In this document: positions 1 to 64,000 of the stretch, in pieces
Layout: every line of letters begins with the position of its first letter
Position numbering within the stretch: the first letter of the stretch is position 1
Assembly: GCA_016202305.1 (NCBI GenBank)
Contig: JACQPB010000039.1
Span: forward strand, 6,661 to 70,660
Direction: 5' to 3'
Length of the DNA stretch: 64,000 nt
Source of the DNA: Candidatus Iainarchaeum sp.
Lineage (GTDB): Archaea; Iainarchaeota; Iainarchaeia; Iainarchaeales; Iainarchaeaceae
Made by a program: the position numbers and the translations under genes
The notes under the pieces: generated by a model
The model's database searches: none
The model's input: only the letters and a program-made list of their open reading frames with translations
What the model was told of the DNA's origin: nothing

Positions 1-15
1 GCAAGGCGCGCCACC

Positions 16-405
16 GTGGAAGCCAAGCTGGGAAGCATGCAGCTAAGGCTCATGATTCCGAAGAGCCAGCGCAGCACGGAACACGAAGCCACGATAAAGA
101 AACGCCTCAGGGCGCACTTCAAAAAACACCTTGGGCAGCTTGAGGCGCAGAAGGCCGGCACTTTCAGGAACGGCGCGCTCCTCACGCTCGCAGGCTTCGC
201 CATACTCCTCGCAGCCACCTACATATCGGCAAAATGGGACGCGGGCCTTGGAGCCAGCTTCATGCTTGTGATATTGGAGCCAAGCGGCTGGTTCACTATA
301 TGGACAGGCATGGAAATGGCATTCTACAAGTCACACAAAGAGAAAAGGGAACTTGAATTCTATGGCAAAATGTCCAGGGCGGAAATAATATTCGTGGAAT
401 ACTGA
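16..405 (+). CDS. hypothetical membrane protein (129 aa, GTG start)
   Basis: ORF with two hydrophobic stretches (ALLTLAGFAILLAATYI; FMLVILEPSGWFTIW). No family recognised. Confidence 0.4.
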   Translation: MEAKLGSMQLRLMIPKSQRSTEHEATIKKRLRAHFKKHLGQLEAQKAGTFRNGALLTLAGFAILLAATYISAKWDAGLGASFMLVILEPSGWFTIWTGMEMAFYKSHKEKRELEFYGKMSRAEIIFVEY

Positions 406-433
406 CTGAACCGATTTTATTCCTTTTGCATGG

Positions 434-1129
434 ATGCATGGGTATATGCCATCAGTTACAATAGGCGTCACCGCGCCGCACACCATACCCGCGCACTTCC
501 TCACCCCGTTCCTCGCGCTCCTGAACCATACGGGCCAGAAAGTCGGCAACGTGAGCGTTTCCATGAGCACGCACTACTGCACTTATGAAGCGAGGAACAT
601 CTGCGCAAGGGCCGCGATAAAGAACGGCTCCGATTACCTCTTCTTCCTCGACGCGGACATCCTCGCGCCACCGGACACCATCGAGAGGCTCGTCGCGCGC
701 GACAAGGACATCATATCAGGGCCTTACCACCTCAAGTCCATACCATACAGGCCGCTCGCGTACATGAAAAGCGGGAAGGAAGGCGAGTACAACATGTGCA
801 CGGACATAGAGGAGGAAAAGCTCTATGAAGTAGACGGCGTCGGGGGAGGATGCCTCCTCATAAAAAGGCACGCGCTCGAGAAAGTCGGGGACCCCTACTT
901 CAGCTTCGCGCTCAACGGCAAGAACATAGGGGAGGACCTCTACTTCTGCAGCAAGGCACAGAAAGCGGGATGCGGCATATGGTACGACAACACCATACCG
1001 GAAGTCAAGCACTTCGGCGCGGCCATAGGATTCAACGACTTCAAGGCATGGAACTTCCACATCAAGCGCGGGGCAGTAAAATTCAACGCTGGAAGCGAAA
1101 ACCCTAACACTACGAAAAACAAGGAATGA
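434..1129 (+). CDS. family-2-like glycosyltransferase (GT-A fold)
   Basis: Motifs SDYLFFLDADILAPPDTIERL (DxD), GGGCLLIKRHALEKVGDPYF and GEDLYFC. Start is ambiguous (ATG at 434 or 446). Confidence 0.6.
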   Translation: MHGYMPSVTIGVTAPHTIPAHFLTPFLALLNHTGQKVGNVSVSMSTHYCTYEARNICARAAIKNGSDYLFFLDADILAPPDTIERLVARDKDIISGPYHLKSIPYRPLAYMKSGKEGEYNMCTDIEEEKLYEVDGVGGGCLLIKRHALEKVGDPYFSFALNGKNIGEDLYFCSKAQKAGCGIWYDNTIPEVKHFGAAIGFNDFKAWNFHIKRGAVKFNAGSENPNTTKNKE

Positions 1130-1218
1130 ATAGGCGCGACAGAAACTGCCGCAATTGAAAATGGACAAAAATGACGGCCGCGCTCCGGAAAAGGGGAACG
1201 CGGCGCGAAAATGGTTTT

Positions 1219-1335
1219 TCAGCGGCGCTTCTTCGCGCGCTTGTGGCCGGTCTTTGGCCCCTTCTTGGCCCCTGCCTTCTCAAGCTTCAGGCCTAGCCTC
1301 TCGAGCACCTTGCCAATCCTCTTCAAATCAACCAT
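1219..1335 (-). CDS. 38-aa highly basic micro-protein (MVDLKRIGKVLERLGLKLEKAGAKKGPKTGHKRAKKRR)
   Basis: Hand-translated; too short for the ORF track. ATG at 1335 is preceded by GAGGTGA 6 nt upstream. TGA stop at 1219-1221. Confidence 0.4.
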   Translation of the reverse strand: MVDLKRIGKVLERLGLKLEKAGAKKGPKTGHKRAKKRR

Positions 1336-1427
1336 GTGTTTTCACCTCTTTTAACCGAAAAATTGCACATAGCAACGCTTAAGAGGTATATAAAGGTAAT
1401 GTATAAGGGAAATGAAAGAGGGATTCA

Positions 1428-2156
1428 ATGCCGCCGAAAATGCCGATGCACAGAAGGCCAGGCCTCAGGGCAAGGGTCGCATGGGGGATGATGAGCCTTG
1501 CAAGGCCGCGCGGCTTCGCGGGAAGGACGGCGATGCCACAGCGCCAGGCATTGCACATGGCGCGGGGCCGGGGCCTTGCCGGCACTATTTTGGGCAGCCT
1601 CTTCGGCATGGGCCGAAGCCGCGCGGAAATGCCCTCACGCATCCCCGAACATGGATTGAGAGAAGTGAACCTGGCGGGCAACCCTGAAAGCGAAATCGCG
1701 ATGAACATGCGGGCGCACGCGCAGATGCTTGAAGACGCGAAGGCAAGGGCCGCGAACGAAATGAAAGACCTGATGAACAGCCGCGGATTCCTGAAGCGCA
1801 ACCCGAACCTGCCGCGCGAGGCCGCGATGACCATTTTCGAGCTGAGGTACCTCTTCTTCACCGCGCTGCAAAAGGGCGACGTGAAGAACCTCAAGGAATT
1901 CCGCAGCCACCTCGCAAAATGGATAGGGAAAGCGAGGAGGAACCCGCAGAACCCTGAAGTCGCGGCCTTCCGGAACCTCCTGAATGCTGCGCAGAGGGAA
2001 GTGCCGGCAGAGCGCATGGCCGGAGCGCTCGGAATGAGCCTCGAGCGCTCGTTCGACCAGCGCGAAACCAAGGAGCTGAACGAAAGGATAATACCCAACG
2101 TGCTCAAGGCCAAAGAGGGAGAAAACCCCGGCGACGAAATGGCCACCACGGAATGA
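1428..2156 (+). CDS. hypothetical protein (242 aa)
   Basis: The C-terminal two thirds look like a normal charged, helical protein (…MLEDAKARAANEMKDLMNSRGFLKRNPNLPREAAMTIFELRYLFFTALQKG…). GTATATAAAGG lies about 35 nt upstream of the ATG. The antisense ORF 1379..2149 is S/R/L-rich junk. Confidence 0.45.
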   Translation: MPPKMPMHRRPGLRARVAWGMMSLARPRGFAGRTAMPQRQALHMARGRGLAGTILGSLFGMGRSRAEMPSRIPEHGLREVNLAGNPESEIAMNMRAHAQMLEDAKARAANEMKDLMNSRGFLKRNPNLPREAAMTIFELRYLFFTALQKGDVKNLKEFRSHLAKWIGKARRNPQNPEVAAFRNLLNAAQREVPAERMAGALGMSLERSFDQRETKELNERIIPNVLKAKEGENPGDEMATTE

Positions 2157-2223
2157 ACAGGCGACGGCAGGAAAATTGAAATGAGGGGGGAATTATATAG
2201 GGCTTTGGGCGTAATTGTTTTTC

Positions 2224-2442
2224 ATGGATGCTCGTGTAAAGGAGCTTGTTAGGGAAGTTTTAGATGAAATATGGTTAATCAGGGCCAGGAAGGCTAAAAT
2301 GCCAAGGTCTCTTGAGGAAGCAAAGGGCGATTTGAAGGATGCCTCACACATAGCAAACAGGCTTTACGGCTTTGGCCACCCGCAGCCCAAAGCCAGCGTA
2401 TTTCTCTCAGCAACCTTTTTAAAGCGTTCACCGGAAGAATAA
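2224..2442 (+). CDS. small hypothetical protein (72 aa from MDARVKE…)
   Basis: ORF with AATTATATAG about 30 nt upstream of the ATG, so possibly leaderless. No family recognised. Confidence 0.35.
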   Translation: MDARVKELVREVLDEIWLIRARKAKMPRSLEEAKGDLKDASHIANRLYGFGHPQPKASVFLSATFLKRSPEE

Positions 2443-2496
2443 TTGAGCCAGAAAAACGGCAATAAGGGCGTTTTTTGCGCATTTTAAGTGGTTTTC

Positions 2497-3267
2497 ATGG
2501 GACTGAGGCCAGGGCACTGCTATAACACTACAAAGGACAGGCCGTACACGAGGCATGCCGTCACGGTGCACAACAGGAACTACATAGGCGCGGTTCCGGG
2601 CCTGAGGACAAGGCAGTTCAACATGGGCGACGGCATGAAGCAGTTCGACACCATAATTGACCTCATAGCCGACACGGGGCCGCTAGGCGCGCAAATCAGG
2701 GACAACTCGCTCGAGAGCGCGAGGCTCATGATAAACAGGGCCATGATAAAGAAGGTCGGCAAGGAAGGATTCTTCATCAAGCTCAGGATTTACCCGCACA
2801 ACATACTTCGCGAGAACAAGCAGGCGCAGGGGGCGCACGCGGACAGGATACAGAAAGGGATGAGCCACGCATTCGGCAAGACAATAGGAAGGGCCGCAAG
2901 GATAAGGGACGGGCAGGTGATTTTCTCGTCGCTCGTGTTCGAGGCGGACGCCCAGAAAGCGATGGACGCCATGCTCATGGCAAAGTCAAGGTTCACGTGC
3001 AGAGTACACGTGCGCGTCGGCAAGGATGTTGAAAGCATAGGCACCAAGCCCAAGAAGACGAGGGACCTCATCAAGGAAGAGGAAGAGGCGAAGGCCGCGG
3101 CGGCCACGGGAGCGGCAACGGAAGGCGCGGCGGCACCTGCAGCTGAAGCCGGAAAGGAAGGAGCGAAAGGGCCTGCAGCGGGGGCCGCAAAAGCCCCGGC
3201 AGCGGCCAAGGCAGACGCGAAAGCCGCGGAAAAGAAGCCCACGAAGAAGGAAGAAGCGAAGAAGTGA
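2497..3267 (+). CDS. rpl10e: 50S ribosomal protein L10e/uL16 with a ~74-aa Ala/Lys/Glu-rich C-terminal tail
   Basis: N-terminus MGLRPGHCYNTTKDRPYTRHAVTVHNRNYIGAVPGLRTRQFNMG plus …YPHNILRENKQA…GADRIQKGM…, which are typical uL16(L10e) strings. The tail is KEEEEAKAAAATGAATEGAAAPAAEAGKEGAKGPAAGAAKAPAAAKADAKAAEKKPTKKEEAKK. Confidence 0.9.
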   Translation: MGLRPGHCYNTTKDRPYTRHAVTVHNRNYIGAVPGLRTRQFNMGDGMKQFDTIIDLIADTGPLGAQIRDNSLESARLMINRAMIKKVGKEGFFIKLRIYPHNILRENKQAQGAHADRIQKGMSHAFGKTIGRAARIRDGQVIFSSLVFEADAQKAMDAMLMAKSRFTCRVHVRVGKDVESIGTKPKKTRDLIKEEEEAKAAAATGAATEGAAAPAAEAGKEGAKGPAAGAAKAPAAAKADAKAAEKKPTKKEEAKK

Positions 3268-3303
3268 ATAGGAAGTTAATTGCTTTCCCACAACTGTTCT
3301 TGT

Positions 3304-4314
3304 ATGCCTGAACTGATTGTAGACCTCGCAGAGGCAAGGAAATTCCTGCAGGAGAAGGGCGCGGGCACATGCATAGTGCAGATTCCAGAGGGCCTCAAGG
3401 GAAAGACAACGTGGATAATCGACGAGCTGAAGGGAAGCTGCGACAATGTTTTCGTGAAGATGGACCCGTGCTACGGCGCATGCGACCTGCCACTGCACGA
3501 CATGAAGGCCCTCAACGCAGATGCGATAATACACATCGGGCACGGCCCGATACACCGCAACAAGAACATCTTATACATAACATGCCGGTATGACCTGAGC
3601 GAACAGGAAATAAGGGAAAACGCCAACCGCCTCCTCAAGGAGCTCGGCAAGCGCGGCGCGAGGAACATCGCGCTTATTGCGAACGCGCAGTACCAGCACG
3701 CCCTTCCGGCCCTGAAAAAAATCCTATTCGAGAACGGCATTGCGGCGCACATAGGGGCCGGCACGTCAAGGATAGCCTCGGAAGGGCAGGTGCTCGGATG
3801 CAATTACACGGTTGTAGAGAGCATACAGGCCGGCATTGACGCGAACGTGTACTTCGGCGACGGCCACTTCCACCCACAGGGCCTCGTTTTCAGCACGACA
3901 AAGCCCGTCATTGCCGTGAACCCGCTGCACGGCACGGTCGAGGAAATTTCCGAGAAAAACAGGGACAGGCTCATGCGGAAGAGGTTCGCGGCAGTGGCGA
4001 AAGCCAGCGAAGCCAAGAGCTTCGGCATAATACTCTCGGTCAAATCAGGCCAGAGGCAGAAGGAAAAGGCGCTGGAGCTGAAGAAGGCCATAGAGCGCGC
4101 GGGAAGGAAGGCATACCTCCTCGAAATGGACCTCGTGGTCGAAAGCTACATGGCCGGAGTGAAGGTGGACTGCCTCGTGAACACCGCGTGCAACAGGATT
4201 GTGCTGGATGATGCCGAGAACTGGAAAAGGTTAATTATAAATCCAACAGAGTGCCTAATAGCAATAGGCGAAAAGAAATGGGAAGAATGGAAGCCGGATG
4301 AATTCCTGCACTGA
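3304..4314 (+). CDS. dph2: diphthamide synthase subunit Dph2 (2-(3-amino-3-carboxypropyl)histidine synthase)
   Basis: IVQIPEGLKGKTTWIIDELK…VFVKMDPCYGACDLPLHDMKALNADAIIHIGHGP, plus length and architecture typical of archaeal Dph2. ATG at 3304 is preferred over TTG at 3280. Confidence 0.8.
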   Translation: MPELIVDLAEARKFLQEKGAGTCIVQIPEGLKGKTTWIIDELKGSCDNVFVKMDPCYGACDLPLHDMKALNADAIIHIGHGPIHRNKNILYITCRYDLSEQEIRENANRLLKELGKRGARNIALIANAQYQHALPALKKILFENGIAAHIGAGTSRIASEGQVLGCNYTVVESIQAGIDANVYFGDGHFHPQGLVFSTTKPVIAVNPLHGTVEEISEKNRDRLMRKRFAAVAKASEAKSFGIILSVKSGQRQKEKALELKKAIERAGRKAYLLEMDLVVESYMAGVKVDCLVNTACNRIVLDDAENWKRLIINPTECLIAIGEKKWEEWKPDEFLH

Positions 4315-4323
4315 GGTGATTGC

Positions 4324-4725
4324 ATGGCACGCCCTCAACCAAGAATTTCGGTAACACGCCGAACAGCGATTAGAAAGATTCAAAGAAAAATAAGCGAACT
4401 CAGGCCTATACCAAGCACAAGACGAAGGATTATAGCTGCACGCAGGAAGAAAATCCCAATAGGAAAGCAATTCAGGATAGAAAATGAGGAATTTATACTT
4501 GATGGCTATGGCCGAGCGTATCCACTTGCAAATCCAGAAACGCCACTCTCGACAATAATAGTGCCAACACCTCACTTGTCGGCCAAATTCAGGACATTTA
4601 TAGAATCGCCTAAAGGCAAGTTCATAGAAATCGCGAATGGAAAACTAAAGATGGTGTATGATGAAAACACCCTTGATACACTACATTTCTTTAAGGGCCA
4701 GCGCTACAAGGAACACTCTGACTGA
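4324..4725 (+). CDS. hypothetical protein (133 aa, Arg-rich N-terminus)
   Basis: ORF in a locally A+T-richer stretch. No family recognised. Confidence 0.4.
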   Translation: MARPQPRISVTRRTAIRKIQRKISELRPIPSTRRRIIAARRKKIPIGKQFRIENEEFILDGYGRAYPLANPETPLSTIIVPTPHLSAKFRTFIESPKGKFIEIANGKLKMVYDENTLDTLHFFKGQRYKEHSD

Positions 4726-4780
4726 CAATTGTAATAAAACCTAAACTTTCTGCGTGCCCCCCCACCCGAAAAAATCAAGT

Positions 4781-5701
4781 TCAAAAGTCTATATGATACG
4801 GGTTCGGCCTCTCGTAATCATCGTGCCCGCGCTGGCCCTTCCTCTTTTTCCTCTTCTTCACTGCACGCGGCTGCGCAGAAGCGGCATCATCCCCGGGCTC
4901 GGAGGTTTCCGGCGCGGAAACAGCGCCAATATCCCGAATCACTGTGCCAGTGAAGGCCGAGCCATTGATGTAATTCGAGAAATTCTGCATGTCATTGCCG
5001 TTAAGGACGACGGCCGGAATCCTGCTCCGCTGGAGGATGAGGCAGCAGGCGAGGTCGAGCACCACATTCTGGCCCGGAACCGAGCCGGCGGCAACAATGA
5101 GCGAAACGAGCTGGCCGTACCCTATCTCCTCAAAGCGCTTCGCACCGGCATTGTCGGCAGGGTTTGAATCATAGATGCCGTCAACATTCGTCAGGTTAAC
5201 GAAAACCGCGCCGAGGTGCTCCGCGAGCAGAGCGCCCACAGAATCCGTCGTAAAGAAAGGCATGATGCCGCCGAACACCGGGATTTTCCCAGAATCCAGC
5301 ACGGCGCTGGCGCGCGTGATGTCAGTGAGCACTTCCCTATGCGCGGAAGGAACGGCATTCGCGACAAGCATTGCGTTCGCGCGCGTGATGTGTATGCCGA
5401 GCAAATCAAGGCCGAAATTGTTCTGCGAAAACGAGCGCATTGCCTCGACATAATTGCGCGCGGCCCTGCCGCCCCCGACAACGAGAACGAAGCGCTTTCC
5501 GGAGGAATGGAGCGAGCTTATCATGTCAGCTATTGCGCGGATTTTTTCCGCATTTGGGCCGGCATCATCCGCAATCAGGCTGCCGCCTATCGAAACCACG
5601 AAAAGGCCGGAGGAAGAATCAGGCCTGTATGGCTGCGCCCTCCTGTCCATGTGCTCCTGCGCCTGCATTTCCTCATGCACAGTCTCGAAAATGTCGAACA
5701 T
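4781..5701 (-). CDS. pyrH: archaeal-type uridylate (UMP) kinase with a basic C-terminal extension
   Basis: LFVVSIGGSLI…GKRFVLVVGGGRAARNYVEAMRSF…LLGIHITRANAMLVANAV…PVFGGIMPFFTTDSVGALLAEHLGA (amino-acid kinase fold). The extra tail is …AVKKRKKRKGQRGHDDYERPNPYHIDF. Confidence 0.8.
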   Translation of the reverse strand: MFDIFETVHEEMQAQEHMDRRAQPYRPDSSSGLFVVSIGGSLIADDAGPNAEKIRAIADMISSLHSSGKRFVLVVGGGRAARNYVEAMRSFSQNNFGLDLLGIHITRANAMLVANAVPSAHREVLTDITRASAVLDSGKIPVFGGIMPFFTTDSVGALLAEHLGAVFVNLTNVDGIYDSNPADNAGAKRFEEIGYGQLVSLIVAAGSVPGQNVVLDLACCLILQRSRIPAVVLNGNDMQNFSNYINGSAFTGTVIRDIGAVSAPETSEPGDDAASAQPRAVKKRKKRKGQRGHDDYERPNPYHIDF

Positions 5702-5748
5702 GCCGACCTAACAAATGTCAGCCCGGATATTTAATCGTTGCCCCGCAG

Positions 5749-6132
5749 TCATTTGCGGCGGAAAATGCGCAAATACCATGGCTTTTTTGGCGGTTGCTGA
5801 ACCGGAGGGAGATGGGCACGAGCCAGTTCAATGGCTTCAGGGTACTGCGTGCCCTGCAATGAATCAGGGGCACGGTACTTTCCGAGCGATTCCTTGAGCC
5901 CTTCCAGCGCATAAGTGGCAGCCATGTCGAACCTCACGCCCCGCCGCTTCTGGCCATCGAGGAAACCAGGCAAATGGGGGAGAAATTCTGGATTGGCCAT
6001 TTGCACGAACAGCCTTATCTGTTCGAGCCGCTCAACACTCAAGGGATGCTTGAGGCCCTGCGTGGCTTGACTAATTTGAGCCATAAGCTGGCCCTCGAAT
6101 TTGCGCCTCGCGTCTCCCTCTGCATCTGCCAT
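5749..6132 (-). CDS. hypothetical protein (127 aa)
   Basis: ORF with ordinary composition. No family recognised. Confidence 0.45.
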   Translation of the reverse strand: MADAEGDARRKFEGQLMAQISQATQGLKHPLSVERLEQIRLFVQMANPEFLPHLPGFLDGQKRRGVRFDMAATYALEGLKESLGKYRAPDSLQGTQYPEAIELARAHLPPVQQPPKKPWYLRIFRRK

Positions 6133-6296
6133 GCATTATATACATATGCGAATGCGGGATAAAAGTTTTCCTGTCAACCGGGAAGCACGAATACGGGCAA
6201 AGAAGGGCAATAAAAAGTATTTTAATGCGAAAGGGGCAACTTATTATCATGGCTTCAAACGCTTTTGTTTGACCTGTTTCTGAATTAATCTGCCTA

Positions 6297-7958
6297 GTGA
6301 TGGCCATGGCGATTGCTGTTGACACGAGTGCCTCGGAAGAAGTCATTTTCAAAAAGAAGCTCAAGAAGCTCGAACAGTATAAGGGCCGCGGCACGGAGCT
6401 GATAAGCGTCTACATACCGCCAGGAACGGACAGGAGCGCCGTGATGGGCCAGCTCTCGGAGGAAGTGAGCCAGAGCGGGAACATCAAGAGCCCACAGACG
6501 AGGAAGAACGTGCAGGGCGCGCTGCGCAAAATCATAAACTTCCTCAAGCAGATAGACTTCGGCATACCCGCCAACGGCCTAGTCGTGTTCGCAGGCAACA
6601 TATCCGAAACAGAGGGAAGGGCGGACCTGAGGCTGTTCACCATAAGGCCGATAAAGGAGCTGCGCACGAAGCGCTACTGGTGCGACTCGGAATTCCACCT
6701 CGAGCCACTGAAGGAAATGGCGAGGCCGAGCAACGCATACGGCCTCATAACCATAGACAAGAGCGAGGCCACGATAGCGATACTCGTCGGAAAGAGGTAC
6801 GAAATACTTGGCCACTTCACATCAGGGTACAGCGGGAAGATGAGGGCCGGGGGGCAGTGCATAGCGCCTGGCACTAGTGTCATGCTTTCAGATGGCAGGG
6901 AATTGAAAGCGGAAAGCATTGATGTGAATGGCGCCCTGAAAAGTGCGGATTTGGCGCAAATGAAAATCGCGGATACAGCAATAAACGCGAAATGGGAAAA
7001 AAGAAAGAAAGAGTGGCTATCCATAACAACAAAAAACCCGGAAAGGAAACTGGATTGCTCAAGAGAACACGCCATTTTCGCATGGGAAAGCGGCAGGATT
7101 CATGAAAAAGAGGCCAGCAAACTGAACGCGGGGGAATTTTTAGTGGCCTATGACAGGAACATGGACAGATTTGTCCCTGCGGAAATAAGCAGGATAAAAG
7201 CGAATACGGGGCAAACAAGAATGATTGACTTCAGCACCGCATCAAGAAACTTCATCGCCAACGGCCTTGTGGTTCACAACTCCGCCCAGCGCTTCGAGCG
7301 CCTGCGCGAGGAGGCCGAGCAGGAGTTCTACAAGCGCATAAGCGGGAAATCTAACGCCGCGTTCCTGCCATACGGCGAGAAGCTCCAGGGCCTGATAGTG
7401 GGCGGCCCGGGCATGACCAAGCAGTTCTTCCTCGAAAAGGACATGCTCGACCATCGGCTGAAGGGCAAGGTGCTGGCAACGCTCGACACATCTTATACTG
7501 ACGAATCCGGCATACGCGAGCTGATGCAGAAATCCGAAACCGTGCTCAAGGACACCGACCTCATGAAGGAGCGCGCGGCAATGAACGACTTCTTCACGCG
7601 CCTCGCGAAGGACGGCCTCGCGACATACGGCGAGAAGGAAGTCTTCAAGGCGCTTGAAATGGGCCAGGCGGAAAAGGTGCTGGTCAGCGAGGGCATAGAC
7701 TGGGTGGTGTACAAGGTGCAGAACGTCTCCAACGGGGAAGTGAAGACCATAGTGGACAAGGACAACACATTCTCGGAGACGGGCTTCAGGGGCGAGCACG
7801 TGGAAGTGATAGAGGAGGAAGAATACATCGATTACATGATGGAAAAGGCCTCGCAGACATCCGCGAAAGTGGAAGTGGTTTCCATAGAAACGCCTGAAGG
7901 CGAGCAGTTCTACAAGGGCTTCGGCGGCCTCGGTGCGATACTGAGGTACAGGCTGTGA
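6297..7958 (+). CDS. prf1: peptide chain release factor aRF1, interrupted in frame by a mini-intein
   Basis: KLKKLEQYKGRGTELISVYIPPGTD…NIKS(P)QTRKNVQ…GLVVFAGNI…YWCDSEFHLEPL… then …GKMRAGGQ|C…HN|SAQRFERLREE. The protein is 553 aa, or 412 aa once the 141-aa insert is removed. Confidence 0.9.
   Translation: MMAMAIAVDTSASEEVIFKKKLKKLEQYKGRGTELISVYIPPGTDRSAVMGQLSEEVSQSGNIKSPQTRKNVQGALRKIINFLKQIDFGIPANGLVVFAGNISETEGRADLRLFTIRPIKELRTKRYWCDSEFHLEPLKEMARPSNAYGLITIDKSEATIAILVGKRYEILGHFTSGYSGKMRAGGQCIAPGTSVMLSDGRELKAESIDVNGALKSADLAQMKIADTAINAKWEKRKKEWLSITTKNPERKLDCSREHAIFAWESGRIHEKEASKLNAGEFLVAYDRNMDRFVPAEISRIKANTGQTRMIDFSTASRNFIANGLVVHNSAQRFERLREEAEQEFYKRISGKSNAAFLPYGEKLQGLIVGGPGMTKQFFLEKDMLDHRLKGKVLATLDTSYTDESGIRELMQKSETVLKDTDLMKERAAMNDFFTRLAKDGLATYGEKEVFKALEMGQAEKVLVSEGIDWVVYKVQNVSNGEVKTIVDKDNTFSETGFRGEHVEVIEEEEYIDYMMEKASQTSAKVEVVSIETPEGEQFYKGFGGLGAILRYRL
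6858..7280 (+). other. mini-intein (141 aa, no endonuclease domain) inserted between GGQ and Ser of aRF1
   Basis: Begins with Cys (TGC 6858-6860: CIAPGTSVMLSDG…) and ends …NFIANGLVVHN (AAC 7278-7280), followed by Ser+1. Removing it restores the conserved GGQSAQRFERL. The DNA is visibly more A+T-rich than the flanks. Confidence 0.85.
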
Positions 7959-9265
7959 AAGTGCCGGAAAGCCTGACAAAAATGATTCCCATGACCGGCA
8001 TAAAGCACTACACCACGACGACAAAGGGAATCGGCGGCCAGATAAAGCGCAGGATTTCCGACTTCATCGTGCGCGAAACGACGCCAGAAGGCAGGCACCT
8101 CTCGAACGAAGTGTTCGGGGAGTGGGAGCCGCCGCGCGAGCAAAAGCTTGAAGTGCCATGGCAGCCGGAAGGCACGGAGTACCTGCATGTCACGATGGAG
8201 AAATTCAACCTCGACACGAACGAGGCGCTACGCAGGGTTTCACGAGCGCTCTATGTGTCCCCCAAGCGCATAGGGTACGCCGGCATGAAGGACAGGCGCG
8301 CAATAACCGTGCAGAGGATTTCCATATGGAACCCTGACGCGCAGAGGCTTGCCGCATTCAGGAGCAGGTATGTGTCGCTCCGCGAGCCGGAGTGGAGGCA
8401 GGGCAGGATAGAGATAGGGGACCTGAAAGGCAACGGATTCGAAGTGACTGTGAGGGGAATAGAAATGGGGGAGGAAGAGCTGCGCCGCACCATAGGGGAA
8501 TGCTTCTCGGAAATGACCACGCATGGAGTGGCGAACTACTTCGGCGAGCAGAGGTTCGGGGGAGCACGCGAAATAACGCACCGCGTGGGAAAAGAATTCA
8601 TAAAAGGCAACCTCGAGGGAGCGGTCATGCTCTACCTGACAGGAGAGAGCAAGAGCGAAGAGCAGGAAATAGCCGACGCGAGGAAGAGCCTCGCGGAAAA
8701 CAAGGATTTCGCACGCGCACTCAGGGAATTCCCGGCCAAGTTCAGGTACGAGCGCTCCATACTGCACCACCTGAGCGTGCACCCCCGCGATTTCGTCGGC
8801 GCTTTCCAGAAGCTGCCGAAGCACCTAACATACTTGTTCACGCACGCCTACCAGAGCTACATATTCAACGAAATAATCAATGCGCGCATCGAAACCGGCA
8901 TCGGCCTCGGACCATGCGAAGGCGACATCCTTGAGGATGGAGAGGCAACGGCGGCATTGCCGGGGTTCGACTCGGCCCTCGCGGAAGGAAGGCCCGGAGA
9001 GGCGGAAAGGAGCGTGCTAGAAAAGGAAGGAGTGAAGCCCGAGGACTTCAGGGTGAAGAGCTTCATGGAGCTGAGCTGCAGCGGAGGGAGGAAAAAAATA
9101 GTGCTCAGGCCGCATGAGCCGAGGCTCATTGGCATTTCTGCAGACGAATGTAATGAGGGCAAAATCAAGGCAAAAATAGGGTTTTGGCTCGAAAAAGGCA
9201 ATTATGCGACAACAATACTCAGGGAGCTACATAAGCTGCCCTATACACAGGAAAAAAACCCGTGA
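7955..9265 (+). CDS. truD: tRNA pseudouridine synthase TruD/Pus7 family
   Basis: GIGGQIKRRISDFIVRE…, YAGMKDRRAITVQRISIW, NYFGEQRFG. The GTG start overlaps the aRF1 stop (GTGA). Confidence 0.85.
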   Translation: MKVPESLTKMIPMTGIKHYTTTTKGIGGQIKRRISDFIVRETTPEGRHLSNEVFGEWEPPREQKLEVPWQPEGTEYLHVTMEKFNLDTNEALRRVSRALYVSPKRIGYAGMKDRRAITVQRISIWNPDAQRLAAFRSRYVSLREPEWRQGRIEIGDLKGNGFEVTVRGIEMGEEELRRTIGECFSEMTTHGVANYFGEQRFGGAREITHRVGKEFIKGNLEGAVMLYLTGESKSEEQEIADARKSLAENKDFARALREFPAKFRYERSILHHLSVHPRDFVGAFQKLPKHLTYLFTHAYQSYIFNEIINARIETGIGLGPCEGDILEDGEATAALPGFDSALAEGRPGEAERSVLEKEGVKPEDFRVKSFMELSCSGGRKKIVLRPHEPRLIGISADECNEGKIKAKIGFWLEKGNYATTILRELHKLPYTQEKNP

Positions 9266-9361
9266 AACGAGAAAAATGCCTGAATGCAGGCCAAAAAATG
9301 CTTGTTTTCCCCGTAAAATAGCTTAAAATATACCTTTCATCCGGAAATTCATGCGAATGGC

Positions 9362-10027
9362 CTATCGGCACGAGAGAGCCTGCCTCAAAGGAGAAGCAGA
9401 ATCAGCGGCTTGAAGGCCCTCGAACTTTTTCCCGTCAACCACGATGGCTGGCACTGAAGAAACCTCATACCTCTCCTTGAGAACCTCGACAACCGGAATC
9501 CCGAGGTCGGAAGGAACGGCAAAAACCCTCATGCCGGGACATTCTGCATGCATTGAGTCAAGAACCTTGCCCTGCGAGATGCAGTCGGCACAATAATCCC
9601 GGTCAGAGTAGAAGAAGAGCACGGGATTTACCTCATACGAGCCGCACCCGCGGATGGCCTTCTCTATGTAAAGGTAGAGCTCGATGTTCTGGTTGAGGTA
9701 CTTGCGCTTCAGCAGCTCATAATCCGCGAAAAGGCTCTGCGCCCTCGCTGCCTCGAGGTCAGAAAGCGCCTTCTGGATTCGCAAGACCTGCACATCAATG
9801 GTTTTCGGGAGGACGGCACAGATTTCGCCGCTGTCGGAAAACACGGACTCGTACAGGAGCAGCTGCTGCGTGGACTGGGAGTCAAGGGCCGCCTCCTCGA
9901 GCGACCTGCTTATTCCCGATATGCGCGAATCGTCTATGTAGCGTGTCACGGCAATCCCGCCGGCGAGCAGAACCAGAGTGAGAATGAAGGCCTTGAGGTA
10001 CTTGTCCATAAACGAATCACCATGCAT
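9362..10027 (-). CDS. membrane-anchored thioredoxin-fold protein (CxxC)
   Basis: N-terminal TM (LKAFILTLVLLAGGIAV), a CADC motif, and C-terminal …VSSVPAIVVDGKKFEG resembling thioredoxin/glutaredoxin-like proteins. Start at 10027 or 10009. Confidence 0.5.
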   Translation of the reverse strand: MHGDSFMDKYLKAFILTLVLLAGGIAVTRYIDDSRISGISRSLEEAALDSQSTQQLLLYESVFSDSGEICAVLPKTIDVQVLRIQKALSDLEAARAQSLFADYELLKRKYLNQNIELYLYIEKAIRGCGSYEVNPVLFFYSDRDYCADCISQGKVLDSMHAECPGMRVFAVPSDLGIPVVEVLKERYEVSSVPAIVVDGKKFEGLQAADSASPLRQALSCR

Positions 10028-10200
10028 AATTACTGAATTGATTTCCGTGAACTACCCACCGCTGAAGCAATTAGTGTCCCTTAAGAGGGCAACCGCTGCG
10101 ACGCCATGGCTTCTTGCTTCATCGAATCACCTTGCCAAAATTTGGTATTGGATGGTTCTCTTGCAAGGGCAGGTCCCCTGCCCATGAACTTATTTAATAT
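10024..10200 (-). ncRNA. candidate omega (right-end) RNA of TnpB copy 1, including a guide-like 3' tail
   Basis: DNA blocks are conserved between the two copies even where the protein C-termini diverge: GCCCTTGCAAGAGAACC, GGCAAGGTGATTCGATGAAGCAAGAA (26/26), GGTAGTTCACGGAA. Sequence beyond the right end differs (ATCAATTCAGTAATTATGC here). Confidence 0.4.
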
Positions 10201-11316
10201 ATTTACGGCGGAATTATAATCCCTATCCATTACAACACCACAATCGCCACATTTGTAAGTGCGTTGCCATAAAGGCATTTCCTTCAAGGAGCCGCACCTG
10301 CTACATGTTTTCGTGGTGTTCCTTGGGCTTATTTTTGCGAGTTCGCAACCAGCGCTTCCAGCCTTGTACGCGAGCATTTGCAAAAACCTTGCCCAAGAAG
10401 AATCCATGATATTCCGCGCATTCCGAGCGGAATGCACCATTCCAATGATATTCAAATCCTCAACCACAATCGTCCTGCAACCCTTCACGTATTTTGCGGA
10501 AAGCTTGTGCAAAAAATCATTCCGGCACCGCTCAATCTTTTCATGAACCTTCGCAACCGCCAGCCTAGCTTTTTTCCTGTTGCTGCTGCCTTTCCTCTTC
10601 CTCGCCAAATCCCTCTGCGCGAGCGCAAGGCGCTGCGCATGCTTGCCAATGTTATGCGGATGGGAAATCTTGTTTCCCTCACTGTCCACCAAATAATTAT
10701 TGATGCCAAGGTCGAGGCCAAGAACCTTCTCCCCGCACACCCTCTTCGGATTGGCATCGGTTATGAGTATTGCGAACCATTTCCCCAAGCGATTCTTCAA
10801 AGTAACCTGCTTTATGCGCCCCTCGACAGGCCTGTGCACCTTGATTTTTATGTTGCCGATTTTACTCAAATGCAAAATACCCTTCTTGCTTTTCACCATT
10901 TCGAGTTTGAAGCCAAACTGGTTATAGGAAAATGTCTTGAACCAATCTTTTCCCTTGAATCTCAAAGCGCCAACCTTCCGACCTTTTTTCTTAAGCGCTT
11001 TCAGTGAGCGCAGGTTAGAAAAAAGCCTGTAAGATTCCAACTGCAATGCCTTGGAATGCACCTCATTGAACTCCGACCTCGCTTTCTTCAATTTGACAAG
11101 CTCATGCTGCACCTTGTTCCTACTTGCTTTTCCTGTGCGCAATTTTTCCAGCAAAAAATTATAGGCTTGCCTACAAAGCTCCAGTGAATGCACCAAACCA
11201 AGTGCCTGAACCCTATTAGGGTACAGCCTGAACGCATAACTAATCAAAACCCCACACCAAAAACAAAACCGCGCCAGTCACCTTATAAGCCCAAGGAGAC
11301 GGTTCATTGCCGGTGC
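10043..11316 (-). mobile_element. TnpB-only IS200/IS605-family (IS1341-like) element, copy 1
   Basis: Ends were inferred by comparison with copy 2 (55082..56355). Similarity starts at TTCCGTGAACTACC (right-end side) and stops after TCATTGCCGGTGC (11304-11316, left-end side). No tnpA is present. Both copies come out at 1274 bp using these hand-derived ends. Confidence 0.7.
10081..11247 (-). CDS. tnpB: TnpB (IS605 OrfB-type RNA-guided endonuclease), apparently intact
   Basis: FRLYPN…, LGLDLGINNYLV (RuvC-I), IVVEDLNI (RuvC-II), CSRCGS…CGDCGVVMDRDYNSAVNIL (zinc finger plus RuvC-III). TTG start at 11247. Confidence 0.85.
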   Translation of the reverse strand: MISYAFRLYPNRVQALGLVHSLELCRQAYNFLLEKLRTGKASRNKVQHELVKLKKARSEFNEVHSKALQLESYRLFSNLRSLKALKKKGRKVGALRFKGKDWFKTFSYNQFGFKLEMVKSKKGILHLSKIGNIKIKVHRPVEGRIKQVTLKNRLGKWFAILITDANPKRVCGEKVLGLDLGINNYLVDSEGNKISHPHNIGKHAQRLALAQRDLARKRKGSSNRKKARLAVAKVHEKIERCRNDFLHKLSAKYVKGCRTIVVEDLNIIGMVHSARNARNIMDSSWARFLQMLAYKAGSAGCELAKISPRNTTKTCSRCGSLKEMPLWQRTYKCGDCGVVMDRDYNSAVNILNKFMGRGPALAREPSNTKFWQGDSMKQEAMASQRLPS

Positions 11317-11447
11317 CAATCAACTGCAAAGTCGGCACTCGTGAAGATTGCCGTGAGAATTATCGCATTGAAGTATTTTTCCGCCAATTTTCGAGCATTC
11401 TTTTGCTGGCCTATCCTTTGCAAAGCCCCCACTTTGCCGAGGTTATT

Positions 11448-12845
11448 TCACCAAGTGTAATGGCTCGCGTTGATTTCCTTAAAAAAGCTAGTGAAGTACA
11501 CCGCGGAAATGAAGAGCCCGTAAATGAAAAGGAAAAAAATTATCTGCGGAATCTTGAAGACGCTTATGTCCTCATCCACGAACTTGTGGCTTATGTAAAC
11601 TAGCATAGAATACATGAGTATGGTAAGGCCATAAAAGTAGATGCTCGAGTTCACGCCAGCGAAAGTCGGCAGCAGGCCGAAAAAACTGCCGTTGATGCCC
11701 ACCCATGAAACGAAAAACCCGAAGTAGTTCATCACGTTCTCGACATTGGCGGCAACCGTGACGACAAGGACAAGGATGGCTATGGCCTCGATGATGAGCG
11801 AGAACGGGAAACTGAACATCCCGAACTCGCCGTAATCAGGATTGAACAGCAGCTCCCTGTACTTCGCGGTGTTCGCGAACTTGCCCCTGTACCAGCGCGT
11901 CCTCTGCCTGAAAAGATGCCTGATGGTAGTGGGAACCTCCGTGTAAATGTGCGCATCCGGGGCCGCGACAATCCGGTAATGGCGCTTCTGCAGCCGCAGC
12001 GCAATCTCCATGTCCTCGGTTATGTTCTCCTCATCGAAGCCACCGATGTCCTCGAGGACTGCCCTCCTGAAAACGCTCATAGGCCCCGGAGTCACGAAAA
12101 CCCCGTTAATCTCTGAGAGCACGCTCTGGAAAAAACCGAAAGCGACGAGATATTCAATCTCCTGGATTTTCCCGATGAAGCCATCGGGATTCGAGGCCCT
12201 CACAAGGCCGGTGACAGCGCCGACGCCCTCGCCGAAATGCGGAACCATCTTCATCAGGCAATCTCTGTCTGGAAAAGTGTCAGAATCAATCGTGGCCACT
12301 ATGTCGCCCTTCGCGAGCCTGATTCCTGAATTCAGGGCAGCGGCCTTGCCCCCGTTCCTCGCCTTTGAAATCACCTCGATTCCCTTGATGCGGGAAAGAA
12401 TCGCCTTGGAATCATCAGTCGAGCCGTCATCCACCACTATTATCTGCTTTGCCAGCGGATACTCGAGCGACTTCGCCGCATCAACGCACGCAGCGAGGGC
12501 CTTCGCGCCATTGTAATTGGGTATCACGATGGAAACACGCGGCCACTCGCTTATTGTAGGCTTGGGCTTGGAGCGAAAATCGAAGTACGCAAAAAGAAAG
12601 ACCGCATTGATGAAGACAAGCACGATGTTGAAGAACACAATCACCCAATAAACCGAAATCATCTTCACGAGCATGTAAATGAGCCCGAAAACGAGAAGGA
12701 AAACCGCAAAAGTGCGAAGCCTCACGCGCATCCAGAGTATTGGGCCGAGAGGAGTTAAAAGGGTTGCTGGAAGAAAGGGCTTGTTTGAAAAATCCTGAGC
12801 GTGGGCTTTTGTTAAAAAAGCCCGCATTGGCAAATTGAAAGACAA
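11448..12845 (-). CDS. integral-membrane processive family-2 glycosyltransferase (cellulose/chitin-synthase-like)
   Basis: VSIVIPNYNGA…IIVVDDGSTDDS…DSDTFP…ITEDMEIALRLQ…FRQRTRWYRG (QxxRW), with multiple TM helices at both ends. Start is TTG 12845 or ATG 12827. Confidence 0.8.
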   Translation of the reverse strand: MSFNLPMRAFLTKAHAQDFSNKPFLPATLLTPLGPILWMRVRLRTFAVFLLVFGLIYMLVKMISVYWVIVFFNIVLVFINAVFLFAYFDFRSKPKPTISEWPRVSIVIPNYNGAKALAACVDAAKSLEYPLAKQIIVVDDGSTDDSKAILSRIKGIEVISKARNGGKAAALNSGIRLAKGDIVATIDSDTFPDRDCLMKMVPHFGEGVGAVTGLVRASNPDGFIGKIQEIEYLVAFGFFQSVLSEINGVFVTPGPMSVFRRAVLEDIGGFDEENITEDMEIALRLQKRHYRIVAAPDAHIYTEVPTTIRHLFRQRTRWYRGKFANTAKYRELLFNPDYGEFGMFSFPFSLIIEAIAILVLVVTVAANVENVMNYFGFFVSWVGINGSFFGLLPTFAGVNSSIYFYGLTILMYSMLVYISHKFVDEDISVFKIPQIIFFLFIYGLFISAVYFTSFFKEINASHYTW

Positions 12846-13043
12846 AGCCTCTTCAACCCTTCAAAAATGGATTTGCAGTATTTTTATCGTTGGCATCATA
12901 GTTCAGATTATTATTGGGCTGATTTTGTTGTTGATAATATTTAGCCCTGGATTCCAACAGTTTGCAGCAAGTGTTGAATAACCCCCCCCCGGTCACAGAC
13001 CGGCGGAATTCTTTAGTAAATTTTAGCAAACTTACCAATCAAA

Positions 13044-13706
13044 TTAAGATTGGCATGAAATTAGCGTCGCATTTTTGGCTCCATGAATCTCTTGTATTGT
13101 TTTGTTGTATCTGAGCCAGAATAGTATGTGGGAATTTTGTGGGGTGTAGTGTGTCATGTAGTATTCGATGGATTTTTCGTAAGCGGCCTGCGATTTCTCA
13201 TATGCGTCTTGGACTGTATTTCCTTTGATTAGCGATATTGGCGCAAGGTTGGCGGCAGTTAGAAAGTGTTCTGCTATTCTGTCTTTTTTTGGGGTAGTTG
13301 ACCTATCTTCGCTATGCAGTAAGACAAAATCTTGATTATATCCGATAAATGCTTTTGCCCCGGCTTTGACGCTTCTTGGGCCTAAAATGCTTGCTGAACT
13401 GCAAGACAAAGAGTGTACAATTGCTGATTGCAGAATGTTTTCGTTTTCTCCTGCTTTTACTAGAATTTCTAGATTGTCACCAGTTATGCAATCCGGGCTG
13501 CCATGTCCATTAAATGCGATTAGGGCTGGTTTGTGTTTTTCAATTCTTTTTTCCAGAGCTTCTCTTGTAACGTTTTCTTTGAGTTCGTGCACTTGCATGT
13601 TTCTTGCTTTCGCCTCATCGCTTATGCTATCCGACCATGCGGACAAGTAGGAAGTTGCAAGGTCAAAATTTGGTTTAGTAACCAGAATGCAACCGGGGTT
13701 CGACAA
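13044..13706 (-). CDS. hypothetical protein with a caspase/CHAT-like His…Cys arrangement (220 aa)
   Basis: …KPALIAFNGHGSPD… and …SAIVHSLSCSSASILG… resemble the HG / hydrophobic-x-x-C catalytic dyad context of clan CD peptidases. A+T-rich islet. The assignment is an inference only. Confidence 0.45.
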   Translation of the reverse strand: MSNPGCILVTKPNFDLATSYLSAWSDSISDEAKARNMQVHELKENVTREALEKRIEKHKPALIAFNGHGSPDCITGDNLEILVKAGENENILQSAIVHSLSCSSASILGPRSVKAGAKAFIGYNQDFVLLHSEDRSTTPKKDRIAEHFLTAANLAPISLIKGNTVQDAYEKSQAAYEKSIEYYMTHYTPQNSHILFWLRYNKTIQEIHGAKNATLISCQS

Positions 13707-13710
13707 AAGT

Positions 13711-13908
13711 TCACCCCTTGAATTGCCTTAAATTGTCCATATAGACTTTTACGACAAGTTCCCCTAATTTAGTTTCTTGTTCCACTTCCTTCATCAAACC
13801 CCACTTGTCAAAAGTGCCTTGCCCGCCTATTGACATCCTTAGCCCGGGGGGCATTGTCTGCAATCTCGCCAACACTATCTCCTTTTCCTCTTTAGAAAAC
13901 ATTTGCAC
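13711..13908 (-). CDS. small hypothetical protein (65 aa), paralogous to the C-terminal half of the upstream 126-aa protein
   Basis: Shared pattern VL…P…I.G.(G/E)TF..W…E(I/V)…T.LG with residues ~70-126 of ORF 13916..14296. Confidence 0.45.
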   Translation of the reverse strand: MQMFSKEEKEIVLARLQTMPPGLRMSIGGQGTFDKWGLMKEVEQETKLGELVVKVYMDNLRQFKG

Positions 13909-13915
13909 ACCCCAA

Positions 13916-14296
13916 TTAAATTATTCTTAATTTTAATAATCGTTCTCCGATTATTTTCCCTAATTGCGTTTTACTTTTTATCTCTAAATAACTTCGCGCC
14001 CATGTAAACGTCTCGCCTTCTATTACTATTACCGGCAATTTTCTTTCTTCAAGCGGAAGATTCGCATATACCAGCACGAATCTTTCATAATACGAAAGTT
14101 TTTTAGGGCCTGTGATACTGGATTTCTCTTTTGAATCTTCTGGAGAAAGAACTAACGAATCACCCTTTAATTCTGTTTTGAGCGAGATTCCTTGGGCCCA
14201 TTTTAATTCTTTGATGTTTTCTTCAGGGATGATTATGCTCCATTTTACATATTCTTTGTCTTTTGTTCTCCTGGATATATGTTTTTGTAGTTTCAT
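13916..14296 (-). CDS. hypothetical protein: AbrB/SpoVT-like N-terminal domain plus an uncharacterised C-terminal domain (126 aa)
   Basis: N-terminus …VKWSIIIPEENIKELKWAQGISLKTELKGDSLVLSPED resembles swapped-hairpin AbrB/MazE DNA-binding domains. First gene of a three-gene A+T-rich islet. Confidence 0.45.
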   Translation of the reverse strand: MKLQKHISRRTKDKEYVKWSIIIPEENIKELKWAQGISLKTELKGDSLVLSPEDSKEKSSITGPKKLSYYERFVLVYANLPLEERKLPVIVIEGETFTWARSYLEIKSKTQLGKIIGERLLKLRII

Positions 14297-14449
14297 GGAC
14301 GCTACCTAATATGAGGTTTTAGTATATAAACGTTAGGCATCTAAAATGACAAATATTAGGCACCTCAAACAAATTTCTGGATAAACTGTTTAAATCTCTA
14401 TTCTTTTTCGTAACAGTTCTACGTTTTCCGGTTAAGGGATTGATTAGGT

Positions 14450-15067
14450 CTACTTGACTTTTATGAGAACCGAGTTCACCCTCTCGATGATGGCCCCGGT
14501 GTCAGGGTAAATCGCGCTCATCACCACGAAAGAGGAACTATAAAGATTCTCGTAAGAGGAAGGGTAAATGTGAATGCTGCCCTGCCCGAAAACCGCGCGC
14601 GGAGAGCCGAGCTTCGCGTCGGGAAGGGAGATGAGCACCATGAAGGCGCGCGCGTCGGCAAGAAGCCTCCCGCATTCGTCTGAAGTCAGCTCCTTGCTCG
14701 TGCGGACATCGCCAAGGTTAGACTCGCAGCGCTTTATGCCGCCGTTAGAGTCAAGGACGCGCCCTATTATCACGACCTCCTTCGCCTGCGCGGAAAGCAC
14801 GGTCGAATACAGCGTGAGCACGGAAGTCACCTGGCCGTTCCCCTGCCCTGAATCCGTGAACTCGGGCGAAACCACGAAAGAGCCCGCAGACCTCGCGTCC
14901 CCGATGGAAACAGAAGGCTCCGCATAATTGGAGACAAAATCAACGCCGCCGACACTCGAATGGTACTTGTAGCCCAGAAACCCGAAGCTCGAAAACACGA
15001 AATAGCCGAGGACAACCAGTATGACAAGAAGCACAGGGGTTAGGTAAAAGTAAATCTTCCCGCCCAT
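14450..15067 (-). CDS. hypothetical N-terminally anchored/secreted protein (205 aa)
   Basis: N-terminal TM (IYFYLTPVLLVILVVLGYFVF). No family recognised. Confidence 0.5.
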   Translation of the reverse strand: MGGKIYFYLTPVLLVILVVLGYFVFSSFGFLGYKYHSSVGGVDFVSNYAEPSVSIGDARSAGSFVVSPEFTDSGQGNGQVTSVLTLYSTVLSAQAKEVVIIGRVLDSNGGIKRCESNLGDVRTSKELTSDECGRLLADARAFMVLISLPDAKLGSPRAVFGQGSIHIYPSSYENLYSSSFVVMSAIYPDTGAIIERVNSVLIKVK

Positions 15068-15499
15068 GGAAAAAGAGTTCTGCGAAAAGAGTTAAAAGGG
15101 TGATGCAGGAGGAAAAAAGAACCGCGACCGCAACACGCCGAAAACTCGCGGAAAGCCAGAGACAAACTAGAATTGATTTGTCAAGAGCACCATGTGAAGG
15201 ACATTAGAAGGTTCTGGATTCTAAGCCGCGGCCAGTGTAAAAAAATGACTTTCTTTGGCAAAATGAGCCAACATAGCGTTCCAGTAAGTATTGACGCAGC
15301 CAATGCGAAATAGAATTGTTGGGAATACTGAAAGGCAACTAATAGACTAACAAGCGCGGAAGGGAAAAACGCACCCCGAACATTTGCAGTATTTTCTCAA
15401 AATTTCTGTTAGCAGTTACGTTACTATACAGTCAAATGTATAGATGTTGTACAATCAAATGTATAGAGCGGTTCTTGTGGATGCGAAAATACCAAAAGA

Positions 15500-15552
15500 G
15501 TGCAAAAAAAGAATGAAAAAAATAGGAGAATTGGGAAGCGGCTTTTGGCCGC
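15500..15552 (-). terminator. putative terminator of the S-layer-like gene (hairpin plus oligo-T tracts)
   Basis: On the minus strand, GCGGC-CAAAA-GCCGC (15538-15552) lies directly after the stop. It is followed by T-runs (complement of A-runs at ~15503-15510 and ~15516-15522). Archaeal termination at oligo-T is established. Confidence 0.4.
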
Positions 15553-15576
15553 CCCCCAATGTATTCATCATTGAAT

Positions 15577-18500
15577 TTAATCCAGCGCGTCTATAGCGTC
15601 TATCAATTCCTGGACGGCTTCTCCTGTCTGCTTAGCAGTGTAACCTGCGAGCCAGATGTTGCCTGAGGCGTCAACCTCTGCAATTACCGGGCTACTTGGC
15701 GAAGTCAGCCTGTCCTTGAGTTTTGATGCGAGCTTGTTGACTATCTGGCCACCTATTACTATGTTGTGGCCTGCTGGTGCGTCCGTGTCAACGTAGACCA
15801 GATTGGCTACGTTTGCCGGCGTGAATGCCGATGCCGGGGTAGCGCTGCATACAGCCGCCGCAGGCTTGCCGCCTGTTACGCTGCATGTACCGCCATGTAC
15901 GCCCGTCACTGTAACGGTTGCGCCTGCACTGGTCTTTGCCGATTCACCTGCAATGGCCTTGAGGGTCACTGGCGAACCGCCTGAAACCACCTTGTTCGCA
16001 TCCCGGCCGTAGACGTAGAGAATGACATCCTCTGCATTCTGCGGCGAAGATATGGTCGTGCCTGTATCCGTGCCATCGAGCTTTACCTTTGTGCCAGCAT
16101 CAGTGTATGCGGCCTGTAGGTAGCTCGTGTTGGAGCCGTTTGTCAGGCTCCATGTTGGAGCGCCGTTGTAGTCCACGTTGGTTGCGTAGCCTGTCAGGTT
16201 GTTGTTCGGGAATGAACCAAGGCTTCCGCCGTTGGCGTTATTCACGAAGACGCTGATTCCGCCCCTGCTCACTGCATCGGCAATCCTGAACTCCGACACG
16301 AAGTACGCGTTGCTGTTGTTGAACGCCGCTCCGCCGTTGAAGTCCGTGGATGGCGGTACGAATACACCGACATCCCTTGCTGTGCCATCTGTATTAGTGG
16401 CACGGCCCATGAGATTGCCGTCCTGCGCACCATCACCATCGGCGAATGTTGCCGGAAGACCTGCTACCTCAGTGTAGGATGAGTCAGTCGGGTATGTAGT
16501 TCCAAGGTACTTTATTGCCTTGTCGTACTGCACCACATTGCTTTCGCTGCTACCCAAGGTGTCTGCGCTCATCAGGAACCAAAGTTTTGAAGACCTTGGA
16601 GCCACAGCATAGTAGAACAATCTACTATCCGATGTACCTGAAAGGCCTGCGTTCACGGAAACGGGGGTAGTGCCGACGGAATTACCATCGAACACAGCAT
16701 CCTGCGTGAAGTACAGCTTACCGTATGACTGGTCAGTTGTGTCCCCGCCCTTGTTGTATATCAGCTTCGATGCCTGGTTGGCCACCGTATCAGTGGAGGT
16801 GTACGCTGATGTCTTTGTCAGGATTATTTCACCATCAACGTTAATTCCGGCGTCGTGGGTTGTTGACACGACGTTCTGGTCATAGACATGGTACCTTACT
16901 CCATCGACATTGAATACTGAGCCGACAACGAGGTTGAAGTCTGCAGCTGATGGAGTGTCAGGACCTTGCCTGCGCATCAATCCAACGCCCTCCACTGTTA
17001 TCTGCAGATTGCCGTCAGCAGCGTCAGTGCCGGCAGCATTGGTCAATGTCCAAATCCTGCCATTGATGCGGTCAGAGCTATTGACAACGAAGTTAAGGTC
17101 CAGCTTTCCTGAGCCTGTTGAACCGAAGTTCTGGTCCCAATAGATGGTCTTGCCATCAAAGGTGAACTCACCATGGTTCCTACCTGGCACAGTAGTATCG
17201 GTAGGAGCAGTGCTATCTTCTGCCACCGCGAAAGGCAGAGTATGGTCTGCCTCGTCCTTACCCTTGAACTTTATACCACCATATGCCCTAGCGGAACCAT
17301 CAAGACCGTTCAGAATGCCTGCATCCCTTCCTATCAAAATCTGAGCCCTTGACTCCTTTCCTTCGAAGCCCAGGAACTCAACCTTGGCGAAGCCCTTTCC
17401 GAGTGTGCCTGCTGGCAGACTCTGCCCAAAGAGCGCCGAAGTACCGGCATGCCCAGTGAGTGAATCACCCGCATTGCTCGGGTACAAGGGGCCCAAGGAA
17501 GTAGTGTCCGTTGTCCACTTGTCAGTATCGTTGGCTATCCTTATCTTCTGCAGGAAGTTGCCCGGAGAGGTTATAGTCACTAGGTACGGGAAACTGCTTG
17601 CAGTAGATGTAGAATCATACGGGTAGCCCTTGTTGTGGTACAACACAAGCGTATCCGTTCCAGCGGTCACATCAATGTAACCCTGCTGTGTGGACTCTGC
17701 CCTTCCGATGTTGTTTACGAAGAGGTTGCTTTTAAGGACTGCGTCACCGTTCTTCGTGAACAAATCCCTGAGATTGTTGTTATTTGCAGTTGAGGTCACG
17801 CCAGACTGGCTGGTTATTACCGTGCCCTTGCTGTCAATCAAATCGAACTTAGCTTCGTAGGTAGCTGTCGGACCCGTGCTTGTCAGGCTTATGAACTTCA
17901 CGCTCACTGCCTGGCCGGCATAAGCGCCGTCACCTTCGAGGCCATCTATTGTATCGCCCTCGAACTTCGTCACCTTAGCGGCACTCTTCACGAGAGTAAC
18001 GTTAGGGTTCGCGCCATTGAGAGTGGCACTGCTGAGCTCATATTGCTCACCGAAGAGAATCAGCTTCACGCTGTCATTCGAGCCTGAAGTGAAACTCGTA
18101 TTGCCCATGTCAAGGCCTGTAGTGCCGTTTATTATTGACTCGTAGTAGAACTGGCCTCCCGATATCGTTGCGAAGAGGTCCTTTACACCGCTTCCGGTGG
18201 TGTTCTGCTTTGCATCAGCAACCACACCAATTCTTTCCTCTATAGTGGGATTCGTGGCGTTGTTGTCAACCTTCTGCTTCACAGCCGCATTATGGAGATA
18301 AGACAACTGACCGCTCTTCAATACGTTAGTGTCATTTCCAGTCGAAATTTCCGGAGCACTGGTACTGCCGGTCTGCGAATCCAACCTTCCCTTGAACCTG
18401 TAGGAAGAACTGGAGCTTATGGAAACCGTTCCGCCAACCGTGACGTCAATCGTCAGGTCAGCAAGATTAACGCTTCCTGAAGCGCCTGTACCGCCATTGG

Positions 18501-18762
18501 CATCAGCATTGACTTTTACGTCAACTGTCTTGCTGGTACCAGCCTTGGAGGCTATCTTTGCCGCGAGGTTACCCGCCCAAATACCATCTGAAACCTGAGC
18601 ATCTGAACCAACCACGATGTTCACGATCGGAGCACCGGTAGCTGAATCGAATATGTCAGACTTCTTTATGTCAATTGCTGCAACCATAGGGGCCGCTGCT
18701 GTTCCCAGCAATGCTGCACCTGTCGCTATGGCAGCTAACTTTTTCACATTCAAGCCTTTCAT
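15577..18762 (-). CDS. large secreted surface (S-layer-like) protein
   Basis: Signal-like N-terminus MKGLNVKKLAAIATGAALLGTAAAPMVAA, then >1000 aa rich in T/S/G/N/D/A with almost no Cys. ATG at 18762 is preceded by GTGAGGTGA, with a TATTTAAATAAG box further upstream. Confidence 0.7.
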   Translation of the reverse strand: MKGLNVKKLAAIATGAALLGTAAAPMVAAIDIKKSDIFDSATGAPIVNIVVGSDAQVSDGIWAGNLAAKIASKAGTSKTVDVKVNADANGGTGASGSVNLADLTIDVTVGGTVSISSSSSYRFKGRLDSQTGSTSAPEISTGNDTNVLKSGQLSYLHNAAVKQKVDNNATNPTIEERIGVVADAKQNTTGSGVKDLFATISGGQFYYESIINGTTGLDMGNTSFTSGSNDSVKLILFGEQYELSSATLNGANPNVTLVKSAAKVTKFEGDTIDGLEGDGAYAGQAVSVKFISLTSTGPTATYEAKFDLIDSKGTVITSQSGVTSTANNNNLRDLFTKNGDAVLKSNLFVNNIGRAESTQQGYIDVTAGTDTLVLYHNKGYPYDSTSTASSFPYLVTITSPGNFLQKIRIANDTDKWTTDTTSLGPLYPSNAGDSLTGHAGTSALFGQSLPAGTLGKGFAKVEFLGFEGKESRAQILIGRDAGILNGLDGSARAYGGIKFKGKDEADHTLPFAVAEDSTAPTDTTVPGRNHGEFTFDGKTIYWDQNFGSTGSGKLDLNFVVNSSDRINGRIWTLTNAAGTDAADGNLQITVEGVGLMRRQGPDTPSAADFNLVVGSVFNVDGVRYHVYDQNVVSTTHDAGINVDGEIILTKTSAYTSTDTVANQASKLIYNKGGDTTDQSYGKLYFTQDAVFDGNSVGTTPVSVNAGLSGTSDSRLFYYAVAPRSSKLWFLMSADTLGSSESNVVQYDKAIKYLGTTYPTDSSYTEVAGLPATFADGDGAQDGNLMGRATNTDGTARDVGVFVPPSTDFNGGAAFNNSNAYFVSEFRIADAVSRGGISVFVNNANGGSLGSFPNNNLTGYATNVDYNGAPTWSLTNGSNTSYLQAAYTDAGTKVKLDGTDTGTTISSPQNAEDVILYVYGRDANKVVSGGSPVTLKAIAGESAKTSAGATVTVTGVHGGTCSVTGGKPAAAVCSATPASAFTPANVANLVYVDTDAPAGHNIVIGGQIVNKLASKLKDRLTSPSSPVIAEVDASGNIWLAGYTAKQTGEAVQELIDAIDALD

Positions 18763-18923
18763 GTTTTGCTTCACCTCACAAATCACATCAAAAGGTTCTA
18801 CATTGGCCGATGCGTAAGCATGGCCGTTTGTAGGCTCTTATATTCCATCGCTCCACTTATTTAAATACCTTTCGGTTTCGGAAATCGATACCCGCTATTA
18901 ATAGCCAAAACAAGCCCAAATTT

Positions 18924-19206
18924 AAGGCTTTAAGGGAAGTCGGCTTTGGCAATGGACGAAGAAGCCATACTTTCCGCTCCTTTGGCCACCCTGAAAAACA
19001 ACCGTTTCGGCGGTTGGGAGCGACCCGGTGCCCATTGGGCACTGGGCCTCGTACCTGAAGGTACAAGGCGGCTATCTCGGCTTGGGCCGAGATAGGCCAT
19101 ATAATGAAGGATTACTATGAAAAATCCTGCTTTTTCGGCGTTTGCCGTGTATGCCCGGCAAAACCAAGCAGGAGCACACCGGAACAAAAGTCAACTATTA
19201 AGCCCT
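18924..19206 (+). ncRNA. rnpB: candidate RNase P RNA (reduced, type-A-like)
   Basis: 5' GGCUUUAAGGGAAGUCGGC (compare universal GAGGAAAGUCC). …CCAUAUAAUGAAGGA… (compare CCUAGAUGAAUGA). 3' GGAACAAAAGUCAACUAUUAAGCC (compare ACAGAA…GGCUUA), where UUAAGCC can pair with the 5' GGCUU(U)AA as P1. Perfect hairpins at 19028-19042, 19051-19064 and 19072-19095. No credible ORF. Confidence 0.5.
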
Positions 19207-19511
19207 GGACCCGATGGCCGAACCGTTTACCAGCAGCCTCCATTAAGCCCATTAAAGTCACATAATGAACCGCCAGTGCATATTACTGGCCACCACCGGC
19301 ATTATATATTCATATTATAGAAATTGGAGCTTTGGGGGTCTGAGCAGGAATATACTCCCGCCCCCAAAAAAGCCAAAAAGACCAAAAAGCCCAGGCTGTT
19401 TGCACTTGGCGGCCCAACCAGATTTGCGGGAAATGACCAAATGGCGACCACCCCTCCCCTGCAATACATGGCCTTCGCAAAACAAGGGCCTTGTGCCTCA
19501 AAACAGGAAAA

Positions 19512-20183
19512 TCAGCCTTTGGGCGAGTAAAGCGACTTCGAAAAGCTCGCCAATTCGTCCTTCGCCATGGACTTAAGCATCTCGTTGTTATAGGCCTGTA
19601 TCATGTCGGCCATTTCCATGAGCGCATCCTGCAAATCATCCATTGGAATGGTAATCTTCGCGGGCTTGAGCACCTCGACAGAAGTCGGCCCATAAAAGTA
19701 CATGAACCGCACGATTGACGAAAAATCCTTTATGCTGAGGTTCACGTCAAGGTAAGCGGTGTAATGCGAGCCGTCCTTTATCGGCTCGGCACGGATAACG
19801 TCATAAACCGTGAAATTCTTCTCCTTCCTGAGGCCGGCCTCGATGCCAGCCATCTGCTTCCTGAGGAACGCCTCCTCGACGCCCTTCGCCTCGAGCGTGG
19901 CCTTCAGGCGCAGGTCAAAAGGGTCCTTCTCCTGAATCTCCTTGCGCCTCTTGACAGCATCAACGACAGCGTCAGCCAGATGGTAGCGCTGCGGATAGCC
20001 CTCAAGCCTGAGAAGCTTAAGCCTGACCATGTGCTTCAGGCTCTCGTTGAGCTCATCGAAAGGGATGCCGAGCTGCCTGTTAAGCTCCTCCGCGGTCTTC
20101 GGCGCATGCAGCAGGAGCACTGCAATCCTCTTCTGGTCAGGGGTAAAACGGGCCACGCGGAAAACCAAGCAAAATACAGCCAC
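19512..20183 (-). CDS. hypothetical protein with an N-terminal winged-HTH-like domain (223 aa)
   Basis: …QKRIAVLLLHAPKTAEELNRQLGIPFDELNESLKHMVRLKLLRLEG… looks like a wHTH. The rest is unassigned. GTG start. Confidence 0.5.
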   Translation of the reverse strand: MAVFCLVFRVARFTPDQKRIAVLLLHAPKTAEELNRQLGIPFDELNESLKHMVRLKLLRLEGYPQRYHLADAVVDAVKRRKEIQEKDPFDLRLKATLEAKGVEEAFLRKQMAGIEAGLRKEKNFTVYDVIRAEPIKDGSHYTAYLDVNLSIKDFSSIVRFMYFYGPTSVEVLKPAKITIPMDDLQDALMEMADMIQAYNNEMLKSMAKDELASFSKSLYSPKG

Positions 20184-20413
20184 AATGATATATAATAGTC
20201 TTTTTAGGGCTTTGGGACGGAAAAAGATAGTGACCTGACAGTGCCAATCAAAACCCTCAAAGCCAAGGACATTTTCGGCAAGCTCAAGATGAAAAAGCCA
20301 ATAGCGGAACTGATGACGGAAATAGACACTGAGCTTGATTCCAGATTCGGGAAGTGAACAACCAGAAGGGCAGACGTGCCCTATAAATTCCTTTCAAGCA
20401 TAATTTACTTGCC

Positions 20414-21691
20414 ATGAAAGAATACAACCTCGACCTGCAAATCCACGGAAAATACGCCGGCGGAGTCAGCAAGAACATGGAAATACCGACAATGGCAGAG
20501 CAGGCAAGGCTCAAGGGCCTCGACGTGCTAGTGACCGGCGACATACTCCACGCGAAATGGGCCGAGCACGTGAAGAAAAGCATCGAAGAGGAAAGCAACG
20601 GCATTTACCGCGACAGGGAAGGCAAGTGCGGCTTCATAATCGGCGGCGAAATAGAGGACAACAAGAGGATACACCACCTCTTCTACATGCCATCGCTCGA
20701 AAGCGCGCAGGAATTGCGCGGAAAAATCCTCGGAACAGGGGCATTAGACTGCGTGATGTGCGGGCGCCCGAAACTCAGGCTGACAGCAGAGCAGTTCGCC
20801 GAGCGCGTCCATGATGCAGGAGGCATATTCGGGCCGGCCCACTCGTTCACCCCTTACACCGGAGTATACGCATTCTTCGACTCCCTGAAAGACGCCTACG
20901 GAGGAATGCACAGGCACCTGAGCTTCATAGAGCTCGGGCTTTCGGCTGACACCGACATGGCCGACACCATTTCGGAAAACCACGGCTACTCGTTCCTGAC
21001 AAGCAGTGATGCACATTCGCCCTGGCCCAACCGCATAGGGCGCGAATTCATGCGCACGAAAATGGACGAGCCAGGATTCAATGGCCTCAAGAAAGCCTTC
21101 GCGGACAGGGAAGGCGGCACGATAACGCTCAACGCCGGCCTCGACCCGCGCGAAGGCAAGTACCACTGCACGGCATGCAACTCGTGCTTCTCGAAATACT
21201 CGATGGCGCAGGCGGAGCAGGCAAAATGGAAATGCCTGAAGTGCGGCGGCCCTGTCAAGCGCGGCGTGCGCGACAGGATTGCGATGCTCGCGGACACGCC
21301 CGAAGGGAAACACCCCGCATTCAGGCCGAAGTACATGCACCTGCTCCCGCTCGCGGAAATAATACAGCTCGCCACCGGCGCGAAAGGCGTGCAAACCAAG
21401 GCCGTGCAGTCGCGGTGGATAAGCGTCGTGGAAAAATTCGGGAACGAGATAAACGCGCTCGTGGACGCAAAGGAAAGCGAACTGATTGAAGCCGACAGGG
21501 AAGTGGGGGAAAACATAGCGGCATTCAGGAAAGGCCTCGTCCTCTACATACCCGGAGGCGGCGGAGAATACGGCAGGCCAATAATATGCCGCACGCAGGA
21601 AGAGCTCGAAAGGAAGAAAAACGAGCTGAAGAAAGAGCTGAGCGGGATATCCGAAATAGCGCAGCAGAGCACGCTGGGCCGATTCGCGTGA
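20414..21691 (+). CDS. PHP-domain/zinc-finger protein of the endonuclease Q (TIGR00375) type
   Basis: DLQIHGKYAGGVSK…, GPAHSFTPYTG, ELGLSADTDMAD, SSDAHSPWPNRIGREF, NAGLDPREGKYHCTAC…WKCLKCGGPVKRGVRDRI, as I remember them from Pyrococcus EndoQ. Confidence 0.65.
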   Translation: MKEYNLDLQIHGKYAGGVSKNMEIPTMAEQARLKGLDVLVTGDILHAKWAEHVKKSIEEESNGIYRDREGKCGFIIGGEIEDNKRIHHLFYMPSLESAQELRGKILGTGALDCVMCGRPKLRLTAEQFAERVHDAGGIFGPAHSFTPYTGVYAFFDSLKDAYGGMHRHLSFIELGLSADTDMADTISENHGYSFLTSSDAHSPWPNRIGREFMRTKMDEPGFNGLKKAFADREGGTITLNAGLDPREGKYHCTACNSCFSKYSMAQAEQAKWKCLKCGGPVKRGVRDRIAMLADTPEGKHPAFRPKYMHLLPLAEIIQLATGAKGVQTKAVQSRWISVVEKFGNEINALVDAKESELIEADREVGENIAAFRKGLVLYIPGGGGEYGRPIICRTQEELERKKNELKKELSGISEIAQQSTLGRFA

Positions 21692-21757
21692 AAATTCATG
21701 GCAAACCACGGAAACCGGCGGATTTCCAGACAACACTACGCTTGAAACAAGCCCTAT

Positions 21758-21982
21758 TTAATGACCCAAGGCACTCCTAATTTTACGCACAAGGAGATCA
21801 TCCCAAGCGGCCCCTTTAGAGTTGAGCATTTGCACTATTTGCGCATCAGTTATTTGGCCACGTTTACCTTCCAATTCTGAAAAAACTTTGCCAGCTATTC
21901 GCAGGGTATTTTCCGAATACGGGTCGCCATGCTCATACTTGTCCTCTCTGGCCCTTTGGAATCTGGGATGAGGCAAAGGCAT
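21758..21982 (-). CDS. small hypothetical protein (74 aa from MPLPHPRF…)
   Basis: Internal ATG with GGAG 4 nt upstream. The longer 149-aa reading has an implausible N-terminus. Confidence 0.3.
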   Translation of the reverse strand: MPLPHPRFQRAREDKYEHGDPYSENTLRIAGKVFSELEGKRGQITDAQIVQMLNSKGAAWDDLLVRKIRSALGH

Positions 21983-22260
21983 AAAACTCCGTTGAATATA
22001 CGTATTTCCAGAATTTAAGCTTATTGCGGGCCTTATGGCCTTCAGGAACCCGCCCTTCCGGCCTTGCCTGCATTTCACGCCCCCGGAACCGGAAAAAGAA
22101 TTTGCCGAGCATTGGAACCAAATTTTCGGAAAATTCGGAAAAGGGAAGAAGAAAAATGAATAAACAGTGCAGCACCAAAAGCCTGTTTGCCATCCCACCA
22201 AATGCAATATGCCCCACGGAGCGGGGATTTACCAACCGCGCGGGAGCGCAAATATGAATG

Positions 22261-22342
22261 TGTTATGTAGAAGTCAGCTATACGACGATTTTTGACAGGC
22301 CAGTAGCGGAAACCGACAAGAAAACACCACTTCTACATAACA
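22261..22342. repeat. perfect 14-bp inverted repeat with a 54-nt spacer
   Basis: TGTTATGTAGAAGT (22261-22274) and ACTTCTACATAACA (22329-22342). Confidence 0.8.
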
Positions 22343-22479
22343 GCATCTTGTTCGGGGCAGGCCAACACAAACCCGTGCAACACCAACCCGCCAAAAAAAC
22401 ATGGCATGCCCAACACACGGATAACCAAGGGCCGCACTGGCGGCATCAAGGCCCTGAAACTATATAGCAGTTAAGGGCT

Positions 22480-22584
22480 GTTGGTGACATCAAGGTGCAA
22501 GCTGGTGACAAGCGAAACCAGGTTGGTGACATGAAAATGTGCGCTAGTGGCAAAAAAGGCCCATTTCACGGAGCGCTGGTGACA
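22480..22584. repeat. iteron-like array: five G(C/T)TGGTGACA-type boxes, four of them at exact 21-bp spacing
   Basis: Cores at 22482, 22503, 22524, 22545 (variant TAGTGGCA) and 22577. Only the ~10-nt core is conserved. An A+T-rich stretch (CTATTATAATATGATGATTT) follows. Confidence 0.7.
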
Positions 22585-22848
22585 AATCTGCTATTATAAT
22601 ATGATGATTTCCTGTTAACGTGCAGCGGAAAAAAAGCCGTGAAAAGAGGCCAATTATTCTCCCGCTCCGCACACGATTTTACAACGCTCCAACAGCACGG
22701 AAACAGGGAAAACGAAAGCTGCGGCTCTGTGGCCAAAATAGAAGCGGCGCCTTCCCACCAGCCGGCATTCAGGAAAAAAGAATCGGTTGGCACATAAATC
22801 AGGCGCTACTAGCGGCCTTCGGACTTGTTCTTTCCCCGCTTTATTACT

Positions 22849-23094
22849 TTACGCGCTACTCCCTTTAGGGCGGCTGGGATATTTTGAACCAGGGTACGGA
22901 GTACTAGCCTTAAGTGCATTTATAGGTGTTTTTGAAAGCTGGACAATCAGGCCTTGCTTAGTGCGTTTGATTTGTTTTATTGGGAGCATAACTTTTTTGC
23001 CTTTGGCCGTTACATATGGCACATTAGGAGAAATACGCAAGCGCCTAGGAGTGCCCTTAGGAACTACATGGGCAGGGGGTTTCGTAGGCTTCAT
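22849..23094 (-). CDS. hypothetical very basic Lys/Pro-rich protein (81 aa)
   Basis: The ORF starts 31 nt downstream of the PAC2-like gene on the same strand. It could instead be a shadow of the overlapping plus-strand ORF. Confidence 0.3.
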   Translation of the reverse strand: MKPTKPPAHVVPKGTPRRLRISPNVPYVTAKGKKVMLPIKQIKRTKQGLIVQLSKTPINALKASTPYPGSKYPSRPKGSSA

Positions 23095-23125
23095 AGTTAA
23101 CAGTACGATTCCCGGCTATTTAAAT

Positions 23126-23902
23126 TTACCGCACATAAGAAAGGCTCGACGAATTGTCATCAGGCTCGTCGAACTGCTTCGTGAGGTCGGCAAAGGCCTT
23201 CTCTATGTCCTTGGCCTCCTTCTCCATCTGCGCCATCTCCACCTTGAAGCCGTACTTCGCAATCAGCATCTCCAGGACTTTCTTTGCGGCCCCTGGGTCG
23301 CCGTACACGAGCCGCGAATTTGTCTCGCCCATGAGGCAGGCGCCCTCGATGCCCTCCTCCCTCCCGATGCCTAGCAAAAGCCCCGCAACACCGCTGATGA
23401 GGCCCACGGGCTTGTCGCTGATTGCCCCGAGCTTCTTCCACTCCTCGAGCTTCTTCTTGCTAGTAGCCGCAACCACTACGCGCGGCTCGAAATGCATCCG
23501 CCTGTCGCCGACATTGATGCCTGCGAGCGTGCAAATCTCGGTGACGCCACGCCCCTTCACCGCGGCAACGATGGCCCGCGCAAACTCGAAGTGCTCCTCC
23601 ATGGAGCCGGCGCGCGAATCAAGCGCAGGCTGCACCGGCCCGGAAAGGAAAACGAAATCCTTCTTCCCGAAACTGACGCAATGCAACTCGTCCTTGATGA
23701 GCCCGACGATGCCATCGCTCGTCTGCACGCTCGGCGGGAAAAAATCTGAAGTTACCTCCGCGACCTTCTCAGCCTTGAACTGCCTCAGCATATAGTCAAC
23801 GCAGATTTTGCCCACGAGGCCTATCCCCGGAAGACCGGTGAAAAGCACGGCATCCCTGAAACGCACATCCTTCGAAAACCTGATTGCGGTCGGCACAAAC
23901 AT
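23126..23902 (-). CDS. PAC2-family (archaeal proteasome-assembly-chaperone-like) protein
   Basis: …AVLFTGLPGIGLVGKICVDYM…, …VFLSGPVQP…, …ISGVAGLLLGIGREEGIEGACLMGET…, characteristic of PAC2/DUF75 proteins. Confidence 0.7.
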   Translation of the reverse strand: MFVPTAIRFSKDVRFRDAVLFTGLPGIGLVGKICVDYMLRQFKAEKVAEVTSDFFPPSVQTSDGIVGLIKDELHCVSFGKKDFVFLSGPVQPALDSRAGSMEEHFEFARAIVAAVKGRGVTEICTLAGINVGDRRMHFEPRVVVAATSKKKLEEWKKLGAISDKPVGLISGVAGLLLGIGREEGIEGACLMGETNSRLVYGDPGAAKKVLEMLIAKYGFKVEMAQMEKEAKDIEKAFADLTKQFDEPDDNSSSLSYVR

Positions 23903-24064
23903 TCACTTCCCAGCCTTTACCTCGATTACCATGCCGACATAGGCACAGGCATTGCACGAATACTTCGGGTTCAGCCCGAACGCGTCATTGTCGTCCCCGG
24001 AAAAAACCCTGACATCCGGCGAACGGCAGCGCATGCATACCTTGACAAACCCATCACGCGCCAA
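23903..24064 (-). CDS. small zinc-ribbon protein (~53 aa, TTG start assumed)
   Basis: Hand-translated: (L)ARDGFVKVCMRCRSPDVRVFSGDDNDAFGLNPKYSCNACAYVGMVIEVKAGK, with CxxC…CxxC. It fills the gap between aIF2-alpha and the PAC2-like gene. The start codon is uncertain. Confidence 0.35.
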   Translation of the reverse strand: MARDGFVKVCMRCRSPDVRVFSGDDNDAFGLNPKYSCNACAYVGMVIEVKAGK

Positions 24065-24069
24065 CCAAC

Positions 24070-24846
24070 TCACCCCGCCTCGACCTTCTCGAACCCTGCC
24101 TTTCCGCCGAATGACAAAGCGGCTGAAATGACCTCGTCCGAAACCGCCTTCAGCACCTTCTCCGCACTCTTGTAATCCACGGAAGTCACCTTCACGGCAT
24201 ACATGCCGGAACCCTCGTAGAAAATCTGCACCTTCTTCCCGCCCTTCCTCTGCCCCGCGGCCAGCGACTTCTTCACGCCCTCAACTCCCTCCGGCCCGGC
24301 AACCGAAACTGAAAGGCGGCCCCTCACGGCCTTCTCCGGCATCTCGAAATTGCTCTCAACGAGCTCAATGAGCGGCCCGACCCACTTCTTCGGCACGTCA
24401 CCGGCTGCCGGCTCGCCATCGACAAGCAGCTTCTGGAAAGCCCCGTACAGCGAATCATACTTCTGCAGCAGCGGCTCCGCGACCTCGCTCCACGCGCTCT
24501 CCGGCGAGCCACCGACCTTCTGCGCGAGCATCTCTATAAGCTTCTGCGCCCTCTTCCCCTGCTTGTACTCCTCAATCTTCGACCTCTGCGCATTCGGCGA
24601 AATCTTCGTGAGGGAAATGTCCACCTGCTTCTTGTGTCTGTCAAGCCCTATGACCTTGCCCGCGCGGATCTGGCCCTCCTTGACGAAATTCCTGATGTTC
24701 TTCACCCAGCTCGAACTAACATTTGAGATGTGCACGAAGCCCTGCAGGCCCTCGTACTCGAGCAGCTCCACGAACACGCCGTAATCCAGCACCTTGGAAA
24801 TGCGGCCAATCACTATCTCGCCATGCTCGGGAAAATCATCAGACAA
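24070..24846 (-). CDS. eif2a: translation initiation factor aIF2 alpha subunit
   Basis: S1 domain: PEHGEIVIGRISKVLDYGVFVELLEYEGLQGFVHISNVSSSWVKNIRNFVKEGQ…, with a typical length of 258 aa. Confidence 0.9.
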   Translation of the reverse strand: MSDDFPEHGEIVIGRISKVLDYGVFVELLEYEGLQGFVHISNVSSSWVKNIRNFVKEGQIRAGKVIGLDRHKKQVDISLTKISPNAQRSKIEEYKQGKRAQKLIEMLAQKVGGSPESAWSEVAEPLLQKYDSLYGAFQKLLVDGEPAAGDVPKKWVGPLIELVESNFEMPEKAVRGRLSVSVAGPEGVEGVKKSLAAGQRKGGKKVQIFYEGSGMYAVKVTSVDYKSAEKVLKAVSDEVISAALSFGGKAGFEKVEAG

Positions 24847-24873
24847 AAAACAACACCGCCAAAAACACGCGAC

Positions 24874-25425
24874 TCATGACCTGACCTCTGCGAGCTTCCG
24901 CGCAGAAAGCAGCTTTGCGACCTTCAGGGGCAAAATCACGACCCTGCCCTTCTGGAAAGGCCCGTACTCCTGCATGTCAGCACCCACAAAGCCGGGCACG
25001 TCAGAGAGAATCTCGACGGAAAGGGTATTTAAATCCTTCCCGGAATCCGGCGCGGAATCGCCGGAAAATATGCCGGAAAGCAGCTTCCCGTGCTCATTCA
25101 GCAAACCGAGAAACTCGCGGTAAAGCTTCCTCTCCTGCACGGCCATGCCCTCCTCCCCGCCCTCGCTCGTGCGCGAAGCGACAAGCGCCCTGTTCATTAT
25201 CTTCTTCGTCCGCAGCGCAAAAATCTCCTCGACCATCTTCTTGAGGTTCGTGAAATCGCGCGCCTTTGTCGAGGAAAGGTCCCGCAGGGAATCGAGATAG
25301 CCCTTCTTCTCGCCCACTATGAAAGAATGCAGGTCATTATAGAACTCGTTGCCCACATCCACGAGCTTCGAGGAATTCTTCTCAAGGCGATGAATCCGCC
25401 GCACCTCATCATAATCCAGCTCCAT
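24874..25425 (-). CDS. GINS-like replication factor subunit (Gins51/15-type)
   Basis: Start (25425) directly abuts the priS stop codon (25426-25428), an arrangement known in archaea. …YDEVRRIHRLEKNSSKLVDVGNEFYNDLHSFI… resembles the GINS A-domain. The identification is by context and pattern only. Confidence 0.5.
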   Translation of the reverse strand: MELDYDEVRRIHRLEKNSSKLVDVGNEFYNDLHSFIVGEKKGYLDSLRDLSSTKARDFTNLKKMVEEIFALRTKKIMNRALVASRTSEGGEEGMAVQERKLYREFLGLLNEHGKLLSGIFSGDSAPDSGKDLNTLSVEILSDVPGFVGADMQEYGPFQKGRVVILPLKVAKLLSARKLAEVRS

Positions 25426-26751
25426 TCAAACCCCTCCCGGCACCGCCACGCCACTGCCGGAAACCCCTGAAAGCGAGGCGCTGCCCCTCGCCAGCAGGTA
25501 AAAAGCCGCAAAAGCCGGAAGCACCGCGCCTTCGCCGCCGAACGGCCCGAAAAACTTCCCACCGAGGTAAAACCTCGGCGCGACCGCGGAGGCAAGGGAA
25601 ACGTCGCCGGAAGGCAGGGCAAGGCACTCGTCGAGCGGCGCGAAACCCTTCAGGCCATCGACAGCAACCTCCTCCGCAAGAAGCCCCGTGGAGCCATGAA
25701 TCGTCCCGGGAACCCGCACAATCTTGTTTATGTCCACGGAAGTCTGCCTGTCGACCTCCAGCGTATCCATGTTCGTTTTCCGCAAGGTGGGCTCGACCTT
25801 TAAATCGGCGACAATGCAGGCCATGCACGATTTCCAGAACCTGTTCGTCGGAACTTCTTTTGTAGAAAACGCGAGCAAACCTTTGTCCATATGAGAAAGT
25901 ATCCTATGCTTTTCTTTTAATAGCTTCTTAGCCGAGGATTCCCTGATTCCACCCATCAACCCGAGCCTTGACGCGTCCCCGGACTCGAAAACCCTCTCGA
26001 ACTCCGCCAATATCCTCTTCGCCCACCCGCTCGCGCCTGACTTTTTAGGGCAGACAAAAAAACCCGACTCCCTGTTCTCCTTCCCCCTGCCCGCAACATA
26101 CGAGAACCCCAGCGAATCCATGTCAAGGCCTGTCGCGGTAAGATAATCAAGCAGCTCGAGCCTCGCGGACCTTGAAAGGCCCTGCACTTCACCCGACCGC
26201 ACATGTATGTGGAAGCCCTTGCTGCCAGAAAAATTCACGGCGATGCCGCCCGAAAGCCCGAAATCGTCCTGCAGGAAAGAAATCAGCCTCAGCGACTGCC
26301 TCTTCGCCTCCCCGAGACACTCAGGGCAAACCCACTCCTCGACATCGGCCGCGGAGCCGCACTTGCTGCACCTGAGCGCCCTCCCGGCCCCGGAAGCGCC
26401 GCACGATTCCGACCTGCATTTCCACGAATCGTGGGATTTCTTGCAATCCGTAGGCAGCTCGTCCGCATCAAACTCGTAGATTAGGTCCGCGCCGAGCATC
26501 CGCTTGGCCTCCATCGGCCTCGCAGAAGGAAGCTCGTACCTCGCGCACGAATACGAAATGTAGAAAGGCGCCTTCTCGCGCAGGAAAGAATTCATCTCAG
26601 CATGCGAACGGAAAGAAAGGTGGCGCGCCGAAATCTTCCTCCCGAAATCGCCTATCCCGAACTCCCGCATGGAAACGTCAGGCACGGAATTTATCTCCCG
26701 CGAAGAGTAAAAACCGCGCAGGAGCCCCCTGAGGAAAACCTCCGCCCCCAT
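25426..26751 (-). CDS. priS: DNA primase small (catalytic) subunit PriS
   Basis: …MREFGIGDFGRKISARHLSF…APFYISYSCARYE…GADLIYEFDADE…VNFSGSKGFHIHVR…IVRVPGTIHGSTGL. There is a Cys cluster. ATG at 26751 is preferred over the 26835 extension. Confidence 0.85.
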   Translation of the reverse strand: MGAEVFLRGLLRGFYSSREINSVPDVSMREFGIGDFGRKISARHLSFRSHAEMNSFLREKAPFYISYSCARYELPSARPMEAKRMLGADLIYEFDADELPTDCKKSHDSWKCRSESCGASGAGRALRCSKCGSAADVEEWVCPECLGEAKRQSLRLISFLQDDFGLSGGIAVNFSGSKGFHIHVRSGEVQGLSRSARLELLDYLTATGLDMDSLGFSYVAGRGKENRESGFFVCPKKSGASGWAKRILAEFERVFESGDASRLGLMGGIRESSAKKLLKEKHRILSHMDKGLLAFSTKEVPTNRFWKSCMACIVADLKVEPTLRKTNMDTLEVDRQTSVDINKIVRVPGTIHGSTGLLAEEVAVDGLKGFAPLDECLALPSGDVSLASAVAPRFYLGGKFFGPFGGEGAVLPAFAAFYLLARGSASLSGVSGSGVAVPGGV

Positions 26752-26995
26752 GAAAAAGCACAGGGGAAAAACAGTTAATAAAGGAAACAGAAATGCCGGC
26801 ACGAAAAATGCCGGCAGCCGGGAAAGCCCCGGCACAAATTATAGCAAACAGAGAAAACAATCCGGCAAAATTCCCGTGTTCCTTGTCCCCCACTGGGGAC
26901 GAGGCTTAGCAGAGCTTTGCTCTGCCAAGTGCCATCTGTCAAACCGCGCCAAAAACAGAAAGGCTTTTCGCGGTTTGGTATTAAGGCAGTCGGAA

Positions 26996-27064
26996 TCATT
27001 TCCTCCTTTTCGACTTTCTTTTCTTGGCGGTCTTCCTCTTTGCCTTCTTCCTTTTTGCAGCCAT
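26996..27064 (-). CDS. 22-aa poly-basic micro-ORF (MAAKRKKAKRKTAKKRKSKRRK)
   Basis: Hand-translated. GGGAGGT lies 8 nt upstream of the ATG at 27064. It sits between the priL terminator-like T-runs and priS. Confidence 0.3.
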   Translation of the reverse strand: MAAKRKKAKRKTAKKRKSKRRK

Positions 27065-27153
27065 TTTGTTTACCTCCCGCAGAATATTCCGGAACTCTCC
27101 GAAAAAAAATCAGAAGTATTACGCGATGAGTGTATTTAAGCTTTTAGTTTCGC

Positions 27154-27191
27154 AAAAAAAATCGCCAGAAAAAAAATCGGAGGGAAAAAAA
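27154..27191 (-). terminator. three oligo-T tracts directly downstream of priL
   Basis: On the minus strand: T7 (27191-27185), T8 (27176-27169), T8 (27161-27154), starting 6 nt after the priL stop. Confidence 0.45.
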
Positions 27192-27196
27192 CCCCG

Positions 27197-28255
27197 TCAG
27201 CCGTATTTTTCCTCCGAAGTGGCCCGCTGTGGCCAGGCATTCACCTTCAGCACCTCGCGAGAATAGAACTGCACCGGATGCGACACCGGGCAGTTGGCCA
27301 CGCAGAGGGCGTAGGAGCGCATCTTGTCGCAGCTCGGTGAGGAGTATCCTTCCCCGGCGGAAGTTTTTTTTCCGCAAATGCTCCCCACCTGGTATCGCGT
27401 GGTGCTCTCGCTGAAGTTGGGCGTGTTTTTGTAAGCGGCGATTATTTGCTCGGCCCCCATGCCCACCGAATTAAGGAAAGTTGCCATGGCGAACCTCGCC
27501 GTGTGGCTGACGTTCACTCCCGCGGCCAACTCACCGTATATTTTCGCCATGCAGGGAGGGAACGCTTCGGGCCTTATTTCGCCGAAATCCTCCCTGGAAA
27601 AACTTTTTCTCACGGCCTGCGAGAATTCGCCCTCAAGCGATGCAGCCTCGGCAACGAAGGACTTCGGCACGCCCTTGACATCCAAGGGAAACGACTGCCT
27701 GAGCTCATTTTCCGCTACCGCGGAAATAAACCTGATGAATTCGTCGGAAGTCAGGATTACCCGGCCCTTCCTGACTCTTTGGTTTACGAGTTTCCCGGAA
27801 ACCGAGCCTGCATCAGCACGGAGGAAATCCGCCAAGGCCACCTCCGCAAAAAAATCCGGGGTTTCGGAAGGGACGGATTTTATTTTCATTTCATCGGCGA
27901 TGCCGAACAGGAATTTGTGCGATTTCTCCGAATCGTCACGGAGATGCGAAACCGCCGATTTCCCGACCATGCCACAAAACCGCCTGTAGAGCTCGAGCCT
28001 GTTAATCAGCGACACGAGTATTTTGGCCACTGGAAAAGCCAGGACCTCTTCGCTCAGCACTTCCGAATGCTCGCCGCCGGGAGGCCTGTACGGCTTTTCA
28101 GAAAATGCCGCGGCGACCATTGCACGCGCCCTCCGCATCACAGGCTCTGGCACTTCGAGCAGGGAAAAACCAGATTCCGCGACCACGGCCCTCGCCACGG
28201 GTAGGAAAGGGTATTTCTGCGCCTGCCTCAGCTCCTGAATCGTGAAAGAACCCAT
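27197..28255 (-). CDS. priL: DNA primase large subunit PriL
   Basis: …FPPCMAKIYGELAAGVNVSHTARFAMATFLNSVGM…TTRYQVGSICGKK…YSSPSCDKMRSYALC… (Fe-S domain pattern). Confidence 0.85.
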   Translation of the reverse strand: MGSFTIQELRQAQKYPFLPVARAVVAESGFSLLEVPEPVMRRARAMVAAAFSEKPYRPPGGEHSEVLSEEVLAFPVAKILVSLINRLELYRRFCGMVGKSAVSHLRDDSEKSHKFLFGIADEMKIKSVPSETPDFFAEVALADFLRADAGSVSGKLVNQRVRKGRVILTSDEFIRFISAVAENELRQSFPLDVKGVPKSFVAEAASLEGEFSQAVRKSFSREDFGEIRPEAFPPCMAKIYGELAAGVNVSHTARFAMATFLNSVGMGAEQIIAAYKNTPNFSESTTRYQVGSICGKKTSAGEGYSSPSCDKMRSYALCVANCPVSHPVQFYSREVLKVNAWPQRATSEEKYG

Positions 28256-28546
28256 ATGCCAGCACCCGTACTATACATATTAATCTGGACAGAACTTGCT
28301 AAAAAGAAAGCCGTGGGCAAAGCGCATGAAGCGCCCTCCTATTAAGAGCCGGTTCCACTAAGGGCACGTCCCAGTAGGTTGACGATTGTGCAAAGACTGG
28401 TGGCTGGGGCGATTGTATGACCTGCTACGAGTCTACTGGGATATAGGCTCTAAGGCGCGGCCGACACTTTAATGGGCCCTTGGCCAGCAGCCCAATCTTA
28501 CTGAATGGGCTTATAACTGCCACCCAATCACGGGCCACGAAGCCGG

Positions 28547-29269
28547 TCACAGCAGCATATGCGCAAGGTAGAACCGTATTTCGCTCTTCCCTATGCTGTA
28601 CGAAACCTTCATGGGCGAATCGGTCTTCAGCTCCAGCAGGACGCCCGAATCCGGGTCAGCCTCCTTCACGATGTTCTGGAGATAAGTCAGCGAGTACTTC
28701 GCGGTGACGTCCTCCCTGGACTTCACCTTCAGGCCGCGGGCACTCGCGGAATTCACGTTCAGCGTTCCGGCAGAGCCCTTCGACTCTATGAAGAACTTGT
28801 CGCCTTTGACCCTGAGCATGACGCTCGAACTGAAAAGCGATGCGTCCTTCAGCGCCTCCTTGAGGAGCCTCGCGTTGATTTCAACCGAGGAATCATACTT
28901 GGCCTCCGGAATCCTGAGTTCGCCCTCGGAAATGTCTATGAGCGGCACCTTGAACGAGCGCTCCATCTCGCCCTTGAGGATTACCCTGAACTCCGACTCG
29001 GAGAGGTCGAGGACCACCCTGTCTTCCGGAAGGGCGCGCGACACAATCTTGCTGAGCTCCGCAAGATTGATTCCCACAAAAGCAGGCTCGACATCGAAAG
29101 AATCGAACACCGACTTCTCTATGAGATAATCCACGAGGAGAACCTGGCTCCGGTCAATCGCGCGGAAATGCACGCCCTTGTCATTGAACCTGAAATTGCC
29201 CTCAGGTATGAACGATGAGATGGCATCTATGCTTGACCTGAGGAACTGCACATCCTTGAGCTCTATCAT
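28547..29269 (-). CDS. pcn: PCNA sliding clamp, paralog 1 (atypical C-terminus …FYLAHMLL)
   Basis: Full-length PCNA-like pattern (…IDAISSFIPEGNFRFNDKGVHFRAIDRSQVLLVDY…KYSLTYLQNIVKEA…MKVSYSIG…). ATG at 29269 (MIELKD…). Confidence 0.85.
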   Translation of the reverse strand: MIELKDVQFLRSSIDAISSFIPEGNFRFNDKGVHFRAIDRSQVLLVDYLIEKSVFDSFDVEPAFVGINLAELSKIVSRALPEDRVVLDLSESEFRVILKGEMERSFKVPLIDISEGELRIPEAKYDSSVEINARLLKEALKDASLFSSSVMLRVKGDKFFIESKGSAGTLNVNSASARGLKVKSREDVTAKYSLTYLQNIVKEADPDSGVLLELKTDSPMKVSYSIGKSEIRFYLAHMLL

Positions 29270-29334
29270 CCTTACCCAAAGAATCTTCCACAATACGCTT
29301 TAAATCACTTTTCGCGCCAAATGCAATGATTCAC

Positions 29335-29781
29335 ATGAGATTCTACGTAGGCTCCGACCACGCCGGGTTCAGGACGAAAGAAGCCCTGAAAAAAGCCCTC
29401 GGAAAGAAAGGCATCAAAACCATAGATGTGGGCACTTTCAGCGATGAATCCGCCGATTACCCTGATTTCGCCCTGAAAGTGGCCAAGAAAGTGGCGCGTG
29501 ACAAGGGCTCGCTGGGCCTCCTCGTGTGCGGCACTGGAATAGGCATGAGCATGGCCGCGAACAAGGTTAAAGGCATAAGGGCCGCGAACCCCTTTGACGC
29601 ATACACGGCGCGCGTGGCGCGGGAGCACAACGATGCTAACGTACTGTGCCTCGGCGGCCGGACATACGGCGCAGCGGCCGCGAAGAGGATACTCGCCGCA
29701 TTCCTGAAGGCGAGGCCGAGCGCGGACAAGAGGCACAGGAGGCGCGTGGTGAAAATTATGGAGATTGAGGGGAAATGTTAA
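29335..29781 (+). CDS. rpiB: ribose-5-phosphate isomerase B (RpiB/LacAB family)
   Basis: MRFYVGSDHAGFRTKEALKKAL…DYPDFALKVAKKV…GLLVCGTGIGMSMAANKVKGIRAA…AREHNDANVLCLGGR. Confidence 0.85.
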   Translation: MRFYVGSDHAGFRTKEALKKALGKKGIKTIDVGTFSDESADYPDFALKVAKKVARDKGSLGLLVCGTGIGMSMAANKVKGIRAANPFDAYTARVAREHNDANVLCLGGRTYGAAAAKRILAAFLKARPSADKRHRRRVVKIMEIEGKC

Positions 29782-31034
29782 AAGAAAAATTTTCTGGAAT
29801 TAAGACAAACGCAATAATTGCAGCTTCAGTTCTCCTAATTTTTTTGGCCGGGTGCTCTTCACCACCCGCTGTGAGCGTACCCACCTTTAGCGGTGAAGAA
29901 CTGGTTTTCACATGCGGAACATTAGATAAGAAAGGAGGGCACTATAAACTAGGAAATGATTTAGAACTCGGAGGAATAGCCAGAGTTAAAATCAACAATA
30001 CGTGCCTAATCATTGCCATGGACGACATCACTGTTGATTGCGATTACAAAAAAATCTCCGCAGATAATCCTATGGAGGGCCGGGGGATACTTGCAAGCAG
30101 CGTCAGCAATGTGACGATAAAAAACTGCAGCATAGAAGGTTACGGAACTACCACAACCGGCACCATAGATCCACGTGGGAGTGGGGCGGCATTTTATGGA
30201 AATGGAATAAGATTTGAATCTGTAACAAACGGTAAAATAATGGGCAGTAAAACAAAAAGCAATTCCTCTGGAATTCGTATTGTGGGCGGTAATGACAACG
30301 AATTGCTCAACAACGAAGTGAACGATGGGATAGCCATAACTACCGGTGTAAACAATACAATATCGAATAATAAAATTGGGTCTGGGGGAATTTCTGTTTC
30401 TGAGGGGCGTGATAATCGCATTACAAAAAACGAAATGACAAACGGAGGTGGCATAAGGTTAACAGCAACATCCTCGAATTTTGTAAGTGAAAACACTATT
30501 TCGAAAACGGAGGGAGCGATGAGTTTATACGCAAGCAATAAAAATCAAATTACAAAAAATTCTATTGTCGACACGGTTGAAGTAGGCCTCAAAATTGAAT
30601 CGTCAGAAGACAATAGCTTTTCCGAAAATGAGATTCAATTCAATGGGCAGGAAGGAATGGTTGTCAGCGGCACAAGCAAGAATAACAAGTTCCGGAAAAA
30701 CAAGATATGCGGAAATTTTTCCAGCCGGACAAACCCATTGAGATTCTGCAAGAACACGCCAAGCATAAACCAAGATGTCTGCAAAGACGAAGAATACTAT
30801 TTGGCCGGACAAATAGACTACTGTGAACGTAATCCGCAGTATTTCACATGTAACTTCCAGATAGCCGATTTTTCATGTTCGGAAGCACAGATAGACATGG
30901 GCGGAAACCAGTGGAATATTGGAGACGAAAACCTCTGCGGACTTACACGCTCCTCAAAATGCCAGGATATTGAACAAGAGCCAAAGGACTTGTTTGAAGA
31001 ATATAGGAAAAAGCGTGAGATAGCGACCCGATAA
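29775..31034 (+). CDS. secreted/lipobox-type protein with right-handed beta-helix (PbH1/NosD-like) repeats
   Basis: Signal …LLIFLAGCSSPP. Repeated N-x-[IV]-x-x-N units (NVTIKNCSIEG, NELLNNEVNDG, NTISNNKIG, NRITKNEMTNG, NFVSENTIS, NQITKNSIV…). Cys-rich C-terminus. A+T-richer DNA. Confidence 0.6.
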   Translation: MLKEKFSGIKTNAIIAASVLLIFLAGCSSPPAVSVPTFSGEELVFTCGTLDKKGGHYKLGNDLELGGIARVKINNTCLIIAMDDITVDCDYKKISADNPMEGRGILASSVSNVTIKNCSIEGYGTTTTGTIDPRGSGAAFYGNGIRFESVTNGKIMGSKTKSNSSGIRIVGGNDNELLNNEVNDGIAITTGVNNTISNNKIGSGGISVSEGRDNRITKNEMTNGGGIRLTATSSNFVSENTISKTEGAMSLYASNKNQITKNSIVDTVEVGLKIESSEDNSFSENEIQFNGQEGMVVSGTSKNNKFRKNKICGNFSSRTNPLRFCKNTPSINQDVCKDEEYYLAGQIDYCERNPQYFTCNFQIADFSCSEAQIDMGGNQWNIGDENLCGLTRSSKCQDIEQEPKDLFEEYRKKREIATR

Positions 31035-31077
31035 GCTTAAGTAAGGAAAGTATTACTTGTATTACTTAGTGGTTTTC

Positions 31078-31341
31078 ATGTATATCGGCACTTCAAGGGT
31101 GACTTCAAAGGGCCAGCTCACCATACCAAACGAGATAAGGAAGAAGCGGGGGTTGAGCGACGGCATGAAGGTAATTGTCATAGACACAGAAGCAGGGGTT
31201 CTGGTGAAGAAGGCCTCCGACCTCAAGGAAATATTCGCCCCTTTCGAGGAAATCGCAAAAAAGGAAAAACTCAATAGGGGCAAACTTGCCGGAGAAATAC
31301 AGGCCGAAAAACTCAGGACGCTCGGGCTTTTCCGCAAGTAG
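31078..31341 (+). CDS. AbrB/SpoVT-domain antitoxin (VapB-like)
   Basis: MYIGTSRVTSKGQLTIPNEIRKKRGLSDGMKVIVID…. It overlaps the downstream PIN gene start. Confidence 0.7.
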   Translation: MYIGTSRVTSKGQLTIPNEIRKKRGLSDGMKVIVIDTEAGVLVKKASDLKEIFAPFEEIAKKEKLNRGKLAGEIQAEKLRTLGLFRK

Positions 31342-31769
31342 TGGTTCGAATGCCCATAATACTCGTCGACACTAACGTGCTGCTCTCCGGCCTTTTTTTC
31401 AGGGGAAACGAAAGGAGACTGCTCGAGCAATTCCTTCTTGGAAAAATCACTCTTGTGCTGCCTGAGCATGTGCTGATGGAGGCCACTAACATAATCAAGA
31501 GGAAGTCCAATAAACTCGGAAACACAGAAAATGCGACAGCTATGCTGTCGCTCATAACCGAAAAATGCGTCGTGGTCAGGACAGCCGAGTACGCCCACAA
31601 CCTTGAAAAAGCCGAACAACTAATAAGGGATAAAAAAGACGCACCCATACTCGCCGCCTTAATGTCAACAGGACACGATTATTTCGTGAGCGGGGACAAG
31701 GACTTCGAGGCGCTCAATCTACGCACGCACATAAGCGTACGCAAATTATTGGAATTGATTGGAAAGTAA
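31341..31769 (+). CDS. PIN-domain toxin (VapC-like)
   Basis: …IILVDTNVLLSGLFF…, …DKKDAPILAALMSTGHDYFVSGDKDF… (PIN acidic residues). GTG at 31341 or ATG at 31350. Confidence 0.75.
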   Translation: MVRMPIILVDTNVLLSGLFFRGNERRLLEQFLLGKITLVLPEHVLMEATNIIKRKSNKLGNTENATAMLSLITEKCVVVRTAEYAHNLEKAEQLIRDKKDAPILAALMSTGHDYFVSGDKDFEALNLRTHISVRKLLELIGK

Positions 31770-31814
31770 AAATACCCAAGCTCGACAAAACGCCCTGCCC
31801 AAAACGCTAAAAAT

Positions 31815-32561
31815 TCACTCGCTCTCTATCCTCGGCGCCAGGAAATACACGAACTTAGCCTCGCCGACGGAATAAGAAATTTCCACTGGCGCGTTGGTCT
31901 TGAGCTTCACCGTGACTTCGGTGTCGGAAGACGAAGCCTTCAAGATGCTCACTAGATAGTCCAGCGGGAACATGGCCCTTGTTTCGGCTCCCGCGGTGAG
32001 AGACACGAGCGACTTGTCCTTGTTGGAGTACACATTCTCGAGGTTGCCCTTGCTAGAGCTGGCCTTCAGCACGAATGAATCGTTCTCCACTGAAAGCACC
32101 ACATGGGTCGAAATGAGGTTCGCGTCCTTGAAGCTATCCTGCAGGGCGTCCGCCTTCACTTTCACCTCGGCGTCAAAATCGATGCGCGGCAGCGGCAGCT
32201 CCGCGGTGCTGAGGTCGAGCAGGGGTATCAGGAAAGCCCTCCTCGCGGCGCCGGAAAAAACGACGTTCAGCTTCGAGCCTTCCCCTGAAACCGAAAGCGA
32301 AAGGGAATCCCCGGACTTGGCCCTGCCCATTATCTGGGTGAAATAGTTCAGGTCGGCACCGAGCTTCGCGGGCTCCTTCACGTCGAATTTCCTGAAAGCC
32401 TTCCTCGGAATAGAGAAGTCTACAAGCGAAATCTGCGACGGGTCCGTCGCCTTCAGGCTCAGACCCTTGTCATCCACGATGAATTCGGCCTCGTCCACGA
32501 GCGCGGACAGGCCGTCAACGAACTTCTTGAAAAGCGAAGCATCCTCGTAAACGATTTCCAT
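31815..32561 (-). CDS. pcn: PCNA sliding clamp, paralog 2 (canonical …YFLAPRIE C-terminus)
   Basis: MEIVYEDASLFKKFVDGLSALVDEAEFIVDDKGLSLKATDPSQISLVDF…MFPLDYLVSILKA…VEISYSVGEAKFVYFLAPRIESE. Confidence 0.85.
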   Translation of the reverse strand: MEIVYEDASLFKKFVDGLSALVDEAEFIVDDKGLSLKATDPSQISLVDFSIPRKAFRKFDVKEPAKLGADLNYFTQIMGRAKSGDSLSLSVSGEGSKLNVVFSGAARRAFLIPLLDLSTAELPLPRIDFDAEVKVKADALQDSFKDANLISTHVVLSVENDSFVLKASSSKGNLENVYSNKDKSLVSLTAGAETRAMFPLDYLVSILKASSSDTEVTVKLKTNAPVEISYSVGEAKFVYFLAPRIESE

Positions 32562-32643
32562 AAAAAAACCTTCCTGAACCCGCGGCGTGGCGGAAAATGG
32601 GCATTTCCCGGACTAAATAATAGAACAACGGAACCATTTATAA

Positions 32644-33354
32644 CTATTGACCCGCGCTTCCGGACAGCAGCCTCGGCAGGTCATCAAAAATGACGAGTTT
32701 TACATAACCCACGATTGGAATGTGGAAAACATGCTTTCCCCGCAGGCTTTCCACCGGCACCAGCTCCGGGTTTATGCAGTTCTTCGCCGTGTATTCCTTC
32801 GGGCACGCCTCGTCAACATGCGGATTGTTGTCCCCGAAAGTCACGAGGAAATCCCCGTCCGGCGCCTTCAGCCTGAGCACGGCACGGTGTATTATGTCCT
32901 CGCCCTGGAGCGCGGAATAGTAGACTACGATAGGCCCTGACTTGTCAAGGGCGATTTCCTTCCCACCTATTTCCAGCGACGACTGCCTCACCCCGAACTT
33001 TGCGCTCGGCTCGAAGCCCGGCTGGGCAAAGTCTAGGAGCGCCCTGCCCCTCAAAGGGAAATCGACGGAAGCCTCGGCAACGGCAATGTCTGCAGCGCGG
33101 GTGAGTATCACGACATCGCCCCTGTAAAGCACCGGCTCCATCGAGCCGGAATAGACAATCACAAGCGGCGTACTCGTCCCGAGAATCCCGGCCAGCACAA
33201 AATTGTAGAGCACGAAAGCGAAAACGAAGGCCGAAACAACATTCACGAGCAGCTCAATGCGCCCGTCATGCCCCGGGTTGACGGCAGGCATCACGTAAAG
33301 GTCAACATAAGTGAATGGGTCAAGCCACTTGAGCGGTTCAAGCAATCCCGGCAT
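32644..33354 (-). CDS. signal peptidase I (S26, archaeal/Sec11-type)
   Basis: TM helix then …VIVYSGSMEPVLYRGDVVIL… and …LVTFGDNNPHVDE…. Confidence 0.75.
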   Translation of the reverse strand: MPGLLEPLKWLDPFTYVDLYVMPAVNPGHDGRIELLVNVVSAFVFAFVLYNFVLAGILGTSTPLVIVYSGSMEPVLYRGDVVILTRAADIAVAEASVDFPLRGRALLDFAQPGFEPSAKFGVRQSSLEIGGKEIALDKSGPIVVYYSALQGEDIIHRAVLRLKAPDGDFLVTFGDNNPHVDEACPKEYTAKNCINPELVPVESLRGKHVFHIPIVGYVKLVIFDDLPRLLSGSAGQ

Positions 33355-33393
33355 AAAAGTGAAAGAGCATTATATAATTAAAAATTGGGAAGG

Positions 33394-33669
33394 TCACTTA
33401 ATCGCTTTCTTCACTTTCTTGCCAAAGTCCTCAAGCTCGCCCTCTATTTCCTTCGCCGCCTCATCGAGAACTTTCTTGGGAGACCTGCCGTTAGTGCGGA
33501 GAATGAACCTCGCCTTCTTGTCGGTCGGATGGTCGAGCATGTATGAAACGAACTGCACGTCCTTGCTCGCGATAAGCTTGCTCTTCAGAAGGCCCGGAAA
33601 AGTATGCCTCTCGCCATCGAGCACGAACTCGACGAGATCCTTGCCATCTTTCAAAACCGTCAGCTTCAT
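33394..33669 (-). CDS. rpoL: DNA-directed RNA polymerase subunit L (Rpo11)
   Basis: MKLTVLKDGKDLVEFVLDGERHTFPGLLKSKLIASKDVQFVSYMLDHP…ARFILRTNG. Adjacent to csl4, as in many archaea. Confidence 0.85.
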   Translation of the reverse strand: MKLTVLKDGKDLVEFVLDGERHTFPGLLKSKLIASKDVQFVSYMLDHPTDKKARFILRTNGRSPKKVLDEAAKEIEGELEDFGKKVKKAIK

Positions 33670-33673
33670 GGCC

Positions 33674-34237
33674 TCACCTAAGGGAATACTCCGTCGAAAC
33701 CTTCCTCGTTTCCGCGTCCCCTGTAGTAGGGTCGCGCAATGCGCCGTCTATGAGGTGAAGCGGCTTCCTCGACCTTATCCCGAAAGCCTTTATCACGCCG
33801 AACTCCGCGTCCTTTGTTTCAAGCTCGATGCCGTAAGGCGCCACCTGAATGATGCGGGCCCTTATTATGTCGCCAATCCTGAACATTTCATCAGTGCTGC
33901 GCACATACCCGTTAGCAATGTTGAACACGGCGAGCGAACCGTTCCTGTCATGAACGACTCTCTTCACGCCGTCCTTCTCCGCGCTTTTCAGCTCCACGAG
34001 CACCGCATTCTGCTTGACAAGCGTCACTATTCCAGTCACGGTGCAACCTCGCTCAAGGATACGCACCTCACGCGTCGACTTTCGTATGCCAGCCTCATGA
34101 TTGGCCTCATCGACCTCTGGAACGCCGATAACCTCGGAATAAACTGCACCATCATTCTCGAAAGCGTGCTTTCCGGCCATGAACTCCTCTTCATAGCCGA
34201 TGAAACTGCCCGGATAGACGATTGAACCCTTCTTCAA
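33674..34237 (-). CDS. csl4: exosome RNA-binding subunit Csl4 (S1 domain; Cys-less C-terminal ribbon)
   Basis: …IVYPGSFIGYEEEFMAGKHAFENDGAVYS…GCTVTGIVTLVKQNAVLVEL…FNIANGYVRSTDEMFRIGDIIRARIIQV…. Confidence 0.75.
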   Translation of the reverse strand: MKKGSIVYPGSFIGYEEEFMAGKHAFENDGAVYSEVIGVPEVDEANHEAGIRKSTREVRILERGCTVTGIVTLVKQNAVLVELKSAEKDGVKRVVHDRNGSLAVFNIANGYVRSTDEMFRIGDIIRARIIQVAPYGIELETKDAEFGVIKAFGIRSRKPLHLIDGALRDPTTGDAETRKVSTEYSLR

Positions 34238-34316
34238 AAAAAATCCCCCAAAAACAGGTTATAGAAAAGAATCTCCCCCAGAAATGTATTTAAACCACTA
34301 TGGCTGTCTTGCTTCT

Positions 34317-35291
34317 ATGGTACTGGAATCCATACTTGACCTTCAAAAGGCCGAAAAACACCCATATTACCTGTTTTTTGCATCATTCGCCATTTCCAGC
34401 ATAGCGATGTTCCTCGCCTACAAGACCTTCCCGAACAGCAGCTCCGTCCTCGCCATAGAGCTGGTGACCGTGGCCTTCATGCCAATAGTGCACAACCTCT
34501 TCATAAAAGAGGAAGAGGAAGAAGCCATGCCGCTTGAGGACACGCCTTTCGCCTTCATAACCAAGCACTTCAACGTCATACACATATTTGGGTGGATATT
34601 CCTGGGCATGGTGTTCACCTACACATTCTGGGCCACTGTACTGCCAGAAACCCACGACAACTGCACGGGCATAACCTGCGAACTGCCCCCGAAAAGCCTC
34701 ATCTTCGAGGAGCAGCGGAAGGTATACACCGGCATAACAGGGAATGCCACTATCGGCAGCGAGCAATGCTTCAGCGACGAATCAAGAAGCTTCGGCGACT
34801 GCTTCATGTTCATCTTCACCAACAATGCATGGGTCATGTTCCTCGCCATACTGTTCTCTTTCATATGGGGCGCCGGCGCAATCTCGCTCCTCAACTGGAA
34901 CGCCTCCGTGATAGGCCTCTTCATCGGCACGGAAATAATAGGCAAAAGCCTCACCGCCGGCCTCTCCCGCGCACTCAGCTACCTGCCTCACGGCCTCCCG
35001 GAAATAATAGCGTACTTTGTCGCCGCAATCGCCGGCGGAATACTGTCCGCGGCAATCTCGAAACAATCCTTCGCGAAGGACGAGATAAGGCTTGTGCTCA
35101 TAGACACGTTCTTGCTCGTCGTGCTGGCCTCGGTCACGCTGTTCATAGCCGGCTTCATCGAAGCCGCGGGAATATTCGGATACTGGGAAGCGGCTGGCGC
35201 GGGAGTGATAGCCTTTTTCGCGCTCTACGCGATGCTCTACCTGCCTTCAGTAGGGAAGCGCATAGACACCGTCAGGAGAATCAATCTCTGA
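34317..35291 (+). CDS. SpoIIM-like (DUF95) integral membrane protein
   Basis: Six or more TM helices and …LSYLPHGLPEIIAYFVAAIAGGIL…, characteristic of the family. Confidence 0.5.
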   Translation: MVLESILDLQKAEKHPYYLFFASFAISSIAMFLAYKTFPNSSSVLAIELVTVAFMPIVHNLFIKEEEEEAMPLEDTPFAFITKHFNVIHIFGWIFLGMVFTYTFWATVLPETHDNCTGITCELPPKSLIFEEQRKVYTGITGNATIGSEQCFSDESRSFGDCFMFIFTNNAWVMFLAILFSFIWGAGAISLLNWNASVIGLFIGTEIIGKSLTAGLSRALSYLPHGLPEIIAYFVAAIAGGILSAAISKQSFAKDEIRLVLIDTFLLVVLASVTLFIAGFIEAAGIFGYWEAAGAGVIAFFALYAMLYLPSVGKRIDTVRRINL

Positions 35292-35310
35292 GCCGAAATG
35301 CCGACCTGTA

Positions 35311-36327
35311 TTATTTCCCGCCCTTCTTCTCCACCCCGGAAAGCGACTTCACTATCGGCGCGTACTTCCGGAAAAGCGATTCAAGGTCCTCATGCGAAAG
35401 CGCATTGCCCTTCGTCAGGGAGCGCGCAAGGTTCGTGAGCTCCATAGGGAAAATTATCTTGGTGCTGCTGCCCTCCCCGAGCTTCTCCAGCGCCTTCACG
35501 TAATAGTAGGCGAGCGTCTTGTCGTCAAGCTGCGCCGCCGCAGACCTCACCGCCTCTATTTCCGCCTGCTGTCCCTGGGCGCTCTCTATGCGCGCCAGCT
35601 TCTTCTGGATTGCGGCCTTTTGCTCATGCATCGCATCAAGAACGGTTTTTGGAATGTTAATGTCCTCTATCACCGCGCCCTCCACGGAAACGCCCCACTT
35701 GGTGGAAATCAGGGCCAGTTCCTTCTTGAGCGCATCATTCAGCTGCGCGACATTCGAAACAAGCTCGTTGAGCGTCATCCCGCCCGCCTTGTCCCTTATC
35801 ATGCCCTTCACAAACAGCACCGAAGCCTTCACCCAGTCGTCAATCTCCACGATACTGTTCGCGACGGAAGCGTTGTCCTTGTTCACTTTCAGGTAAATGA
35901 CGGCATCAATCTTCAATTCTATGCTATCCTTGGTGACAACATCCTGCGGGGGTATGTCTATGGTCTTCGTCCTCAAATCCACTTTCTCATGCCTCTCGAA
36001 AGGCGGGAAAACCAGCGCCCACCCCGGGCCGCCAACCCTGTTGAACTTGCCGAACCTGAAAACGACGGCCCGCTCATAATCGTTGAGCTTCAGCAGGTAT
36101 TCCATCCGCGAAGCGATTGCAAGCAGCACGATGAACAGCAGCGCAATGGTGACTTGAGGCGACAACAGCCTCGAACCGGAAAAAATGAGGTAAGCCAGCC
36201 CCGCAAGGGCAACCACCAAAACAAGGAAAATGCCCTGCTTCCTGTAGTCATCGGTCTCATGGCCATGCCCGGAATGCCCGCCCTCGTGCCCTTCCGCCCC
36301 TGAATGAGAATCCCCATGAGACGCCAT
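35311..36327 (-). CDS. SPFH/band-7 (stomatin/prohibitin-like) membrane protein with a His/Gly-rich N-terminus
   Basis: …YERAVVFRFGKFNRVGGPGWALVFPPFERHEKVDLRTKTIDIPPQDVVTKDSIELKIDAVIYLKV…. N-terminus MASHGDSHSGAEGHEGGHSGHGHE. Confidence 0.8.
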   Translation of the reverse strand: MASHGDSHSGAEGHEGGHSGHGHETDDYRKQGIFLVLVVALAGLAYLIFSGSRLLSPQVTIALLFIVLLAIASRMEYLLKLNDYERAVVFRFGKFNRVGGPGWALVFPPFERHEKVDLRTKTIDIPPQDVVTKDSIELKIDAVIYLKVNKDNASVANSIVEIDDWVKASVLFVKGMIRDKAGGMTLNELVSNVAQLNDALKKELALISTKWGVSVEGAVIEDINIPKTVLDAMHEQKAAIQKKLARIESAQGQQAEIEAVRSAAAQLDDKTLAYYYVKALEKLGEGSSTKIIFPMELTNLARSLTKGNALSHEDLESLFRKYAPIVKSLSGVEKKGGK

Positions 36328-36458
36328 CAAATCGCCAGACAACCAAAAAACGCTGTTCCTGCTATACACCACAGCCAGCAACCGCTCCACTACAATTATT
36401 ATATATAAATAAAGGCATATAAATAGGCTATCAAAGCCTAAAGCACGGACATGGTCAC

Positions 36459-37694
36459 ATGGAAAAGAAAGAGAGCATACTCGTTTTGTGCGTTGACAGG
36501 GACAACGACCTCGGAAAAAAGACCGGGATTCCGGGGCCCGTGATAGGCAAGGACGCCTGCATCAAGGCGGCAGCGAGGCTGGCCCTCGCCGACCCCACGG
36601 ACTCGGACTCGAACAGCATGTTCGGGGCGGTGAGGAAATATGAGGAAGTCAAGGAATACGCGGCCGCCGAAGTGGCCTTCCTGACAGGAGTGGGAAAAAC
36701 AGGCTTCGAATCCGACAGGAAAGTCTCCCAGCAGCTCGACATTGTCCTGGAGCAATTCCCCGCGACGGGGATAGCGCTCGTTACTGACGGGGCGGAAGAC
36801 GACGAAGTAATACCGATATTACAGGGAAGGGCCCCGATAGTTTCGAAGGAAACGATAATAGTTTCACAGGCTTCCGAGGTGGAGAGCACTTACTACACGA
36901 TAAAGCACGCCCTCCAGGACCCTGACTTCCAGAGGACATTCATATTGGTGCCCGGAATAGTGGTGCTTTTGTGGGGAATACTGGCATTCATGAATGCGCA
37001 GGAGCTCTTCTTCAGGAGCTTCCTCGTGGTGGTGGGAGCTTACCTTATCCTCAAAGGCACGGGCATTGAGGAGCGCATCGCAGGCGCAGTCTCCAGCGTT
37101 ACGAGCAGCATTTCCCTGCAGCGCGTCAGCTTCCCTTTTTACCTGATGACAATACTTTTCTTCATGTTCGGGGCATACGCATCTTTCGCCGAATTCAGCA
37201 TCCGGGACAGCAGCATAGTCTCCAGGATTTCCGAATCGGTGGGGCAGATGCTGCTCTTCCTCGCGCTCACGGCCATATCGTTTGTCGCGGGAAAAAGCGT
37301 CGACGCGATACAGCTCAAGCGCGCATACAACATCAGGAAGTATTTCCTCTCAGGCTCGGCGGTGCTCATACTCTGGTTCATACTCGACTCCGCGAGGCAG
37401 GTCATGGTCGGCAAGCCATACGCAGACATCACATGGTTCGCCACGAACGCAATCGCGAGCTTCATGCTCGGCCTCGCGGCATACAAGCTCTCACAGGCGC
37501 TGGACCTGAGCAAGAAAATAACGAAACTCCTTATAGGCCTCCCGGTCTATGCGAAGGACGGCAGGTGGATAGGCCTTGTGGAGTCAATCAACGCAAAGGA
37601 AAGCATAGAGTACAAGAACAGGCAGACCAACAAGACCGCAAAGCTGGAATCCGGCGACTTCGTGTTCAGCGAAGGAAGAATACTGATAGTGTGA
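36459..37694 (+). CDS. DUF373-family archaeal membrane protein
   Basis: N-terminus …ILVLCVDRDNDLGKKTGIPGPVIGKDACIKAAARLALADPTDSDSNSMFGAV… followed by multiple TM helices. Confidence 0.55.
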   Translation: MEKKESILVLCVDRDNDLGKKTGIPGPVIGKDACIKAAARLALADPTDSDSNSMFGAVRKYEEVKEYAAAEVAFLTGVGKTGFESDRKVSQQLDIVLEQFPATGIALVTDGAEDDEVIPILQGRAPIVSKETIIVSQASEVESTYYTIKHALQDPDFQRTFILVPGIVVLLWGILAFMNAQELFFRSFLVVVGAYLILKGTGIEERIAGAVSSVTSSISLQRVSFPFYLMTILFFMFGAYASFAEFSIRDSSIVSRISESVGQMLLFLALTAISFVAGKSVDAIQLKRAYNIRKYFLSGSAVLILWFILDSARQVMVGKPYADITWFATNAIASFMLGLAAYKLSQALDLSKKITKLLIGLPVYAKDGRWIGLVESINAKESIEYKNRQTNKTAKLESGDFVFSEGRILIV

Positions 37695-37817
37695 AAGAGG
37701 GCCAGAAATCGGCCATGGCCATTTGTGCTGCTACTCTCCGCAGTGGCTTCCTGCTTAGCCAAAAAGCATTCGCGCATGATGGCGGTCGGCCAAGCACAAG
37801 CACCCCTGAAAACGGCT

Positions 37818-39242
37818 TCACGCCGGCAAAACCTTGTTGCTAGGCAACTGCACCTTTGTACCCGACTCGAACTTCAGCAGCCTGCCGAGGCTCTTCAGCA
37901 AATCCGACTTGGCGCCAGTGTTCACGAAAGCGTTCTCAAGCACATCGGAAATGGTGGCGACTGGGATTACCCTTATGGCCTTCGCGGCATCCTCAGTCAG
38001 GACGACATCCTGCATATTCGAAACCGGGATTATGACTTCCTTGAAACCGGCCTTTATCGCCGCGGAAATCTTCGCTGTCACGCCCCCGACAGGAAGCACT
38101 TCGCCGCGCACGCTCAGCGAACCAGTCATCGCGAGGTTTTGCTTCACCGGAATCTTCTCAAGCGCAGAAACGACGGCTGTCGCGACGCTCACCGAGGCGG
38201 AATCGCCCTCGACACCGCTATAAGACTGGAGGAACTGTATGTGCAGGTCCTGCTTCGAGATGTCCTTGCCGGAAATCTTCTTTATGATGGCGGAAACGTT
38301 CTGGACCGCTTCCTTCGCAATCTCACCTAGCTTGCCTGTGGCTATCAGCTTGCCCTCGCTGCTTGACTGGGCCGGCGCAATCTCCGCCTCAATAGGCATT
38401 ATGAGGCCCGCGTCGCCGTCAGCCATCACGGCCAGGCCGTTCACGCGGCCCACGGCCGAACCCTCGCGCAGGTAAACGTCATAATCCTTCTTTTCGTCGA
38501 TTATCTTGGAAACCATCTGCTGCTCGAGCGTCTTCGCGGTCATCTTCGCCTCAAGCACATCCTGGCGCATCACAAGCTTGTGAGACTTCTCCACAGCGAT
38601 GTCACCCGCGGCCCTCACGATGCCGCCCAGGTCGCGCAACTTGAGCGTGAGCCTGCTCTTCCTGCCGGCGCGGCGCCTCGCCTCGAAAATTATTTCCTTC
38701 ACGGCCTCCATGTCAAAATGCGGAATCTTCCCGTCGTTCGTGACCTCCTGCGCCACGAACTGCACAATCCTGTTCCTGTTCTCTTCCGTGTCCTCCATGT
38801 CAAGGTTCATGTAGATTTCATACCCGTACCCGCGAATCCTGCTCCTCAAGGCAGGATGGACTTTTTCCAAATCCTCATAATTTCCCGCGGCCACCAAAAC
38901 AAAGTCGGTGGGAATTGGATCGGTCCGAGTCATCGCACCCGAACTCATCTCGCTCTGGCCCGTGATTGAATACTTCTTCTCCTGCATCGCGGTGAGGAGC
39001 TCCTGCTGGCTCTTCATGGAAAGCGTCGCAATTTCATCAAGGAAAAGCACGCCGCCGGAACTCTTGTGGATTAATCCCGGTTCAATGCGCAGGTGCGGTG
39101 GGGTCCCGAGGCCGCCGGAATTGTGGACAAGGATATCCTCGACGAAAAGATTGCCCGTCTCGGTAGTGACATTGTATACGTGGCCCCTGAAAGGGCGCTT
39201 ATGGACGGAAGTCACCTGCTCGTCTTTTGCCTTGAAATCCAT
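37818..39242 (-). CDS. lonB: LonB protease C-terminal fragment: 41-aa C-intein half plus C-extein (rest of AAA+ module and Ser-Lys protease domain)
   Basis: [41 protein letters not shown]|[30 protein letters not shown]…[10 protein letters not shown]…[23 protein letters not shown]…[14 protein letters not shown]…. Confidence 0.85.
39120..39242 (-). other. C-terminal half of a split intein (blocks F/G, …VHN followed by Ser+1)
   Basis: It begins at the ORF's own ATG (39242) and ends with AAT (Asn) at 39120-39122. The next codon, TCC (Ser), starts the conserved SGGLGTP. Confidence 0.8.
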
Positions 39243-39260
39243 GTTAGACTATTGGTTGCA

Positions 39261-39271
39261 AAATTATTAAA
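39261..39271 (-). promoter_or_regulatory. TATA-like box for the LonB C-fragment (possible leaderless transcript)
   Basis: On the minus strand, TTTAATAATTT lies with ~21 nt between the box and the ATG at 39242. No SD is visible. Confidence 0.4.
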
Positions 39272-39565
39272 TAGGTTGTATTGCGCCCTATGTTGGCGAT
39301 TTGTTGGCGGAAAAGGACAGGTGGAAGTGTAAAAAATGTGGCGTTGAGATAGGGGCCATAACCAGTATTTGCATGACGGAATGTGCGATGACTGCTTCTT
39401 CACGGAATATTTTCCGGAAGATGAAAAGGCACGCAGGAAAAGGCTTGTTATACTTCCGCATAAATAAAAATTGAAGGAATGTTTGCTTGCAAACTTATAA
39501 CAATGGCCGTTTCAATAATGGAACGTGTGTTTCAAGGCGGGAATAAATCAGGATACCGACACAAC

Positions 39566-39638
39566 TGGGAGCGGCAGGACTCGAACCTGCAACCCCTGCC
39601 ACATCGGGGCAGTGCACTAGCCATTGTGCTACGCTCCC
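39566..39638 (-). tRNA. tRNA-like gene with a canonical 73-nt cloverleaf; anticodon by position is GAU (Ile) but the anticodon loop is atypical (CCGAUGU)
   Basis: Hand fold: GGGAGCG-UA-GCAC-AAUGGCUA-GUGC-A-CUGCC-CCGAUGU-GGCAG-GGGUU-GCAGG-UUCGAGU-CCUGC-CGCUCCC-A. All stems are perfect. CCA is not encoded. Confidence 0.7.
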
Positions 39639-39651
39639 ACTCTAAATAAAC

Positions 39652-39984
39652 TTACAACCAGACGTTATTTGATAAGCCCAGCCTCTTCAACCTCGCCCTT
39701 GTTCCCCCGTGCCGCCCCTGCAATATTTTTGTGATTTCCTCTATCGTTTTTCCGGCATTGTACAAATCTGCGAGTTGTTTTTCCTGGGCATCGTCCCAGG
39801 GCTCGTATGCGTTTGGGGTTTCCTGCATGTCCCGCAGGGGCTTTTCATATGCAAGTTGCCGCTTCAATTTCAGGAGCAAATCCATATATTGCCTGAGATT
39901 TGCCCTGTTCTGCCGGCGTTGCCTGACCAGATACATTAGTTTGTTTTTGAGTTCACTCACTTTATCCACATTGCAATCGCCCAT
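39652..39984 (-). CDS. small protein with a C-terminal helix-turn-helix (110 aa)
   Basis: …WDDAQEKQLADLYNAGKTIEEITKILQGRHGGTRARLKRLGL (HTH pattern). It starts 4 nt after the LAGLIDADG ORF stop and ends 13 nt before the tRNA. Confidence 0.45.
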   Translation of the reverse strand: MGDCNVDKVSELKNKLMYLVRQRRQNRANLRQYMDLLLKLKRQLAYEKPLRDMQETPNAYEPWDDAQEKQLADLYNAGKTIEEITKILQGRHGGTRARLKRLGLSNNVWL

Positions 39985-39988
39985 TGGT

Positions 39989-41029
39989 TCAATTCGGCAC
40001 GACTTTTTGGCCAGTAGGGGGCAAGCCCATGTTGTCGTGCGGGTAGGTTGCCTCTTTCACTCTGCTCTCGAGCCTTTCCTTTTTGTCTTTGGCGTACCGC
40101 AAACCGAACTTTTTGTTGAATTTTATTACTTTTTCTCGATGAGTTTGGAAGAATATCCTGTAACAATAACTTGTGTGCCCATCCTTCCTTTGTGTTGGCT
40201 GGCATAATTCTTTTCTGAGGTTTGGCGTTGTGGCCAAGCCAACTTTGGCGCACAGCTGCTTTAGCTCCTGAAGGTATGCCCTATGCTCGTTTTCAAGCAT
40301 ATCAATTTTGCTCAAGCCTAAGGCAAAGTCTGTGAACCTCTTTGCCCAAGACCACCGGGGGTCGCCTCTAAACCGTGGAACGGAAACTTCCGAGGCAAGC
40401 AAGCCGTCAAGGAAAGCAATCTTCTTTGTGTACGCCAAACCAAACACGTACCTTGGCAAGGCATACTTTGTTGAAACTTTGCTTCCTACAGGAGCACCGA
40501 GAGCTGCAAAAAAACGAACAACTGCACGGTCATAACACCGGATATTCCATGAATGACCATATTCCCCGCCTTCTACAATCTGCGTTTTTCCTTCTGCAAA
40601 TGGAAAAATGCTCAGCAAATCGGAGTGCCACAGGTCAACATCCTTTTTGTCGGAAGAAATGAATGCAATCGTGTTGAAACGAATATCAATGCCGCCATCG
40701 CCAAACAAGGTGCCGAGGATATTGAAAATAATTTTGGAATCCTTGTGGATTTGATAGAACGGAAGCAAACCTGCATCTTTCAGTTTTTGGACAACTTTGA
40801 GAGGCAGCGGAATTGCGCGCTTTTCACCTTTGGTGTGCCACCAGCGGGTCATTCCGTTTTTTACTCCGAGAATCTTTGCGGCTTTCTTGTAGCCTATTTC
40901 GGGATTTTCAGCAATGAGCTTCTGGTACTCGAAGTATTTCTTGCAGGAAAATTGTTCCTCTGCAGAATATGTGTTGATTATGTCCTGTTCGGTTATAATG
41001 GGTTGCTTTACAACCATGCCTGCAATCAT
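39989..41029 (-). CDS. free-standing double-motif LAGLIDADG homing-endonuclease-like protein with an N-terminal HTH
   Basis: NILGTLFGDGGIDIR (motif 1) and KIAFLDGLLASEVSVP (motif 2). N-terminal …IGYKKAAKILGVKNGMTRWWH. ATG at 41029 (MIAGMVV…) is preferred over the 41149 extension. Confidence 0.75.
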   Translation of the reverse strand: MIAGMVVKQPIITEQDIINTYSAEEQFSCKKYFEYQKLIAENPEIGYKKAAKILGVKNGMTRWWHTKGEKRAIPLPLKVVQKLKDAGLLPFYQIHKDSKIIFNILGTLFGDGGIDIRFNTIAFISSDKKDVDLWHSDLLSIFPFAEGKTQIVEGGEYGHSWNIRCYDRAVVRFFAALGAPVGSKVSTKYALPRYVFGLAYTKKIAFLDGLLASEVSVPRFRGDPRWSWAKRFTDFALGLSKIDMLENEHRAYLQELKQLCAKVGLATTPNLRKELCQPTQRKDGHTSYCYRIFFQTHREKVIKFNKKFGLRYAKDKKERLESRVKEATYPHDNMGLPPTGQKVVPN

Positions 41030-41124
41030 TTCACAAACCCCCTCTTTAGAAGCAGATTGGTTCGTTTGCCCCTTGCTCGCAAAACAATTGCCAGTGACAG
41101 AAGATATATTGCTTTGCAGACAGG

Positions 41125-41137
41125 TCATTGCCGGTGC
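41125..41137 (-). promoter_or_regulatory. solo copy of the TnpB-IS left-end 13-mer (GCACCGGCAATGA on the minus strand) with a downstream A/T box, upstream of the LAGLIDADG gene
   Basis: The plus strand reads TCATTGCCGGTGC, identical to 11304-11316 and 56343-56355. It is followed (minus strand) by CCTGTCT…AATATAT at the same spacing as CCTCTCT…TTATAAG in the IS copies. Confidence 0.5.
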
Positions 41138-41139
41138 CG

Positions 41140-41286
41140 TCATTCCCAATCACCGCCCTCTGAAAAGTTTTTCAGAATCCAGAGCTCCCTGTCCGTCAGC
41201 TCCTCACCATTCTCGGCCGAGCGCACTGTCTCAATGATTTCCTCCACTGTCGGAAGAACTATTTTCAATTCTTTCAAAAACTCCAT
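41140..41286 (-). CDS. 48-aa acidic micro-protein (MEFLKELKIVLPTVEEIIETVRSAENGEELTDRELWILKNFSEGGDWE)
   Basis: Hand-translated. GGAGGTGG lies 5 nt upstream of the ATG at 41286. TGA stop at 41140-41142. Confidence 0.35.
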   Translation of the reverse strand: MEFLKELKIVLPTVEEIIETVRSAENGEELTDRELWILKNFSEGGDWE

Positions 41287-41290
41287 TCGA

Positions 41291-41437
41291 GCCACCTCCG
41301 GGAAAGGAATTTTTTCCGGAGATTTTTTTTCGCGGGCGGGGGCATTAAATCCTTTGCCCCTCCTCCGCGCATCAAGAGGGGGAAAGGTTTAAGCATCCCG
41401 ACCGCGCAAAATTCGGAAAAAATTCCGAGGAGGTGGC
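41291..41437. repeat. long-range inverted repeat (9 + 13 bp) that can pair the micro-ORF SD with an upstream anti-SD
   Basis: GCCACCTCC (41291-99) pairs with GGAGGTGGC (41429-37). GGAATTTTTTCCG (41306-18) pairs with CGGAAAAAATTCC (41414-26). Confidence 0.7.
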
Positions 41438-41497
41438 GAGAGTTTGAAATAAAGAGTTCTTCTCAAAAGAGGAATTCGAGGGGAAGAATTACTCCGG

Positions 41498-42529
41498 TCA
41501 TTTGGCAATTGCAAGCAATTGTTCCCTTATGAGTTTGATGAGCCTGTCGCCAGCAGAAATTTTTGCAGCCTCTTTTTCAGCATCGGAGACATCCACCTTG
41601 TGCTCGGGAGTGAGGGATATTTTCTTTTGGCCGAGGCTTATGTCCACGAGTTCGCCTTCGTGCGACCTCCTGTTCAAAGAAAGTATCCTCGAAAGCACCG
41701 GCTTGCCGTTTTTGTAGCCTAGAGTGTAAATCTTCTCTTCGGCAGGGAGCATTATCGCTTCGTATCCCTTCTCCACTTTGATTATTTCTTTCGGATATTT
41801 CTGCCTCATTTCGTCCCAAAGCTCTGCAAAGGGCTTTTTCATGAATTCAGGCGCGCTATTGCCTTCTTTTTTATTTTTGAGCTTTATATAAAGCTCATTG
41901 AAGCCATAATGGCACTGAAGCGGGTCATGCCTCACATCACCAAGCAGCGCTCCCGCCCTCGCCCCCGTGGCCTCGAAGAAAGGCGCAACCTTTTTGCCCG
42001 CGTTGTTGACGAGTAGCTTGGGGACCACGATGCCGACCTTCATGCGCATCTGCGACCCTAGCGCGAACCCAATCATGAGGAAGCCGCCGAGAATGAGGGT
42101 GGCCGCGTACACGACATCTGGGACAAGCTTGAGCGCCCATATCACGTAACTGAGGAGGAACCAGCCCATCGGCAGGATTATGCCGATTACGCGCATGTTG
42201 TCGTCCTGCGCCCTGCTCTCCAGCCTCGCCTGCTCCAGTATCCTCTGGCCATCGCCCGCCTTGACGGACTTCACGGCAGGATTGTTCTGGTCCTCGTCGT
42301 TCGGGTACACCAGCACGTCCAGGAGCTTCTGCACCGGCATTATCTCCGACATCGCCTTCGCAATCATCGACTTTCCAGTGCCCGGAAGGCCCACAAGAAG
42401 CACGTTCCTGCGCTGGACCGCCGCCTTCCGGATGAGTTCCGCGGCATTTTCCTGCCCGACAATCTGCTCGAGCAGAAGCTTCGGCACCGGAACATCCTTC
42501 GTGGAGGAAAGCTTGAGGAAATCAGGCAT
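41498..42529 (-). CDS. lonB: LonB protease N-terminal fragment: N-extein (Walker A plus membrane anchor) plus 138-aa N-intein half, ending in a stop
   Basis: …EQIVGQENAAELIRKAAVQRRNVLLVGLPGTGKSMIAKAM…, two TM helices, …FFEATGARAGALLGDVRHDPLQ|CHYGFNELYI…LVDISLGQKKISLTPEHKV…LLAIAK*. Confidence 0.85.
   Translation of the reverse strand: MPDFLKLSSTKDVPVPKLLLEQIVGQENAAELIRKAAVQRRNVLLVGLPGTGKSMIAKAMSEIMPVQKLLDVLVYPNDEDQNNPAVKSVKAGDGQRILEQARLESRAQDDNMRVIGIILPMGWFLLSYVIWALKLVPDVVYAATLILGGFLMIGFALGSQMRMKVGIVVPKLLVNNAGKKVAPFFEATGARAGALLGDVRHDPLQCHYGFNELYIKLKNKKEGNSAPEFMKKPFAELWDEMRQKYPKEIIKVEKGYEAIMLPAEEKIYTLGYKNGKPVLSRILSLNRRSHEGELVDISLGQKKISLTPEHKVDVSDAEKEAAKISAGDRLIKLIREQLLAIAK
41501..41914 (-). 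other. N-terminal half of a split intein (Cys1, block-B-like TPEH)
   Basis: Cys codon TGC at 41912-41914 directly follows the conserved DVRHDPLQ. There are 138 aa to the TGA at 41498-41500. Confidence 0.8.
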
Positions 42530-42716
42530 ATTTTATATACATCCCACACGGACTTAAATAGGTTGGTGGTGCAAGGGAAAAAAGCCCTGTGAGGCACACA
42601 CTTTGGGGCACAAATTTGACGGAGCTCTCACGCATTCAAGGCTTTCGGGAAACGTCAGTTACCCCATCCGCCCCCCGACGTCAGGCTTATATTCCACCCA
42701 ATTGTCAATTACACAT

Positions 42717-43466
42717 ATGAAACAAGGGCCTGTCAAAGGGCGGCGCTCGAACAGAGAGCGCATGTGGAAGCCCGGAAGATTCCAGTCAATGATTCCCGAT
42801 GAGGTTATGTACACTGCAGGAATCAAGGCGCTTGTCAGGCGCATGCAGGGAAGAAAGGCCGGAGGCCTAATAAGCGACTTTTTGCGTGCACGAAGAGGGC
42901 TGCGCGCAACAGGAGTGAAAATAGCGGGTGCCGGAAAGCTTGTAGTTGAAGACATAACCAACCGCGTGGATGGGTATACCGGAAATGCATTCTACAAAGT
43001 CACCCTCGGCAGGCGGTCATTTTTTGTCAAGGAGTATGAAAGGGGAAAGGCGCGCGAGAAACTCAGGCCCCAATATGACCTCGCTGCACAGCAGATGTCG
43101 GCCATGAGGGAGGCGAGCGCACTGATTGCAAAAGCCGAACTCCCCAATGTGGCCGTTGCGGAATACAGCCTCGGCTATACAGGGAAGACCCACTCGTGGA
43201 TTGTGAGCGACTTCTATGAGGGAGAAACTGTCGGGTGGGCAAGAGCGCATATCCCTAATGAAATCTTGCCTATAGAATCTGGCTCGCCTACAACTATTCC
43301 GTGGGCAAGAGCGCATATCCCTAATGAAATCTGGGTGCAGACGGAGCTTGCAACCTCCATTCTGAGGGCAAAGGGCTTTGTGGACGTCACAGCAGTTAAT
43401 ATGCTCTGGTGCCCGAAACTGGAAAAAATCGTCATTATCGATTTGCGCAAAGTCCGGCTTCCGTAA
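42717..43466 (+). CDS. hypothetical protein, possibly with a kinase-like fold (249 aa from MKQGPVKG…)
   Basis: …FYKVTLGRRSFFVKEY…, …WIVSDFYEGE…, …KIVIIDLRK… loosely recall small atypical kinases. It contains an internal 22-aa partial duplication. Confidence 0.4.
   Translation: MKQGPVKGRRSNRERMWKPGRFQSMIPDEVMYTAGIKALVRRMQGRKAGGLISDFLRARRGLRATGVKIAGAGKLVVEDITNRVDGYTGNAFYKVTLGRRSFFVKEYERGKAREKLRPQYDLAAQQMSAMREASALIAKAELPNVAVAEYSLGYTGKTHSWIVSDFYEGETVGWARAHIPNEILPIESGSPTTIPWARAHIPNEIWVQTELATSILRAKGFVDVTAVNMLWCPKLEKIVIIDLRKVRLP
43235..43332 (+). repeat. perfect 32-bp direct repeat 66 bp apart (in frame) inside the kinase-like ORF
   Basis: GTGGGCAAGAGCGCATATCCCTAATGAAATCT at 43235-43266 and 43301-43332. 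It encodes WARAHIPNEI twice. Confidence 0.85.
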
Positions 43467-43538
43467 CAGCCGTAGCCCCATCGCGCCGCGCTTTCATGCA
43501 GACAACCGGCGGCCATAGCTGTGTTTTTAATTCGTTAG

Positions 43539-44468
43539 ATGGAAAATCAATCCATGGCCGAACCCATAAAAATCGTCTTCCTCGGCACGAGCGCGAGCGT
43601 GCCAACGAAAGAGAGGAACCTCAGCAGCGTCGCAATCAGGTTCGAGGGCGAATGGCTGCTCTTCGACGCCCCCGAAGGCACGCAGAGGCAGATGATGATG
43701 GCCAAGACGAGCTACCTCAAGATAAACCACCTCTTCATATCGCACCTCCACGCCGACCACATACTCGGCCTCGGAGGCCTGCTCGCCACCATGAACATAC
43801 ACGGGCGCGACTGGCCGCTGACTGTATACGGCCCGAAAGGGATAGACGAAGCGGTAAGGGCCTCGACCGAACTCGCGATGCTCCAGCCCGGCTTCGAGGT
43901 GAAGTGCGTGCAGTCAAGGAAAGGGACCGTGCTCGAAACCGACAAGTTCACAATCTCTGCCGTGCCGCTCGACCACGAAATACCGTGCTTCGGCTACATT
44001 TTCACGGAGCGCGACAAGGCCGGGGAATTCGACAGGCAAAAAGCCGTTTCCCTCGGCATCCCGATAGGGCCGCTGTTCAGCGACCTGCAGAAAGGGAACA
44101 AGGTCAAGGTCGGCGGAAATACCGTAAGGCCGGAGGACGTCATGGACACATCCAAGGCGCGCAGGGGAAGGAAAATATCCATAATATTCGACACGCTCCC
44201 GTCGCAGGGCTACATGAAGGCGATAAAAGACTCGGACATACTCATACACGAATCCTCGTTCCTCAGCGACATGAAGGCACGCGCGGAGGAAACCAAGCAC
44301 TCCACGGCCCTCGACGCCGCAAGGGCCGCGAGGCAGGCGAAATGCAAAAAGCTCGTGCTGTTCCACCTCAGCGCAAGGCACAAGGAAAACGAGAAGTTCG
44401 AGAACGAGGCCCGCGAGGAATTCCACGACGTGACAGTCGCGAAAGACCTGATGGAGATGGATCTCTAG
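43539..44468 (+). CDS. rnz: ribonuclease Z (tRNA 3' endonuclease, metallo-beta-lactamase fold)
   Basis: IKIVFLGTSASVPTKERNLSSVAIRFEGEWLLFDAPEGTQRQM…INHLFISHLHADHILGLGGLL…. Confidence 0.85.
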   Translation: MENQSMAEPIKIVFLGTSASVPTKERNLSSVAIRFEGEWLLFDAPEGTQRQMMMAKTSYLKINHLFISHLHADHILGLGGLLATMNIHGRDWPLTVYGPKGIDEAVRASTELAMLQPGFEVKCVQSRKGTVLETDKFTISAVPLDHEIPCFGYIFTERDKAGEFDRQKAVSLGIPIGPLFSDLQKGNKVKVGGNTVRPEDVMDTSKARRGRKISIIFDTLPSQGYMKAIKDSDILIHESSFLSDMKARAEETKHSTALDAARAARQAKCKKLVLFHLSARHKENEKFENEAREEFHDVTVAKDLMEMDL

Positions 44469-44512
44469 GGAGCCGCGGCAGAGGCCCGATCGCCGCTTGG
44501 CTGTTGACAATT

Positions 44513-45232
44513 ATGCAATCCATAATCCTCGCAGGGGGACGCGGCACCCGCCTCGCGCCGATAACAGACGTCGTCCCGAAATGCCTCGTGGAAATAAAGG
44601 GCCGGCCCATGCTCGAATGGATACTCGAGAAAATAATCGCCGCAGGCATCAATGAAGTGAACCTCATAGTGGGATACAAACGCGAAATGATAGAGGAGCA
44701 CTTCGGCCCGGAATTCGAAGGCGTGAAAATAAACTACTTCCTGCAAAAAGAGCAGCTCGGCACCGCACACGCGGTAAGCCTCTGCGAAAGGCACATGAAA
44801 GGGGATTTCCTGCTCGCCAACGGGGACGTGATAATTGGCACACGTGAATACGAAAAACTCACGCGGGCCAGGACGAAGAGGCCGTGCGGAATAGTGCTCG
44901 CGAGGAAAGTCAGCGACCCGTCAAGGTTCGGCGTGCTGAAAGTGTCAGGCGCGGAAGTCGTGGACATAATCGAGAAGCCACGGCCGGGAAAAGAGCCGGG
45001 CAACATAGTCAGCACCGGCACCTACATGCTCGGAAAAGACATATTCGGCTCGGTAAGGCAGACCTCCCCGTCCAAAAGGAACGAATTCGAGATAGTCGAC
45101 TCGCTCCTCAACTACATCGCCACCGGAAAAAGCATAGAATACAGGATGTGCAAAGGGCCGATAGTGGACATATCGTCATTCGAGGACCTCGTGGCCGCGA
45201 ACAACCTCCCGGAAAAAGAATTCCCCCAATGA
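44513..45232 (+). CDS. sugar-phosphate nucleotidyltransferase (NTP-transferase domain)
   Basis: MQSIILAGGRGTRLAPITDVVPKCLVEIKGRPMLEWILEKI…EQLGTAHAV…. It is the last third of the long track ORF 43409..45232. Confidence 0.8.
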   Translation: MQSIILAGGRGTRLAPITDVVPKCLVEIKGRPMLEWILEKIIAAGINEVNLIVGYKREMIEEHFGPEFEGVKINYFLQKEQLGTAHAVSLCERHMKGDFLLANGDVIIGTREYEKLTRARTKRPCGIVLARKVSDPSRFGVLKVSGAEVVDIIEKPRPGKEPGNIVSTGTYMLGKDIFGSVRQTSPSKRNEFEIVDSLLNYIATGKSIEYRMCKGPIVDISSFEDLVAANNLPEKEFPQ

Positions 45233-45316
45233 ATGCGCGGCCGCGCGCAAGGCCGAATTCCCGGCGAAGCCCACAAAACGTAGCAGAATAAATATATGTT
45301 CCGGCCTTATGTAATC

Positions 45317-45760
45317 ATGAAATCCCAAGCCCTCATTCTAGGCATATTTTTAATGGCCGCCATTGTTCTTTCCGGATGCACAACCGCCCAGCAAGGAGCG
45401 CAGGGGCCTACAGGCCCGCAGGGTGAACGAGGAGCAATCGGCCCTTCTGGGCCTAGTGGAGCACAGGGTTTACCTGGAATTTCTGGATACGAAATTGTAA
45501 GAAAGGAGGTGAGCACTAGCAATAAACAATTTAAGATATTGAAGGTTGAGTGCCCACAAGGAAAAAAGGTTATTGGCGGAGGCTGTAGTTTCAGCGGAAC
45601 GGATGAAAGCTTAGTTATTGTGTCAAGCAACCCAACATATCCTAATTTGTCTTCAGGATACACGTATGGCTGGAATTGTGCTGGCCATAATCAATTCACC
45701 GATTTTCCGGGCTCTTTTGAACTTTGGGCGTTTGCAATCTGCGCAAATGTAGAATCGTGA
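45317..45760 (+). CDS. secreted/lipobox protein with a collagen-like G-X-Y tract and a Cys-containing C-terminal domain
   Basis: [21 protein letters not shown]… then [31 protein letters not shown] (about 10 uninterrupted GXY triplets). Confidence 0.55.
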
Positions 45761-45762
45761 TT

Positions 45763-45918
45763 ATGGTGCCGAGGCTAAAGTGCTCCTTATTGGCCGTCTT
45801 TATTTTCTTATCCCTGAGCGGTTGCGCGCAAGACCCGACAATACAGGCCACTATCTATGTCGCCAGTGACAACGGCACCCCGGTTCAAGGCGCATCTGTC
45901 AGCGCATATTCACACTAG
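45763..45918 (+). CDS. small lipobox-type hypothetical protein (51 aa)
   Basis: MVPRLKCSLLAVFIFLSLSGCAQD…. Short, with weak support. Confidence 0.25.
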   Translation: MVPRLKCSLLAVFIFLSLSGCAQDPTIQATIYVASDNGTPVQGASVSAYSH

Positions 45919-45965
45919 CCTTGTACCAAGACAGACATTACAACAAGTAGCGCTATATGCAAAAA

Positions 45966-46649
45966 TCAAGTCCTGAAAACCTGCCCCGGCTTCATGATCA
46001 CTGGAACTGTCTTCAGTATGCTGTTCTCGATGCGCGCCTTGAAATCCATCGGGTCGGCGGCAATTGACTCGAAGGAATTGTAGTGCATCGGTATCACATA
46101 CTTCGGCTTCATCGTCTTGGTGGCCCTCACCGCATCAACGACATCCATCGTGGAGCTGCCGCCAATCGGCAATATCGCGACATCGCTCTTTATCTCGGAG
46201 AACGAGTCCATCAGCGCGGTGTTGCCGGCAAAGAAAAGCGTTTCGTCGCCTTTCGTGAACTCGAAGCTCAGGGGATAGAACGAGTTCGGGTAATGCGCGC
46301 CGCGCACAGAAACCAAAATCCCGCGCATGTTGAACCTGTCCCCCACTTTCACCGCATGCTTCAGGTGCGAAGGGATGTTGAGGTCGTTCAGCACGGACTC
46401 GTGCCCCACGACCATTGCGCTGTCGCGCCCCGCAACGAGCTCCACGAGTTTCCTGTCAAAATGGTCGAAGTGCTCGTTGCTTATGAAGACCGCGTCAATG
46501 CCGGTTATCCTGTCAGGGGAAACCGGGCACTTCACGGCACACTTCACGCTGTTTTCCCCCTGCGGCAATTCTATGAAAGGATCCACAAGGATGCACACAC
46601 CGGGAAAAGTGATTTTAAAGAACGAGTGCCAGAAAAATTGTATCTTCAT
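45966..46649 (-). CDS. metal-dependent hydrolase, beta-lactamase fold (UPF0173-like)
   Basis: MKIQFFWHSFFKITFPGVCILVDPFI…IDAVFISNEHFDHFD…. ATG at 46649 is preferred over the 46775 extension. Confidence 0.7.
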   Translation of the reverse strand: MKIQFFWHSFFKITFPGVCILVDPFIELPQGENSVKCAVKCPVSPDRITGIDAVFISNEHFDHFDRKLVELVAGRDSAMVVGHESVLNDLNIPSHLKHAVKVGDRFNMRGILVSVRGAHYPNSFYPLSFEFTKGDETLFFAGNTALMDSFSEIKSDVAILPIGGSSTMDVVDAVRATKTMKPKYVIPMHYNSFESIAADPMDFKARIENSILKTVPVIMKPGQVFRT

Positions 46650-46792
46650 ATTACCACGGGACAATGAATAGAGGAAACTTTTGGTATTTAAGTCTTTCCC
46701 GGAGAGAAATAGCCGAAAATCAGGAAAATTATGCGCATTCCGCCAGGAAAGGCCGCACATTGCATGGCCAAGCAAGGTTTAATTAAACTTCA

Positions 46793-47599
46793 ATGGATTA
46801 TTTTAGCATGAAGAAATGCGCGGCCCTGCTGGCAATCGCCATGATTCTCATCATTTCTGCGCCCGGCTTTGCAGTGAAACTGAAAAACGTACAGATAACC
46901 GTAAGCCTCGACAATGAAGGGAAAGGCAGTGTCACGGAGAGTTACCAACTCGAATTCGAAACCCTTTCAGAAGTGCAGAGCTTTGAGAAGACCGCCAGGG
47001 AAAACTCCTCGAGCCTCAGGGCATGGGAGGCTGACTATGGCTTTTTCTATCCACACTTCGAAAAGCCCCTCGGCGGAATAAAGGATTCCACTTCAATAAG
47101 CGTCAGCGAAGAATCCGGCAACATCACGCTCAAGTATTCGCCCAATGAAACATTCGCGCGCATCGAAGGAAGGGAGCAGAGGAGCGACGTCTATGCCATT
47201 GACTACAGGCAGCTCCAGCAGTTCAATGCCGGCGGCACCATAGTGATACCGGAAAACACCACAATCAATATAGTCCTGCCGAGCAACTCGGAAATCAATG
47301 CTGCAAAGCTTCCCCCGAAAGCCTCGGTGAACGGGAACACTGTCACGCTGACAGGAATACAGAGCAACTCCATCACGGTGGAATACCGCGTGTTCAAGCC
47401 AATCGCCCCGAGAAGCGACGACCTCGTGTACCAGATATCGAACTGGTACATACTCTTCCCCGCAGTGCTGATAATACTTGGCATACTTTACCTGAAGCGC
47501 GAGGAAATAGAGGAGAAGATTGAGTCATATCTCGTGGAGCACTCCGATATGAGCGGAAAGCAGAAAACCGACAAGGATTTCGAGCTGAAGATGGACTGA
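46793..47599 (+). CDS. hypothetical secreted protein with a C-terminal TM anchor (268 aa)
   Basis: Signal MKKCAALLAIAMILIISAPGFA. C-terminal helix WYILFPAVLIILGILYL. Confidence 0.5.
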   Translation: MDYFSMKKCAALLAIAMILIISAPGFAVKLKNVQITVSLDNEGKGSVTESYQLEFETLSEVQSFEKTARENSSSLRAWEADYGFFYPHFEKPLGGIKDSTSISVSEESGNITLKYSPNETFARIEGREQRSDVYAIDYRQLQQFNAGGTIVIPENTTINIVLPSNSEINAAKLPPKASVNGNTVTLTGIQSNSITVEYRVFKPIAPRSDDLVYQISNWYILFPAVLIILGILYLKREEIEEKIESYLVEHSDMSGKQKTDKDFELKMD

Positions 47600-47671
47600 C
47601 AGCGGGAACGCCGGTTGAACTATGGCAATGGCCTAACCATGATGGATGCATTCCTGCCACGGCAGGAACAC

Positions 47672-48097
47672 TTAACCCTGTTTTCCGGCTGCGCCGGCTT
47701 TACGGCTTTTTATTTCCCTGTGCGCTACACCCCTGAAAGGAGCGCCCATCCTCGAAAGGATGTTCTGCACGGCATAATCATCGGTCAGCACGATGAAGCC
47801 CTGCCCGCGCGCGAGGAACTCGGAAGCGAGGGCAATCAGGGAAATGTCTGCACGGCTCAGGCACCTGGAAAGGCCCGAGGACTTGGCAATGGTCTTCTCC
47901 ACTGAAATGCCGCAAGGGTCCTGTATGGAAAGCAGCCCCTGGGAAAACGCGTTCTCCGCAAGCATCCTGCTCCTCATGTCCCGCCACTCGGCAAAGACTT
48001 CCGAAGTGGTGAAATACAGGTTCCCGGGCTCGAACGAGAAATTCTCGTTGTTGAAAAGAGCCGGGGAGTCCAGTATGAAAACCTTCTTTTTTGGCAT
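47672..48097 (-). CDS. PIN-domain protein (Nob1-like, lacking a zinc ribbon)
   Basis: MPKKKVFILDSPALF… and …FIVLTDDYAVQNIL… match the PIN acidic pattern of Nob1-type nucleases. Confidence 0.5.
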   Translation of the reverse strand: MPKKKVFILDSPALFNNENFSFEPGNLYFTTSEVFAEWRDMRSRMLAENAFSQGLLSIQDPCGISVEKTIAKSSGLSRCLSRADISLIALASEFLARGQGFIVLTDDYAVQNILSRMGAPFRGVAHREIKSRKAGAAGKQG

Positions 48098-48158
48098 ATG
48101 CAGGAATTGCCAATCCTACGTTTTTAATTCTATTGATTCATTATATGGAAGTGGTTCC

Positions 48159-49637
48159 ATGGACCTGAGGACCGTCGCTTCATCGCTCAGCGACATAGAA
48201 AAAAAGACTCTCACGGCGCTCTCCGGGCAGGAAAAGACGCCCGAGGAAATAGCCAACGAGGCCGGAATGAACACCGACTCTTCGCGCAGGGCGGTACAAT
48301 GGCTCATGGAGAAGGGGCTTGCGGGCGTCTCGGAAATCAAATCCGGCAAAATCATCTTTACACCCCTCGGCGAGAAATACTTCAGGCACGGCCTGCCTGA
48401 AGAAATGATACTTGCATCCCTGCACGGAGGAGCAGGCACGCTGGAATTCCGTGAAATAATGGAAAGAAACAACATGTCGAAAGAGGAGTTCAGCGCAGGC
48501 CTCGGAAAAATCAAGCCAAAGAATTTCGTCGCGGTTGTTACGGAGGCGAATGACGCGGGAGGGAAAACCGCGAAACTCTCGCTCACGGAAGTTGGAAAAT
48601 CCTATGACCCGCAGGATAACCGGGAAAGGAAGGCCATGGAGGAGATTGCCGCCAAGGGAAACGCGCAGGACAGGGAAGCGCTGAAAGAGCTGCGCATGCG
48701 CGGCATCTGCTCGGAGAAAGAGGAAACCACCAGGAAGGTTTCCATCACCAGGGAAGGAGAAGCCGTGAAAACGCTCCCGGAATTTTCCATGCAACGGGCC
48801 TACAACGTCCTCGACCCCGTGCCGCGGATGCACATAGGGAAGAAGCAGCCATATGTGCAATTCCTGAACATCATAAGGCGCAAGCTCACCGAACTCGGAT
48901 TCGTGGAAATGGAGGCGCCGCTCATCGTGCATGAATTCTACAATTTCGACGTGCTTTTCCAGCCCCAGAACCACCCCGCGCGGACATGGACAGACACCTA
49001 CAGGCTCAAGGCACCGGAGCACGGCAGGCTCGCCGACAGGAAGAGCGTGGGAGCCGTGAAAGCCGCGCACGAAACGGGCGGTGTTTCGGCATCGAGCGGA
49101 TGGAAATACACATGGCTCGAGGAAATAGCCTCGAAAGTCATGCCCACGGCACACGGCACCGCGCACAGCGGGAGACAGCTCACGAAAGGCGTGCGGGTGC
49201 CCGGCAAGTACTTTGCAATAGCGAGGTGCTTCAGGCCGGATGTCCTGGACGCGACGCACCTGATAGAATTCAACCAGATGGACGGATTCATAATAGGCGA
49301 AGACCTCAATTTCACGCACCTCCTGGGGATGCTCGAGCAATTCGCGCGCGAGATTGCAGGCGCCAGTGAAGTGAAGTTCATACCGGATTATTACCCTTTT
49401 ACAGAACCCAGCTGTCAGCTTTCGGCGAAACACCCCAAACTCGGCTGGATAGAGCTCGGAGGCGCAGGCATGTTCAGGCCGGAGATACTCGAAAACCTCG
49501 GCATAAAAGGGCAGGCCATCGCGTGGGGGATAGGGATAGACAGGCTCGCTATGTTCAAGCTCGGGATAAATGACATAAGGCACCTCTTTTCGGACAACCT
49601 CGAGTGGCTGAGGAAAACGCCGCTCGTGATGGAGTGA
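48159..49637 (+). CDS. pheS: phenylalanine--tRNA ligase alpha subunit
   Basis: …FQPQNHPARTWTDTY…, …MPTAHGTAHSGRQL…, …FAIARCFRPD…, …FNQMDGFIIGED…, …GAGMFRPEILENLG…. The ATG at 48159 is in frame within track ORF 47793..49637. Confidence 0.9.
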   Translation: MDLRTVASSLSDIEKKTLTALSGQEKTPEEIANEAGMNTDSSRRAVQWLMEKGLAGVSEIKSGKIIFTPLGEKYFRHGLPEEMILASLHGGAGTLEFREIMERNNMSKEEFSAGLGKIKPKNFVAVVTEANDAGGKTAKLSLTEVGKSYDPQDNRERKAMEEIAAKGNAQDREALKELRMRGICSEKEETTRKVSITREGEAVKTLPEFSMQRAYNVLDPVPRMHIGKKQPYVQFLNIIRRKLTELGFVEMEAPLIVHEFYNFDVLFQPQNHPARTWTDTYRLKAPEHGRLADRKSVGAVKAAHETGGVSASSGWKYTWLEEIASKVMPTAHGTAHSGRQLTKGVRVPGKYFAIARCFRPDVLDATHLIEFNQMDGFIIGEDLNFTHLLGMLEQFAREIAGASEVKFIPDYYPFTEPSCQLSAKHPKLGWIELGGAGMFRPEILENLGIKGQAIAWGIGIDRLAMFKLGINDIRHLFSDNLEWLRKTPLVME

Positions 49638-49643
49638 ATCGGA

Positions 49644-51299
49644 ATGCCGACAATAGAGTTCAGCAAAAAGGACATGGAAAGCCTCCTTGGGAAAAAACTT
49701 TCGTGGAACGAGCTCGAGGATGCCCTCATGTACGTCAAGGGGGAAATTGACGCAAAGGACGGCGACAACGTAAAAGCCGACGTCAAGGAAACGCTTCGCC
49801 CCGACATCTGGAGCGCCGAGGGCATAGCCAGGGAACTGCGGGCCCGCACGGGCATGGAAAAAGGCCTCCCGAAGTACAAGGCAGCAAAGGCAAAAATATC
49901 CTGCACCATAGAGAAGAGCGTCGAGAAGGCCAGGCCTTTCATTGCATGCGCAGTGATAAGGGACGTGAAAGTCACGGACGATTTGCTGCTGCAGATGATA
50001 CAGCTCCAGGAAAAAGTCGGCACCACGTTCGGCAGGAAGAGGAAAGAGGCAGGGATAGGGCTGTATGACTTCGACAGGATGACGCCGCCGATATATTACA
50101 GGGGCTGCAGGGATGACGAGATAGAGTACATACCCCTGGACTTCAGGGCGAAGATGCGCCCGAGCGAGATACTCGCCGAGCACCCAAAAGGGAAGGAATT
50201 CGGACACTTGCTGAAAGGCTCGGACCTCTATCCTATCGTCATTGACTCCGCAGGGGTTGTCGCCTCCATGCCCCCGATAATAAACTCCGAAGCCACTGGG
50301 AAAGTGACGGAAAAAACCCGGAACATATTCATAGAGTCGACAGGCTACGACTGGGAAAAGGCCAACATTGCGCTGAAAGTCATGTGTATGGCCCTCGCGG
50401 ACAGGGGAGGAAAGATAGAGGCTGTGAAGATAAACTTCCCTAAAACCGGAGCATACCCCAAGAGCCCGGCGGAAACACCGTTCTTCATGACAAAAAGCAT
50501 AGAAGTGGAGCCGGTGCACGTCAGGAAAATCAGCGGCCTGGACATAAGCGACAAGGAGATGATTGTGCTCCTGGAGAAGGCGAAATATTCCGTTAAAAAG
50601 AAAGGCAAGAAGCTCAGGCTCGAATACCCGGACTACAGGAACGACATCATGCACCCTGTTGACGTAGTGGAGGACATACTCATAGGATACAATTACAACA
50701 GGATAAGGCCGCAGCGCCCCAAAATGAGCGTGATTGGCGAGGAGCGGAAAGAGACTTCCTACCTCGACAAGGCACGCGACGCCTGCGTCGGCCTCGGCCT
50801 GCAGGAAGTACTCACATTCAACCTCACCTCGCGCGAAAAACAGGAAACCATGGCTGGCCTCGGCAGAGAGGAATACGTGGAAATAGCCAACCCTGTTTCC
50901 GCGAACTGGAGCATACTGAGGAAAAGGGCCTATCCGGAACTCCTTGAGTTCCTGGGAAAGAACAGGGGCGTTGAATACCCCCACAGGATATTCGAAATAG
51001 CCACGACGCTAGAGATTGACAATTCCACGGACACGAAAACGAGGGAGAGAAAAAAACTGTGCATAGCGCTCGCGGGAAAAGGATACGGGTTCACGGTCAT
51101 CAAGTCAATATTCGAGGCGGTGTGCCGCGAACTCGGAAAGAAATGCTCGCTGAGTGAAACCACGCACCCATCCCTCACGGCAGGCAGGGCCGCCGAGATA
51201 AAGGGCGACTCCTCCGGCTTCATCGGGGAACTCTCGGACAAGGTGCGGGCAAACTTCGGCATAGAGCAGCAGGTAATACTCCTCGAAATGGAACTGTGA
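49644..51299 (+). CDS. pheT: phenylalanine--tRNA ligase beta subunit (archaeal type)
   Basis: MPTIEFSKKDMESLLGKKLSWNELEDALMYVKGEID…ETLRPDIWSAEGIARELR…. It follows pheS by 6 nt. Confidence 0.9.
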   Translation: MPTIEFSKKDMESLLGKKLSWNELEDALMYVKGEIDAKDGDNVKADVKETLRPDIWSAEGIARELRARTGMEKGLPKYKAAKAKISCTIEKSVEKARPFIACAVIRDVKVTDDLLLQMIQLQEKVGTTFGRKRKEAGIGLYDFDRMTPPIYYRGCRDDEIEYIPLDFRAKMRPSEILAEHPKGKEFGHLLKGSDLYPIVIDSAGVVASMPPIINSEATGKVTEKTRNIFIESTGYDWEKANIALKVMCMALADRGGKIEAVKINFPKTGAYPKSPAETPFFMTKSIEVEPVHVRKISGLDISDKEMIVLLEKAKYSVKKKGKKLRLEYPDYRNDIMHPVDVVEDILIGYNYNRIRPQRPKMSVIGEERKETSYLDKARDACVGLGLQEVLTFNLTSREKQETMAGLGREEYVEIANPVSANWSILRKRAYPELLEFLGKNRGVEYPHRIFEIATTLEIDNSTDTKTRERKKLCIALAGKGYGFTVIKSIFEAVCRELGKKCSLSETTHPSLTAGRAAEIKGDSSGFIGELSDKVRANFGIEQQVILLEMEL

Positions 51300-51413
51300 A
51301 TGCAGGCGCCCAGATTCAAAATAATCGAAATAAAATACAAAAAGCAATTAAAGAATTTGCCGACATGCATGTTTTTAATATGTATAGTATGTAAAAAGTA
51401 GGTAGGTGGCTTT

Positions 51414-51680
51414 GTGTACGAAGGAATCACTTCGGTAGGCGAACGCGGACAGATAACTCTTCCAAAGGCCGTGCGGACAGCCAAGGGGATAAAATCCAAG
51501 GACAAGGTCATTGTGAAAATTGAAGACGAAAAAATAACAGTGGAGAAGGCAATGAGCCGCAAGGAAAAAGACAAGCTCATGGAAGAAGGCTACAAGAAGC
51601 TCGCGGCCATAGGGCTTTCCATAGAGGATGAAATGAAATACACCAGCAAAGAGTCGGACAGGTTTTTGGATGACTATTAA
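51414..51680 (+). CDS. AbrB/MazE-type antitoxin
   Basis: …VGERGQITLPKAVRTAKGIKSKDKVIVKIEDEKITVEK…. It overlaps the mazF-like start by 11 nt. GTG start. Confidence 0.7.
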   Translation: MYEGITSVGERGQITLPKAVRTAKGIKSKDKVIVKIEDEKITVEKAMSRKEKDKLMEEGYKKLAAIGLSIEDEMKYTSKESDRFLDDY

Positions 51681-52014
51681 GCGCGGCAATGTTGTGCTTG
51701 TTGACCTTGAGCCGGTGAAAGGCTCCGAGCAGGGCAAGACAAGGCCATGCCTCATAATCCAGAACAACAAGGGCAACGAAGTCAGCCCTACCACAATCAT
51801 TGCCGCAATCACTTCAAAAGCAGAAAAGGAGTACCCATTCACGGTGCATGTGACGGCGGGTGACGGCAACCTGCCAAAGGATAGTGCAGTTCTTTGCAAT
51901 CAAATCAGGACAATTTCCTCAAAAGACAGAATCATAAAAACTCTCGGTTCATTGAAACCCGAAATAATGAAAAAAGTGGACACAGCCCTTAAAACGAGCA
52001 TGGCATTGGATTAG
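51670..52014 (+). CDS. mazF: MazF/PemK-family endoribonuclease toxin
   Basis: IKRGNVVLVDLEPVKGSEQGKTRPCLIIQNN…TIIAAITS…VLCNQIRTISSKDRI. Confidence 0.85.
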   Translation: MTIKRGNVVLVDLEPVKGSEQGKTRPCLIIQNNKGNEVSPTTIIAAITSKAEKEYPFTVHVTAGDGNLPKDSAVLCNQIRTISSKDRIIKTLGSLKPEIMKKVDTALKTSMALD

Positions 52015-52101
52015 AAATACCTTCAAAAGCTCAGTTTTTCGATTCGTCTCCGCCATAAATGGCCATGGTTCTCCCGGTCGATAGCCCGCTGATGCCAATC
52101 A

Positions 52102-53481
52102 TCAAAACAGCCTTGTCTGCCCCGCACCCTCATGAGCGTCTGCCTTGGACTCTTCTTTTTCCGGGCTTTCCGGCGCGGGAGAAACCTGCGCCAGGAACTT
52201 CGGCCTTGCACCCTCTTCCCTGATTGCGGCAGCCTCTTCGAGAACGGACTGCACTTTCTTCGTGTCGGGACCCGCATCAAGGAGGAAAGCTATTTCCTTC
52301 TCGTCGAGGCCGAAAGATGCGGAAAGCGCGACAGCATTTTCCCTGCTCCTGAAAACAAGCTTGAGGAAAGGCAGGTCGGATGAAATCACCTTCCTCGCGG
52401 AAGAGTTCGTCTTCCCCCCGATTTTCAGGCCGAGCCCCTTCTTCAAGGCCCTCAGGCCGGATGTCCGTGACAGCATCGAAAGGAGGCCAGGAAACTGGTA
52501 CATCACGAAATCGTAAGACGGCTTCCTCTTAGAGAGCGCGACGCCCTCGCACGCGAGCCCCGTGCTGTACCTCAGGAAGCCCCAGTTCTGCCGCCTGTAA
52601 ATCCTGCCGTTGAATATATCGGCACGCGAAAGCCTGTCAAACGCCAGCGCTATGTCACCCACATCACTGTACTGCCTCGGGATGTTCTCCTCCACCCAGT
52701 TGAACAGCATTTCCGAGGAAAGGTCCGACTCCATGCGCGCATCCCGCGCCCCTGCGAAGCTGTCGCCCTTGAAAATAGCCTTCATGACGCTGAAAACCTT
52801 CTGCTGCCTCTCGCGCGACGAAACTAGCGACACGCCGGAATTAGTGACCCTGCTGCCCATGGCGAGAGTCTGCAAATCCAGGAGCGCAGAACGCATGTCG
52901 CCGCCGCAGCCCCTGGCAAGGCCCTTCACAGCGCCCTCCTCGGCCTGAGAGCCCTCGGCGGAAAGTATCTCTTCAAGGCGCTTCGCAATCGAAAGGTAAT
53001 TTATCTTCTTGAACTCTAAAGCCCTGCATATGAACCGCAGGGCCGAAACAGATTTGTCGGAAAAAATGTCCGTCGCCGTGAGGATGACCGGGTTGCACGA
53101 GTCCTTTATCAAGGAAGAAATTGCGGAAGCCCCACCGCGGTCCTCCCTGCTGAGCGCATCCACCTCGTCTAGCAATATGAGGCGCTTCGAGCCGAAGAAA
53201 GCCATGTTCTGCGATGCCGCGCCCACGATTCGCTCTATCGCGGCCTTCGAGCGCAGGTCCGAGCTGTTCAGCTCCACGACCTGCCAGCCCAACCCGGCCG
53301 CGAGAAGATAGGCGAGGCACGTCTTCCCAGAACCAGTCTGGCCCCACAGGAGAAGCGGCGGCTGCCTCTCCCCGGAATCCCACTTCTTCGCCCACGCGAA
53401 CGCCTGCTCCACGATCTCGGAATTCCCGATGAATTCCGCGGCGCTTTTCGGGAAATACTTCTCGGGCCACAGCTGAGACAT
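52102..53481 (-). CDS. rfcL: replication factor C large subunit
   Basis: MSQLWPEKYFPKSAAEFIGNSEIVEQAFAWAKKW…PPLLLWGQTGSGKTCLAYLLA…LILLDEVDAL…. ATG at 53481. Confidence 0.8.
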   Translation of the reverse strand: MSQLWPEKYFPKSAAEFIGNSEIVEQAFAWAKKWDSGERQPPLLLWGQTGSGKTCLAYLLAAGLGWQVVELNSSDLRSKAAIERIVGAASQNMAFFGSKRLILLDEVDALSREDRGGASAISSLIKDSCNPVILTATDIFSDKSVSALRFICRALEFKKINYLSIAKRLEEILSAEGSQAEEGAVKGLARGCGGDMRSALLDLQTLAMGSRVTNSGVSLVSSRERQQKVFSVMKAIFKGDSFAGARDARMESDLSSEMLFNWVEENIPRQYSDVGDIALAFDRLSRADIFNGRIYRRQNWGFLRYSTGLACEGVALSKRKPSYDFVMYQFPGLLSMLSRTSGLRALKKGLGLKIGGKTNSSARKVISSDLPFLKLVFRSRENAVALSASFGLDEKEIAFLLDAGPDTKKVQSVLEEAAAIREEGARPKFLAQVSPAPESPEKEESKADAHEGAGQTRLF

Positions 53482-53657
53482 GAAAATAATCCATGCGGAA
53501 GAGAATAAAACAGGAACCACGGCCGATGCAGCCCCGCAACACACACCATTCCCTGTTTACATGGCTTTTGACGGCCTTGGCGCACGCCGCCGGAAAAATA
53601 CGCCACGGAAAACACGCGGCCTGGCCAATCGTGCCCCTGAACCGCGGCGGAGAGACA

Positions 53658-54821
53658 CTACGCCTTCTGAAGAAGCGATTCAATCTCCTTCAGCAGGAAA
53701 TTCCCCGGAACCAGCGAGGAATACTCCTTGGTCTTCCCCCTGTTCCCGAGCGTCACCGACTTTCCGGCCACGAGGCCGCGCTTCTCAAGAGTGGAAAGAA
53801 TGGTGCGCAGGCGCCTCTCCTTCAGGGCGCCGGAATCAGAGCCGGAATAAGAATCGTAAATGCTTCCCGAAGTCATGGGCTGCCTCTCCGCTATTATCTT
53901 CAGCAACCTCAACTCATCCTTCTCCAGGTACTTCAAAGACTTGAGCATAGAAACCGCGTCGACATCATCGAACGCCTGTCTCAGGTGCACGGTGCCGACA
54001 GCCTTGGAGTTGGAACGCTCCGCAATCCTCCCTGCCTTCAGCAGCGATTCGAGCGCAACCCTGGCATCACCGCCCAGCCTGGCGGCATGGGCCGCGGCAA
54101 CGCCTATGACTTCAGCCGGCAATGCGCCCTTCGCAAAGGCCAAAACGGCCCTTTCGGAAAGAATGGCCTTCAGCTGCTCCGGCGAATACGACTCGAAAAT
54201 AACCGCCTCTTCGGTAAGCGAGCTCCTTATGCGGGAATCGAGCCTCGAAACCAGGGAAACGTCATTCGAAATCAGCACCAGGCCTATGTGCCGCTTCTCG
54301 TACTCCATCACGCGAAGGAGGTCGTAAAGCAGCTTAGCGTTTGCCTCTGAAAGAAGAATCTGGTCCACCTCGTCAAGCACCACAACAGGCGTGAACCCGC
54401 ACTTGCGCAGCGACTCAAGCATGTCATTGAATATCTCGTCGGTTGCGAGGCCGCGTCGCGGAACCGCGGAGCCGAGGAAATTCGCAATCGCGCTGAGGAC
54501 GGACACACGCGAATTGTACTCGAAACAGTTGAGGTAAAGGCTTTTCACCGAGCCTGACTCCTCCTGAAGCTCGCGCAGGACATACTTGGCGCACGCGGTC
54601 TTCCCGACGCCTGTCGGGCCAGCGAGGAAAACATTCAGCGGCTTCCTGCCCGCGAGGAGCGGCTCGAAGCAGTACGCGAGCGACTTCAGCGCCTTATCCC
54701 TGAAAGGCAGCTTTTCCGGAATGAAATCCGGATACAGAAAACGCTCGTCGAGGAAAATCCCGTGCTCCCTCACCTGCGCCGAAAACAGTTTTCCCATGAA
54801 TAAGTGTATGCCATTTGCCAT
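53658..54821 (-). CDS. cdc6: Orc1/Cdc6 replication initiator
   Basis: …LYPDFIPEKLPFRDKALKSLAYCFEPLLAGRKPLNVFLAGPTGVGKTACAKYV…VVVLDEVD… plus a C-terminal winged helix (…TILSTLEKRGLVAGKSV…). Confidence 0.9.
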   Translation of the reverse strand: MANGIHLFMGKLFSAQVREHGIFLDERFLYPDFIPEKLPFRDKALKSLAYCFEPLLAGRKPLNVFLAGPTGVGKTACAKYVLRELQEESGSVKSLYLNCFEYNSRVSVLSAIANFLGSAVPRRGLATDEIFNDMLESLRKCGFTPVVVLDEVDQILLSEANAKLLYDLLRVMEYEKRHIGLVLISNDVSLVSRLDSRIRSSLTEEAVIFESYSPEQLKAILSERAVLAFAKGALPAEVIGVAAAHAARLGGDARVALESLLKAGRIAERSNSKAVGTVHLRQAFDDVDAVSMLKSLKYLEKDELRLLKIIAERQPMTSGSIYDSYSGSDSGALKERRLRTILSTLEKRGLVAGKSVTLGNRGKTKEYSSLVPGNFLLKEIESLLQKA

Positions 54822-54839
54822 ATTAAAAGTGACCCCTCC

Positions 54840-54852
54840 GCACCGGCAATGA
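54840..54852 (+). promoter_or_regulatory. fourth copy of the 13-mer GCACCGGCAATGA (plus orientation) with TTATAAAG 17 nt downstream, 19 nt upstream of the cdc6 start
   Basis: Exact 13/13 match to the IS left-end terminal motif, inverted relative to 56343-56355. It is followed by GGTGTCC…TTATAAAG. Confidence 0.5.
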
Positions 54853-54920
54853 GGTGTCCCGAAAGGCAGTTATAAAGGAACAACAAAAGCATGTCCAAGG
54901 CCCTGGCAGGAACACTGCCG

Positions 54921-54970
54921 GGGAGTTAAGGGCCGCCTCACCGCTTCTCATCAAACCCCCCTTAACTCCC
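54921..54970. repeat. perfect 12-bp stem hairpin (26-nt loop) in the cdc6/IS intergenic region
   Basis: GGGAGTTAAGGG (54921-32) pairs with CCCTTAACTCCC (54959-70). Confidence 0.8.
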
Positions 54971-55062
54971 GCACCAATCCCCGCGGCCTGAGCAGAATGG
55001 GCCTTTGCAGGCGAATTGCCGGGCTGGTATAACTACTGGCCGGCCGGAAAATGCAAACCTGA

Positions 55063-55240
55063 CCAAAATGAAAAGCTTAAATTCCGTGAACTACCATCCC
55101 CTGAAGGGGTTGGCGTCACTTGACACTGCCAACCGCTCCACAAGCGTGGTTTCTTGCTTCATCGAATCACCTTGCCCGATAAGGGTAGAGGGCGGTTCTC
55201 TTGCAAGGGCCGGCACCCGGCCCGTGTATTTGTTTAGGAT
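55063..55240 (-). ncRNA. candidate omega RNA of TnpB copy 2, including a guide-like tail
   Basis: Same conserved blocks as copy 1 (55151-55176 is identical over 26 nt). The flanking guide-like sequence TTTAAGCTTTTCATTTTGG differs from copy 1. Confidence 0.35.
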
Positions 55241-56355
55241 GTTTATGGCCGCATTGTAATCACGGTCAAGCTCAACGCCACAATTGCCGCAACTATAAAT
55301 GCGCTGCGAAAGAGGCATTTCCTTCAAGGAGCCGCACCTGCTGCAGGCTTTCGTGGTGTTTCTTGGGTTTACTTTTGCGAGCTTGCAACCAGCGCTTCCA
55401 GCCTTGTACGCGAGCATTTGCAAAAACCTTGCCAAGAAGCATCCATGATATTCCGCGCATTCCGAGCAGAACGCGCCATTCCAGCAATGTTCAAATCCTC
55501 AACAACAATCTCCCTGCACTTCCTTACATAAATAGCGGAGAGCTTGTGGAGAAAATCGTTTCGGGAGCGCTCAATCTTTTCGTGAACCTTTGCAACCCAC
55601 AGCCTCGCCTTTTTCCTGTTGCCACTCCCTTTCTTCTTCCTCGCCAAATCCCTCTGTGCGAGCGCAAGGCGCTGCGCATATTTATCAACATTGTGAGGAT
55701 GCGCAACCTTGTCCCCGTCACTGTCTACCAAATAATTATTGATGCCAAGGTCGAGGCCGAGAACCTTCTCACCGCACATCCTCTTTGGAGTGGCATTGGT
55801 TATGAGTATTGCGAACCATTTGCCCAAGCGATTCTTCAAAGTAACCTGCCTAATGTTGCCCTCAACCGACCTGTGCACCTTGATTTTTATGCTGCCGATT
55901 TTGCTCAGGTGCAGAATGCCTTTTTTGCTTTTCACCATCTCAAGCCCGAAGCCGGACTGGTTATAGGAAAATGTCTTGAACCAATCCTTCCCCTTGAACC
56001 TCAAGGCACCAACCTTCGTTCCATTCTTCTTCAATCGCCTCAATGAGCGCAGGTTCGAAAAAAGCCTGTCACACTCAGGCTGCAAAGCCTTCGAATAAAC
56101 TTCATTGAATTCAGGCCGCACATTCTTCAATTCCACAATACTATGCTTTACCGCCCCAACATCAATTTTTCCGGATAGCGACTGCTGGTTCAATTTTTCC
56201 AAGAGGAAATTATAGGCCTGCCTGCAAAGCTCAAGCGAGCGCTCCAAGCCAAGCGCCTGAATTCTATTAGGGTACAGCCTGAACACATAACTCAACATAC
56301 AGAAAAAGCCTGCGCCGAAACTTATAAACCCCTTGAGAGAGGTCATTGCCGGTGC
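55082..56355 (-). mobile_element. TnpB-only IS200/IS605-family element, copy 2 (tnpB frameshifted)
   Basis: Same terminal sequences as copy 1 (TTCCGTGAACTACC… / …TCATTGCCGGTGC). It is inserted ~260 bp upstream of cdc6. Confidence 0.7.
55091..56298 (-). pseudogene. tnpB: tnpB with a 1-nt deletion in a C/G run (frames 55369..56298 and 55091..55435)
   Basis: Copy 1 reads CCTTGCCCAAGAAG; copy 2 reads CCTTGCCAAGAAG (~55427-55436). The protein therefore switches from …NIMDASWQGFCKC… to the frame encoding ARFLQMLAYKAGSAGCKLAKV…CSRCGS…CGNCGVELDRDYNAAINIL. The true ATG is at 56298 (MLSYVFRLYPN). Confidence 0.75.
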
Positions 56356-56380
56356 GCAAACCCAACCTTTAAAACAATTT

Positions 56381-56707
56381 ATGGGCAATCTTTCTGTCAT
56401 GAGCCACGACGAACAGGGGCATGATAACGGCCACGGAGAGGGCAAGAAGGGCGACAAGGACAAGAGCTTCATGGTAGACAGGTTCCTCGGAAGAATCGGG
56501 GATTATATCGCCGGCGGAATCGCAAAGCTCGTGGCCTTCATCCTGATAATCATGACTGTCGGCGCGCTCGTAGGATATGTCATCGCCCAAAGGCAGGCCC
56601 CGTTCCTCCTCGTTTTCCTGCCCGCGACTCTTGGAATAATAGCATACTATGAAAGGGACATAGCCGTGCTGCTTTTCGTTGCGTTGCTCCTTTTTGTCGT
56701 TTTCTGA
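56381..56707 (+). CDS. small membrane protein with a His/Gly/Lys-rich N-terminus (108 aa)
   Basis: MGNLSVMSHDEQGHDNGHGEGKKGDKDK… then three hydrophobic helices. It lies upstream of the ArsR-like gene. Confidence 0.4.
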   Translation: MGNLSVMSHDEQGHDNGHGEGKKGDKDKSFMVDRFLGRIGDYIAGGIAKLVAFILIIMTVGALVGYVIAQRQAPFLLVFLPATLGIIAYYERDIAVLLFVALLLFVVF

Positions 56708-56718
56708 GTGAAACACGT

Positions 56719-57426
56719 ATGGATGGAATACCAATTTCGCAGCCGGAATTCAAGGCGCTTTCATCCGAGTCAAGGGCAAGGATACTCAAGTTCCTGCAGG
56801 AAAGGAACCACACGCTCTCGGAACTCGCCGCAAAAACAGGCATGGCCGCACCCACGGTAAAGCAGCACATGGAAGTGCTGGCGGAAAGCGGCCTTGCGGA
56901 GATGAAGGACGAGGGCAGGAAGTGGAAATACTATTCACTCACGAGGAAAGGCCAGGCACTCCTCGGAACGGGAAGATCTGCACACCCCAACATCCTGATA
57001 GTGCTTTCAGCGGCCCTCGGGATAGCCCTCATAGGCCTCATGCTGCTCATAACCACTGCAAGCGTATTCCAGGTGGGAAGCCCCTCCGCACCTGCCAGCG
57101 GAGCCGGAAATTATGCGGAAACGCCGCAGATTACGGGCGGCATTCAGGCGGAAAATTCGATAAGCGCGGCAACAGGCAGTGAAAAGAGCATTTCAAGGGC
57201 AGACAGCAGCGCCGGAAAGGAAGGCGTGATAGCCGATTGCAGGCCGCTTTTCCCGATAGAGAAATCAGAGGCAAGCGGGGAAATGTCGGCATCGGAGTAC
57301 TACGCACAAAAATGCCACGAATCCCTGGCAAAAGAAGGATGCAGGAATCTGGACTTCTACAATTCCTCAACATTCGCATTCGGCGACGGGGACGGGAAGC
57401 CGGACTGCGAATGGAAAGGCGAATAG
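56719..57426 (+). CDS. ArsR-family winged-HTH regulator fused to a TM helix and a Cys-containing extracytoplasmic tail
   Basis: …FKALSSESRARILKFLQERNHTLSELAAKTGMAAPTVKQHMEVLAESGLAEMKDEGRKWKYYSLTRKG… then ILIVLSAALGIALIGLMLLITT. Confidence 0.7.
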   Translation: MDGIPISQPEFKALSSESRARILKFLQERNHTLSELAAKTGMAAPTVKQHMEVLAESGLAEMKDEGRKWKYYSLTRKGQALLGTGRSAHPNILIVLSAALGIALIGLMLLITTASVFQVGSPSAPASGAGNYAETPQITGGIQAENSISAATGSEKSISRADSSAGKEGVIADCRPLFPIEKSEASGEMSASEYYAQKCHESLAKEGCRNLDFYNSSTFAFGDGDGKPDCEWKGE

Positions 57427-57564
57427 GCCCCCACACCCTCCGCCCCCCTCTATAACTCCCGCAAACCCGGCGGAAGCCGCGCCCTCACGACAATCTATCG
57501 GCAGGGGTTGCCGTGCCCTAATCTCGTACGGATTTTTATTGGTTTTGAGTCACTATCAGCCTTC

Positions 57565-58182
57565 ATGAACGACCGCGAAAGGAACGACCTGATAATCAGC
57601 TGGTTCACCGTGAGTTTCGCTTTTGCATGGATTGGACTCAAAGTATTCAGCATCGGCGGAGCAGGGGAGTTCTTGAGCCAGCTGGCAATAATGCTTGTAG
57701 CCGTCGGCACCGGGTTCATACTGCACGAGCTTGCGCACAAATATGTCGCAATACACTATGGCGCACACGCGGAATTCAGGGCATGGAGAATAGGGCTCCT
57801 GCTTGCCTTGGGACTGGCAGTAATCTCGAACGGCGGCTTCGTCTTTGCCGCACCCGGAGCCGTGTATGTCGTGGGCAACAATATAGGAGTAAGGAAAAAC
57901 GGCATAATTTCACTTGCTGGACCGGTTGCAAACCTCCTTATAGTCTTGGTCTTTGGGTTGGCATTCGCGGCAATGAATCCCTCGGGCTTCGCGGAACAGG
58001 CAATGCTGGCGACAATGTACGTGAACTTCTTCCTCGCTGCGTTCAACATGCTCCCGATATTCCCGCTGGACGGCAGCAAGGTTTTCTACTGGAGCAAACT
58101 CGCGTGGTTTGCGACAATTGCAATTGCCGCAGCGGGCGTGCTCCTGTTCCCCATAATAGTTGCAGTGTTGAAGGTAGTCTGA
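57565..58182 (+). CDS. M50-family (site-2-protease-like) membrane metalloprotease
   Basis: …GFILHELAHKYVA (HExxH) and …NMLPIFPLDGSKV… within multiple TM helices. Confidence 0.7.
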   Translation: MNDRERNDLIISWFTVSFAFAWIGLKVFSIGGAGEFLSQLAIMLVAVGTGFILHELAHKYVAIHYGAHAEFRAWRIGLLLALGLAVISNGGFVFAAPGAVYVVGNNIGVRKNGIISLAGPVANLLIVLVFGLAFAAMNPSGFAEQAMLATMYVNFFLAAFNMLPIFPLDGSKVFYWSKLAWFATIAIAAAGVLLFPIIVAVLKVV

Positions 58183-58205
58183 AACCGCCAAAAAATTGTA
58201 ATGAG

Positions 58206-61200
58206 TTACCTCACATAGCTCGGCTTGAACGCCTGCGCCACGGAGTGCTTGAAGCCGTCGTACGCCTCAGTAGTTTCCTTCGAAATCGACGGAAGGATTT
58301 TCTTGAGCGCGGCCTCGAAGTGCGACATCCTGACCTCAGCGGGCCTGAATCCCGCCTCCTGCATGGAAACCAGCGCGGCCTCACGGATGAGCCCTTCGAG
58401 GTCGGCGCCGCTGTACCCATCGGTTTTTGACGCGAGAGCGAAAATTGTGGGATAAACAAGGAGTTCTTTAAGTTCCTGTTTTTCAGGAATTTCCCCAAGC
58501 GAATCAAAGAATTTTTTCCTGTCTTCAGTGCTTTTCTTGTCCGTCAGCCTGGAAAACAATTCTTTCACTTTCTTGGAAATGCCTGGCGAATACTCTTTTG
58601 CCAGCCAATCCAGCTCATTGTCCGAAAGAGAAAACTCGATTGGAACGTCCTTCGAATGTATCTTCAGGATAAGCTTCCTCGCCTCGAAGTCCGGTGCGGG
58701 GACCTTTATTATCTTGTCAACCCTCCCCGGCCTCAGAAGCGCCGGGTCAATCAAGTCTGGTCGGTTGGTGGCCGCAACGAAGACAACCCCCTTTAGCTCC
58801 TCGATGCCGTCAAGCTCCGTGAGAAGCTGGTTCACCATCCTTTCCCCGACACCGCTGTCTGTGGAGGAGCCACGGCGTGCGGCAATGCTGTCAATCTCGT
58901 CGAAAAAAACGACAACGGGGGAAACCTGCCTCGCGCGCTGGAAAACCTTCCGGATGCCTTTTTCGCTGTTGTGCGCAAATATTCCGCCAAAACCGGCAAC
59001 AAAATTCTGGCAAGGTTCAACGGAAACGTCATAGACAAAGCCAGAATACGTGATTTCTTTTATTTGTTCTACTTTGTCCCAGTAAATATCCGATTCGACA
59101 AGTTTCCACAAAGAGGAGTATTTTTCCCTCTGTAAGTCGATAGTGCATAATGCTTCTCTGAGTTTCTTCACGCCAACAGAATTATTATGCGGATAAGAAC
59201 CGAAAGCCGTTTCAAGAACTTCGGTCAATTTATCACATATTGGGATGACGTTGCTCCGCGCCCAAGACTTTTCCCCGATATATTTTCCGATAAGCATATT
59301 TCTCCTGGAATCAATAAATCCTACGTTGAGGAATTTCCTGAAATTATCAACCCCGAATATCTGCACCCTGTGACTTATGCTCCCGCTCCATTCGCGTTTT
59401 TCCCTGCATGAGGCAACTATCCCGAGTTTCAGGAAAAGATACAATAAATCATTAGCCAGGCTTTTACTAACAGTTGTTGCCTCGATAACATATCTTCTTT
59501 CAGATTTTGTAATGGAGCCATCGCCGCTAAAATAGCCTTTCAGGAAATTATGAACTTGCTCGTTTGAACCCGCGAACAAAAATCCTGGAACACTTTTGTT
59601 GAAAGCACCTGTCTTGAGGCCGAAAACCTTTTCCAAAACATGCTTGAAAATGCAGGAATTTATTACGGCGCCGGTTTCCGTGAAAGTCGCTTTCAGGCCA
59701 AAACTCGACAATATTTTTGACAAATCCGACCTTATTTCCGGGTTTGCATTGGTAATCCGCACAATGTCTCTATTGAAATCGTCTTCAGCAACAAACAAAC
59801 CGAGCAACCTACATAAACCTGAGTTGACATTCAGCAGAACGGGCAGGTGACTTCGCGCACCTTTAACCCCAATAGTCACGCTTGTGAAATCCGGAGTAAA
59901 TCCAAGCCCCGAAATGAGTTTTGCGAACCTTGTCGTCTCCACCGGAAGATTTTTCCCGGTTATATCAGACAAATATTTTTTACTCAGACCGAGACCTTGC
60001 GACACCTTGTCCAGGCCATGCTGTTCTTTTGCCCTCAGGATGTTTTCCCTCAGATTTCCAAGTACGAACCCGCTTTTATCCCTGAAATCATCAAACAAAT
60101 TTATTTGGCGGCGGTCCAAAGAAATGTTTGGAACCCTGGAAGGGACTGCTATAACACTTTTCCCCGCGACAAGATCTTCGGTAGCAATTGATTCTATTTC
60201 CGTGCCAACCAGGCCGAACAATGAATGCTTATCAGTAACTCTTATTGCCCTTCCTGTTTTCGTTTTCACTTCAAGCATTCTGCCGTTCAATGAGTGTTTT
60301 ATGTGGCCATTTATCCTGGAAAAAAGGGCCTTGCCATCAGAATCAAACGTAACTACCTGAACATCCAATTTCTCCTCTACGATTTTTCCTATCTTTTCCC
60401 TGAAAATCTTCTTTCCGTCAAAAACCAGGAGTTCCTCATCGTAAGGCAAACTTTCCCCAACCCACATGCTTATGAGCTGCGGCCCCTTGATGCTGATGAA
60501 ATTGGCTTCAGACTCTGTAGCTATTGCCTTTGCCACGGCTGTTTTTCCACAGCCCGGCGGGCCATAAAGAAGTATGCCGCGCGGAGGCTTTATGCCCATT
60601 TTCTGGAAGCTCTCAGGGTGCTTCAGCGGCCACTCTACAGCCTGCCTGAGCTCGCTCTTAAGCTCCTCAAGGCCGCCGATGTCCTGCCATTTGACATTCG
60701 GAACCTCGATGGAAACCTCGCGGAGCGCCGAAGGCTGGACGTCCTTCAGGGCCTCGAGGAAATCGTCACGCTTCACCTCAAGGCTCTCAAGAACTTCCGG
60801 CGGAATGGTCTCCTCCTCGAGGTTTATTTTAGGGGCCTTGGGGTCGTCAGGATTGAGGTACCTGCGCAGCGCCTTCATCGCGGCCTCCTTCGCGAGCGAC
60901 TCCAGATCAGCGCCGACGAACCCGTGCGTTATTCCCGCGAAATAATCAAGGCCTATGTTCTTGGAGAGCGGCATCCCGCGCGTGTGAATCGTGAGAATTT
61001 CCATGCGCCCCTTCTTGGACGGCACCCCTATTTCAATCTCGCGGTCAAAGCGCCCGGGCCTCCTGAGGGCCTCATCAATGCTGTTCACCCTGTTAGTGGC
61101 GCCAATCACTATCACCTGGCCGCGGGACTCCATGCCGTCCATCGCGGAGAGTATCTGCGCCACGACACGCCTTTCAACCTCGCCCACTACCTCGTCGCGC

Positions 61201-63518
61201 TTCGGGGCTATGGCGTCAATCTCGTCGAAGAAGATGATTGAGGGCGCGTTCTTCTCCGCCTCCTTGAACACCTCGCGGATGCGCTCCTCCGCCTCCCCGA
61301 CGAACTTTGAATTATGCAAAACCATCAGGGAGTGTCCTGCAAGGAAATTATTGAAAGGTTCAACGGTGAGGTCAAATAACTCTTTTTCGCCTTCTTCGCT
61401 AATGTCCGTAACTTTTGCCCATCTAAGCTCGGCGTTGACCAAACACTCCAGAGGCTTGTCGTCTTTTCCGAAAAGGGAGTAAATCTCCTTGAGCTTTCTT
61501 ACAGTCAATGGAGCCCTTCCTGAAATATACCTCTCTGTCGGCCATTCTGGAAGGGTTTTGCCATAAACAAGATTTTTTTTCGATTTTATTTTTTTGAGCA
61601 GAGGGCTTATATCAGGGATTCCCAAATCATCCCCTTTCTTCTTTCTCCCCGTATACCATTTCCTGATGATGGAATATTTTTCCGTGTTGGACTCTACCAC
61701 TTCGGCAAATATCTCTCTCGACCTGTTGCCTACAAATGTCAGTGCCCACATGTCCGAGAGTTTTGTCTTCCAAGGCTTGATTTCAGCTATTAGCCCGAGC
61801 TTTTTACCCAGAACTGAGAGCTGCTCAAGTACAGTCCTTGTAATGGAATAAATCCTTATAGTAGGATAGCCGCCAACGCCCCTGCTCGTGGTACCGTCAC
61901 CTTCCCAAAAACCCCTTATAAAAGAGGCGATTTCTGATTTAGGAAGTGAAAAAAACCATTCTGGAAGCGAGTAATCGCCTTTTCTTCCTATCGGGCTGCC
62001 CAGGACCTCAGAGAAGAAATGCCGCAGAGTCCTTGAATAGCAATGTACGCGATTGTTCTTAATTTTCGGTTCGATAGCGAAGGCTGATTCGCATAGCTGT
62101 GCGAATTCACCGAGCAGAACCGGGTCATTGTTTGAGAAATGCAGGCCATCCTCTGTTATATTCCCTTCAGAATACATGAAACCCAGTATCCTCATCAACT
62201 CTGGAGAGGTTTTCTGCGGAAGCGAAACAAAATTTTCAGCCCTGCTGCGTTTCCTATGGTCAATTTTCACCCCAAGAACTTCCTTATTTTTGGAAGCTAT
62301 ATGGAGTTTTTTTACCCCGTCAGGAGTTTTTACGAATGTTGCATCTGGAAAGCCACTCAAATAATCTCCGAATTCATGACTCTTGCCCTCAGGCAGCGCT
62401 GATGCAATGGCAATTTTATCCCCGGCCTTCAACTCAGAGGCGGTCTTCCATACAATGCAGCCAAAAGAATCCAGCATGGCAAAAGGTTGATTGGAAGAGA
62501 CTACAACCTCATCGCCAAGATGGGTTTTAACCTTATAAGTGTTTGCCCGCAACTTTGTGAGATGGGTTACTTTTCCTTTCTCGATTTTGAGGTCATTATT
62601 TAGCGAGTATACCGAAAGCGGCTCTTTGAGCTCCACAATCTTTAGCTTCCCGTCATTTACCAAAGTGCCACTTTCCAAAGCCTTGCTAAACATTTCCTCT
62701 GCCCTCTCAAAGCCTTTAGGGTTTGTCAGGATCTGTGTGTTGCCCTCAACACACATTATGCTGGGGCTGGAAATCGAAATGAAGTGCGCCTGCGTCTCGT
62801 TCGCCACGGCCTTCGCAAGAAGCGTCTTTCCAGTTCCAGGAGGGCCATAGAGAAGCACGCCCTTGGGAGGATTGATGCCAAGGCGCCTGAAAATCTCAGG
62901 ATGCCTCATGGGCAGCTCTATCATCTCCCGTACTTTCTGGACCTGTTCATCGAGCCCGCCGATGTCCTCGTAGGCTATGCGCGGTATGCCACCGAGGGAA
63001 TCCTTCACAGGCTCCTCCTTGAGTATGAACTGCGTGAAATCCGTGACCTTTACGATGCCCCTCGGATTCGTGTCCACGACCTGGTAAATGAAGCCCGAAC
63101 CGAAGACGCTTATCAGCACCCTGTCGCCCTTGTTCAGGGGCCTGCCGATAAAGTTCTTCTTGAGAATGCGGTCATACCCGGACGCGATTATCCTCACTTC
63201 CTGAGTAGGGGCGAGAACCACGCGCTTGGCCTCCCCGAAGTCAGCCTTCTGAATAACCACTTTCTCCCCGAGGCCCACACCGGCATTCCGCCTGATTAGG
63301 TTGTCCATCCTTATGAGCGCCTTGCCCTCGTCCTCAAGACGTGCCGGCCACACAATGGCGGCCGTCCTCTGCGGCCCTATGACCTCGACAATGTCCCCGG
63401 AAGTTATGCCGAGCTCCTCCTTCGTCTTGCGGTCAAGTGTTATTATGTTGCGGCCGACATGAGAAGGGTCGGGCTCCTCCACACGAAGGCTCAACTGCGG
63501 CTTCTTTCCCAGGCCCAT
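58206..63518 (-). CDS. cdc48: Cdc48/VCP-like double-AAA+ ATPase carrying two in-frame inteins
   Basis: N-domain (…[28 protein letters not shown]…); D1 [20 protein letters not shown]…[12 protein letters not shown]; D2 [20 protein letters not shown]…[12 protein letters not shown]. Likely ATG at 63518 (MGLGKK…). Confidence 0.9.
58968..60452 (-). other. Cdc48 intein 2 (495 aa, D2 module, Ser1, LAGLIDADG-type domain)
   Basis: …[12 protein letters not shown]|[13 protein letters not shown]…[11 protein letters not shown]…[11 protein letters not shown]…[14 protein letters not shown]|[17 protein letters not shown] at 60450-52. AAC at 58968-70. Confidence 0.8.
61311..62753 (-). other. Cdc48 intein 1 (481 aa, D1 module, Cys1, LAGLIDADG endonuclease domain)
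   Basis: …[10 protein letters not shown]|[10 protein letters not shown]…[10 protein letters not shown]…[10 protein letters not shown]…[15 protein letters not shown]|[18 protein letters not shown] at 62751-53. AAT at 61311-13. Confidence 0.85.
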
Positions 63519-63651
63519 GAAAGTAAGGATTAAGGTAACAAATAATAACATAACTCATTGTAAAGCCGCGGCGCAAAAAGCCGATGAATCGGCTATGTTG
63601 AAATGTCGCTTTGAGTAATCATTTTAACCTCCATTGTTATTAAAACTGTTT

Positions 63652-63797
63652 GGGGAGTGCCTCCAACAAATACGGCTATCCGCAGTCTCTGTTCGAGCTG
63701 CACTAGGAACATTTGGTTTGGAGGAGAGCACGCGCTAATCGAGACAGGCAGTCAAAAGCTGCAGATTCATCAGAGCGTCTTTGCTCTCTCACTCCCC
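63652..63797. ncRNA. structured element (three-way junction), candidate IS110-family bridge-RNA-like ncRNA
   Basis: P1 is GGGGAGTG (63652-59) with CACTCCCC (63790-97). P2 is CCTCCAA (63660-66) with TTGGAGG (63718-24). P3 is AGAGCA (63725-30) with TGCTCT (63782-87). The stems abut with almost no junction nucleotides, and each arm encloses ~50 nt with further local pairing. The strand is undetermined. Confidence 0.3.
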
Positions 63798-63810
63798 AAA
63801 TTCTTGTTCC

Positions 63811-64000
63811 TTAACAAGCATCAATGAATTTTTCCCTCCTCTTGAGCATGAAAAACATTGTCGTCAACATTTTTCGCGCAACAGCAATAATCGCTTTACT
63901 TACCCCAATCTTCCTTTTTTTCTTCAAAAAGAATTTCCTCAGCTTTCCTTTTTTGCGCACAGCAACCCATGCGCACTGAGTTAGCACCCAACGAAGTTCC
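63811..64000 (-). CDS. IS110-family (DEDD) transposase/recombinase, C-terminal end only (runs off the window)
   Basis: Hand-translated: …ELRWVLTQCAWVAVRKKGKLRKFFLKKKRKIGVSKAIIAVARKMLTTMFFMLKRREKFIDAC*. This matches the …A..A.R….lk.fy…..GK..k.AivAvARKll… C-terminal pattern of the family. TAA stop at 63811-13. Confidence 0.6.
   Translation of the reverse strand, partial: ELRWVLTQCAWVAVRKKGKLRKFFLKKKRKIGVSKAIIAVARKMLTTMFFMLKRREKFIDAC

What the first reader, a model, noticed from the sequence alone, without database searches (positions are those of the whole stretch)
6858..7280. Mini-intein inserted exactly at the catalytic GGQ motif of aRF1
The aRF1 ORF is 141 aa too long. The extra segment starts with Cys immediately after …RAGGQ, ends in …GLVVHN, and is followed by Ser. 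Excising it restores GGQSAQRFERL, the universally conserved peptidyl-tRNA hydrolysis loop. The segment has no room for an endonuclease domain (mini-intein) and is more A+T-rich than the flanking aRF1 codons. Inteins typically target such ultra-conserved catalytic sites. I do not recall release factor 1 among the commonly listed intein hosts, and an unspliced precursor would lack a functional GGQ loop, so splicing is obligatory for translation termination.
Basis: partly seen in the sequence, partly recalled or inferred. Interest (0 to 1): 0.7.

Follow-up and report, generated by a model that had tools for sequence, protein, structure and literature searches.

The report
Mini-intein in aRF1 GGQ motif
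The gene for the archaeal translation-termination factor aRF1 is interrupted, exactly after its catalytic Gly-Gly-Gln motif, by a 141-residue self-splicing protein element (a mini-intein) that has lost its homing endonuclease; the mechanism is ordinary, but I found no paper describing this host and site, although the same element occurs in at least 148 public genomes whose record titles name mostly DPANN archaea.

Summary
Window 6858..7280 (423 nt, 141 aa) lies in frame in an aRF1 gene, between CAG (the Gln of GGQ) and TCC (Ser). Removing it restores RAGGQSAQRFERL. The insert passes Pfam's Intein_splicing cutoff. With a family alignment it is modelled at pLDDT 97.8 as an all-beta HINT domain (TM 0.91 to the PhoCDC21-1 intein). 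It keeps every class-1 splicing residue: Cys1, Ser68-x-x-His71, Asp124, His140-Asn141, and Ser+1.

The orthologous locus of the closest relative (aRF1 81% identical, same TruD and AA-kinase neighbours) has an empty site.

The element is not unique. At least 148 GTDB species genomes encode a relative, and 152 non-redundant copies from the loci and proteins I could inspect sit at this same site. They form a decay series: about 500 aa (LAGLIDADG plus HTH), about 430 aa, about 270 aa, and 131–145 aa minis. The window copy is closest to a 501-aa form (46%), so it lost its endonuclease independently.

I found no paper on an aRF1 or eRF1 intein.

Verdict: a genuine mini-intein, very probably splicing-competent. 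It is a new member (host and site) of a known kind. Splicing itself is inferred, not shown.

The parts
6306..7958 (+). aRF1 precursor gene. ATG 6306 is the start used by the public record P0001 (550 aa); an upstream GTG at 6297 would give 553 aa. Stop codon TGA at 7956..7958.
   Evidence: TIGR03676 aRF1_eRF1 scores 427.9 bits against a cutoff of 234.7. Pfam eRF1_1, eRF1_2 and eRF1_3 all match.
6306..6857 (+). N-extein: aRF1 domain N and the first part of domain M, ending ...GKMRAGGQ. The GGQ codons are 6849..6857.
   Evidence: profile positions 5-185.
6858..7280 (+). Class-1 mini-intein, 141 aa, HINT fold, no endonuclease.
6858..6896 (+). Block A (CIAPGTSVMLSDG). Cys1 (TGC 6858..6860) is the first nucleophile.
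   Evidence: Cys1 is invariant in alignment A1. The 152/152 count is not independent, because my extraction pattern required Cys1.
7059..7070 (+). Block B, Ser68-Arg-Glu-His71. This is the TxxH motif with Ser in place of Thr, as in the rest of this intein family.
   Evidence: S68 in 146/152 (Thr in 6) and H71 in 152/152.
7167..7172 (+). Join between the N-terminal and C-terminal splicing regions (Arg104|Phe105). This is where full-length relatives carry about 290-365 aa of HTH plus LAGLIDADG endonuclease.
   Evidence: Alignments.
7218..7280 (+). Blocks F and G (RMIDFSTASRNFIANGLVVHN). Asp124 is at 7227..7229, His140-Asn141 at 7275..7280. Asn141 is the residue that cyclises.
   Evidence: D124 in 152/152 and H140 in 152/152. 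N141 is also 152/152, but the extraction pattern imposed it.
7281..7955 (+). C-extein, starting with Ser+1 (TCC 7281..7283) of SAQRFERL. It holds the rest of domain M and domain C.
   Evidence: profile positions 184-412.

Best explanation
Window 6858..7280 encodes a canonical class-1 mini-intein inserted between Gln and Ser of the GGQS motif of the archaeal class-I release factor aRF1, in a Candidatus Diapherotrites (DPANN) genome. The gene is translated as a 550-aa precursor. The 141-aa HINT domain then excises itself in four steps: an N-S acyl shift at Cys1; transesterification to Ser+1; cyclisation of Asn141, assisted by His140, the block B Ser68/His71 pair and Asp124; and an O-N shift. This ligates ...RAGGQ to SAQRFERL... 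and yields a normal aRF1 of about 409 aa. The element descends from a homing intein carrying a LAGLIDADG endonuclease, with or without an extra HTH domain, that targets this site in many related archaea. In this lineage the endonuclease module was deleted, leaving an immobile passenger that persists only because it still splices out of an essential protein. Shown here: the exact in-frame insertion, the HINT fold, all splicing residues, the empty orthologous site, homology to endonuclease-bearing inteins at the same site, and a foreign-looking codon usage. Inferred: that splicing occurs, and that the precursor cannot catalyse peptide release.
For: Exact junctions, and restoration of GGQSAQRFERL on excision. 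PF14890 scores 41.5 bits against a cutoff of 35.8. PDB sequence hits are PhoCDC21-1, PabCDC21-1 and MjaKlbA mini-inteins. The model has pLDDT 97.8 and pTM 0.91 and is all-beta. Foldseek gives 6rpq at TM 0.91 and rmsd 1.9 A, and all top 50 matches are HINT domains. The residues invariant in the family (C1, S68, H71, D124, H140, N141) are all present in the window copy, which has no stop or frameshift and aligns 1-141 to the family profile. The orthologous syntenic locus L081 (aRF1 81%, TruD 68%, AA-kinase 69% identity) has the empty site CAG|AGC. Sixty-one of 61 insert-bearing aRF1s in the top 120 hits carry the insert at GGQ|C...HN|S, and the junction pattern was found in 77 of 80 GTDB loci, two of them (L035, L063) unreliable calls. 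About 38 of the 45 nearest relatives among 1.84 billion representative proteins are aRF1 inteins at this site. The size series is 86 LAGLIDADG plus HTH, 21 LAGLIDADG, 2 intermediate and 43 mini. The window copy's nearest neighbour is a 501-aa intein (46%, against 37% for the best mini), and 102 of 107 large copies keep both LAGLIDADG motifs. GC3 is 0.525 against 0.796 in the extein, and the two CDC48 inteins in the same window show the same offset.
Against: There is no experimental or proteomic evidence of splicing. TIGR01445 (23.4 against 24.5) and TIGR01443 (14.6 against 15.6) fall just below their curated cutoffs, and PF14890 drops to 31.4 bits, below its cutoff, when the whole precursor is scanned. 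Block B has Ser rather than the usual Thr, although that is the family norm here (146/152). This particular allele is known from one genome and is at most 46% identical to any other copy, so purifying selection on it could not be measured by dN/dS. Only 64 kb of the genome was visible, so a second, intein-free aRF1 elsewhere cannot be excluded.
Confidence: 0.88

Rival explanations
1. The insert is a dead intein remnant that no longer splices. This aRF1 copy is then a non-functional pseudogene-like relic, and termination depends on another release factor elsewhere in the genome.
For: Splicing was not demonstrated. The endonuclease has already been lost. The copy is strongly diverged (at most 46% identical to any relative). 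NCBI names the product only 'hypothetical protein'. The rest of the genome could not be searched.
Against: All ten family-invariant positions are retained, and the ORF is intact over 553 codons. The extein is 81% identical to intein-free orthologues and keeps strong host-like codon bias (GC3 0.80, AAG 31 to AAA 5), as expected of an expressed essential gene. The locus is syntenic with the orthologous aRF1-TruD locus. No second aRF1 or Pelota-like ORF lies in the 64 kb.
Confidence: 0.05
2. The intein splices conditionally, for example held by a Cys1-Cys67 disulfide or dependent on temperature or redox state. The supply of active aRF1, and so translation termination, would then be regulated after translation. 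Until it splices, the precursor might also act as a stop-codon-binding decoy.
For: Conditional protein splicing is documented for other archaeal inteins; the reference list of PMC4760082 cites Topilina et al. 2015 on the RadA intein. The window intein has a second Cys (C67) next to block B, and 68 of 152 family members have Cys there. Domain N (NIKS, YxCxxxF) is untouched in the precursor, so it could still bind the A site.
Against: This is purely speculative. C67 is replaced by Ser, Ala, Thr or Val in more than half of the family. The sporadic distribution, the empty sites in the closest relatives and the endonuclease decay series all fit a selfish element, with no need for a host function.
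Confidence: 0.06
3. The segment is a lineage-specific, permanently retained insertion domain of aRF1, or an assembly chimera, and not an excised element.
For: None beyond the formal possibility.
Against: The closest orthologues lack the segment. The insert sizes differ by up to 380 aa at one fixed point. The HINT fold and splicing residues are present. The insert sits in the loop that must reach the peptidyl-transferase centre in solved eRF1-ribosome complexes (established knowledge; examples are listed). The same architecture recurs in well over a hundred independent assemblies from different studies, which rules out a chimera.
Confidence: 0.01

Closest known systems
Endonuclease-bearing inteins at the same aRF1 GGQ|S site in other archaea whose records are mostly titled as DPANN (e.g. 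P0017, P0018 and P0015 at 501-503 aa; P0002 at 432 aa). These are public sequences, some auto-annotated by JGI as 'eRF1/intein/homing endonuclease'.
   Same: Identical insertion point (GGQ|C...HN|S). Homologous N-terminal and C-terminal splicing regions (up to 46% identity). The same invariant residues, including Ser in block B.
   Different: They carry a LAGLIDADG endonuclease, and most carry an additional XRE-type HTH domain, between residues 104 and 105 of the window copy. The window copy lacks both and so should be immobile.
PhoCDC21-1 and PabCDC21-1 mini-inteins of Pyrococcus MCM (PDB 6rpq, 6rpp)
   Same: They are the best solved relatives by sequence (E = 5e-6) and by fold (TM 0.91, rmsd 1.9 A). 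Both are natural archaeal class-1 mini-inteins ending ...NFIANG(I/L)xVHN.
   Different: The host protein and site differ (MCM helicase). Identity is only about 24%. The CDC21-1 inteins have Thr in block B and about 25 extra residues.
Mini-inteins at the same aRF1 site in other genomes (43 non-redundant, 131-145 aa; e.g. P0031/L001 from Candidatus Iainarchaeum, and copies in records titled Woesearchaeota or Pacearchaeota)
   Same: Same host, same site, and the same architecture without an endonuclease.
   Different: They are at most 37% identical to the window copy and fall into about 17 clusters, nine minis having a large intein as nearest neighbour. These are therefore parallel, independent endonuclease losses and not one inherited allele.
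Published inteins in archaeal translation and transcription proteins (aIF2/IF-2, RNA polymerase subunits) as catalogued by Novikova et al. 2016 (PMC4760082)
   Same: Inteins in conserved motifs of informational proteins.
   Different: That survey's main text does not mention release factor, aRF1 or eRF1, and states that core translation components 'contain few inteins'. The GGQ peptidyl-tRNA hydrolysis motif is a different target from the P-loop sites that dominate known insertions.

Membership tests
Intein (class 1, HINT superfamily) | In-frame insertion in a conserved host protein, whose removal restores a contiguous conserved host sequence | tested here: met
   Excision restores GGQSAQRFERL. 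eRF1_2 is then matched as one stretch, and the product is colinear with 4af1.
Intein (class 1, HINT superfamily) | Cys, Ser or Thr nucleophile at intein position 1 (block A) | tested here: met
   Cys1, TGC 6858..6860; invariant in alignment A1.
Intein (class 1, HINT superfamily) | Block B TxxH motif | tested here: met
   Ser68-x-x-His71. His is 152/152. Ser replaces Thr family-wide (146/152), a conservative variant.
Intein (class 1, HINT superfamily) | Block F Asp and block G penultimate His plus terminal Asn | tested here: met
   Asp124, His140 and Asn141 are present and invariant.
Intein (class 1, HINT superfamily) | Cys, Ser or Thr as the first residue of the C-extein (+1) | tested here: met
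   Ser+1 (TCC 7281..7283), the conserved Ser of GGQS.
Intein (class 1, HINT superfamily) | HINT fold | tested here: met
   Model pLDDT 97.8. Foldseek top 50 are all HINT domains, best TM 0.91.
Intein (class 1, HINT superfamily) | Passes curated family HMM thresholds | tested here: inconclusive
   PF14890 scores 41.5 against 35.8 on the insert alone, but 31.4 in the whole precursor. TIGR01445 scores 23.4 against 24.5, and TIGR01443 scores 14.6 against 15.6.
Intein (class 1, HINT superfamily) | Sporadic distribution, with intein-free alleles in close relatives | tested here: met
   The eight closest exteins are intein-free, and the syntenic locus L081 has an empty site.
Intein (class 1, HINT superfamily) | Autocatalytic excision with ligation of the exteins | not testable with these tools
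   This needs expression or proteomics.
Mini-intein | No homing-endonuclease domain between the N-terminal and C-terminal splicing regions | tested here: met
   No LAGLIDADG, HNH or Hom_end hit was found. The 141 aa align as residues 1-104 plus 105-141 around the endonuclease of the large relatives.
Class 3 intein | Trp (block B), Cys (block F) and Thr (block G) motif, with a block F Cys as branch nucleophile | tested here: not met
   Block F reads MIDFSTASRNF with no Cys, and block G is VVHN. Read directly from the sequence.
Bacterial intein-like (BIL) or Hedgehog Hint domains | Located in variable or C-terminal regions of non-conserved proteins, usually without a +1 nucleophile and without restoring a conserved host motif | tested here: not met
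   The insert lies in the universally conserved GGQ loop and has Ser+1. BIL and Hedgehog structures appear only as fold relatives at 12-16% identity.
aRF1/eRF1 class-I release factor (the host) | Three eRF1 domains, NIKS and YxCxxxF decoding motifs, and a GGQ motif | tested here: met
   TIGR03676 scores 427.9 against 234.7. eRF1_1, eRF1_2 and eRF1_3 all match. The sequence shows GNIKSPQTRKNV, YWCDSEF and AGGQ.

The most novel reading that the evidence does not exclude
Splicing of the GGQ-site intein is conditional (redox, temperature or growth-state dependent). Archaea carrying it would then gate the supply of catalytically competent release factor after translation. The unspliced precursor, whose decoding domain is intact but whose GGQ loop is blocked, would act as a competitive inhibitor of termination. 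That would be a host-exploited regulatory switch on translation termination, beyond a purely selfish passenger.
Probability: 0.06. Interest if true: 0.75.

Novelty: new member of a known kind. Interest (0 to 1): 0.4.

Why it matters
1. It adds the class-I release factor, and specifically the universally conserved GGQ peptidyl-tRNA hydrolysis motif, to the list of intein targets. The main published survey I could read says core translation components contain few inteins and does not list release factor (PMC4760082).

2. The site is occupied in at least 148 GTDB species genomes, most with record titles naming DPANN lineages. It shows the whole intein life cycle at one locus: likely active LAGLIDADG plus HTH forms, partly deleted forms, many independently derived minis, and empty sites. 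That makes it a good natural system for studying homing and decay.

3. Practical consequences:
- The intein caused NCBI to call this essential gene 'hypothetical protein'.
- aRF1 (TIGR03676) is, from my memory and unverified here, among the archaeal phylogenomic marker genes, so unmasked inteins there can distort alignments and completeness estimates.

4. A compact 141-aa intein with Gln(-1) and Ser(+1) junctions may be of use as a protein-engineering scaffold.

Mechanistically nothing departs from textbook protein splicing.

Tried and rejected
- The word-index search with the 141-aa insert alone found nothing, although the exact sequence is in that database inside P0001. This is a sensitivity limit of the tool, not evidence of uniqueness. 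The exhaustive HMMER scan and the full-precursor search replaced it.
- Single-sequence AlphaFold gave pLDDT 37.9 with spurious helices and was discarded.
I rebuilt it from exact substrings (A2).
- Seven literature searches found nothing on a natural release-factor intein. The terms were intein with aRF1, with eRF1, with 'peptide chain release factor', with 'release factor' plus archaea, with DPANN, with Diapherotrites, and with Woesearchaeota. The one candidate, Bodo saltans virus, mentions eRF1 and inteins separately.
- The supplements of Novikova et al. are not held, so their full tables could not be checked.
- I considered and rejected a class 3 intein, a BIL or Hedgehog Hint domain, a retained insertion domain and an assembly chimera (see the membership test and rival explanations).
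- dN/dS on the window allele was not attempted, because no relative is closer than 46%.
- Model coordinates were not exposed, so I could not measure active-site geometry or the Cys1-Cys67 distance.
- Record titles outside DPANN among the GTDB loci ('uncultured Methanosarcinales', 'Thaumarchaeota', 'Chloroflexi') were not verified. I suspect labelling or binning errors, but that is untested.
Full report
**What is in the sequence**

The window carries one long ORF at 6297..7958 (+), 553 aa from GTG. The public copy of this protein, P0001, starts at ATG 6306 and is 550 aa. NCBI lists it as 'MAG: hypothetical protein HY544_03885 [Candidatus Diapherotrites archaeon]'. It is an aRF1: TIGR03676 scores 427.9 bits against a cutoff of 234.7, and the eRF1_1, eRF1_2 and eRF1_3 domains all match.

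The codons read GGG GGG CAG (6849..6857), TGC (6858..6860) ... CAC AAC (7275..7280), TCC (7281..7283). It begins with Cys, ends in His-Asn, and is followed by Ser.

Deleting it gives ...GKMRAGGQSAQRFERLREE.... Pfam then matches eRF1_2 as a single stretch (124.7 bits) where it had matched two. The product aligns without a gap to the solved Halobacterium aRF1 4af1 through GGQSAQRF. A profile built from 116 exteins splits into two colinear halves at precisely this point. Intein-free homologues are 404-418 aa long, and the spliced product would be 409 aa.

**Is it an intein?**

Scanned alone, the insert passes Pfam's curated cutoff for Intein_splicing (41.5 against 35.8 bits). It falls about one bit short of the two TIGRFAM intein-end models.

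Its only significant relatives among solved structures are archaeal mini-inteins: PhoCDC21-1 (6rpq, E = 5e-6), PabCDC21-1 (6rpp) and MjaKlbA (2jmz).

A single-sequence structure prediction failed (pLDDT 38). With a 54-row alignment of homologous splicing domains the model reached mean pLDDT 97.8 and pTM 0.91 and is all-beta. Foldseek against the PDB returned only HINT domains among the best 50 matches. They were led by the PhoCDC21-1 intein (TM 0.91, rmsd 1.9 A) and followed by the TvoVMA, NpuDnaB, SspDnaB and RecA inteins, Hedgehog and BIL domains.

In the family alignment the invariant columns are Cys1, Lys45, Trp46, Ser68, His71, Asp124, Phe132, Gly136, His140 and Asn141. Over 152 non-redundant copies, His71 and Asp124 are 152/152 and Ser68 is 146/152, with Thr in the other 6. 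These are the class-1 catalytic set: block A Cys, block B (T/S)xxH, block F Asp and block G His-Asn. Together with Ser+1, the window copy has all of them.

There is no Trp-Cys-Thr signature of class 3 inteins. No LAGLIDADG, HNH or other endonuclease domain is present.

**Relatives and the empty site**

Searching with the whole precursor returned aRF1 proteins in four length classes: about 405-418 aa, about 545-575 aa, about 811-854 aa (with LAGLIDADG_3), and about 907-921 aa (with LAGLIDADG_3 plus HTH_3-type domains). Every one of the 61 insert-bearing proteins has its insert at GGQ|C ... HN|S. The 55 short ones read GGQS(A/S)xRF straight through.

The window's 141 aa align to residues 1-104 and 105-141 around the endonuclease module of the long forms, with one clean gap.

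An exhaustive HMMER scan of 1.84 billion representative proteins found only 45 relatives of the insert at E <= 0.001. About 38 of them are aRF1 proteins or fragments with the element at this site.

In the 80 kept loci my junction pattern matched 77, although two of those calls (L035, L063) contain stops and are unreliable. The record titles name Iainarchaeum/Diapherotrites, Woesearchaeota, Pacearchaeota, Nanoarchaeota and Aenigmatarchaeota.

The eight exteins most similar to the window's (77-81% identity) are all intein-free. I fetched the locus of one of them, P0005. It has the same TruD gene downstream (68% identity) and an AA-kinase gene upstream (69%), so it is the orthologue. Its site reads ...GGC GGG CAG|AGC GCT... 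where the window has ...GGG GGG CAG|[423 nt]|TCC GCC....

This disposes of the idea of a conserved, retained aRF1 domain, and of an assembly artefact.

**History of the element**

Among the 152 non-redundant copies, 86 are about 495-510 aa (LAGLIDADG plus HTH), 21 are about 410-437 aa (LAGLIDADG only), 2 are 271-275 aa, and 43 are minis of 131-145 aa. Both LAGLIDADG motifs are intact in 102 of the 107 large copies, so the family probably still contains active homing endonucleases.

The window copy's nearest neighbour is a 501-aa intein (46% identity over the splicing domain), against 37% for the best other mini. Minis fall into about 17 clusters, and nine have a large intein as their nearest neighbour. 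Endonuclease loss therefore happened repeatedly, and independently in the window's lineage.

The intein is compositionally foreign to its host gene:
- GC is 0.466 against 0.572.
- GC3 is 0.525 against 0.796.
- Lys AAA:AAG is 11:1 against 5:31 (p = 2e-6).
- There are no CGN Arg codons, against 12 in the extein.

The two inteins in the CDC48 gene of the same window show the same offset: GC3 of 0.45-0.47 against 0.72 in their extein. This fits horizontal origin, weaker translational selection on intein codons, or both. I cannot separate those two.

**Mechanism**

The best-supported account is textbook class-1 protein splicing of a 550-aa precursor. Cys1 attacks the Gln(-1) carbonyl. Ser+1 takes over the N-extein. 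Asn141 cyclises to release the intein, and an O-N shift leaves a native peptide bond in GGQ-S.

The GGQ loop must reach the peptidyl-transferase centre in release-factor-ribosome complexes (established knowledge; solved examples are listed). A 16-kDa domain grafted into that loop should therefore abolish peptide release. That makes splicing obligatory if this is the only aRF1.

No second aRF1 or Pelota-like ORF lies in the 64 kb, but I could not see the rest of the genome.

The steps shown are the anatomy, the fold, the residues, the homology and the empty site. The steps inferred are splicing itself and the inactivity of the precursor. I put 0.88 on this account.

The rivals are:
- a dead, non-splicing relic (0.05);
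- a conditionally splicing regulatory element (0.06; only Cys67 next to block B, present in 68 of 152 copies, hints at it);
- a retained domain or a chimera (0.01).

**Comparison with what is known, and novelty**

By every testable criterion this is a member of the intein family and of the mini-intein subclass. Only the TIGRFAM thresholds are narrowly missed, and splicing is untestable here.

What is not in the literature I could search is the host and the site. Seven full-text searches gave no paper on a natural aRF1 or eRF1 intein. The large survey by Novikova et al. lists aIF2 and RNA polymerase but not release factor, and remarks that core translation components contain few inteins (PMC4760082). 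Its supplements were not available.

On the other hand the sequences are public and numerous, and JGI's pipeline already labels some 'eRF1/intein/homing endonuclease'.

I therefore rate it a new member of a known kind. It is an undescribed but common intein allele at one of the most conserved catalytic motifs in biology, working by a fully known mechanism. Interest is 0.4.

Noticed in passing
window 58209..63554 (-): intein 1 at 61311..62753, intein 2 at 58968..60452: A CDC48/VCP-type double-AAA ATPase ORF of 1782 aa carries two full-length LAGLIDADG inteins. One is 481 aa (…SPSIM|CVEGNTQ…LMVLHN|SKFVGE…). The other is 495 aa and starts with Ser, not Cys (…MWVGE|SLPYDEE…GIFAHN|SEKGIR…). Both have GC3 of 0.45-0.47 against 0.72 in the extein. 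That makes three inteins in 64 kb.
   Followed up: partly
P0100, P0104 (intein-free); P0133, P0145, P0155; loci L049, L054, L080 (GGW) and L062 (GGM): Some aRF1 homologues lack the Gln of GGQ. They read GGW, GGF or GGM instead, encoded by ordinary TGG or ATG codons in the loci whose DNA I could read, and sit in intact ORFs that keep the NIKS/NIKD and YxCxxxF decoding motifs. This occurs in at least two separate clades: a Diapherotrites-like 'GGWSAKRFEHL' group, and a group in records titled Woesearchaeota with 'GG(W/F)|intein|SQQRY' whose member P0142 still has GGQ. Whether these are paralogues beside a canonical aRF1, or the only release factor of their genome, could not be tested. If they are the only one, it would be remarkable.
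   Followed up: partly
P0003, P0015-P0018, P0024 and others; 86 of 152 non-redundant aRF1 inteins: The aRF1 inteins of about 500 aa carry an XRE-type helix-turn-helix domain (Pfam HTH_3, HTH_19 or HTH_31) between the N-terminal splicing region and the LAGLIDADG endonuclease. It is presumably an accessory DNA-binding module for homing. The class of about 430 aa lacks it.
   Followed up: no
P0144 (271-aa intein), L028 (275-aa intein): These are intermediate-size inteins at the same aRF1 site, with a partly deleted endonuclease. They look like snapshots of decay from full-length to mini.
   Followed up: no
P0087 (888 aa), probably the same contig as L048 (JAFCCG010000025.1, titled 'Chloroflexi bacterium'; both contigs are 19307 bp): This aRF1 has a deletion that removes the GGQ motif and roughly the first 20-25 residues of the intein, so it cannot splice. 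It is either a dead gene or a misassembly. The Chloroflexi label is probably a binning or labelling error. Several other loci are titled 'uncultured Methanosarcinales' or 'Thaumarchaeota' yet carry aRF1 exteins resembling those in the Woesearchaeota-titled records.
   Followed up: no
window 6306..7958 / P0001: NCBI names this essential aRF1 'hypothetical protein'. The intein splits the TIGR03676 match into two stretches, and in the context of the whole protein PF14890 falls below its cutoff. Inteins can therefore hide marker genes from automatic annotation.
   Followed up: partly
window 29769..31031 (+), 39992..41149 (-), 10084..11277 (-): These long ORFs have markedly lower GC (0.42-0.47) and GC3 (0.42-0.56), and prefer AAA for Lys, unlike most genes of the window (GC3 about 0.68-0.78). 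They are possibly horizontally acquired.
   Followed up: no
window 7955..9265 (+): The downstream gene starts at a GTG that overlaps the aRF1 stop codon (GTGA). It is 68% identical to the TruD-family pseudouridine synthase that follows aRF1 in the intein-free orthologous locus L081. The aRF1-TruD pair is therefore conserved, and the two genes are possibly co-translated.
   Followed up: partly

Follow-up and report, generated by a model that had tools for sequence, protein, structure and literature searches.

A lineage-specific non-coding cassette of phased boxes, a promoter-like element and a conserved segment, dispersed in a Candidatus Iainarchaeum genome

We found that positions 22217-22717 of the window, the 64,000-nt stretch of DNA analysed here (C23:6661-70660), hold one copy of a dispersed, lineage-specific non-coding cassette. 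The genome (1.04 Mb in 56 contigs, about 80% complete) carries four such cassettes, and every one of them showed 5-10 phased boxes, then a BRE/TATA-like element and then a conserved segment, termed R. The reading that we favour, at a probability of roughly 0.45, is that the cassette joins a phased operator or activator array to a core promoter that yields a short non-coding transcript, the unit having spread as a lineage-specific repeat. The core of the window copy, at about 22436-22717, would then be a regulated transcription unit. The features of the window copy and its surroundings are as follows (window positions).

21758..21983, minus strand: orphan ATG ORF of 74 aa (149 aa from an upstream TTG), no Pfam match
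22217..22280, plus strand: L module, a 64-nt repeat (GGAGCGGnGATTTaCCAACCGnGCgGGAGCGC...GTTATGTAGAA...) that holds the left arm of the inverted repeat
22261..22274, no strand assigned: left arm TGTTATGTAGAAGT of the perfect 14-bp inverted repeat, the pair being kept in the C17 paralogue
22281..22435, plus strand: S segment between L and the boxes, CA-rich, ending in CCAAAAAAA
22329..22342, no strand assigned: right arm ACTTCTACATAACA of the inverted repeat, a copy of the motif TT[CA]TACATAA[TC]AG
22436..22445, plus strand: degenerate distal box ACTGGCGGCA, family D2
22480..22489, plus strand: box 1, GTTGGTGACA, with the TATA element 112 nt further on
22501..22510, plus strand: box 2, GCTGGTGACA, with the TATA element 91 nt further on
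22522..22531, plus strand: box 3, GTTGGTGACA, with the TATA element 70 nt further on
22543..22552, plus strand: box 4, the variant GCTAGTGGCA, with the TATA element 49 nt further on
22575..22584, plus strand: box 5, GCTGGTGACA, with the TATA element 17 nt further on; abuts the BRE position
22586..22601, plus strand: BRE/TATA-like core promoter ATCTGCTATTATAATA, from the promoter profile and the alignment of copies
22608..22717 (C23:29268-29377), plus strand: R module, conserved non-coding, candidate transcribed region
22849..23094, minus strand: orphan basic ORF of 81 aa, downstream of the PAC2-like gene and right-hand neighbour of the cassette

The pattern GYTGGTGACA had four exact matches in the window against 0.16 expected, and a count of at least four was reached in 0 of 100 shuffles. 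Of its 21 matches across the whole genome, 18 fell within four arrays; the reversed control pattern matched twice. A second phased trio of boxes (TGTTCACA, 22 bp apart) was found at the promoter of an HTH gene elsewhere in the genome. The five boxes reported in the initial annotation were all present, its coordinates marking the TGGTGACA core that lies 2 nt inside the GYTGGTGACA box, and the 21-bp periodicity given there for the first four was confirmed (starts at 22480, 22501, 22522, and 22543). The steps between boxes 1-5 of the window were 21, 21, 21, and 32 nt, and the degenerate distal box was 44 nt from the next one.

The number of boxes per array was 5-6 in C23, 8 in C16, 8 in C56, and 9-10 in C17, the distal ones being degenerate. 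Box starts lay 17, 49, 70, and 91 nt upstream of the TATA element in all four cassettes, and the longer arrays showed additional starts at about 112, 133, 153, and 173 nt. Consecutive boxes were 20-23 nt apart in all arrays, with 32 nt to the last box. With these constant distances to the TATA element the helical phase is therefore also constant, including across the last step of 32 nt (three turns), and the boxes of all arrays lie on one helical face.

Alignment of 31 boxes from the four arrays gave the consensus gcGYTGGTGACAWRAAAR. Conservation of the 8-nt core was 81-100% per position (T 29/31, G 27/31, G 30/31, T 29/31, G 31/31, A 25/31, C 31/31, and A 31/31), with G6, C8, and A9 present in all 31 boxes. 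The six positions after the core were A-rich (WRAAAR), and the final three of the unit (positions 16-18) were random. The four proximal units were at equal positions in 4/4 copies and agreed in unit type in most. The spacers had been described as unrelated; this is not simply so, as they share the A-rich WRAAAR stretch next to the core and comprise three recurring types.

A near-invariant core, free spacers and a fixed phase together look like a protein-binding array and not like a recent tandem duplication, and the sequence pattern thus argues for protein-binding sites. The initial annotation had likewise preferred protein-binding iterons to a tandem duplication or a CRISPR array, and the one-sided helical phase agrees with it. 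The CRISPR reading was rejected, as the unit here is 21 nt with a 10-nt core, in contrast to identical repeats of 24-40 nt with unique spacers. The true CRISPR array of this genome (C7:56-455, with a 37-nt repeat) was unrelated to the boxes.

The boxes are followed by the A+T-rich tract already noted in the first annotation (CTATTATAATATGATGATTT at 22591-22610). The distance from the end of the last box to the TATA element was 7 nt, and the BRE/TATA-like element was invariant in three copies and carried a TA insertion in C16. We learned a promoter profile from the upstream regions of 716 long ORFs of the same genome. The A+T content of these 716 regions peaked 31-24 nt upstream of the ATG, so many mRNAs would be leaderless, and the learned profile was AAAAA-(C/G)-TTTWWAAA with its usual start 37 nt before the ATG. 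The cassette tract scored 8.6 on the plus strand, where the best scores of genes have their median at 3.8 and their 75th percentile at 8.3. By score the tract is an ordinary promoter of this genome, at about the 75th percentile of real genes.

The minus strand of the tract scored 9.0 against 8.6 for the plus strand, so that the profile by itself is neutral as to direction. Leftward of the tract, T6 and T7 runs come up in the first 40 nt or so (GGGCCTTTTTTG), with more T6 runs in the A-type box units, whereas the rightward reading showed no run of at least five T before the end of R or later. Transcription is therefore predicted to run rightward, from a start near 22620-22625, because only this direction avoids early oligo-T stops. 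In C16, T5 and T7 come directly after R and are followed by the separate promoter of the pilin gene; no consistent terminator was found after R in C23 and C56.

The archaeal activators EarA, at the M. maripaludis fla promoter, and Ptr2, at M. jannaschii promoters, are bound just upstream of the BRE, and in such promoters the nearest site is no more than about 10 nt away from it (PMC10665913). The cassette resembles these promoters in carrying several short repeated sites directly upstream of BRE/TATA. However, it has 5-10 direct repeats in strict two-turn spacing over 110-200 bp as putative binding sites, and it would drive a non-coding unit present in four copies.

R was about 110 nt long in the four copies, with identities of about 90-94% in most pairs. 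Two pairs involving C17 showed about 80% identity, caused by a compensating -1/+1 indel. The copies ended at a common, sharp 3' boundary at ...GGAAAACGAA. No reading frame was common to them, as there were 1-nt changes in an A run and further indels, and a leaderless GTG ORF starting at the predicted transcription start was rejected on the alignment, its frame being lost in C16 and C56. Having no common frame and being conserved between copies, R is thus non-coding and conserved. We infer that R is an RNA.

A search of Rfam 15 gave no match of R at the gathering score, the only match in the window being a tRNA-Ile gene, and at E-values up to 10 only chance-level C/D-box matches appeared. Two readings by known classes were checked by eye and on the alignment, and both were rejected. 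For the C/D-box reading of ATGATGA, a D box was lacking and the TATA element directly adjoins the motif; the H/ACA-like reading of the hairpin failed on the pocket-to-ACA geometry and on the C16 copy. Folding of R compared with shuffled sequences gave a modest z of -2.4 for the plus strand and -0.9 for the minus strand. RNAalifold returned 1 covarying pair out of 28, a value to be read with the four R copies being too alike for a test of structure.

The perfect 14-bp inverted repeat upstream of the boxes was present as initially described, with 14/14 complementary positions and 54 nt between the arms. Both arms are copies of the 13-nt motif TT[CA]TACATAA[TC]AG, with 9 exact occurrences genome-wide for an expectation of 0.09, and the inverted repeat belongs to two other modules, L and S, built around this over-represented motif. 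Five copies of L were found (C23, C17, C28, C19, and C42), the C23 copy being 97% identical to that of C17 and 86-89% to that of C28. S was common to C17 (85% identity over 80 nt) and in part to C19. The start of S is duplicated in C23 and C17, and this duplication accounts for the long-range inverted repeat. In C28, C17, and C19 a short hairpin (TTATGTAG-N-CTACATAA) forms the end of the L module, and in C17 and C19 a T run follows it. In C28, C42, and C19 an IS66-family element or its footprint lies beside or within L, and this element was 100% identical at four contig ends.

L and S also occurred without boxes in C19, upstream of genes for a 98-aa protein (winged-helix-like by eye, with no Pfam match) and a V4R-domain protein. 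L and S accompany the box cassette in some cases only, and the inverted repeat is therefore a separate repeat module outside the box cassette proper. The string TACATA within the 13-nt motif is the EarA site of Methanococcus (PMC10665913); we would treat this identity as a 6-mer coincidence until tested.

The search for further box copies in the genome, suggested with the initial annotation, was run and gave three more cassettes (C16, C17, and C56). All four consisted of boxes, A+T tract and R with unique flanks, and the upstream L and S parts were common to C23 and C17.

C23, 29140-29377, plus strand: cassette of the window
C16, 114005-114310: cassette with its array at 114005-114170
C17, 10379-10679, minus strand: cassette with its array at 10513-10679
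C56, 3284-3584: cassette with its array at 3284-3447

Three of the four cassettes were in spacers between convergent genes. The C23 cassette has MJ0043-like and PAC2-like genes and orphan ORFs with no Pfam match as neighbours, and the C17 cassette is in the convergent spacer between rpl12 and a Lon-like gene. The C16 cassette is between genes for a PilB-like ATPase and a pilin and faces the pilin gene; the C56 cassette converges on a pilin-like operon, with a small membrane protein and pilin-like proteins as neighbours. The location of two cassettes at type IV pilus loci may be chance. No transposase, integrase or rep gene was found beside any of the four copies. Pfam searches of the neighbours, together with the winged-helix-like and V4R pair of C19, gave no lead to a box-binding protein.

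The statement that no convincing gene lies in the gap 21691-22849 stands, as its sole ATG ORF is the 74-aa orphan, with neither a Pfam match nor a homologue. This ORF had no homologues among 5.8 billion proteins, and congeners lack it in the syntenic regions; it is most likely spurious, or else confined to this lineage. The 81-aa ORF weakly resembled a 92-aa ORF at the equal position in one congener and had no Pfam match. The gene ending at 21691, initially called EndoQ-like, is MJ0043-like, and the genes near the locus that serve replication and translation (GINS, primase, PAC2, and aIF2-alpha) are archaeal. Two independent Logan assemblies from other runs reproduced both flanks at 99.9-100% identity and broke at 22269 and 22676, exactly at the onset of repeated sequence. 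The flanks are present in Logan contigs of SRR12113385 and SRR12113390.

The phased boxes beside an A+T tract also bear on a second reading, in which an iteron-type site for replication, partition or incompatibility was captured from an extrachromosomal replicon, with an initiator or ParB-like protein on the boxes acting on the tract. Iteron regions of theta-replicating plasmids (pSC101, R6K, P1, and F) have direct repeats about 21-22 bp apart and an A+T tract, and direct repeats 20-22 bp apart beside such a tract are the classic iteron layout. The cassette shares with them a conserved core, variable spacers, the adjacent A+T tract and a varying repeat number (5-10 boxes between copies), and it is lineage-specific, as this reading would have it. 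However, no rep, par or orc gene adjoined any of the four copies. The phased direct repeats with a conserved core were thus present and a linked initiator or ParB-like gene was absent, and the proposed role as a replication or partition site was not supported, although the cassette may derive from a plasmid or virus. The tract moreover fits the promoter profile of the genome. It spans only 20 nt (85% A+T), and of the 40-nt windows the highest reached 72%; over 21690-22850 the best 60-nt window (67%) was outside the tract. The conserved segment of about 110 nt downstream has ordinary composition and would be left without a role. Unlike theta-plasmid iterons, the cassette is chromosomal, in four copies and in an archaeal host, and its tract is promoter-like. 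We consider this second reading improbable.

We compared the element with relatives and databases. A blastn search of the 504-nt element against 40 relatives gave no match. Run on 23 genomes of the family, a covariance model of R recovered the four known copies and a single further weak match, which is spurious and lies within a coding region. The two-box pattern was searched in sets of 196 genomes of the order and 215 of the phylum, each including our own, which was the sole match: 0 of 195 other order genomes and 0 of 214 other phylum genomes matched, and control matches were zero. Matches of a three-box pattern over genome contigs were mostly coding repeats. Exact patterns gave 0 matches in JGI metagenome contigs and then 2 unrelated ones. 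R had 0 matches in viral contigs, where the box pattern found unrelated iteron arrays only, and plasmid and phage collections held no related sequence.

The comparative check of the boxes in relatives, called for at the outset, was carried out at two syntenic sites. Six congener genomes, with PAC2 orthologues 71-76% identical, were compared at the site between the MJ0043-like and PAC2 genes, a spacer of about 1.4 kb in this genome. The two genes were convergent and 6-20 bp apart in two of the six, and had one small unrelated ORF between them in three; in the sixth, the MJ0043-like gene was missing from this position. At the convergent spacer between rpl12 and the Lon-like gene, four congeners (102-476 bp) showed no such element. 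Over the two sites, the flanking genes of congeners were 6-176 bp apart or had other small ORFs between them. The cassette was missing at both congener sites and from the rest of the phylum set, and so it is a young, lineage-specific insertion that has spread to at least four sites.

This distribution is also what would be expected of a selfish or relic mobile repeat, either a non-autonomous element or a fragment of the control region of an integrated plasmid or virus, whose boxes would bind the element's own initiator, repressor or recombinase and whose role in the cell would be limited to side effects on neighbours. Confinement to one species among 215 phylum genomes, absence from two syntenic sites of congeners and the placement of three of four copies in convergent spacers, as expected of tolerated selfish insertions, all point this way. 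So does the modular build (L, S, variable box array, and R), with differing combinations at 7 loci. Several phage contigs also carry non-coding GGTGACA arrays with 21-22-bp spacing, unrelated in sequence. The modularity recalls pneumococcal BOX elements, which are dispersed intergenic repeats composed of boxA, a variable number of boxB, and boxC. Both have conserved end modules around a variable number of tandem sub-units and are intergenic and lineage-specific. In contrast to BOX, the cassette has four copies only, a sub-unit of 21 bp that looks like a protein site where BOX has a structured unit of 45 bp, and a built-in promoter-like element, and the two are unrelated in sequence and from different domains of life.

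Against a mobile origin, neither terminal inverted repeats nor target-site duplications were found in the four copies, which also lack a shared left end. A MITE or IS-derived element was rejected on the first two of these grounds, the IS66-family element being a separate repeat that abuts L and not the box cassettes. The lack of transposase, integrase and rep genes beside the copies, and of anything related in viral contigs, plasmids, phages and JGI metagenome contigs, also speaks against it. The conservation of the box core and the exact distances from boxes to TATA element favour a function still in use. We regard a purely selfish or relic repeat as possible but unlikely, and return below to the regulated transcription unit.

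The non-coding region around 22261-22620 had first been put forward as a candidate origin. This proposal was not borne out, given four copies, no copy in relatives, no adjacent initiator gene, no ORB core and a short promoter-like tract. In its most direct form, the four cassettes would be chromosomal origins bound by Orc1/Cdc6 through a divergent ORB-like box. Multi-origin archaea are known, and this 80%-complete genome offered no competing candidate, as no canonical ORB cluster was found anywhere in it. The resemblance to ORB elements noted earlier survives as a weak likeness of GGTGRCATGAAA to the GTGGAAATGAAA part of ORBs, but not as a shared core. ORB and mini-ORB repeats have the common motifs TTCC and GAA (PMC1904270), whereas in the consensus of 31 boxes TTCC is absent and GAA occurs in some spacers only. 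A Cdc6_C search found two orc1/cdc6-like genes, at C22:49370-50632 and C23:60318-61481 (window 53658-54821), and neither adjoins a copy; the suggested check for an association with orc1/cdc6, rep or parB-like genes was thus negative for every cassette.

The arrangement is also unlike that of an origin. All boxes are directly repeated and lie to a single side of the tract. Inverted ORBs bracketing an unwinding element were not found, nor was an extended A+T unwinding element with repeats on its flanks; the 20-nt tract is short for such an element. At the syntenic sites the congeners have no cassette, and three copies are between convergent genes. GC skew, which is weak evidence in archaea, was also computed as advised and showed no cumulative extreme at the C23 or C16 copy. 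The Methanothermobacter origin has many 13-bp mini-ORBs (PMC1904270). Like the ORB and mini-ORB origins of Sulfolobus, Pyrococcus and Methanothermobacter, the cassette clusters a short repeat to which a winged-helix protein could bind cooperatively, but unlike them it has no TTCC...GAA core, no adjacent orc1/cdc6, no inverted arrangement and no conserved position among relatives. None of the checks on orc1/cdc6 adjacency, ORB clusters, GC skew and A+T tract length lent support to an origin, and we hold origins bound by Orc1/Cdc6 to be highly improbable. Hardly less improbable is a variant in which a single initiator would serve the cassettes as iteron-type origins, or as control sites derived from origins. 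The DPANN chromosome would then be a multi-origin one, or a replicon would have been captured; phased direct repeats would take the place of ORB elements, and R would be an RNA for priming or copy control.

For the regulated transcription unit, we propose the following mechanism from the layout of the cassette. A sequence-specific DNA-binding protein would occupy the GYTGGTGACA boxes head to tail, most likely with one monomer or subunit per box. The boxes share one face of the helix, being spaced by two turns, or by three before the last box. With the last box 7 nt before the BRE/TATA element, the recruitment of TFB and TBP there would be helped or blocked, so that the protein could be an activator or a repressor. 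Transcription would then proceed rightward from about 22620-22625 through R and give a short non-coding RNA.

One consequence for annotation is that a tempting but unsupported origin call is removed. To our knowledge, gene regulation and small RNAs in DPANN archaea are almost wholly uncharted. The cassette provides a compact, testable unit, with a 10-nt box in strict phase, a promoter and a conserved non-coding segment of about 110 nt; a genome of about 1 Mb has four of them, and every relative sampled has none. If it is selfish DNA, it would be an example of promoter-bearing repeats spreading in a reduced genome. If it is transcribed, it would represent a young, species-specific family of regulated RNAs, two copies of which are at type IV pilus loci.

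Translation of the cassette region was examined by comparing its copies on four contigs of the source genome (C23, which carries the window, C16, C17 and C56). An open reading frame begins at the predicted transcription start:
Window 22620-22868, plus strand: 82-aa GTG ORF.
Two indels of the C17 copy (-1 and +1, 17 nt apart) together bring back this frame (IILPLRTRF.NAP.ARKQGKR), and the pair also lengthens a hairpin (AAGGCC/GGCCTT). The frame is disrupted in the C16 and C56 copies. The ORF was therefore rejected as coding, and window 22620-22868 is taken as non-coding.

The C16 cassette adjoins the following gene:
C16:111497-113794, minus strand: PilB/FlaI-type secretion ATPase gene.
Its translation, read by eye, runs ...TGHDG|CLTGESK... 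and continues into endonuclease-like sequence, so that the gene appears to contain an intein.

Phased boxes were also found outside the cassette, in the source genome and in two other archaeal sequences:
C10:34752-34816: three (A)TGTTCAC(A) boxes, 22 bp apart.
L082:5690-5960 (Thaumarchaeota MAG DAHVIE010000014.1) and L027 (uncultured archaeon CAWCYD010000003.1): consecutive non-coding phased arrays of three different boxes.
The C10 trio, a second phased array in the source genome, adjoins a tRNA-like sequence and lies immediately upstream of a divergent HTH-like gene (C10:34184-34753, minus strand); it is probably an operator. The L082 and L027 boxes comprise three copies of GGCTTGACA, seven or more of GGTGACA and two of GGTGCCAAAT, at a spacing of ~21-22 bp. 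They stand upstream of an ORF with a GHKL-ATPase domain, with a DDE_3 transposase gene nearby, and show no sequence relationship to the cassette.

Two further features were recorded:
Window 53658-54821, minus strand: second, divergent orc1/cdc6-like gene (Cdc6_C 23.6 bits, under the cut-off).
C7:56-455: CRISPR array with the 37-nt repeat GTTGCGGGGCCTGAATCGACAGAACAAGGACTGCAAC.
By-eye labels place an RFC-large-subunit-like gene next to the orc1/cdc6-like gene and a TnpB-like fragment ~270 bp upstream of it. The CRISPR array, which the contig start truncates, holds at least six repeats, and no cassette-like spacer was seen in it by eye.

Four contig ends share a 140-nt sequence at 100% identity:
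C28:1-141
C26:1-141
C42:20371-20509
C19:33789-33927
This sequence is assigned to one end of an insertion sequence of the IS66 family because the homologous region in a relative's genome (G017) holds a DDE_Tnp_IS66 gene with a frameshift. The element breaks the assembly and adjoins the L modules (64-nt repeats) in three cases. A 20-nt footprint of it was also observed at C19:31340-31360, between ATGCACC direct repeats.

The 13-nt motif TT[CA]TACATAA[TC]AG has nine exact copies genome-wide (0.09 expected). It lies mainly between genes, in many cases just ahead of a run of T. Its sites include:
C32:10863-10875
C56:2274-2286
C22:5284-5296
C22:48444-48485
Window 22331-22343
Two near-copies, 30 bp apart, were seen in the C22 spacer upstream of a gene pair ending in orc1/cdc6. 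The motif contains TACATA, which is also the EarA site of Methanococcus (PMC10665913).

Follow-up and report, generated by a model that had tools for sequence, protein, structure and literature searches.

The window, a 64,000-nucleotide stretch of DNA from Candidatus Iainarchaeum sp. (Diapherotrites/Iainarchaeota, DPANN), contains the gene for the membrane protease LonB in two pieces separated by a 2.25-kb insert. This raises the question of how the two pieces could yield a LonB protein, and how the arrangement arose. We consider it highly likely that this lonB is a fractured gene, in which a class-1-type intein has been split by fission into three co-oriented genes and its halves are joined by trans-splicing. 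A preliminary description had read the locus as a fractured gene with a candidate natural split intein, and the anatomy, conservation and selection reported below agree with that reading.

Architecture of the lonB locus

The features of the locus, all on the minus strand, are as follows, in the order in which they would be transcribed.

41915..42529 (-): LonB N-extein, aa 1-205 (TIGR00764 match; aligns to LonB structures 3k1j/4zpx)
41498..41914 (-): N-intein, 138 aa (Cys1 ... block B TPEH ...) and stop codon (profile A2 against PDB)
41290..41440 (-): imperfect inverted repeat or long hairpin, ~150 nt, conserved (RNA fold, covariation)
41140..41286 (-): 48-aa ORF (MEFLKEL...LTDRELWILK...), ATG at 41286, stop at 41140-41142 (homologs in related loci)
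39989..41143 (-): free-standing LAGLIDADG homing endonuclease, 384 aa (AlphaFold and Foldseek, homologs)
39652..39984 (-): 110-aa ORF with a C-terminal helix-turn-helix (HTH) (PHROG 323)
39566..39638 (-): tRNA-like gene, Ile, anticodon GAU (ARAGORN; Rfam RF00005, 64.8 bits)
39254..39280 (-): BRE/TATA-like box caacctatttaataattttgcaa, 12-37 nt 5' of the C-fragment ATG
39120..39242 (-): C-intein, 41 aa, own ATG (conserved end in ~35 loci; profile A5)
37818..39119 (-): LonB C-extein, 433 aa (TIGR00764, Pfam Lon_C, LonB_AAA-LID; aligns to 3k1j)

The N-terminal ORF, 41498..42529 (-), encodes 343 aa, of which residues 1-205 match TIGR00764 positions 2-199 (E = 5e-55). This part is the LonB N-terminus as originally described: it carries the Walker A motif GLPGTGKS and two hydrophobic (transmembrane) segments and ends in ...GDVRHDPLQ, after which the ORF adds a Cys and 137 aa before its stop. 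The C-terminal ORF, 37818..39242 (-), encodes 474 aa matching TIGR00764 positions 190-605 (E = 7e-195). It was likewise correctly described as opening with its own ATG and a 41-aa intein end (...ILVHN) that runs into SGGLGTPPH... and the rest of LonB. The C-extein contains Ser+1, Walker B (VLFLDE), the LID domain and a protease domain with GDSAS, and matches Pfam Lon_C (1.6e-33) and LonB_AAA-LID. The proposal that the joined exteins rebuild LonB was checked by alignment: the 638-aa product spliced in silico aligns without gaps over the junction to Thermococcus onnurineus LonB (3k1j, E = 1e-223). The intein site, between GDVRHDPLQ and SGGLGTP, falls within the AAA+ module, after Walker A and before Walker B. 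Since these motifs are on separate fragments, neither half would be functional alone. No second lonB was found in the 64-kb window or within ~20 kb around each related locus.

Identification of the intein halves

Searches of the intein parts with Pfam intein models gave results below threshold or no match. The N-intein profile (A2) matched the Mja KlbA intein in the PDB (8e-8) along with VMA and PolC inteins, and the profile of the joined halves (A5) matched KlbA at 3e-13 in an alignment spanning both halves, as well as the NrdJ-1 split intein (5.7e-6) and the Pho RadA intein. Both halves are thus recognised by comparison with known inteins, and the Cys plus 137 aa, previously suggested to be an intein N-terminal splicing domain, can be assigned as such. 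A single-sequence structure model of the joined halves had a pLDDT of 37, too low to be informative. In the N-inteins of 27 relatives, Cys/Ser1 and TPEH are invariant, and the fragment stops 25-35 aa past block B in every one (27/27). A C-intein terminal motif ending in (H/S/K)N and followed by Ser is common to all ~35 loci; its Asn and Ser+1 are kept in every relative examined, while the penultimate residue varies (H/S/K).

The free-standing endonuclease and the origin of the split

The gap ORF that had been taken for a double-motif LAGLIDADG endonuclease was not matched by Pfam LAGLIDADG models, and its identity is borne out by its fold. The AlphaFold model (pLDDT 86.6) comprises a disordered leader (residues 1-45), a helical HTH-like domain (~50-125) and a part with two motifs, LGTLFGDGG and FLDGLLASE. 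Foldseek matched it to I-Tsp061I (2e-7), I-DmoI/E-DreI and the endonuclease domains of TliVMA and PI-SceI, with probability 1.00 and TM-scores normalised to target of 0.58-0.71 against known LAGLIDADG endonucleases. It shares with these enzymes the double-motif fold and acidic residues in both motifs, but is only 11-18% identical to them, has the HTH-like domain as an N-terminal extra, and is neither intron-encoded nor intein-embedded. D149, E252 and K320 are invariant among 36 homologs, and the enzyme is probably active, cutting intein-free lonB. Across loci, ~21 have an intact endonuclease, 4 a broken one and 4 none. About 100 free-standing homologs were found.

Several forms occur at the same LonB site: empty, contiguous full intein, contiguous mini-intein, two-piece and fractured. 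Contiguous inteins between DP(L/F)Q and SGGL come from metagenome assemblies (P0284, P0298, P0306, P0313). Two-piece forms have the N-intein fused to the endonuclease (L041/P0223 and P0295), and in L020 one in-frame TAA parts the two. Residues 368-673 of the contiguous intein P0284 align collinearly with the free-standing endonuclease (E = 4e-46), and within P0284 the counterparts of the N-ORF end and the endonuclease start abut. This collinearity points to fission of a bifunctional intein, the gap endonuclease being in all probability a detached piece of the LonB intein itself. The break between endonuclease and C-intein would have come first, followed by that between N-intein and endonuclease.

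Alternatively, a free-standing endonuclease gene may have invaded and broken a mini-intein with no fission, following the model of Dassa et al. (2009). Such a model has been published for fractured genes (PMC2677866; bioRxiv 10.1101/2025.01.02.630785), and the contiguous mini-intein P0279 at the LonB site means that a substrate for invasion existed. We nevertheless judge invasion unlikely: the collinearity with the contiguous intein includes the HTH-like domain, the gene breaks fall on domain borders, the N-intein also occurs fused to the endonuclease or parted from it by a single stop, and all endonuclease homologs found are in lonB loci or fused to LonB.

Probable trans-splicing of the two fragments

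The intact splicing residues suggest that the LonB halves are joined post-translationally by trans-splicing. Instead, the intein halves could have ceased to splice and serve as high-affinity docking domains, keeping the LonB fragments in a non-covalent complex, as in phage Aeh1 NrdA, whose fragments are described as held together by mobile-element remnants (PMC3045599), a precedent for this kind of assembly. Block F of the C-intein is indeed atypical (YN..GN, with Asn and Gly/Asn, instead of the YD..HN, with Asp and His, of many inteins), and some relatives have Ser or Lys in place of the penultimate His. Residues needed only for the chemistry, however, are kept past 50% divergence, namely nucleophile 1 (Cys/Ser), block-B Thr and His, the terminal Asn and Ser+1. 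Moreover, contiguous LonB inteins share the block F/G sequence of the split C-intein, and these must splice, as there would otherwise be no functional LonB. Docking is therefore quite unlikely in our view.

On the trans-splicing reading, gene 1 would encode LonB-N fused to the N-intein; gene 2 the endonuclease, here after a translationally coupled 48-aa ORF; and gene 3, from a promoter and ATG of its own, the C-intein fused to LonB-C. The two LonB fragments would be made separately, their 138-aa and 41-aa intein halves would associate into one HINT fold, and a Cys1 acyl shift, Ser+1 attack and Asn cyclisation would release the 638-aa LonB. The endonuclease would cut intein-free alleles at the junction sequence, and repair would copy the entire cassette, with any gap cargo, into the new genome.

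Distribution, selection and probable mobility

The split layout is found in about 35 species-level genomes, mostly labelled Diapherotrites/Iainarchaeum. The junction is present in 35 species-representative genomes, and the layout was seen in every locus of sufficient length, with gaps of 1.1-4.7 kb. The arrangement is clade-wide, present in most sampled relatives, and not a peculiarity of one genome. The stop position is the same in more than 110 N-fragment clusters that diverge to as little as 50% identity, and in every locus the C fragment starts at an ATG of its own.

Selection was estimated from dN/dS. For the best-conditioned pair the ratio was 0.08 for the N-intein, 0.08 for the endonuclease and 0.10 for the C-intein, against 0.09-0.10 for the exteins; ranges were about 0.08-0.12 (N-intein), 0.02-0.15 (C-intein) and 0.06-0.10 (exteins). 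The fragments thus appear to be maintained under purifying selection and not decaying. The locus might still be a decaying pseudogene, in which a contiguous Lon intein gained stops and LonB activity either disappeared or came to depend on a second copy. DPANN archaea have reduced genomes in which other genes are broken as well, and the endonuclease is clearly decaying in L014, L028, L029 and L035. This explanation, raised in the preliminary description, is very unlikely given purifying selection (both exteins at 0.06-0.10, the intein halves at about 0.08-0.13) and intact splicing residues; the stop position and restart ATG are also kept in more than 100 clusters and in 35 species, and no other lonB copy turned up in the 64-kb window or in ~20 kb around each related locus. 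That the 2.25-kb insert is a chimeric assembly or binning artefact, another concern raised at the outset since the window is from a metagenome-assembled genome, is scarcely credible, because the same part order recurs in more than 30 independent assemblies (NCBI, ENA, JGI, Logan) whose gap contents differ.

An empty lonB allele in the same synteny (L044), uncoupled similarity of N-intein and N-extein (Spearman 0.07, which rate heterogeneity and not transfer may partly explain) and the variable endonuclease state count for a mobile cassette.

Comparison with known split inteins

The closest known systems are the fractured genes of Dassa et al. (2009; NAR 37:2560, PMC2677866), gp41-1, gp41-8, NrdJ-1 and IMPDH-1. 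These are marine-metagenome, phage-like genes of DNA metabolism with Vsr-like endonucleases, LAGLIDADG being unmentioned, and with intervening regions of hundreds of bases; an origin by endonuclease invasion was proposed (PMC2677866). Both systems have two ORFs of extein plus half-intein on one strand with a free-standing endonuclease ORF between them, and in both the break falls at the canonical site of endonuclease insertion; the profile of the joined LonB halves detects the NrdJ-1 intein as a relative (5.7e-6). Unlike those genes, the LonB case concerns a chromosomal archaeal protease gene, its endonuclease is apparently the intein's own LAGLIDADG domain, its kilobase-scale gap holds cargo genes, it is found clade-wide, and its intermediates suggest fission.

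The split PolB intein of Nanoarchaeum equitans (Waters 2003; Choi 2006, as cited in PMC2677866) is also comparable. There too an essential DPANN gene is divided by a natural split intein, and its protein can be made only by trans-splicing. The PolB halves lie far apart in the genome; to our knowledge it has no endonuclease and is a single-genome case. The LonB halves, by contrast, are adjacent and co-oriented, retain an endonuclease and are common to many species. Cyanobacterial DnaE resembles LonB in that the split intein of an essential gene is kept by vertical descent throughout a lineage. Its halves are unlinked and its host is bacterial, and we know of no endonuclease left there.

Ten LonB inteins have been reported in Euryarchaeota (Novikova et al. 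2016). Contiguous LonB inteins, euryarchaeal and metagenomic, share the host protein with the split form, and the metagenomic ones also share its site and homologous N-splicing, endonuclease and C-splicing parts; they differ in being single ORFs that splice in cis. We found no published description of the split arrangement for Lon or for DPANN archaea in the open-access literature searched, in line with the earlier impression of novelty. If trans-splicing takes place, these loci would constitute a large family of natural split inteins that has apparently gone undescribed.

Signals and passenger genes in the gap

The 48-aa ORF, the endonuclease, the 110-aa HTH ORF and the tRNA-like gene are co-directional. 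The gap had been called A+T-richer than the exteins; this holds (GC 0.41-0.50 over 39200-41900 versus 0.56-0.61), but the low-GC stretch also takes in the N-intein coding part.

The hairpin lies between the N-fragment stop and the 48-aa ORF. GCCACCUCC and the SD-like GGAGGUGGC form its outer stem, and the hairpin includes a T6 tract and the TATA-like GGATTTAATGC. The RNA fold has a free energy of -77.9 kcal/mol (z = -5.8). In six loci, 94.6% of cells are paired versus 40-57% in slid controls, with nine compensatory pairs and a score reached by 0/500 shuffles; the inner stem is also found in L004, L014, L016 and L026. The 48-aa ORF, whose stop overlaps the endonuclease ATG (41143) as ATGA, has homologs directly 5' of the endonuclease in L001, L004, L008, L009, L011 and L012 and a dN/dS of 0.25-0.43; profile and family searches gave no family match.

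The TATA-like box noted earlier upstream of the C fragment is real, being near-identical and equally far from the ATG in seven related loci (L001, L005, L006, L009, L011, L012, L013). It is probably the promoter of a leaderless C-fragment transcript, and the LonB-N and LonB-C fragments are probably transcribed separately. Separate expression is also favoured by reverse-strand genes in the gap of L001, L004, L005 and L043.

The HTH ORF and tRNA-like gene previously placed in the gap are both present. Residues 53-106 of the former match PHROG 323, 'transcriptional regulator, D5-like' (E = 1.6e-5), and its sole homolog among the loci is in L008 (same position, 34% identity). The tRNA-like gene has an abnormal anticodon loop, CCGAUGU (C33, G37); the only other copy among ~40 loci, a degenerate one, is in L005, and searches found no matches beyond it. 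Given these distributions, both are incidental, lineage-specific passengers and not parts of the system. In its present state the gap gathers passengers as any intergenic region would, and its cargo in other genomes includes a phospholipase-C-like gene and a diversity-generating retroelement.

Organization of the split lonB locus

The lonB gene of the window is divided between two co-oriented ORFs, as the preliminary description had claimed. The N-ORF covers positions 2–199 of TIGR00764 (E 5e-55), and the C-ORF covers positions 190–605 (E 7e-195). When the exteins were joined in silico between Q205 and S42, LonB was restored as that description had anticipated: the resulting 638-aa protein matches Thermococcus onnurineus LonB (3k1j) with an E of 1e-223 and no gap at the junction. 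It has the features of an archaeal LonB, namely an AAA+ module with a transmembrane hairpin, a Ser-Lys protease domain and the full length of TIGR00764. The features proposed for the gap are likewise present. A 48-aa ORF, a LAGLIDADG ORF, a 110-aa HTH ORF and a tRNA-like gene all lie on the minus strand, and the region is A+T-richer than the exteins, with a GC content of 0.41–0.50 across 39200–41900 vs 0.56–0.61. In genomes with this arrangement, public annotations ('ATP-binding protein', 'hypothetical protein', 'sigma-54 interacting regulator') would overlook an intact LonB.

Features of the split lonB locus, in minus-strand order (window positions)
42529..41915, minus: LonB N-extein, with Walker A and two transmembrane segments
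41914..41501, minus: N-intein, first residue Cys206; stop at 41500..41498
about 200 nt: spacer from the N-intein stop to the 48-aa ORF
41286..41140, minus: 48-aa ORF
41143..39989, minus: 384-aa ORF, predicted LAGLIDADG endonuclease; its ATG overlaps the stop of the 48-aa ORF as ATGA
39984..39652, minus: 110-aa ORF
39638..39566, minus: tRNA-like gene
about 320 nt: spacer from the tRNA-like gene to the C-intein
39242..39120, minus: C-intein, with its own ATG at 39242
39119..37818, minus: LonB C-extein, with Walker B, LID domain and Ser protease domain

A DUF373 membrane protein gene (36459..37694, plus strand) adjoins lonB-C convergently. This synteny is kept in three related loci (L001, L004 and L044) and can be used as a locus anchor.

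The split intein and its splicing signature

The extra LonB segments retain the residues on which splicing chemistry depends. The nucleophile at intein position 1, directly after HDPLQ, is Cys206 in the window, and this position is Cys or Ser in each of the 27 relatives in the alignment, as well as in 23 pairs of loci. The Thr-x-x-His motif of block B is an invariant TPEH in the alignments of relatives (A1, A2 and A5). In the window the intein ends in LVHN, followed by SGG; the terminal Asn and Ser+1 are invariant among relatives, while the penultimate residue varies between H, S and K.

The proposal that the N-ORF tail and C-ORF head are intein splicing halves held up clearly with profiles of relatives, whereas single-sequence HMM matches were weak and below threshold (Pfam Intein_splicing, E 0.22; NCBIfam intein_Nterm, E 0.019). 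With the N-part profile, the solved Mja KlbA intein is recovered at 8e-8, along with VMA inteins and the Pab PolC intein. With both parts joined by locus, the match to KlbA reaches 3.4e-13 in an alignment spanning both halves, and further matches of the joined profile are the NrdJ-1 split intein, at 5.7e-6 with the C-terminal ILVH-N/S block aligned, and the Pho RadA intein, at 8e-6. A single-sequence structure model of the joined halves reached a pLDDT of 37. Charge complementarity between halves has been reported for DnaE-type split inteins; a search for net-charge complementarity between the LonB halves gave no clear pattern.

Taken from sequence, the two segments are best described as halves of one class-1-type intein. 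Each half has its own ORF, the first closed by a stop at 41498–41500 and the second opened by an ATG at 39242, and the same holds in all related loci. The LonB halves would be joined by protein trans-splicing. Splicing at the RNA level is not supported, because the tRNA is the only known RNA that Rfam recognized in 36000–44000, with no intron or riboswitch.

Two other readings bear on the halves themselves, and both can be weighed by selection. In the best-conditioned pair of loci (L024/L026, dS 0.3–1.6), the N-intein has a dN/dS of 0.081, the endonuclease one of 0.080 and the C-intein one of 0.095, compared with 0.086 and 0.098 for the exteins. In other pairs the intein halves gave 0.02–0.15, and a frameshifted endonuclease (L014) gave 0.32. 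The halves might act purely by non-covalent docking; this reading is disfavoured because dN/dS is low and the catalytic residues are kept. The same two observations argue against the LonB halves being a pseudogene.

A free-standing LAGLIDADG endonuclease

The 384-aa gap ORF matched no Pfam family, and its only NCBIfam match was the intein part of RtcB_rel_intein (1.5e-16, far below the model cut-off). A search of PDB sequences with its profile also gave no match. An AlphaFold model built from 36 homologs (pLDDT 86.6, pTM 0.82) contains two LAGLIDADG helices with conserved acidic ends in a pseudo-dimeric alpha-beta fold. Foldseek matched this model to I-Tsp061I (2e-7), to E-DreI/I-DmoI and to the intein endonuclease domains of TliVMA and PI-SceI. 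The motif acidic residues D149 (LGTLFGDGG) and E252 (FLDGLLASE), together with K320, are invariant among homologs. The ORF is therefore, by its modeled fold, a LAGLIDADG endonuclease with two motifs, as had been suggested, and it presumably cleaves DNA. Residues 50–125 form an extra helical HTH-like domain in the model, and residues 1–45 are disordered. A homolog search gave about 100 proteins from Diapherotrites; nearly all are 320–390 aa long and free-standing. The intein-free site of L044, at the junction of GATGTTCGGCATGACCCACTACAA and AGTGGCGGATTAGGAACCCCGGCG, is a candidate target.

Distribution across related archaea

Searching with the N-fragment returned >110 clusters of about 330–390 aa, with query coverage of 95–100% and identities down to 50%. 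The named clusters are 'Candidatus Diapherotrites', 'ainarchaeum' or 'archaeon', and a protein identical to the window N-fragment is encoded on a 71-kb Diapherotrites MAG contig. In all aligned relatives the stop falls 25–35 residues past block B. A scan of species-representative genomes for the C-intein junction gave 35 loci, most of them labelled Iainarchaeum, ainarchaeum or plain 'archaeon'; other labels include one Woesearchaeota and one Forterrea, and one Micrarchaeota-labelled MAG accounts for three contigs. Two split-lonB contigs (L016 and L017) come from bins labelled Chloroflexi bacterium and Candidatus Falkowbacteria, which are probably binning errors.

A tblastn search with all parts recovered N-extein and N-intein, endonuclease, and C-intein and C-extein on one strand wherever the contig was long enough, with 1.1–4.7 kb between the LonB halves. 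The fractured-gene layout, in which a free-standing endonuclease ORF lies between split-intein ORFs on the same strand, was recognized in the preliminary description and is kept in about 25 loci. In every locus the C fragment has its own ATG, 30–45 codons before the (H/S/K)N-S junction. The TATA-like box attributed to this fragment recurs in the closer loci as tgcaacctatttaataattttgcaa, 12–37 nt upstream of the ATG, and fits a putative archaeal BRE/TATA element for a leaderless C-fragment mRNA. Some gap genes lie on the reverse strand (L001, L004, L005 and L043), and the locus therefore does not form a single translated unit. The split lonB is a conserved arrangement and not an accident of the window contig.

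The LonB of this clade can carry additional contiguous inteins. One is inserted in the C-extein, some 71 residues from its start (L009, 10337..12003; same position in L013, L025, L028 and L032), with an endonuclease domain 25–29% identical to the free-standing endonuclease. Another, in P0272, lies inside the Walker A motif, starting with Cys after GTGK and ending with HN before Ser.

Forms of the insertion site and origin of the split

We observed seven forms of one LonB insertion site. The contiguous and two-piece forms come from an exhaustive N-intein profile search with inspection of the matches; the homolog search with the C-intein and 89 extein residues covered short candidates only.

Forms of the LonB insertion site
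Empty allele: P0107/L044, reading ...GDVRHDPLQSGGLGTPAHLR..., in the same synteny next to DUF373; N-extein 77% identical
Contiguous intein, intact endonuclease: P0284 (1159 aa) and P0313
Contiguous intein, degenerate endonuclease: P0298 (GNGN in motif 1) and P0306
Contiguous mini-intein: P0279 (837 aa)
Two-piece form: P0223/L041 and P0295, with N-extein, N-intein and endonuclease in one ORF
Three-piece form, each part a separate gene: the window
Three-piece form, endonuclease broken (L014, L028, L029 and L035) or gone (L005, L006, L017 and L023)

In the two-piece form, a complete C-intein ORF begins at an ATG that overlaps the stop of the first ORF. The window endonuclease is collinear with residues 368–673 of the contiguous P0284 (32% identity, E 4e-46), and the end of the window N-ORF coincides with the start of this alignment on P0284. 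In L020, the N-intein and the start of the endonuclease are separated by one in-frame TAA and 22 codons. Because the endonuclease is collinear with the contiguous intein, the N-ORF end abuts it and fused intermediates exist, the simplest reading would be fission, in which a bifunctional LonB intein broke apart at its domain borders.

The alternative is that an endonuclease invaded the intein. Such invasion was proposed for the original fractured genes (Dassa et al. 2009; PMC2677866) and also for phage non-canonical inteins (bioRxiv 10.1101/2025.01.02.630785). The lonB locus resembles the genes of Dassa et al. in having a free-standing endonuclease between split-intein ORFs on the same strand, but differs in that its endonuclease appears to be the intein's own domain. 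Collinearity with contiguous LonB inteins and the fused intermediates argue against invasion. Under fission, the seven site states would document the decay of a bifunctional intein into a split intein and a free endonuclease, the reverse of the invasion model, and the long-debated relationship between inteins and endonucleases would become directly testable.

The intein-free lonB of L044 (1004..2895) is called as two ORFs of 466 and 128 aa, which points to a frameshift, or to an error in sequencing, close to the protease domain.

Our results support the interpretation of the preliminary description: the finding is real, and the split lonB is a fractured gene with a split intein. Few natural split inteins exist, and they are the raw material from which protein ligation tools are made. 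The LonB family would add >100 diverged split-intein pairs, apparently mostly from non-thermophilic environmental archaea, including variants with Cys1 and with Ser1, a Ser+1 junction and a 41-aa C-half that hardly varies. We found no description of this arrangement in the open-access literature on split and LonB inteins, DPANN, Diapherotrites and split Lon genes; the ten LonB inteins catalogued by Novikova et al. 2016 are all euryarchaeal. What is new is the host gene and its domain of life, the family of the endonuclease, the wide phylogenetic spread and the origin that we infer. As far as we found, no fractured gene had been reported before from a cellular archaeal chromosome, from a protease gene as opposed to a DNA-metabolism gene, or with an endonuclease of the LAGLIDADG family.

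Possible mobility and cargo of the gap

Empty sites are present in the clade (L044), and about 21 of the 29 loci that are informative have an endonuclease that is both intact and under constraint. How similar two N-inteins are shows no correlation with how similar the N-exteins next to them are (Spearman 0.07, 190 pairs): L009 and L011 share 86% identity in the extein and 43% in the intein; for the window and L024 the values are 64% and 65%, respectively. These patterns fit, without proving, an element that may still be homing or recombining.

The gap holds different cargo in different genomes. In the window, an HTH forms the C-terminal part of the 110-aa ORF (PHROG 323, 1.6e-5), and of the other loci only L008 has a homolog. 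Against RF00005 the tRNA-like gene reaches 64.8 bits, with four perfectly paired stems and an intact cloverleaf and T-loop. U33, and A37 beside anticodons that read ANN codons, are near-universal in decoding tRNAs. The anticodon loop of this gene, CCGAUGU, has C33 and G37 in place of the U33 and A37 of a functional tRNA-Ile(GAU), and is not expected for a decoding tRNA-Ile. Among about 40 loci the only other copy, with the same anticodon loop, is in L005 (2700..2771), which has lost its endonuclease; that copy is degenerate, with an A5xC68 mismatch and the T-loop UUUGAGU. Its 3' 21 nt are duplicated downstream (2830..2850) and might be an att-like remnant. No other copy was found in metagenome and viral collections, and a scan with a pattern of the tRNA 3' half matched only unrelated bacterial tRNA-Met genes and tRNA-like sequences.

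Nine loci carry in the gap a Zn-dependent phospholipase-C-like gene of ~227 aa that is absent from the window. It lies co-directionally between the endonuclease and the C fragment (L009, 8884..9564; also L006, in two copies, L008, L011, L015, L018, L021, L027 and L034), and may be hitch-hiking with the cassette. Other cargo includes an AAA_14/DUF4143 ATPase, an Ldh_2 dehydrogenase and proteins of unknown function. The gap of L030 (~1900..4900) contains a diversity-generating retroelement, composed of an Lcl_C target with an Asn-rich C-terminus, bAvd and a reverse transcriptase, and a cassette homologous to it by sequence is found in L035 (~7200..9950). Repeat analysis of the window gap revealed no direct repeats of the kind that would mark the HTH/tRNA segment as recently inserted. 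Both the HTH ORF and the tRNA-like gene are passengers; given the varied cargo among genomes, what lies between the two essential half-genes is ordinary intergenic space.

A more far-reaching reading, which we consider improbable, would make the cassette more than a frozen selfish element: a still-mobile vehicle, maintained across a phylum-level DPANN lineage. The endonuclease, kept by selection, would be controlled by the conserved hairpin, which would mask its ribosome-binding site in read-through RNA. By homing of the whole interval it would ferry cargo such as the phospholipase-C-like gene, the diversity-generating retroelement and the tRNA-like gene from genome to genome, and trans-splicing would have turned into a regulated step in assembling an essential membrane protease.

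Between the tRNA and the C fragment, a plus-strand 57-aa ORF (39301..39474) contains a CxxC motif (WKCKKCG). Neither this ORF nor the minus-strand ORF at 39288..39461 matched any family, and the plus-strand CxxC ORF may not be a gene.

A conserved hairpin upstream of the endonuclease

The stretch of ~150 nt that separates the 48-aa ORF from the N-fragment stop (41290..41440, minus strand) folds as one long hairpin, with a folding energy of -77.9 kcal/mol (z -5.8). In six loci, standard pairs make up 94.6% of the pair cells, vs 40–57% with slid partners, and nine pairs are compensatory, with both sides changed, vs two or fewer when slid; the score was reached by 0 of 500 shuffles. The inner stem is also found in L004, L014, L016 and L026, with a compact version in L015. 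No Rfam family matched the hairpin.

In the outer stem, the anti-SD-like GCCACCUCC pairs with the SD-like GGAGGUGGC, seven nucleotides upstream of the ATG of the 48-aa ORF. The 5' arm has a T6 tract, and the inner stem includes the TATA-like GGATTTAATGC. We conjecture that the hairpin might terminate or insulate the lonB-N transcript, and might mask the ribosome-binding site of the endonuclease operon in read-through RNA. The promoters of the endonuclease and of the C fragment are putative; GCAAAGGATTTAATGCC was first taken as the BRE/TATA promoter of the endonuclease operon, a reading that is only tentative because GCAAAGGATTTAATGCC is also an arm of the conserved stem. A third copy of the arm motif lies between the tRNA and the C fragment (GGAATATTTTCCGGA at 39404..39418, vs GGAATTTTTTCCGGA at 41306..41320), and could be a shared protein-binding site.
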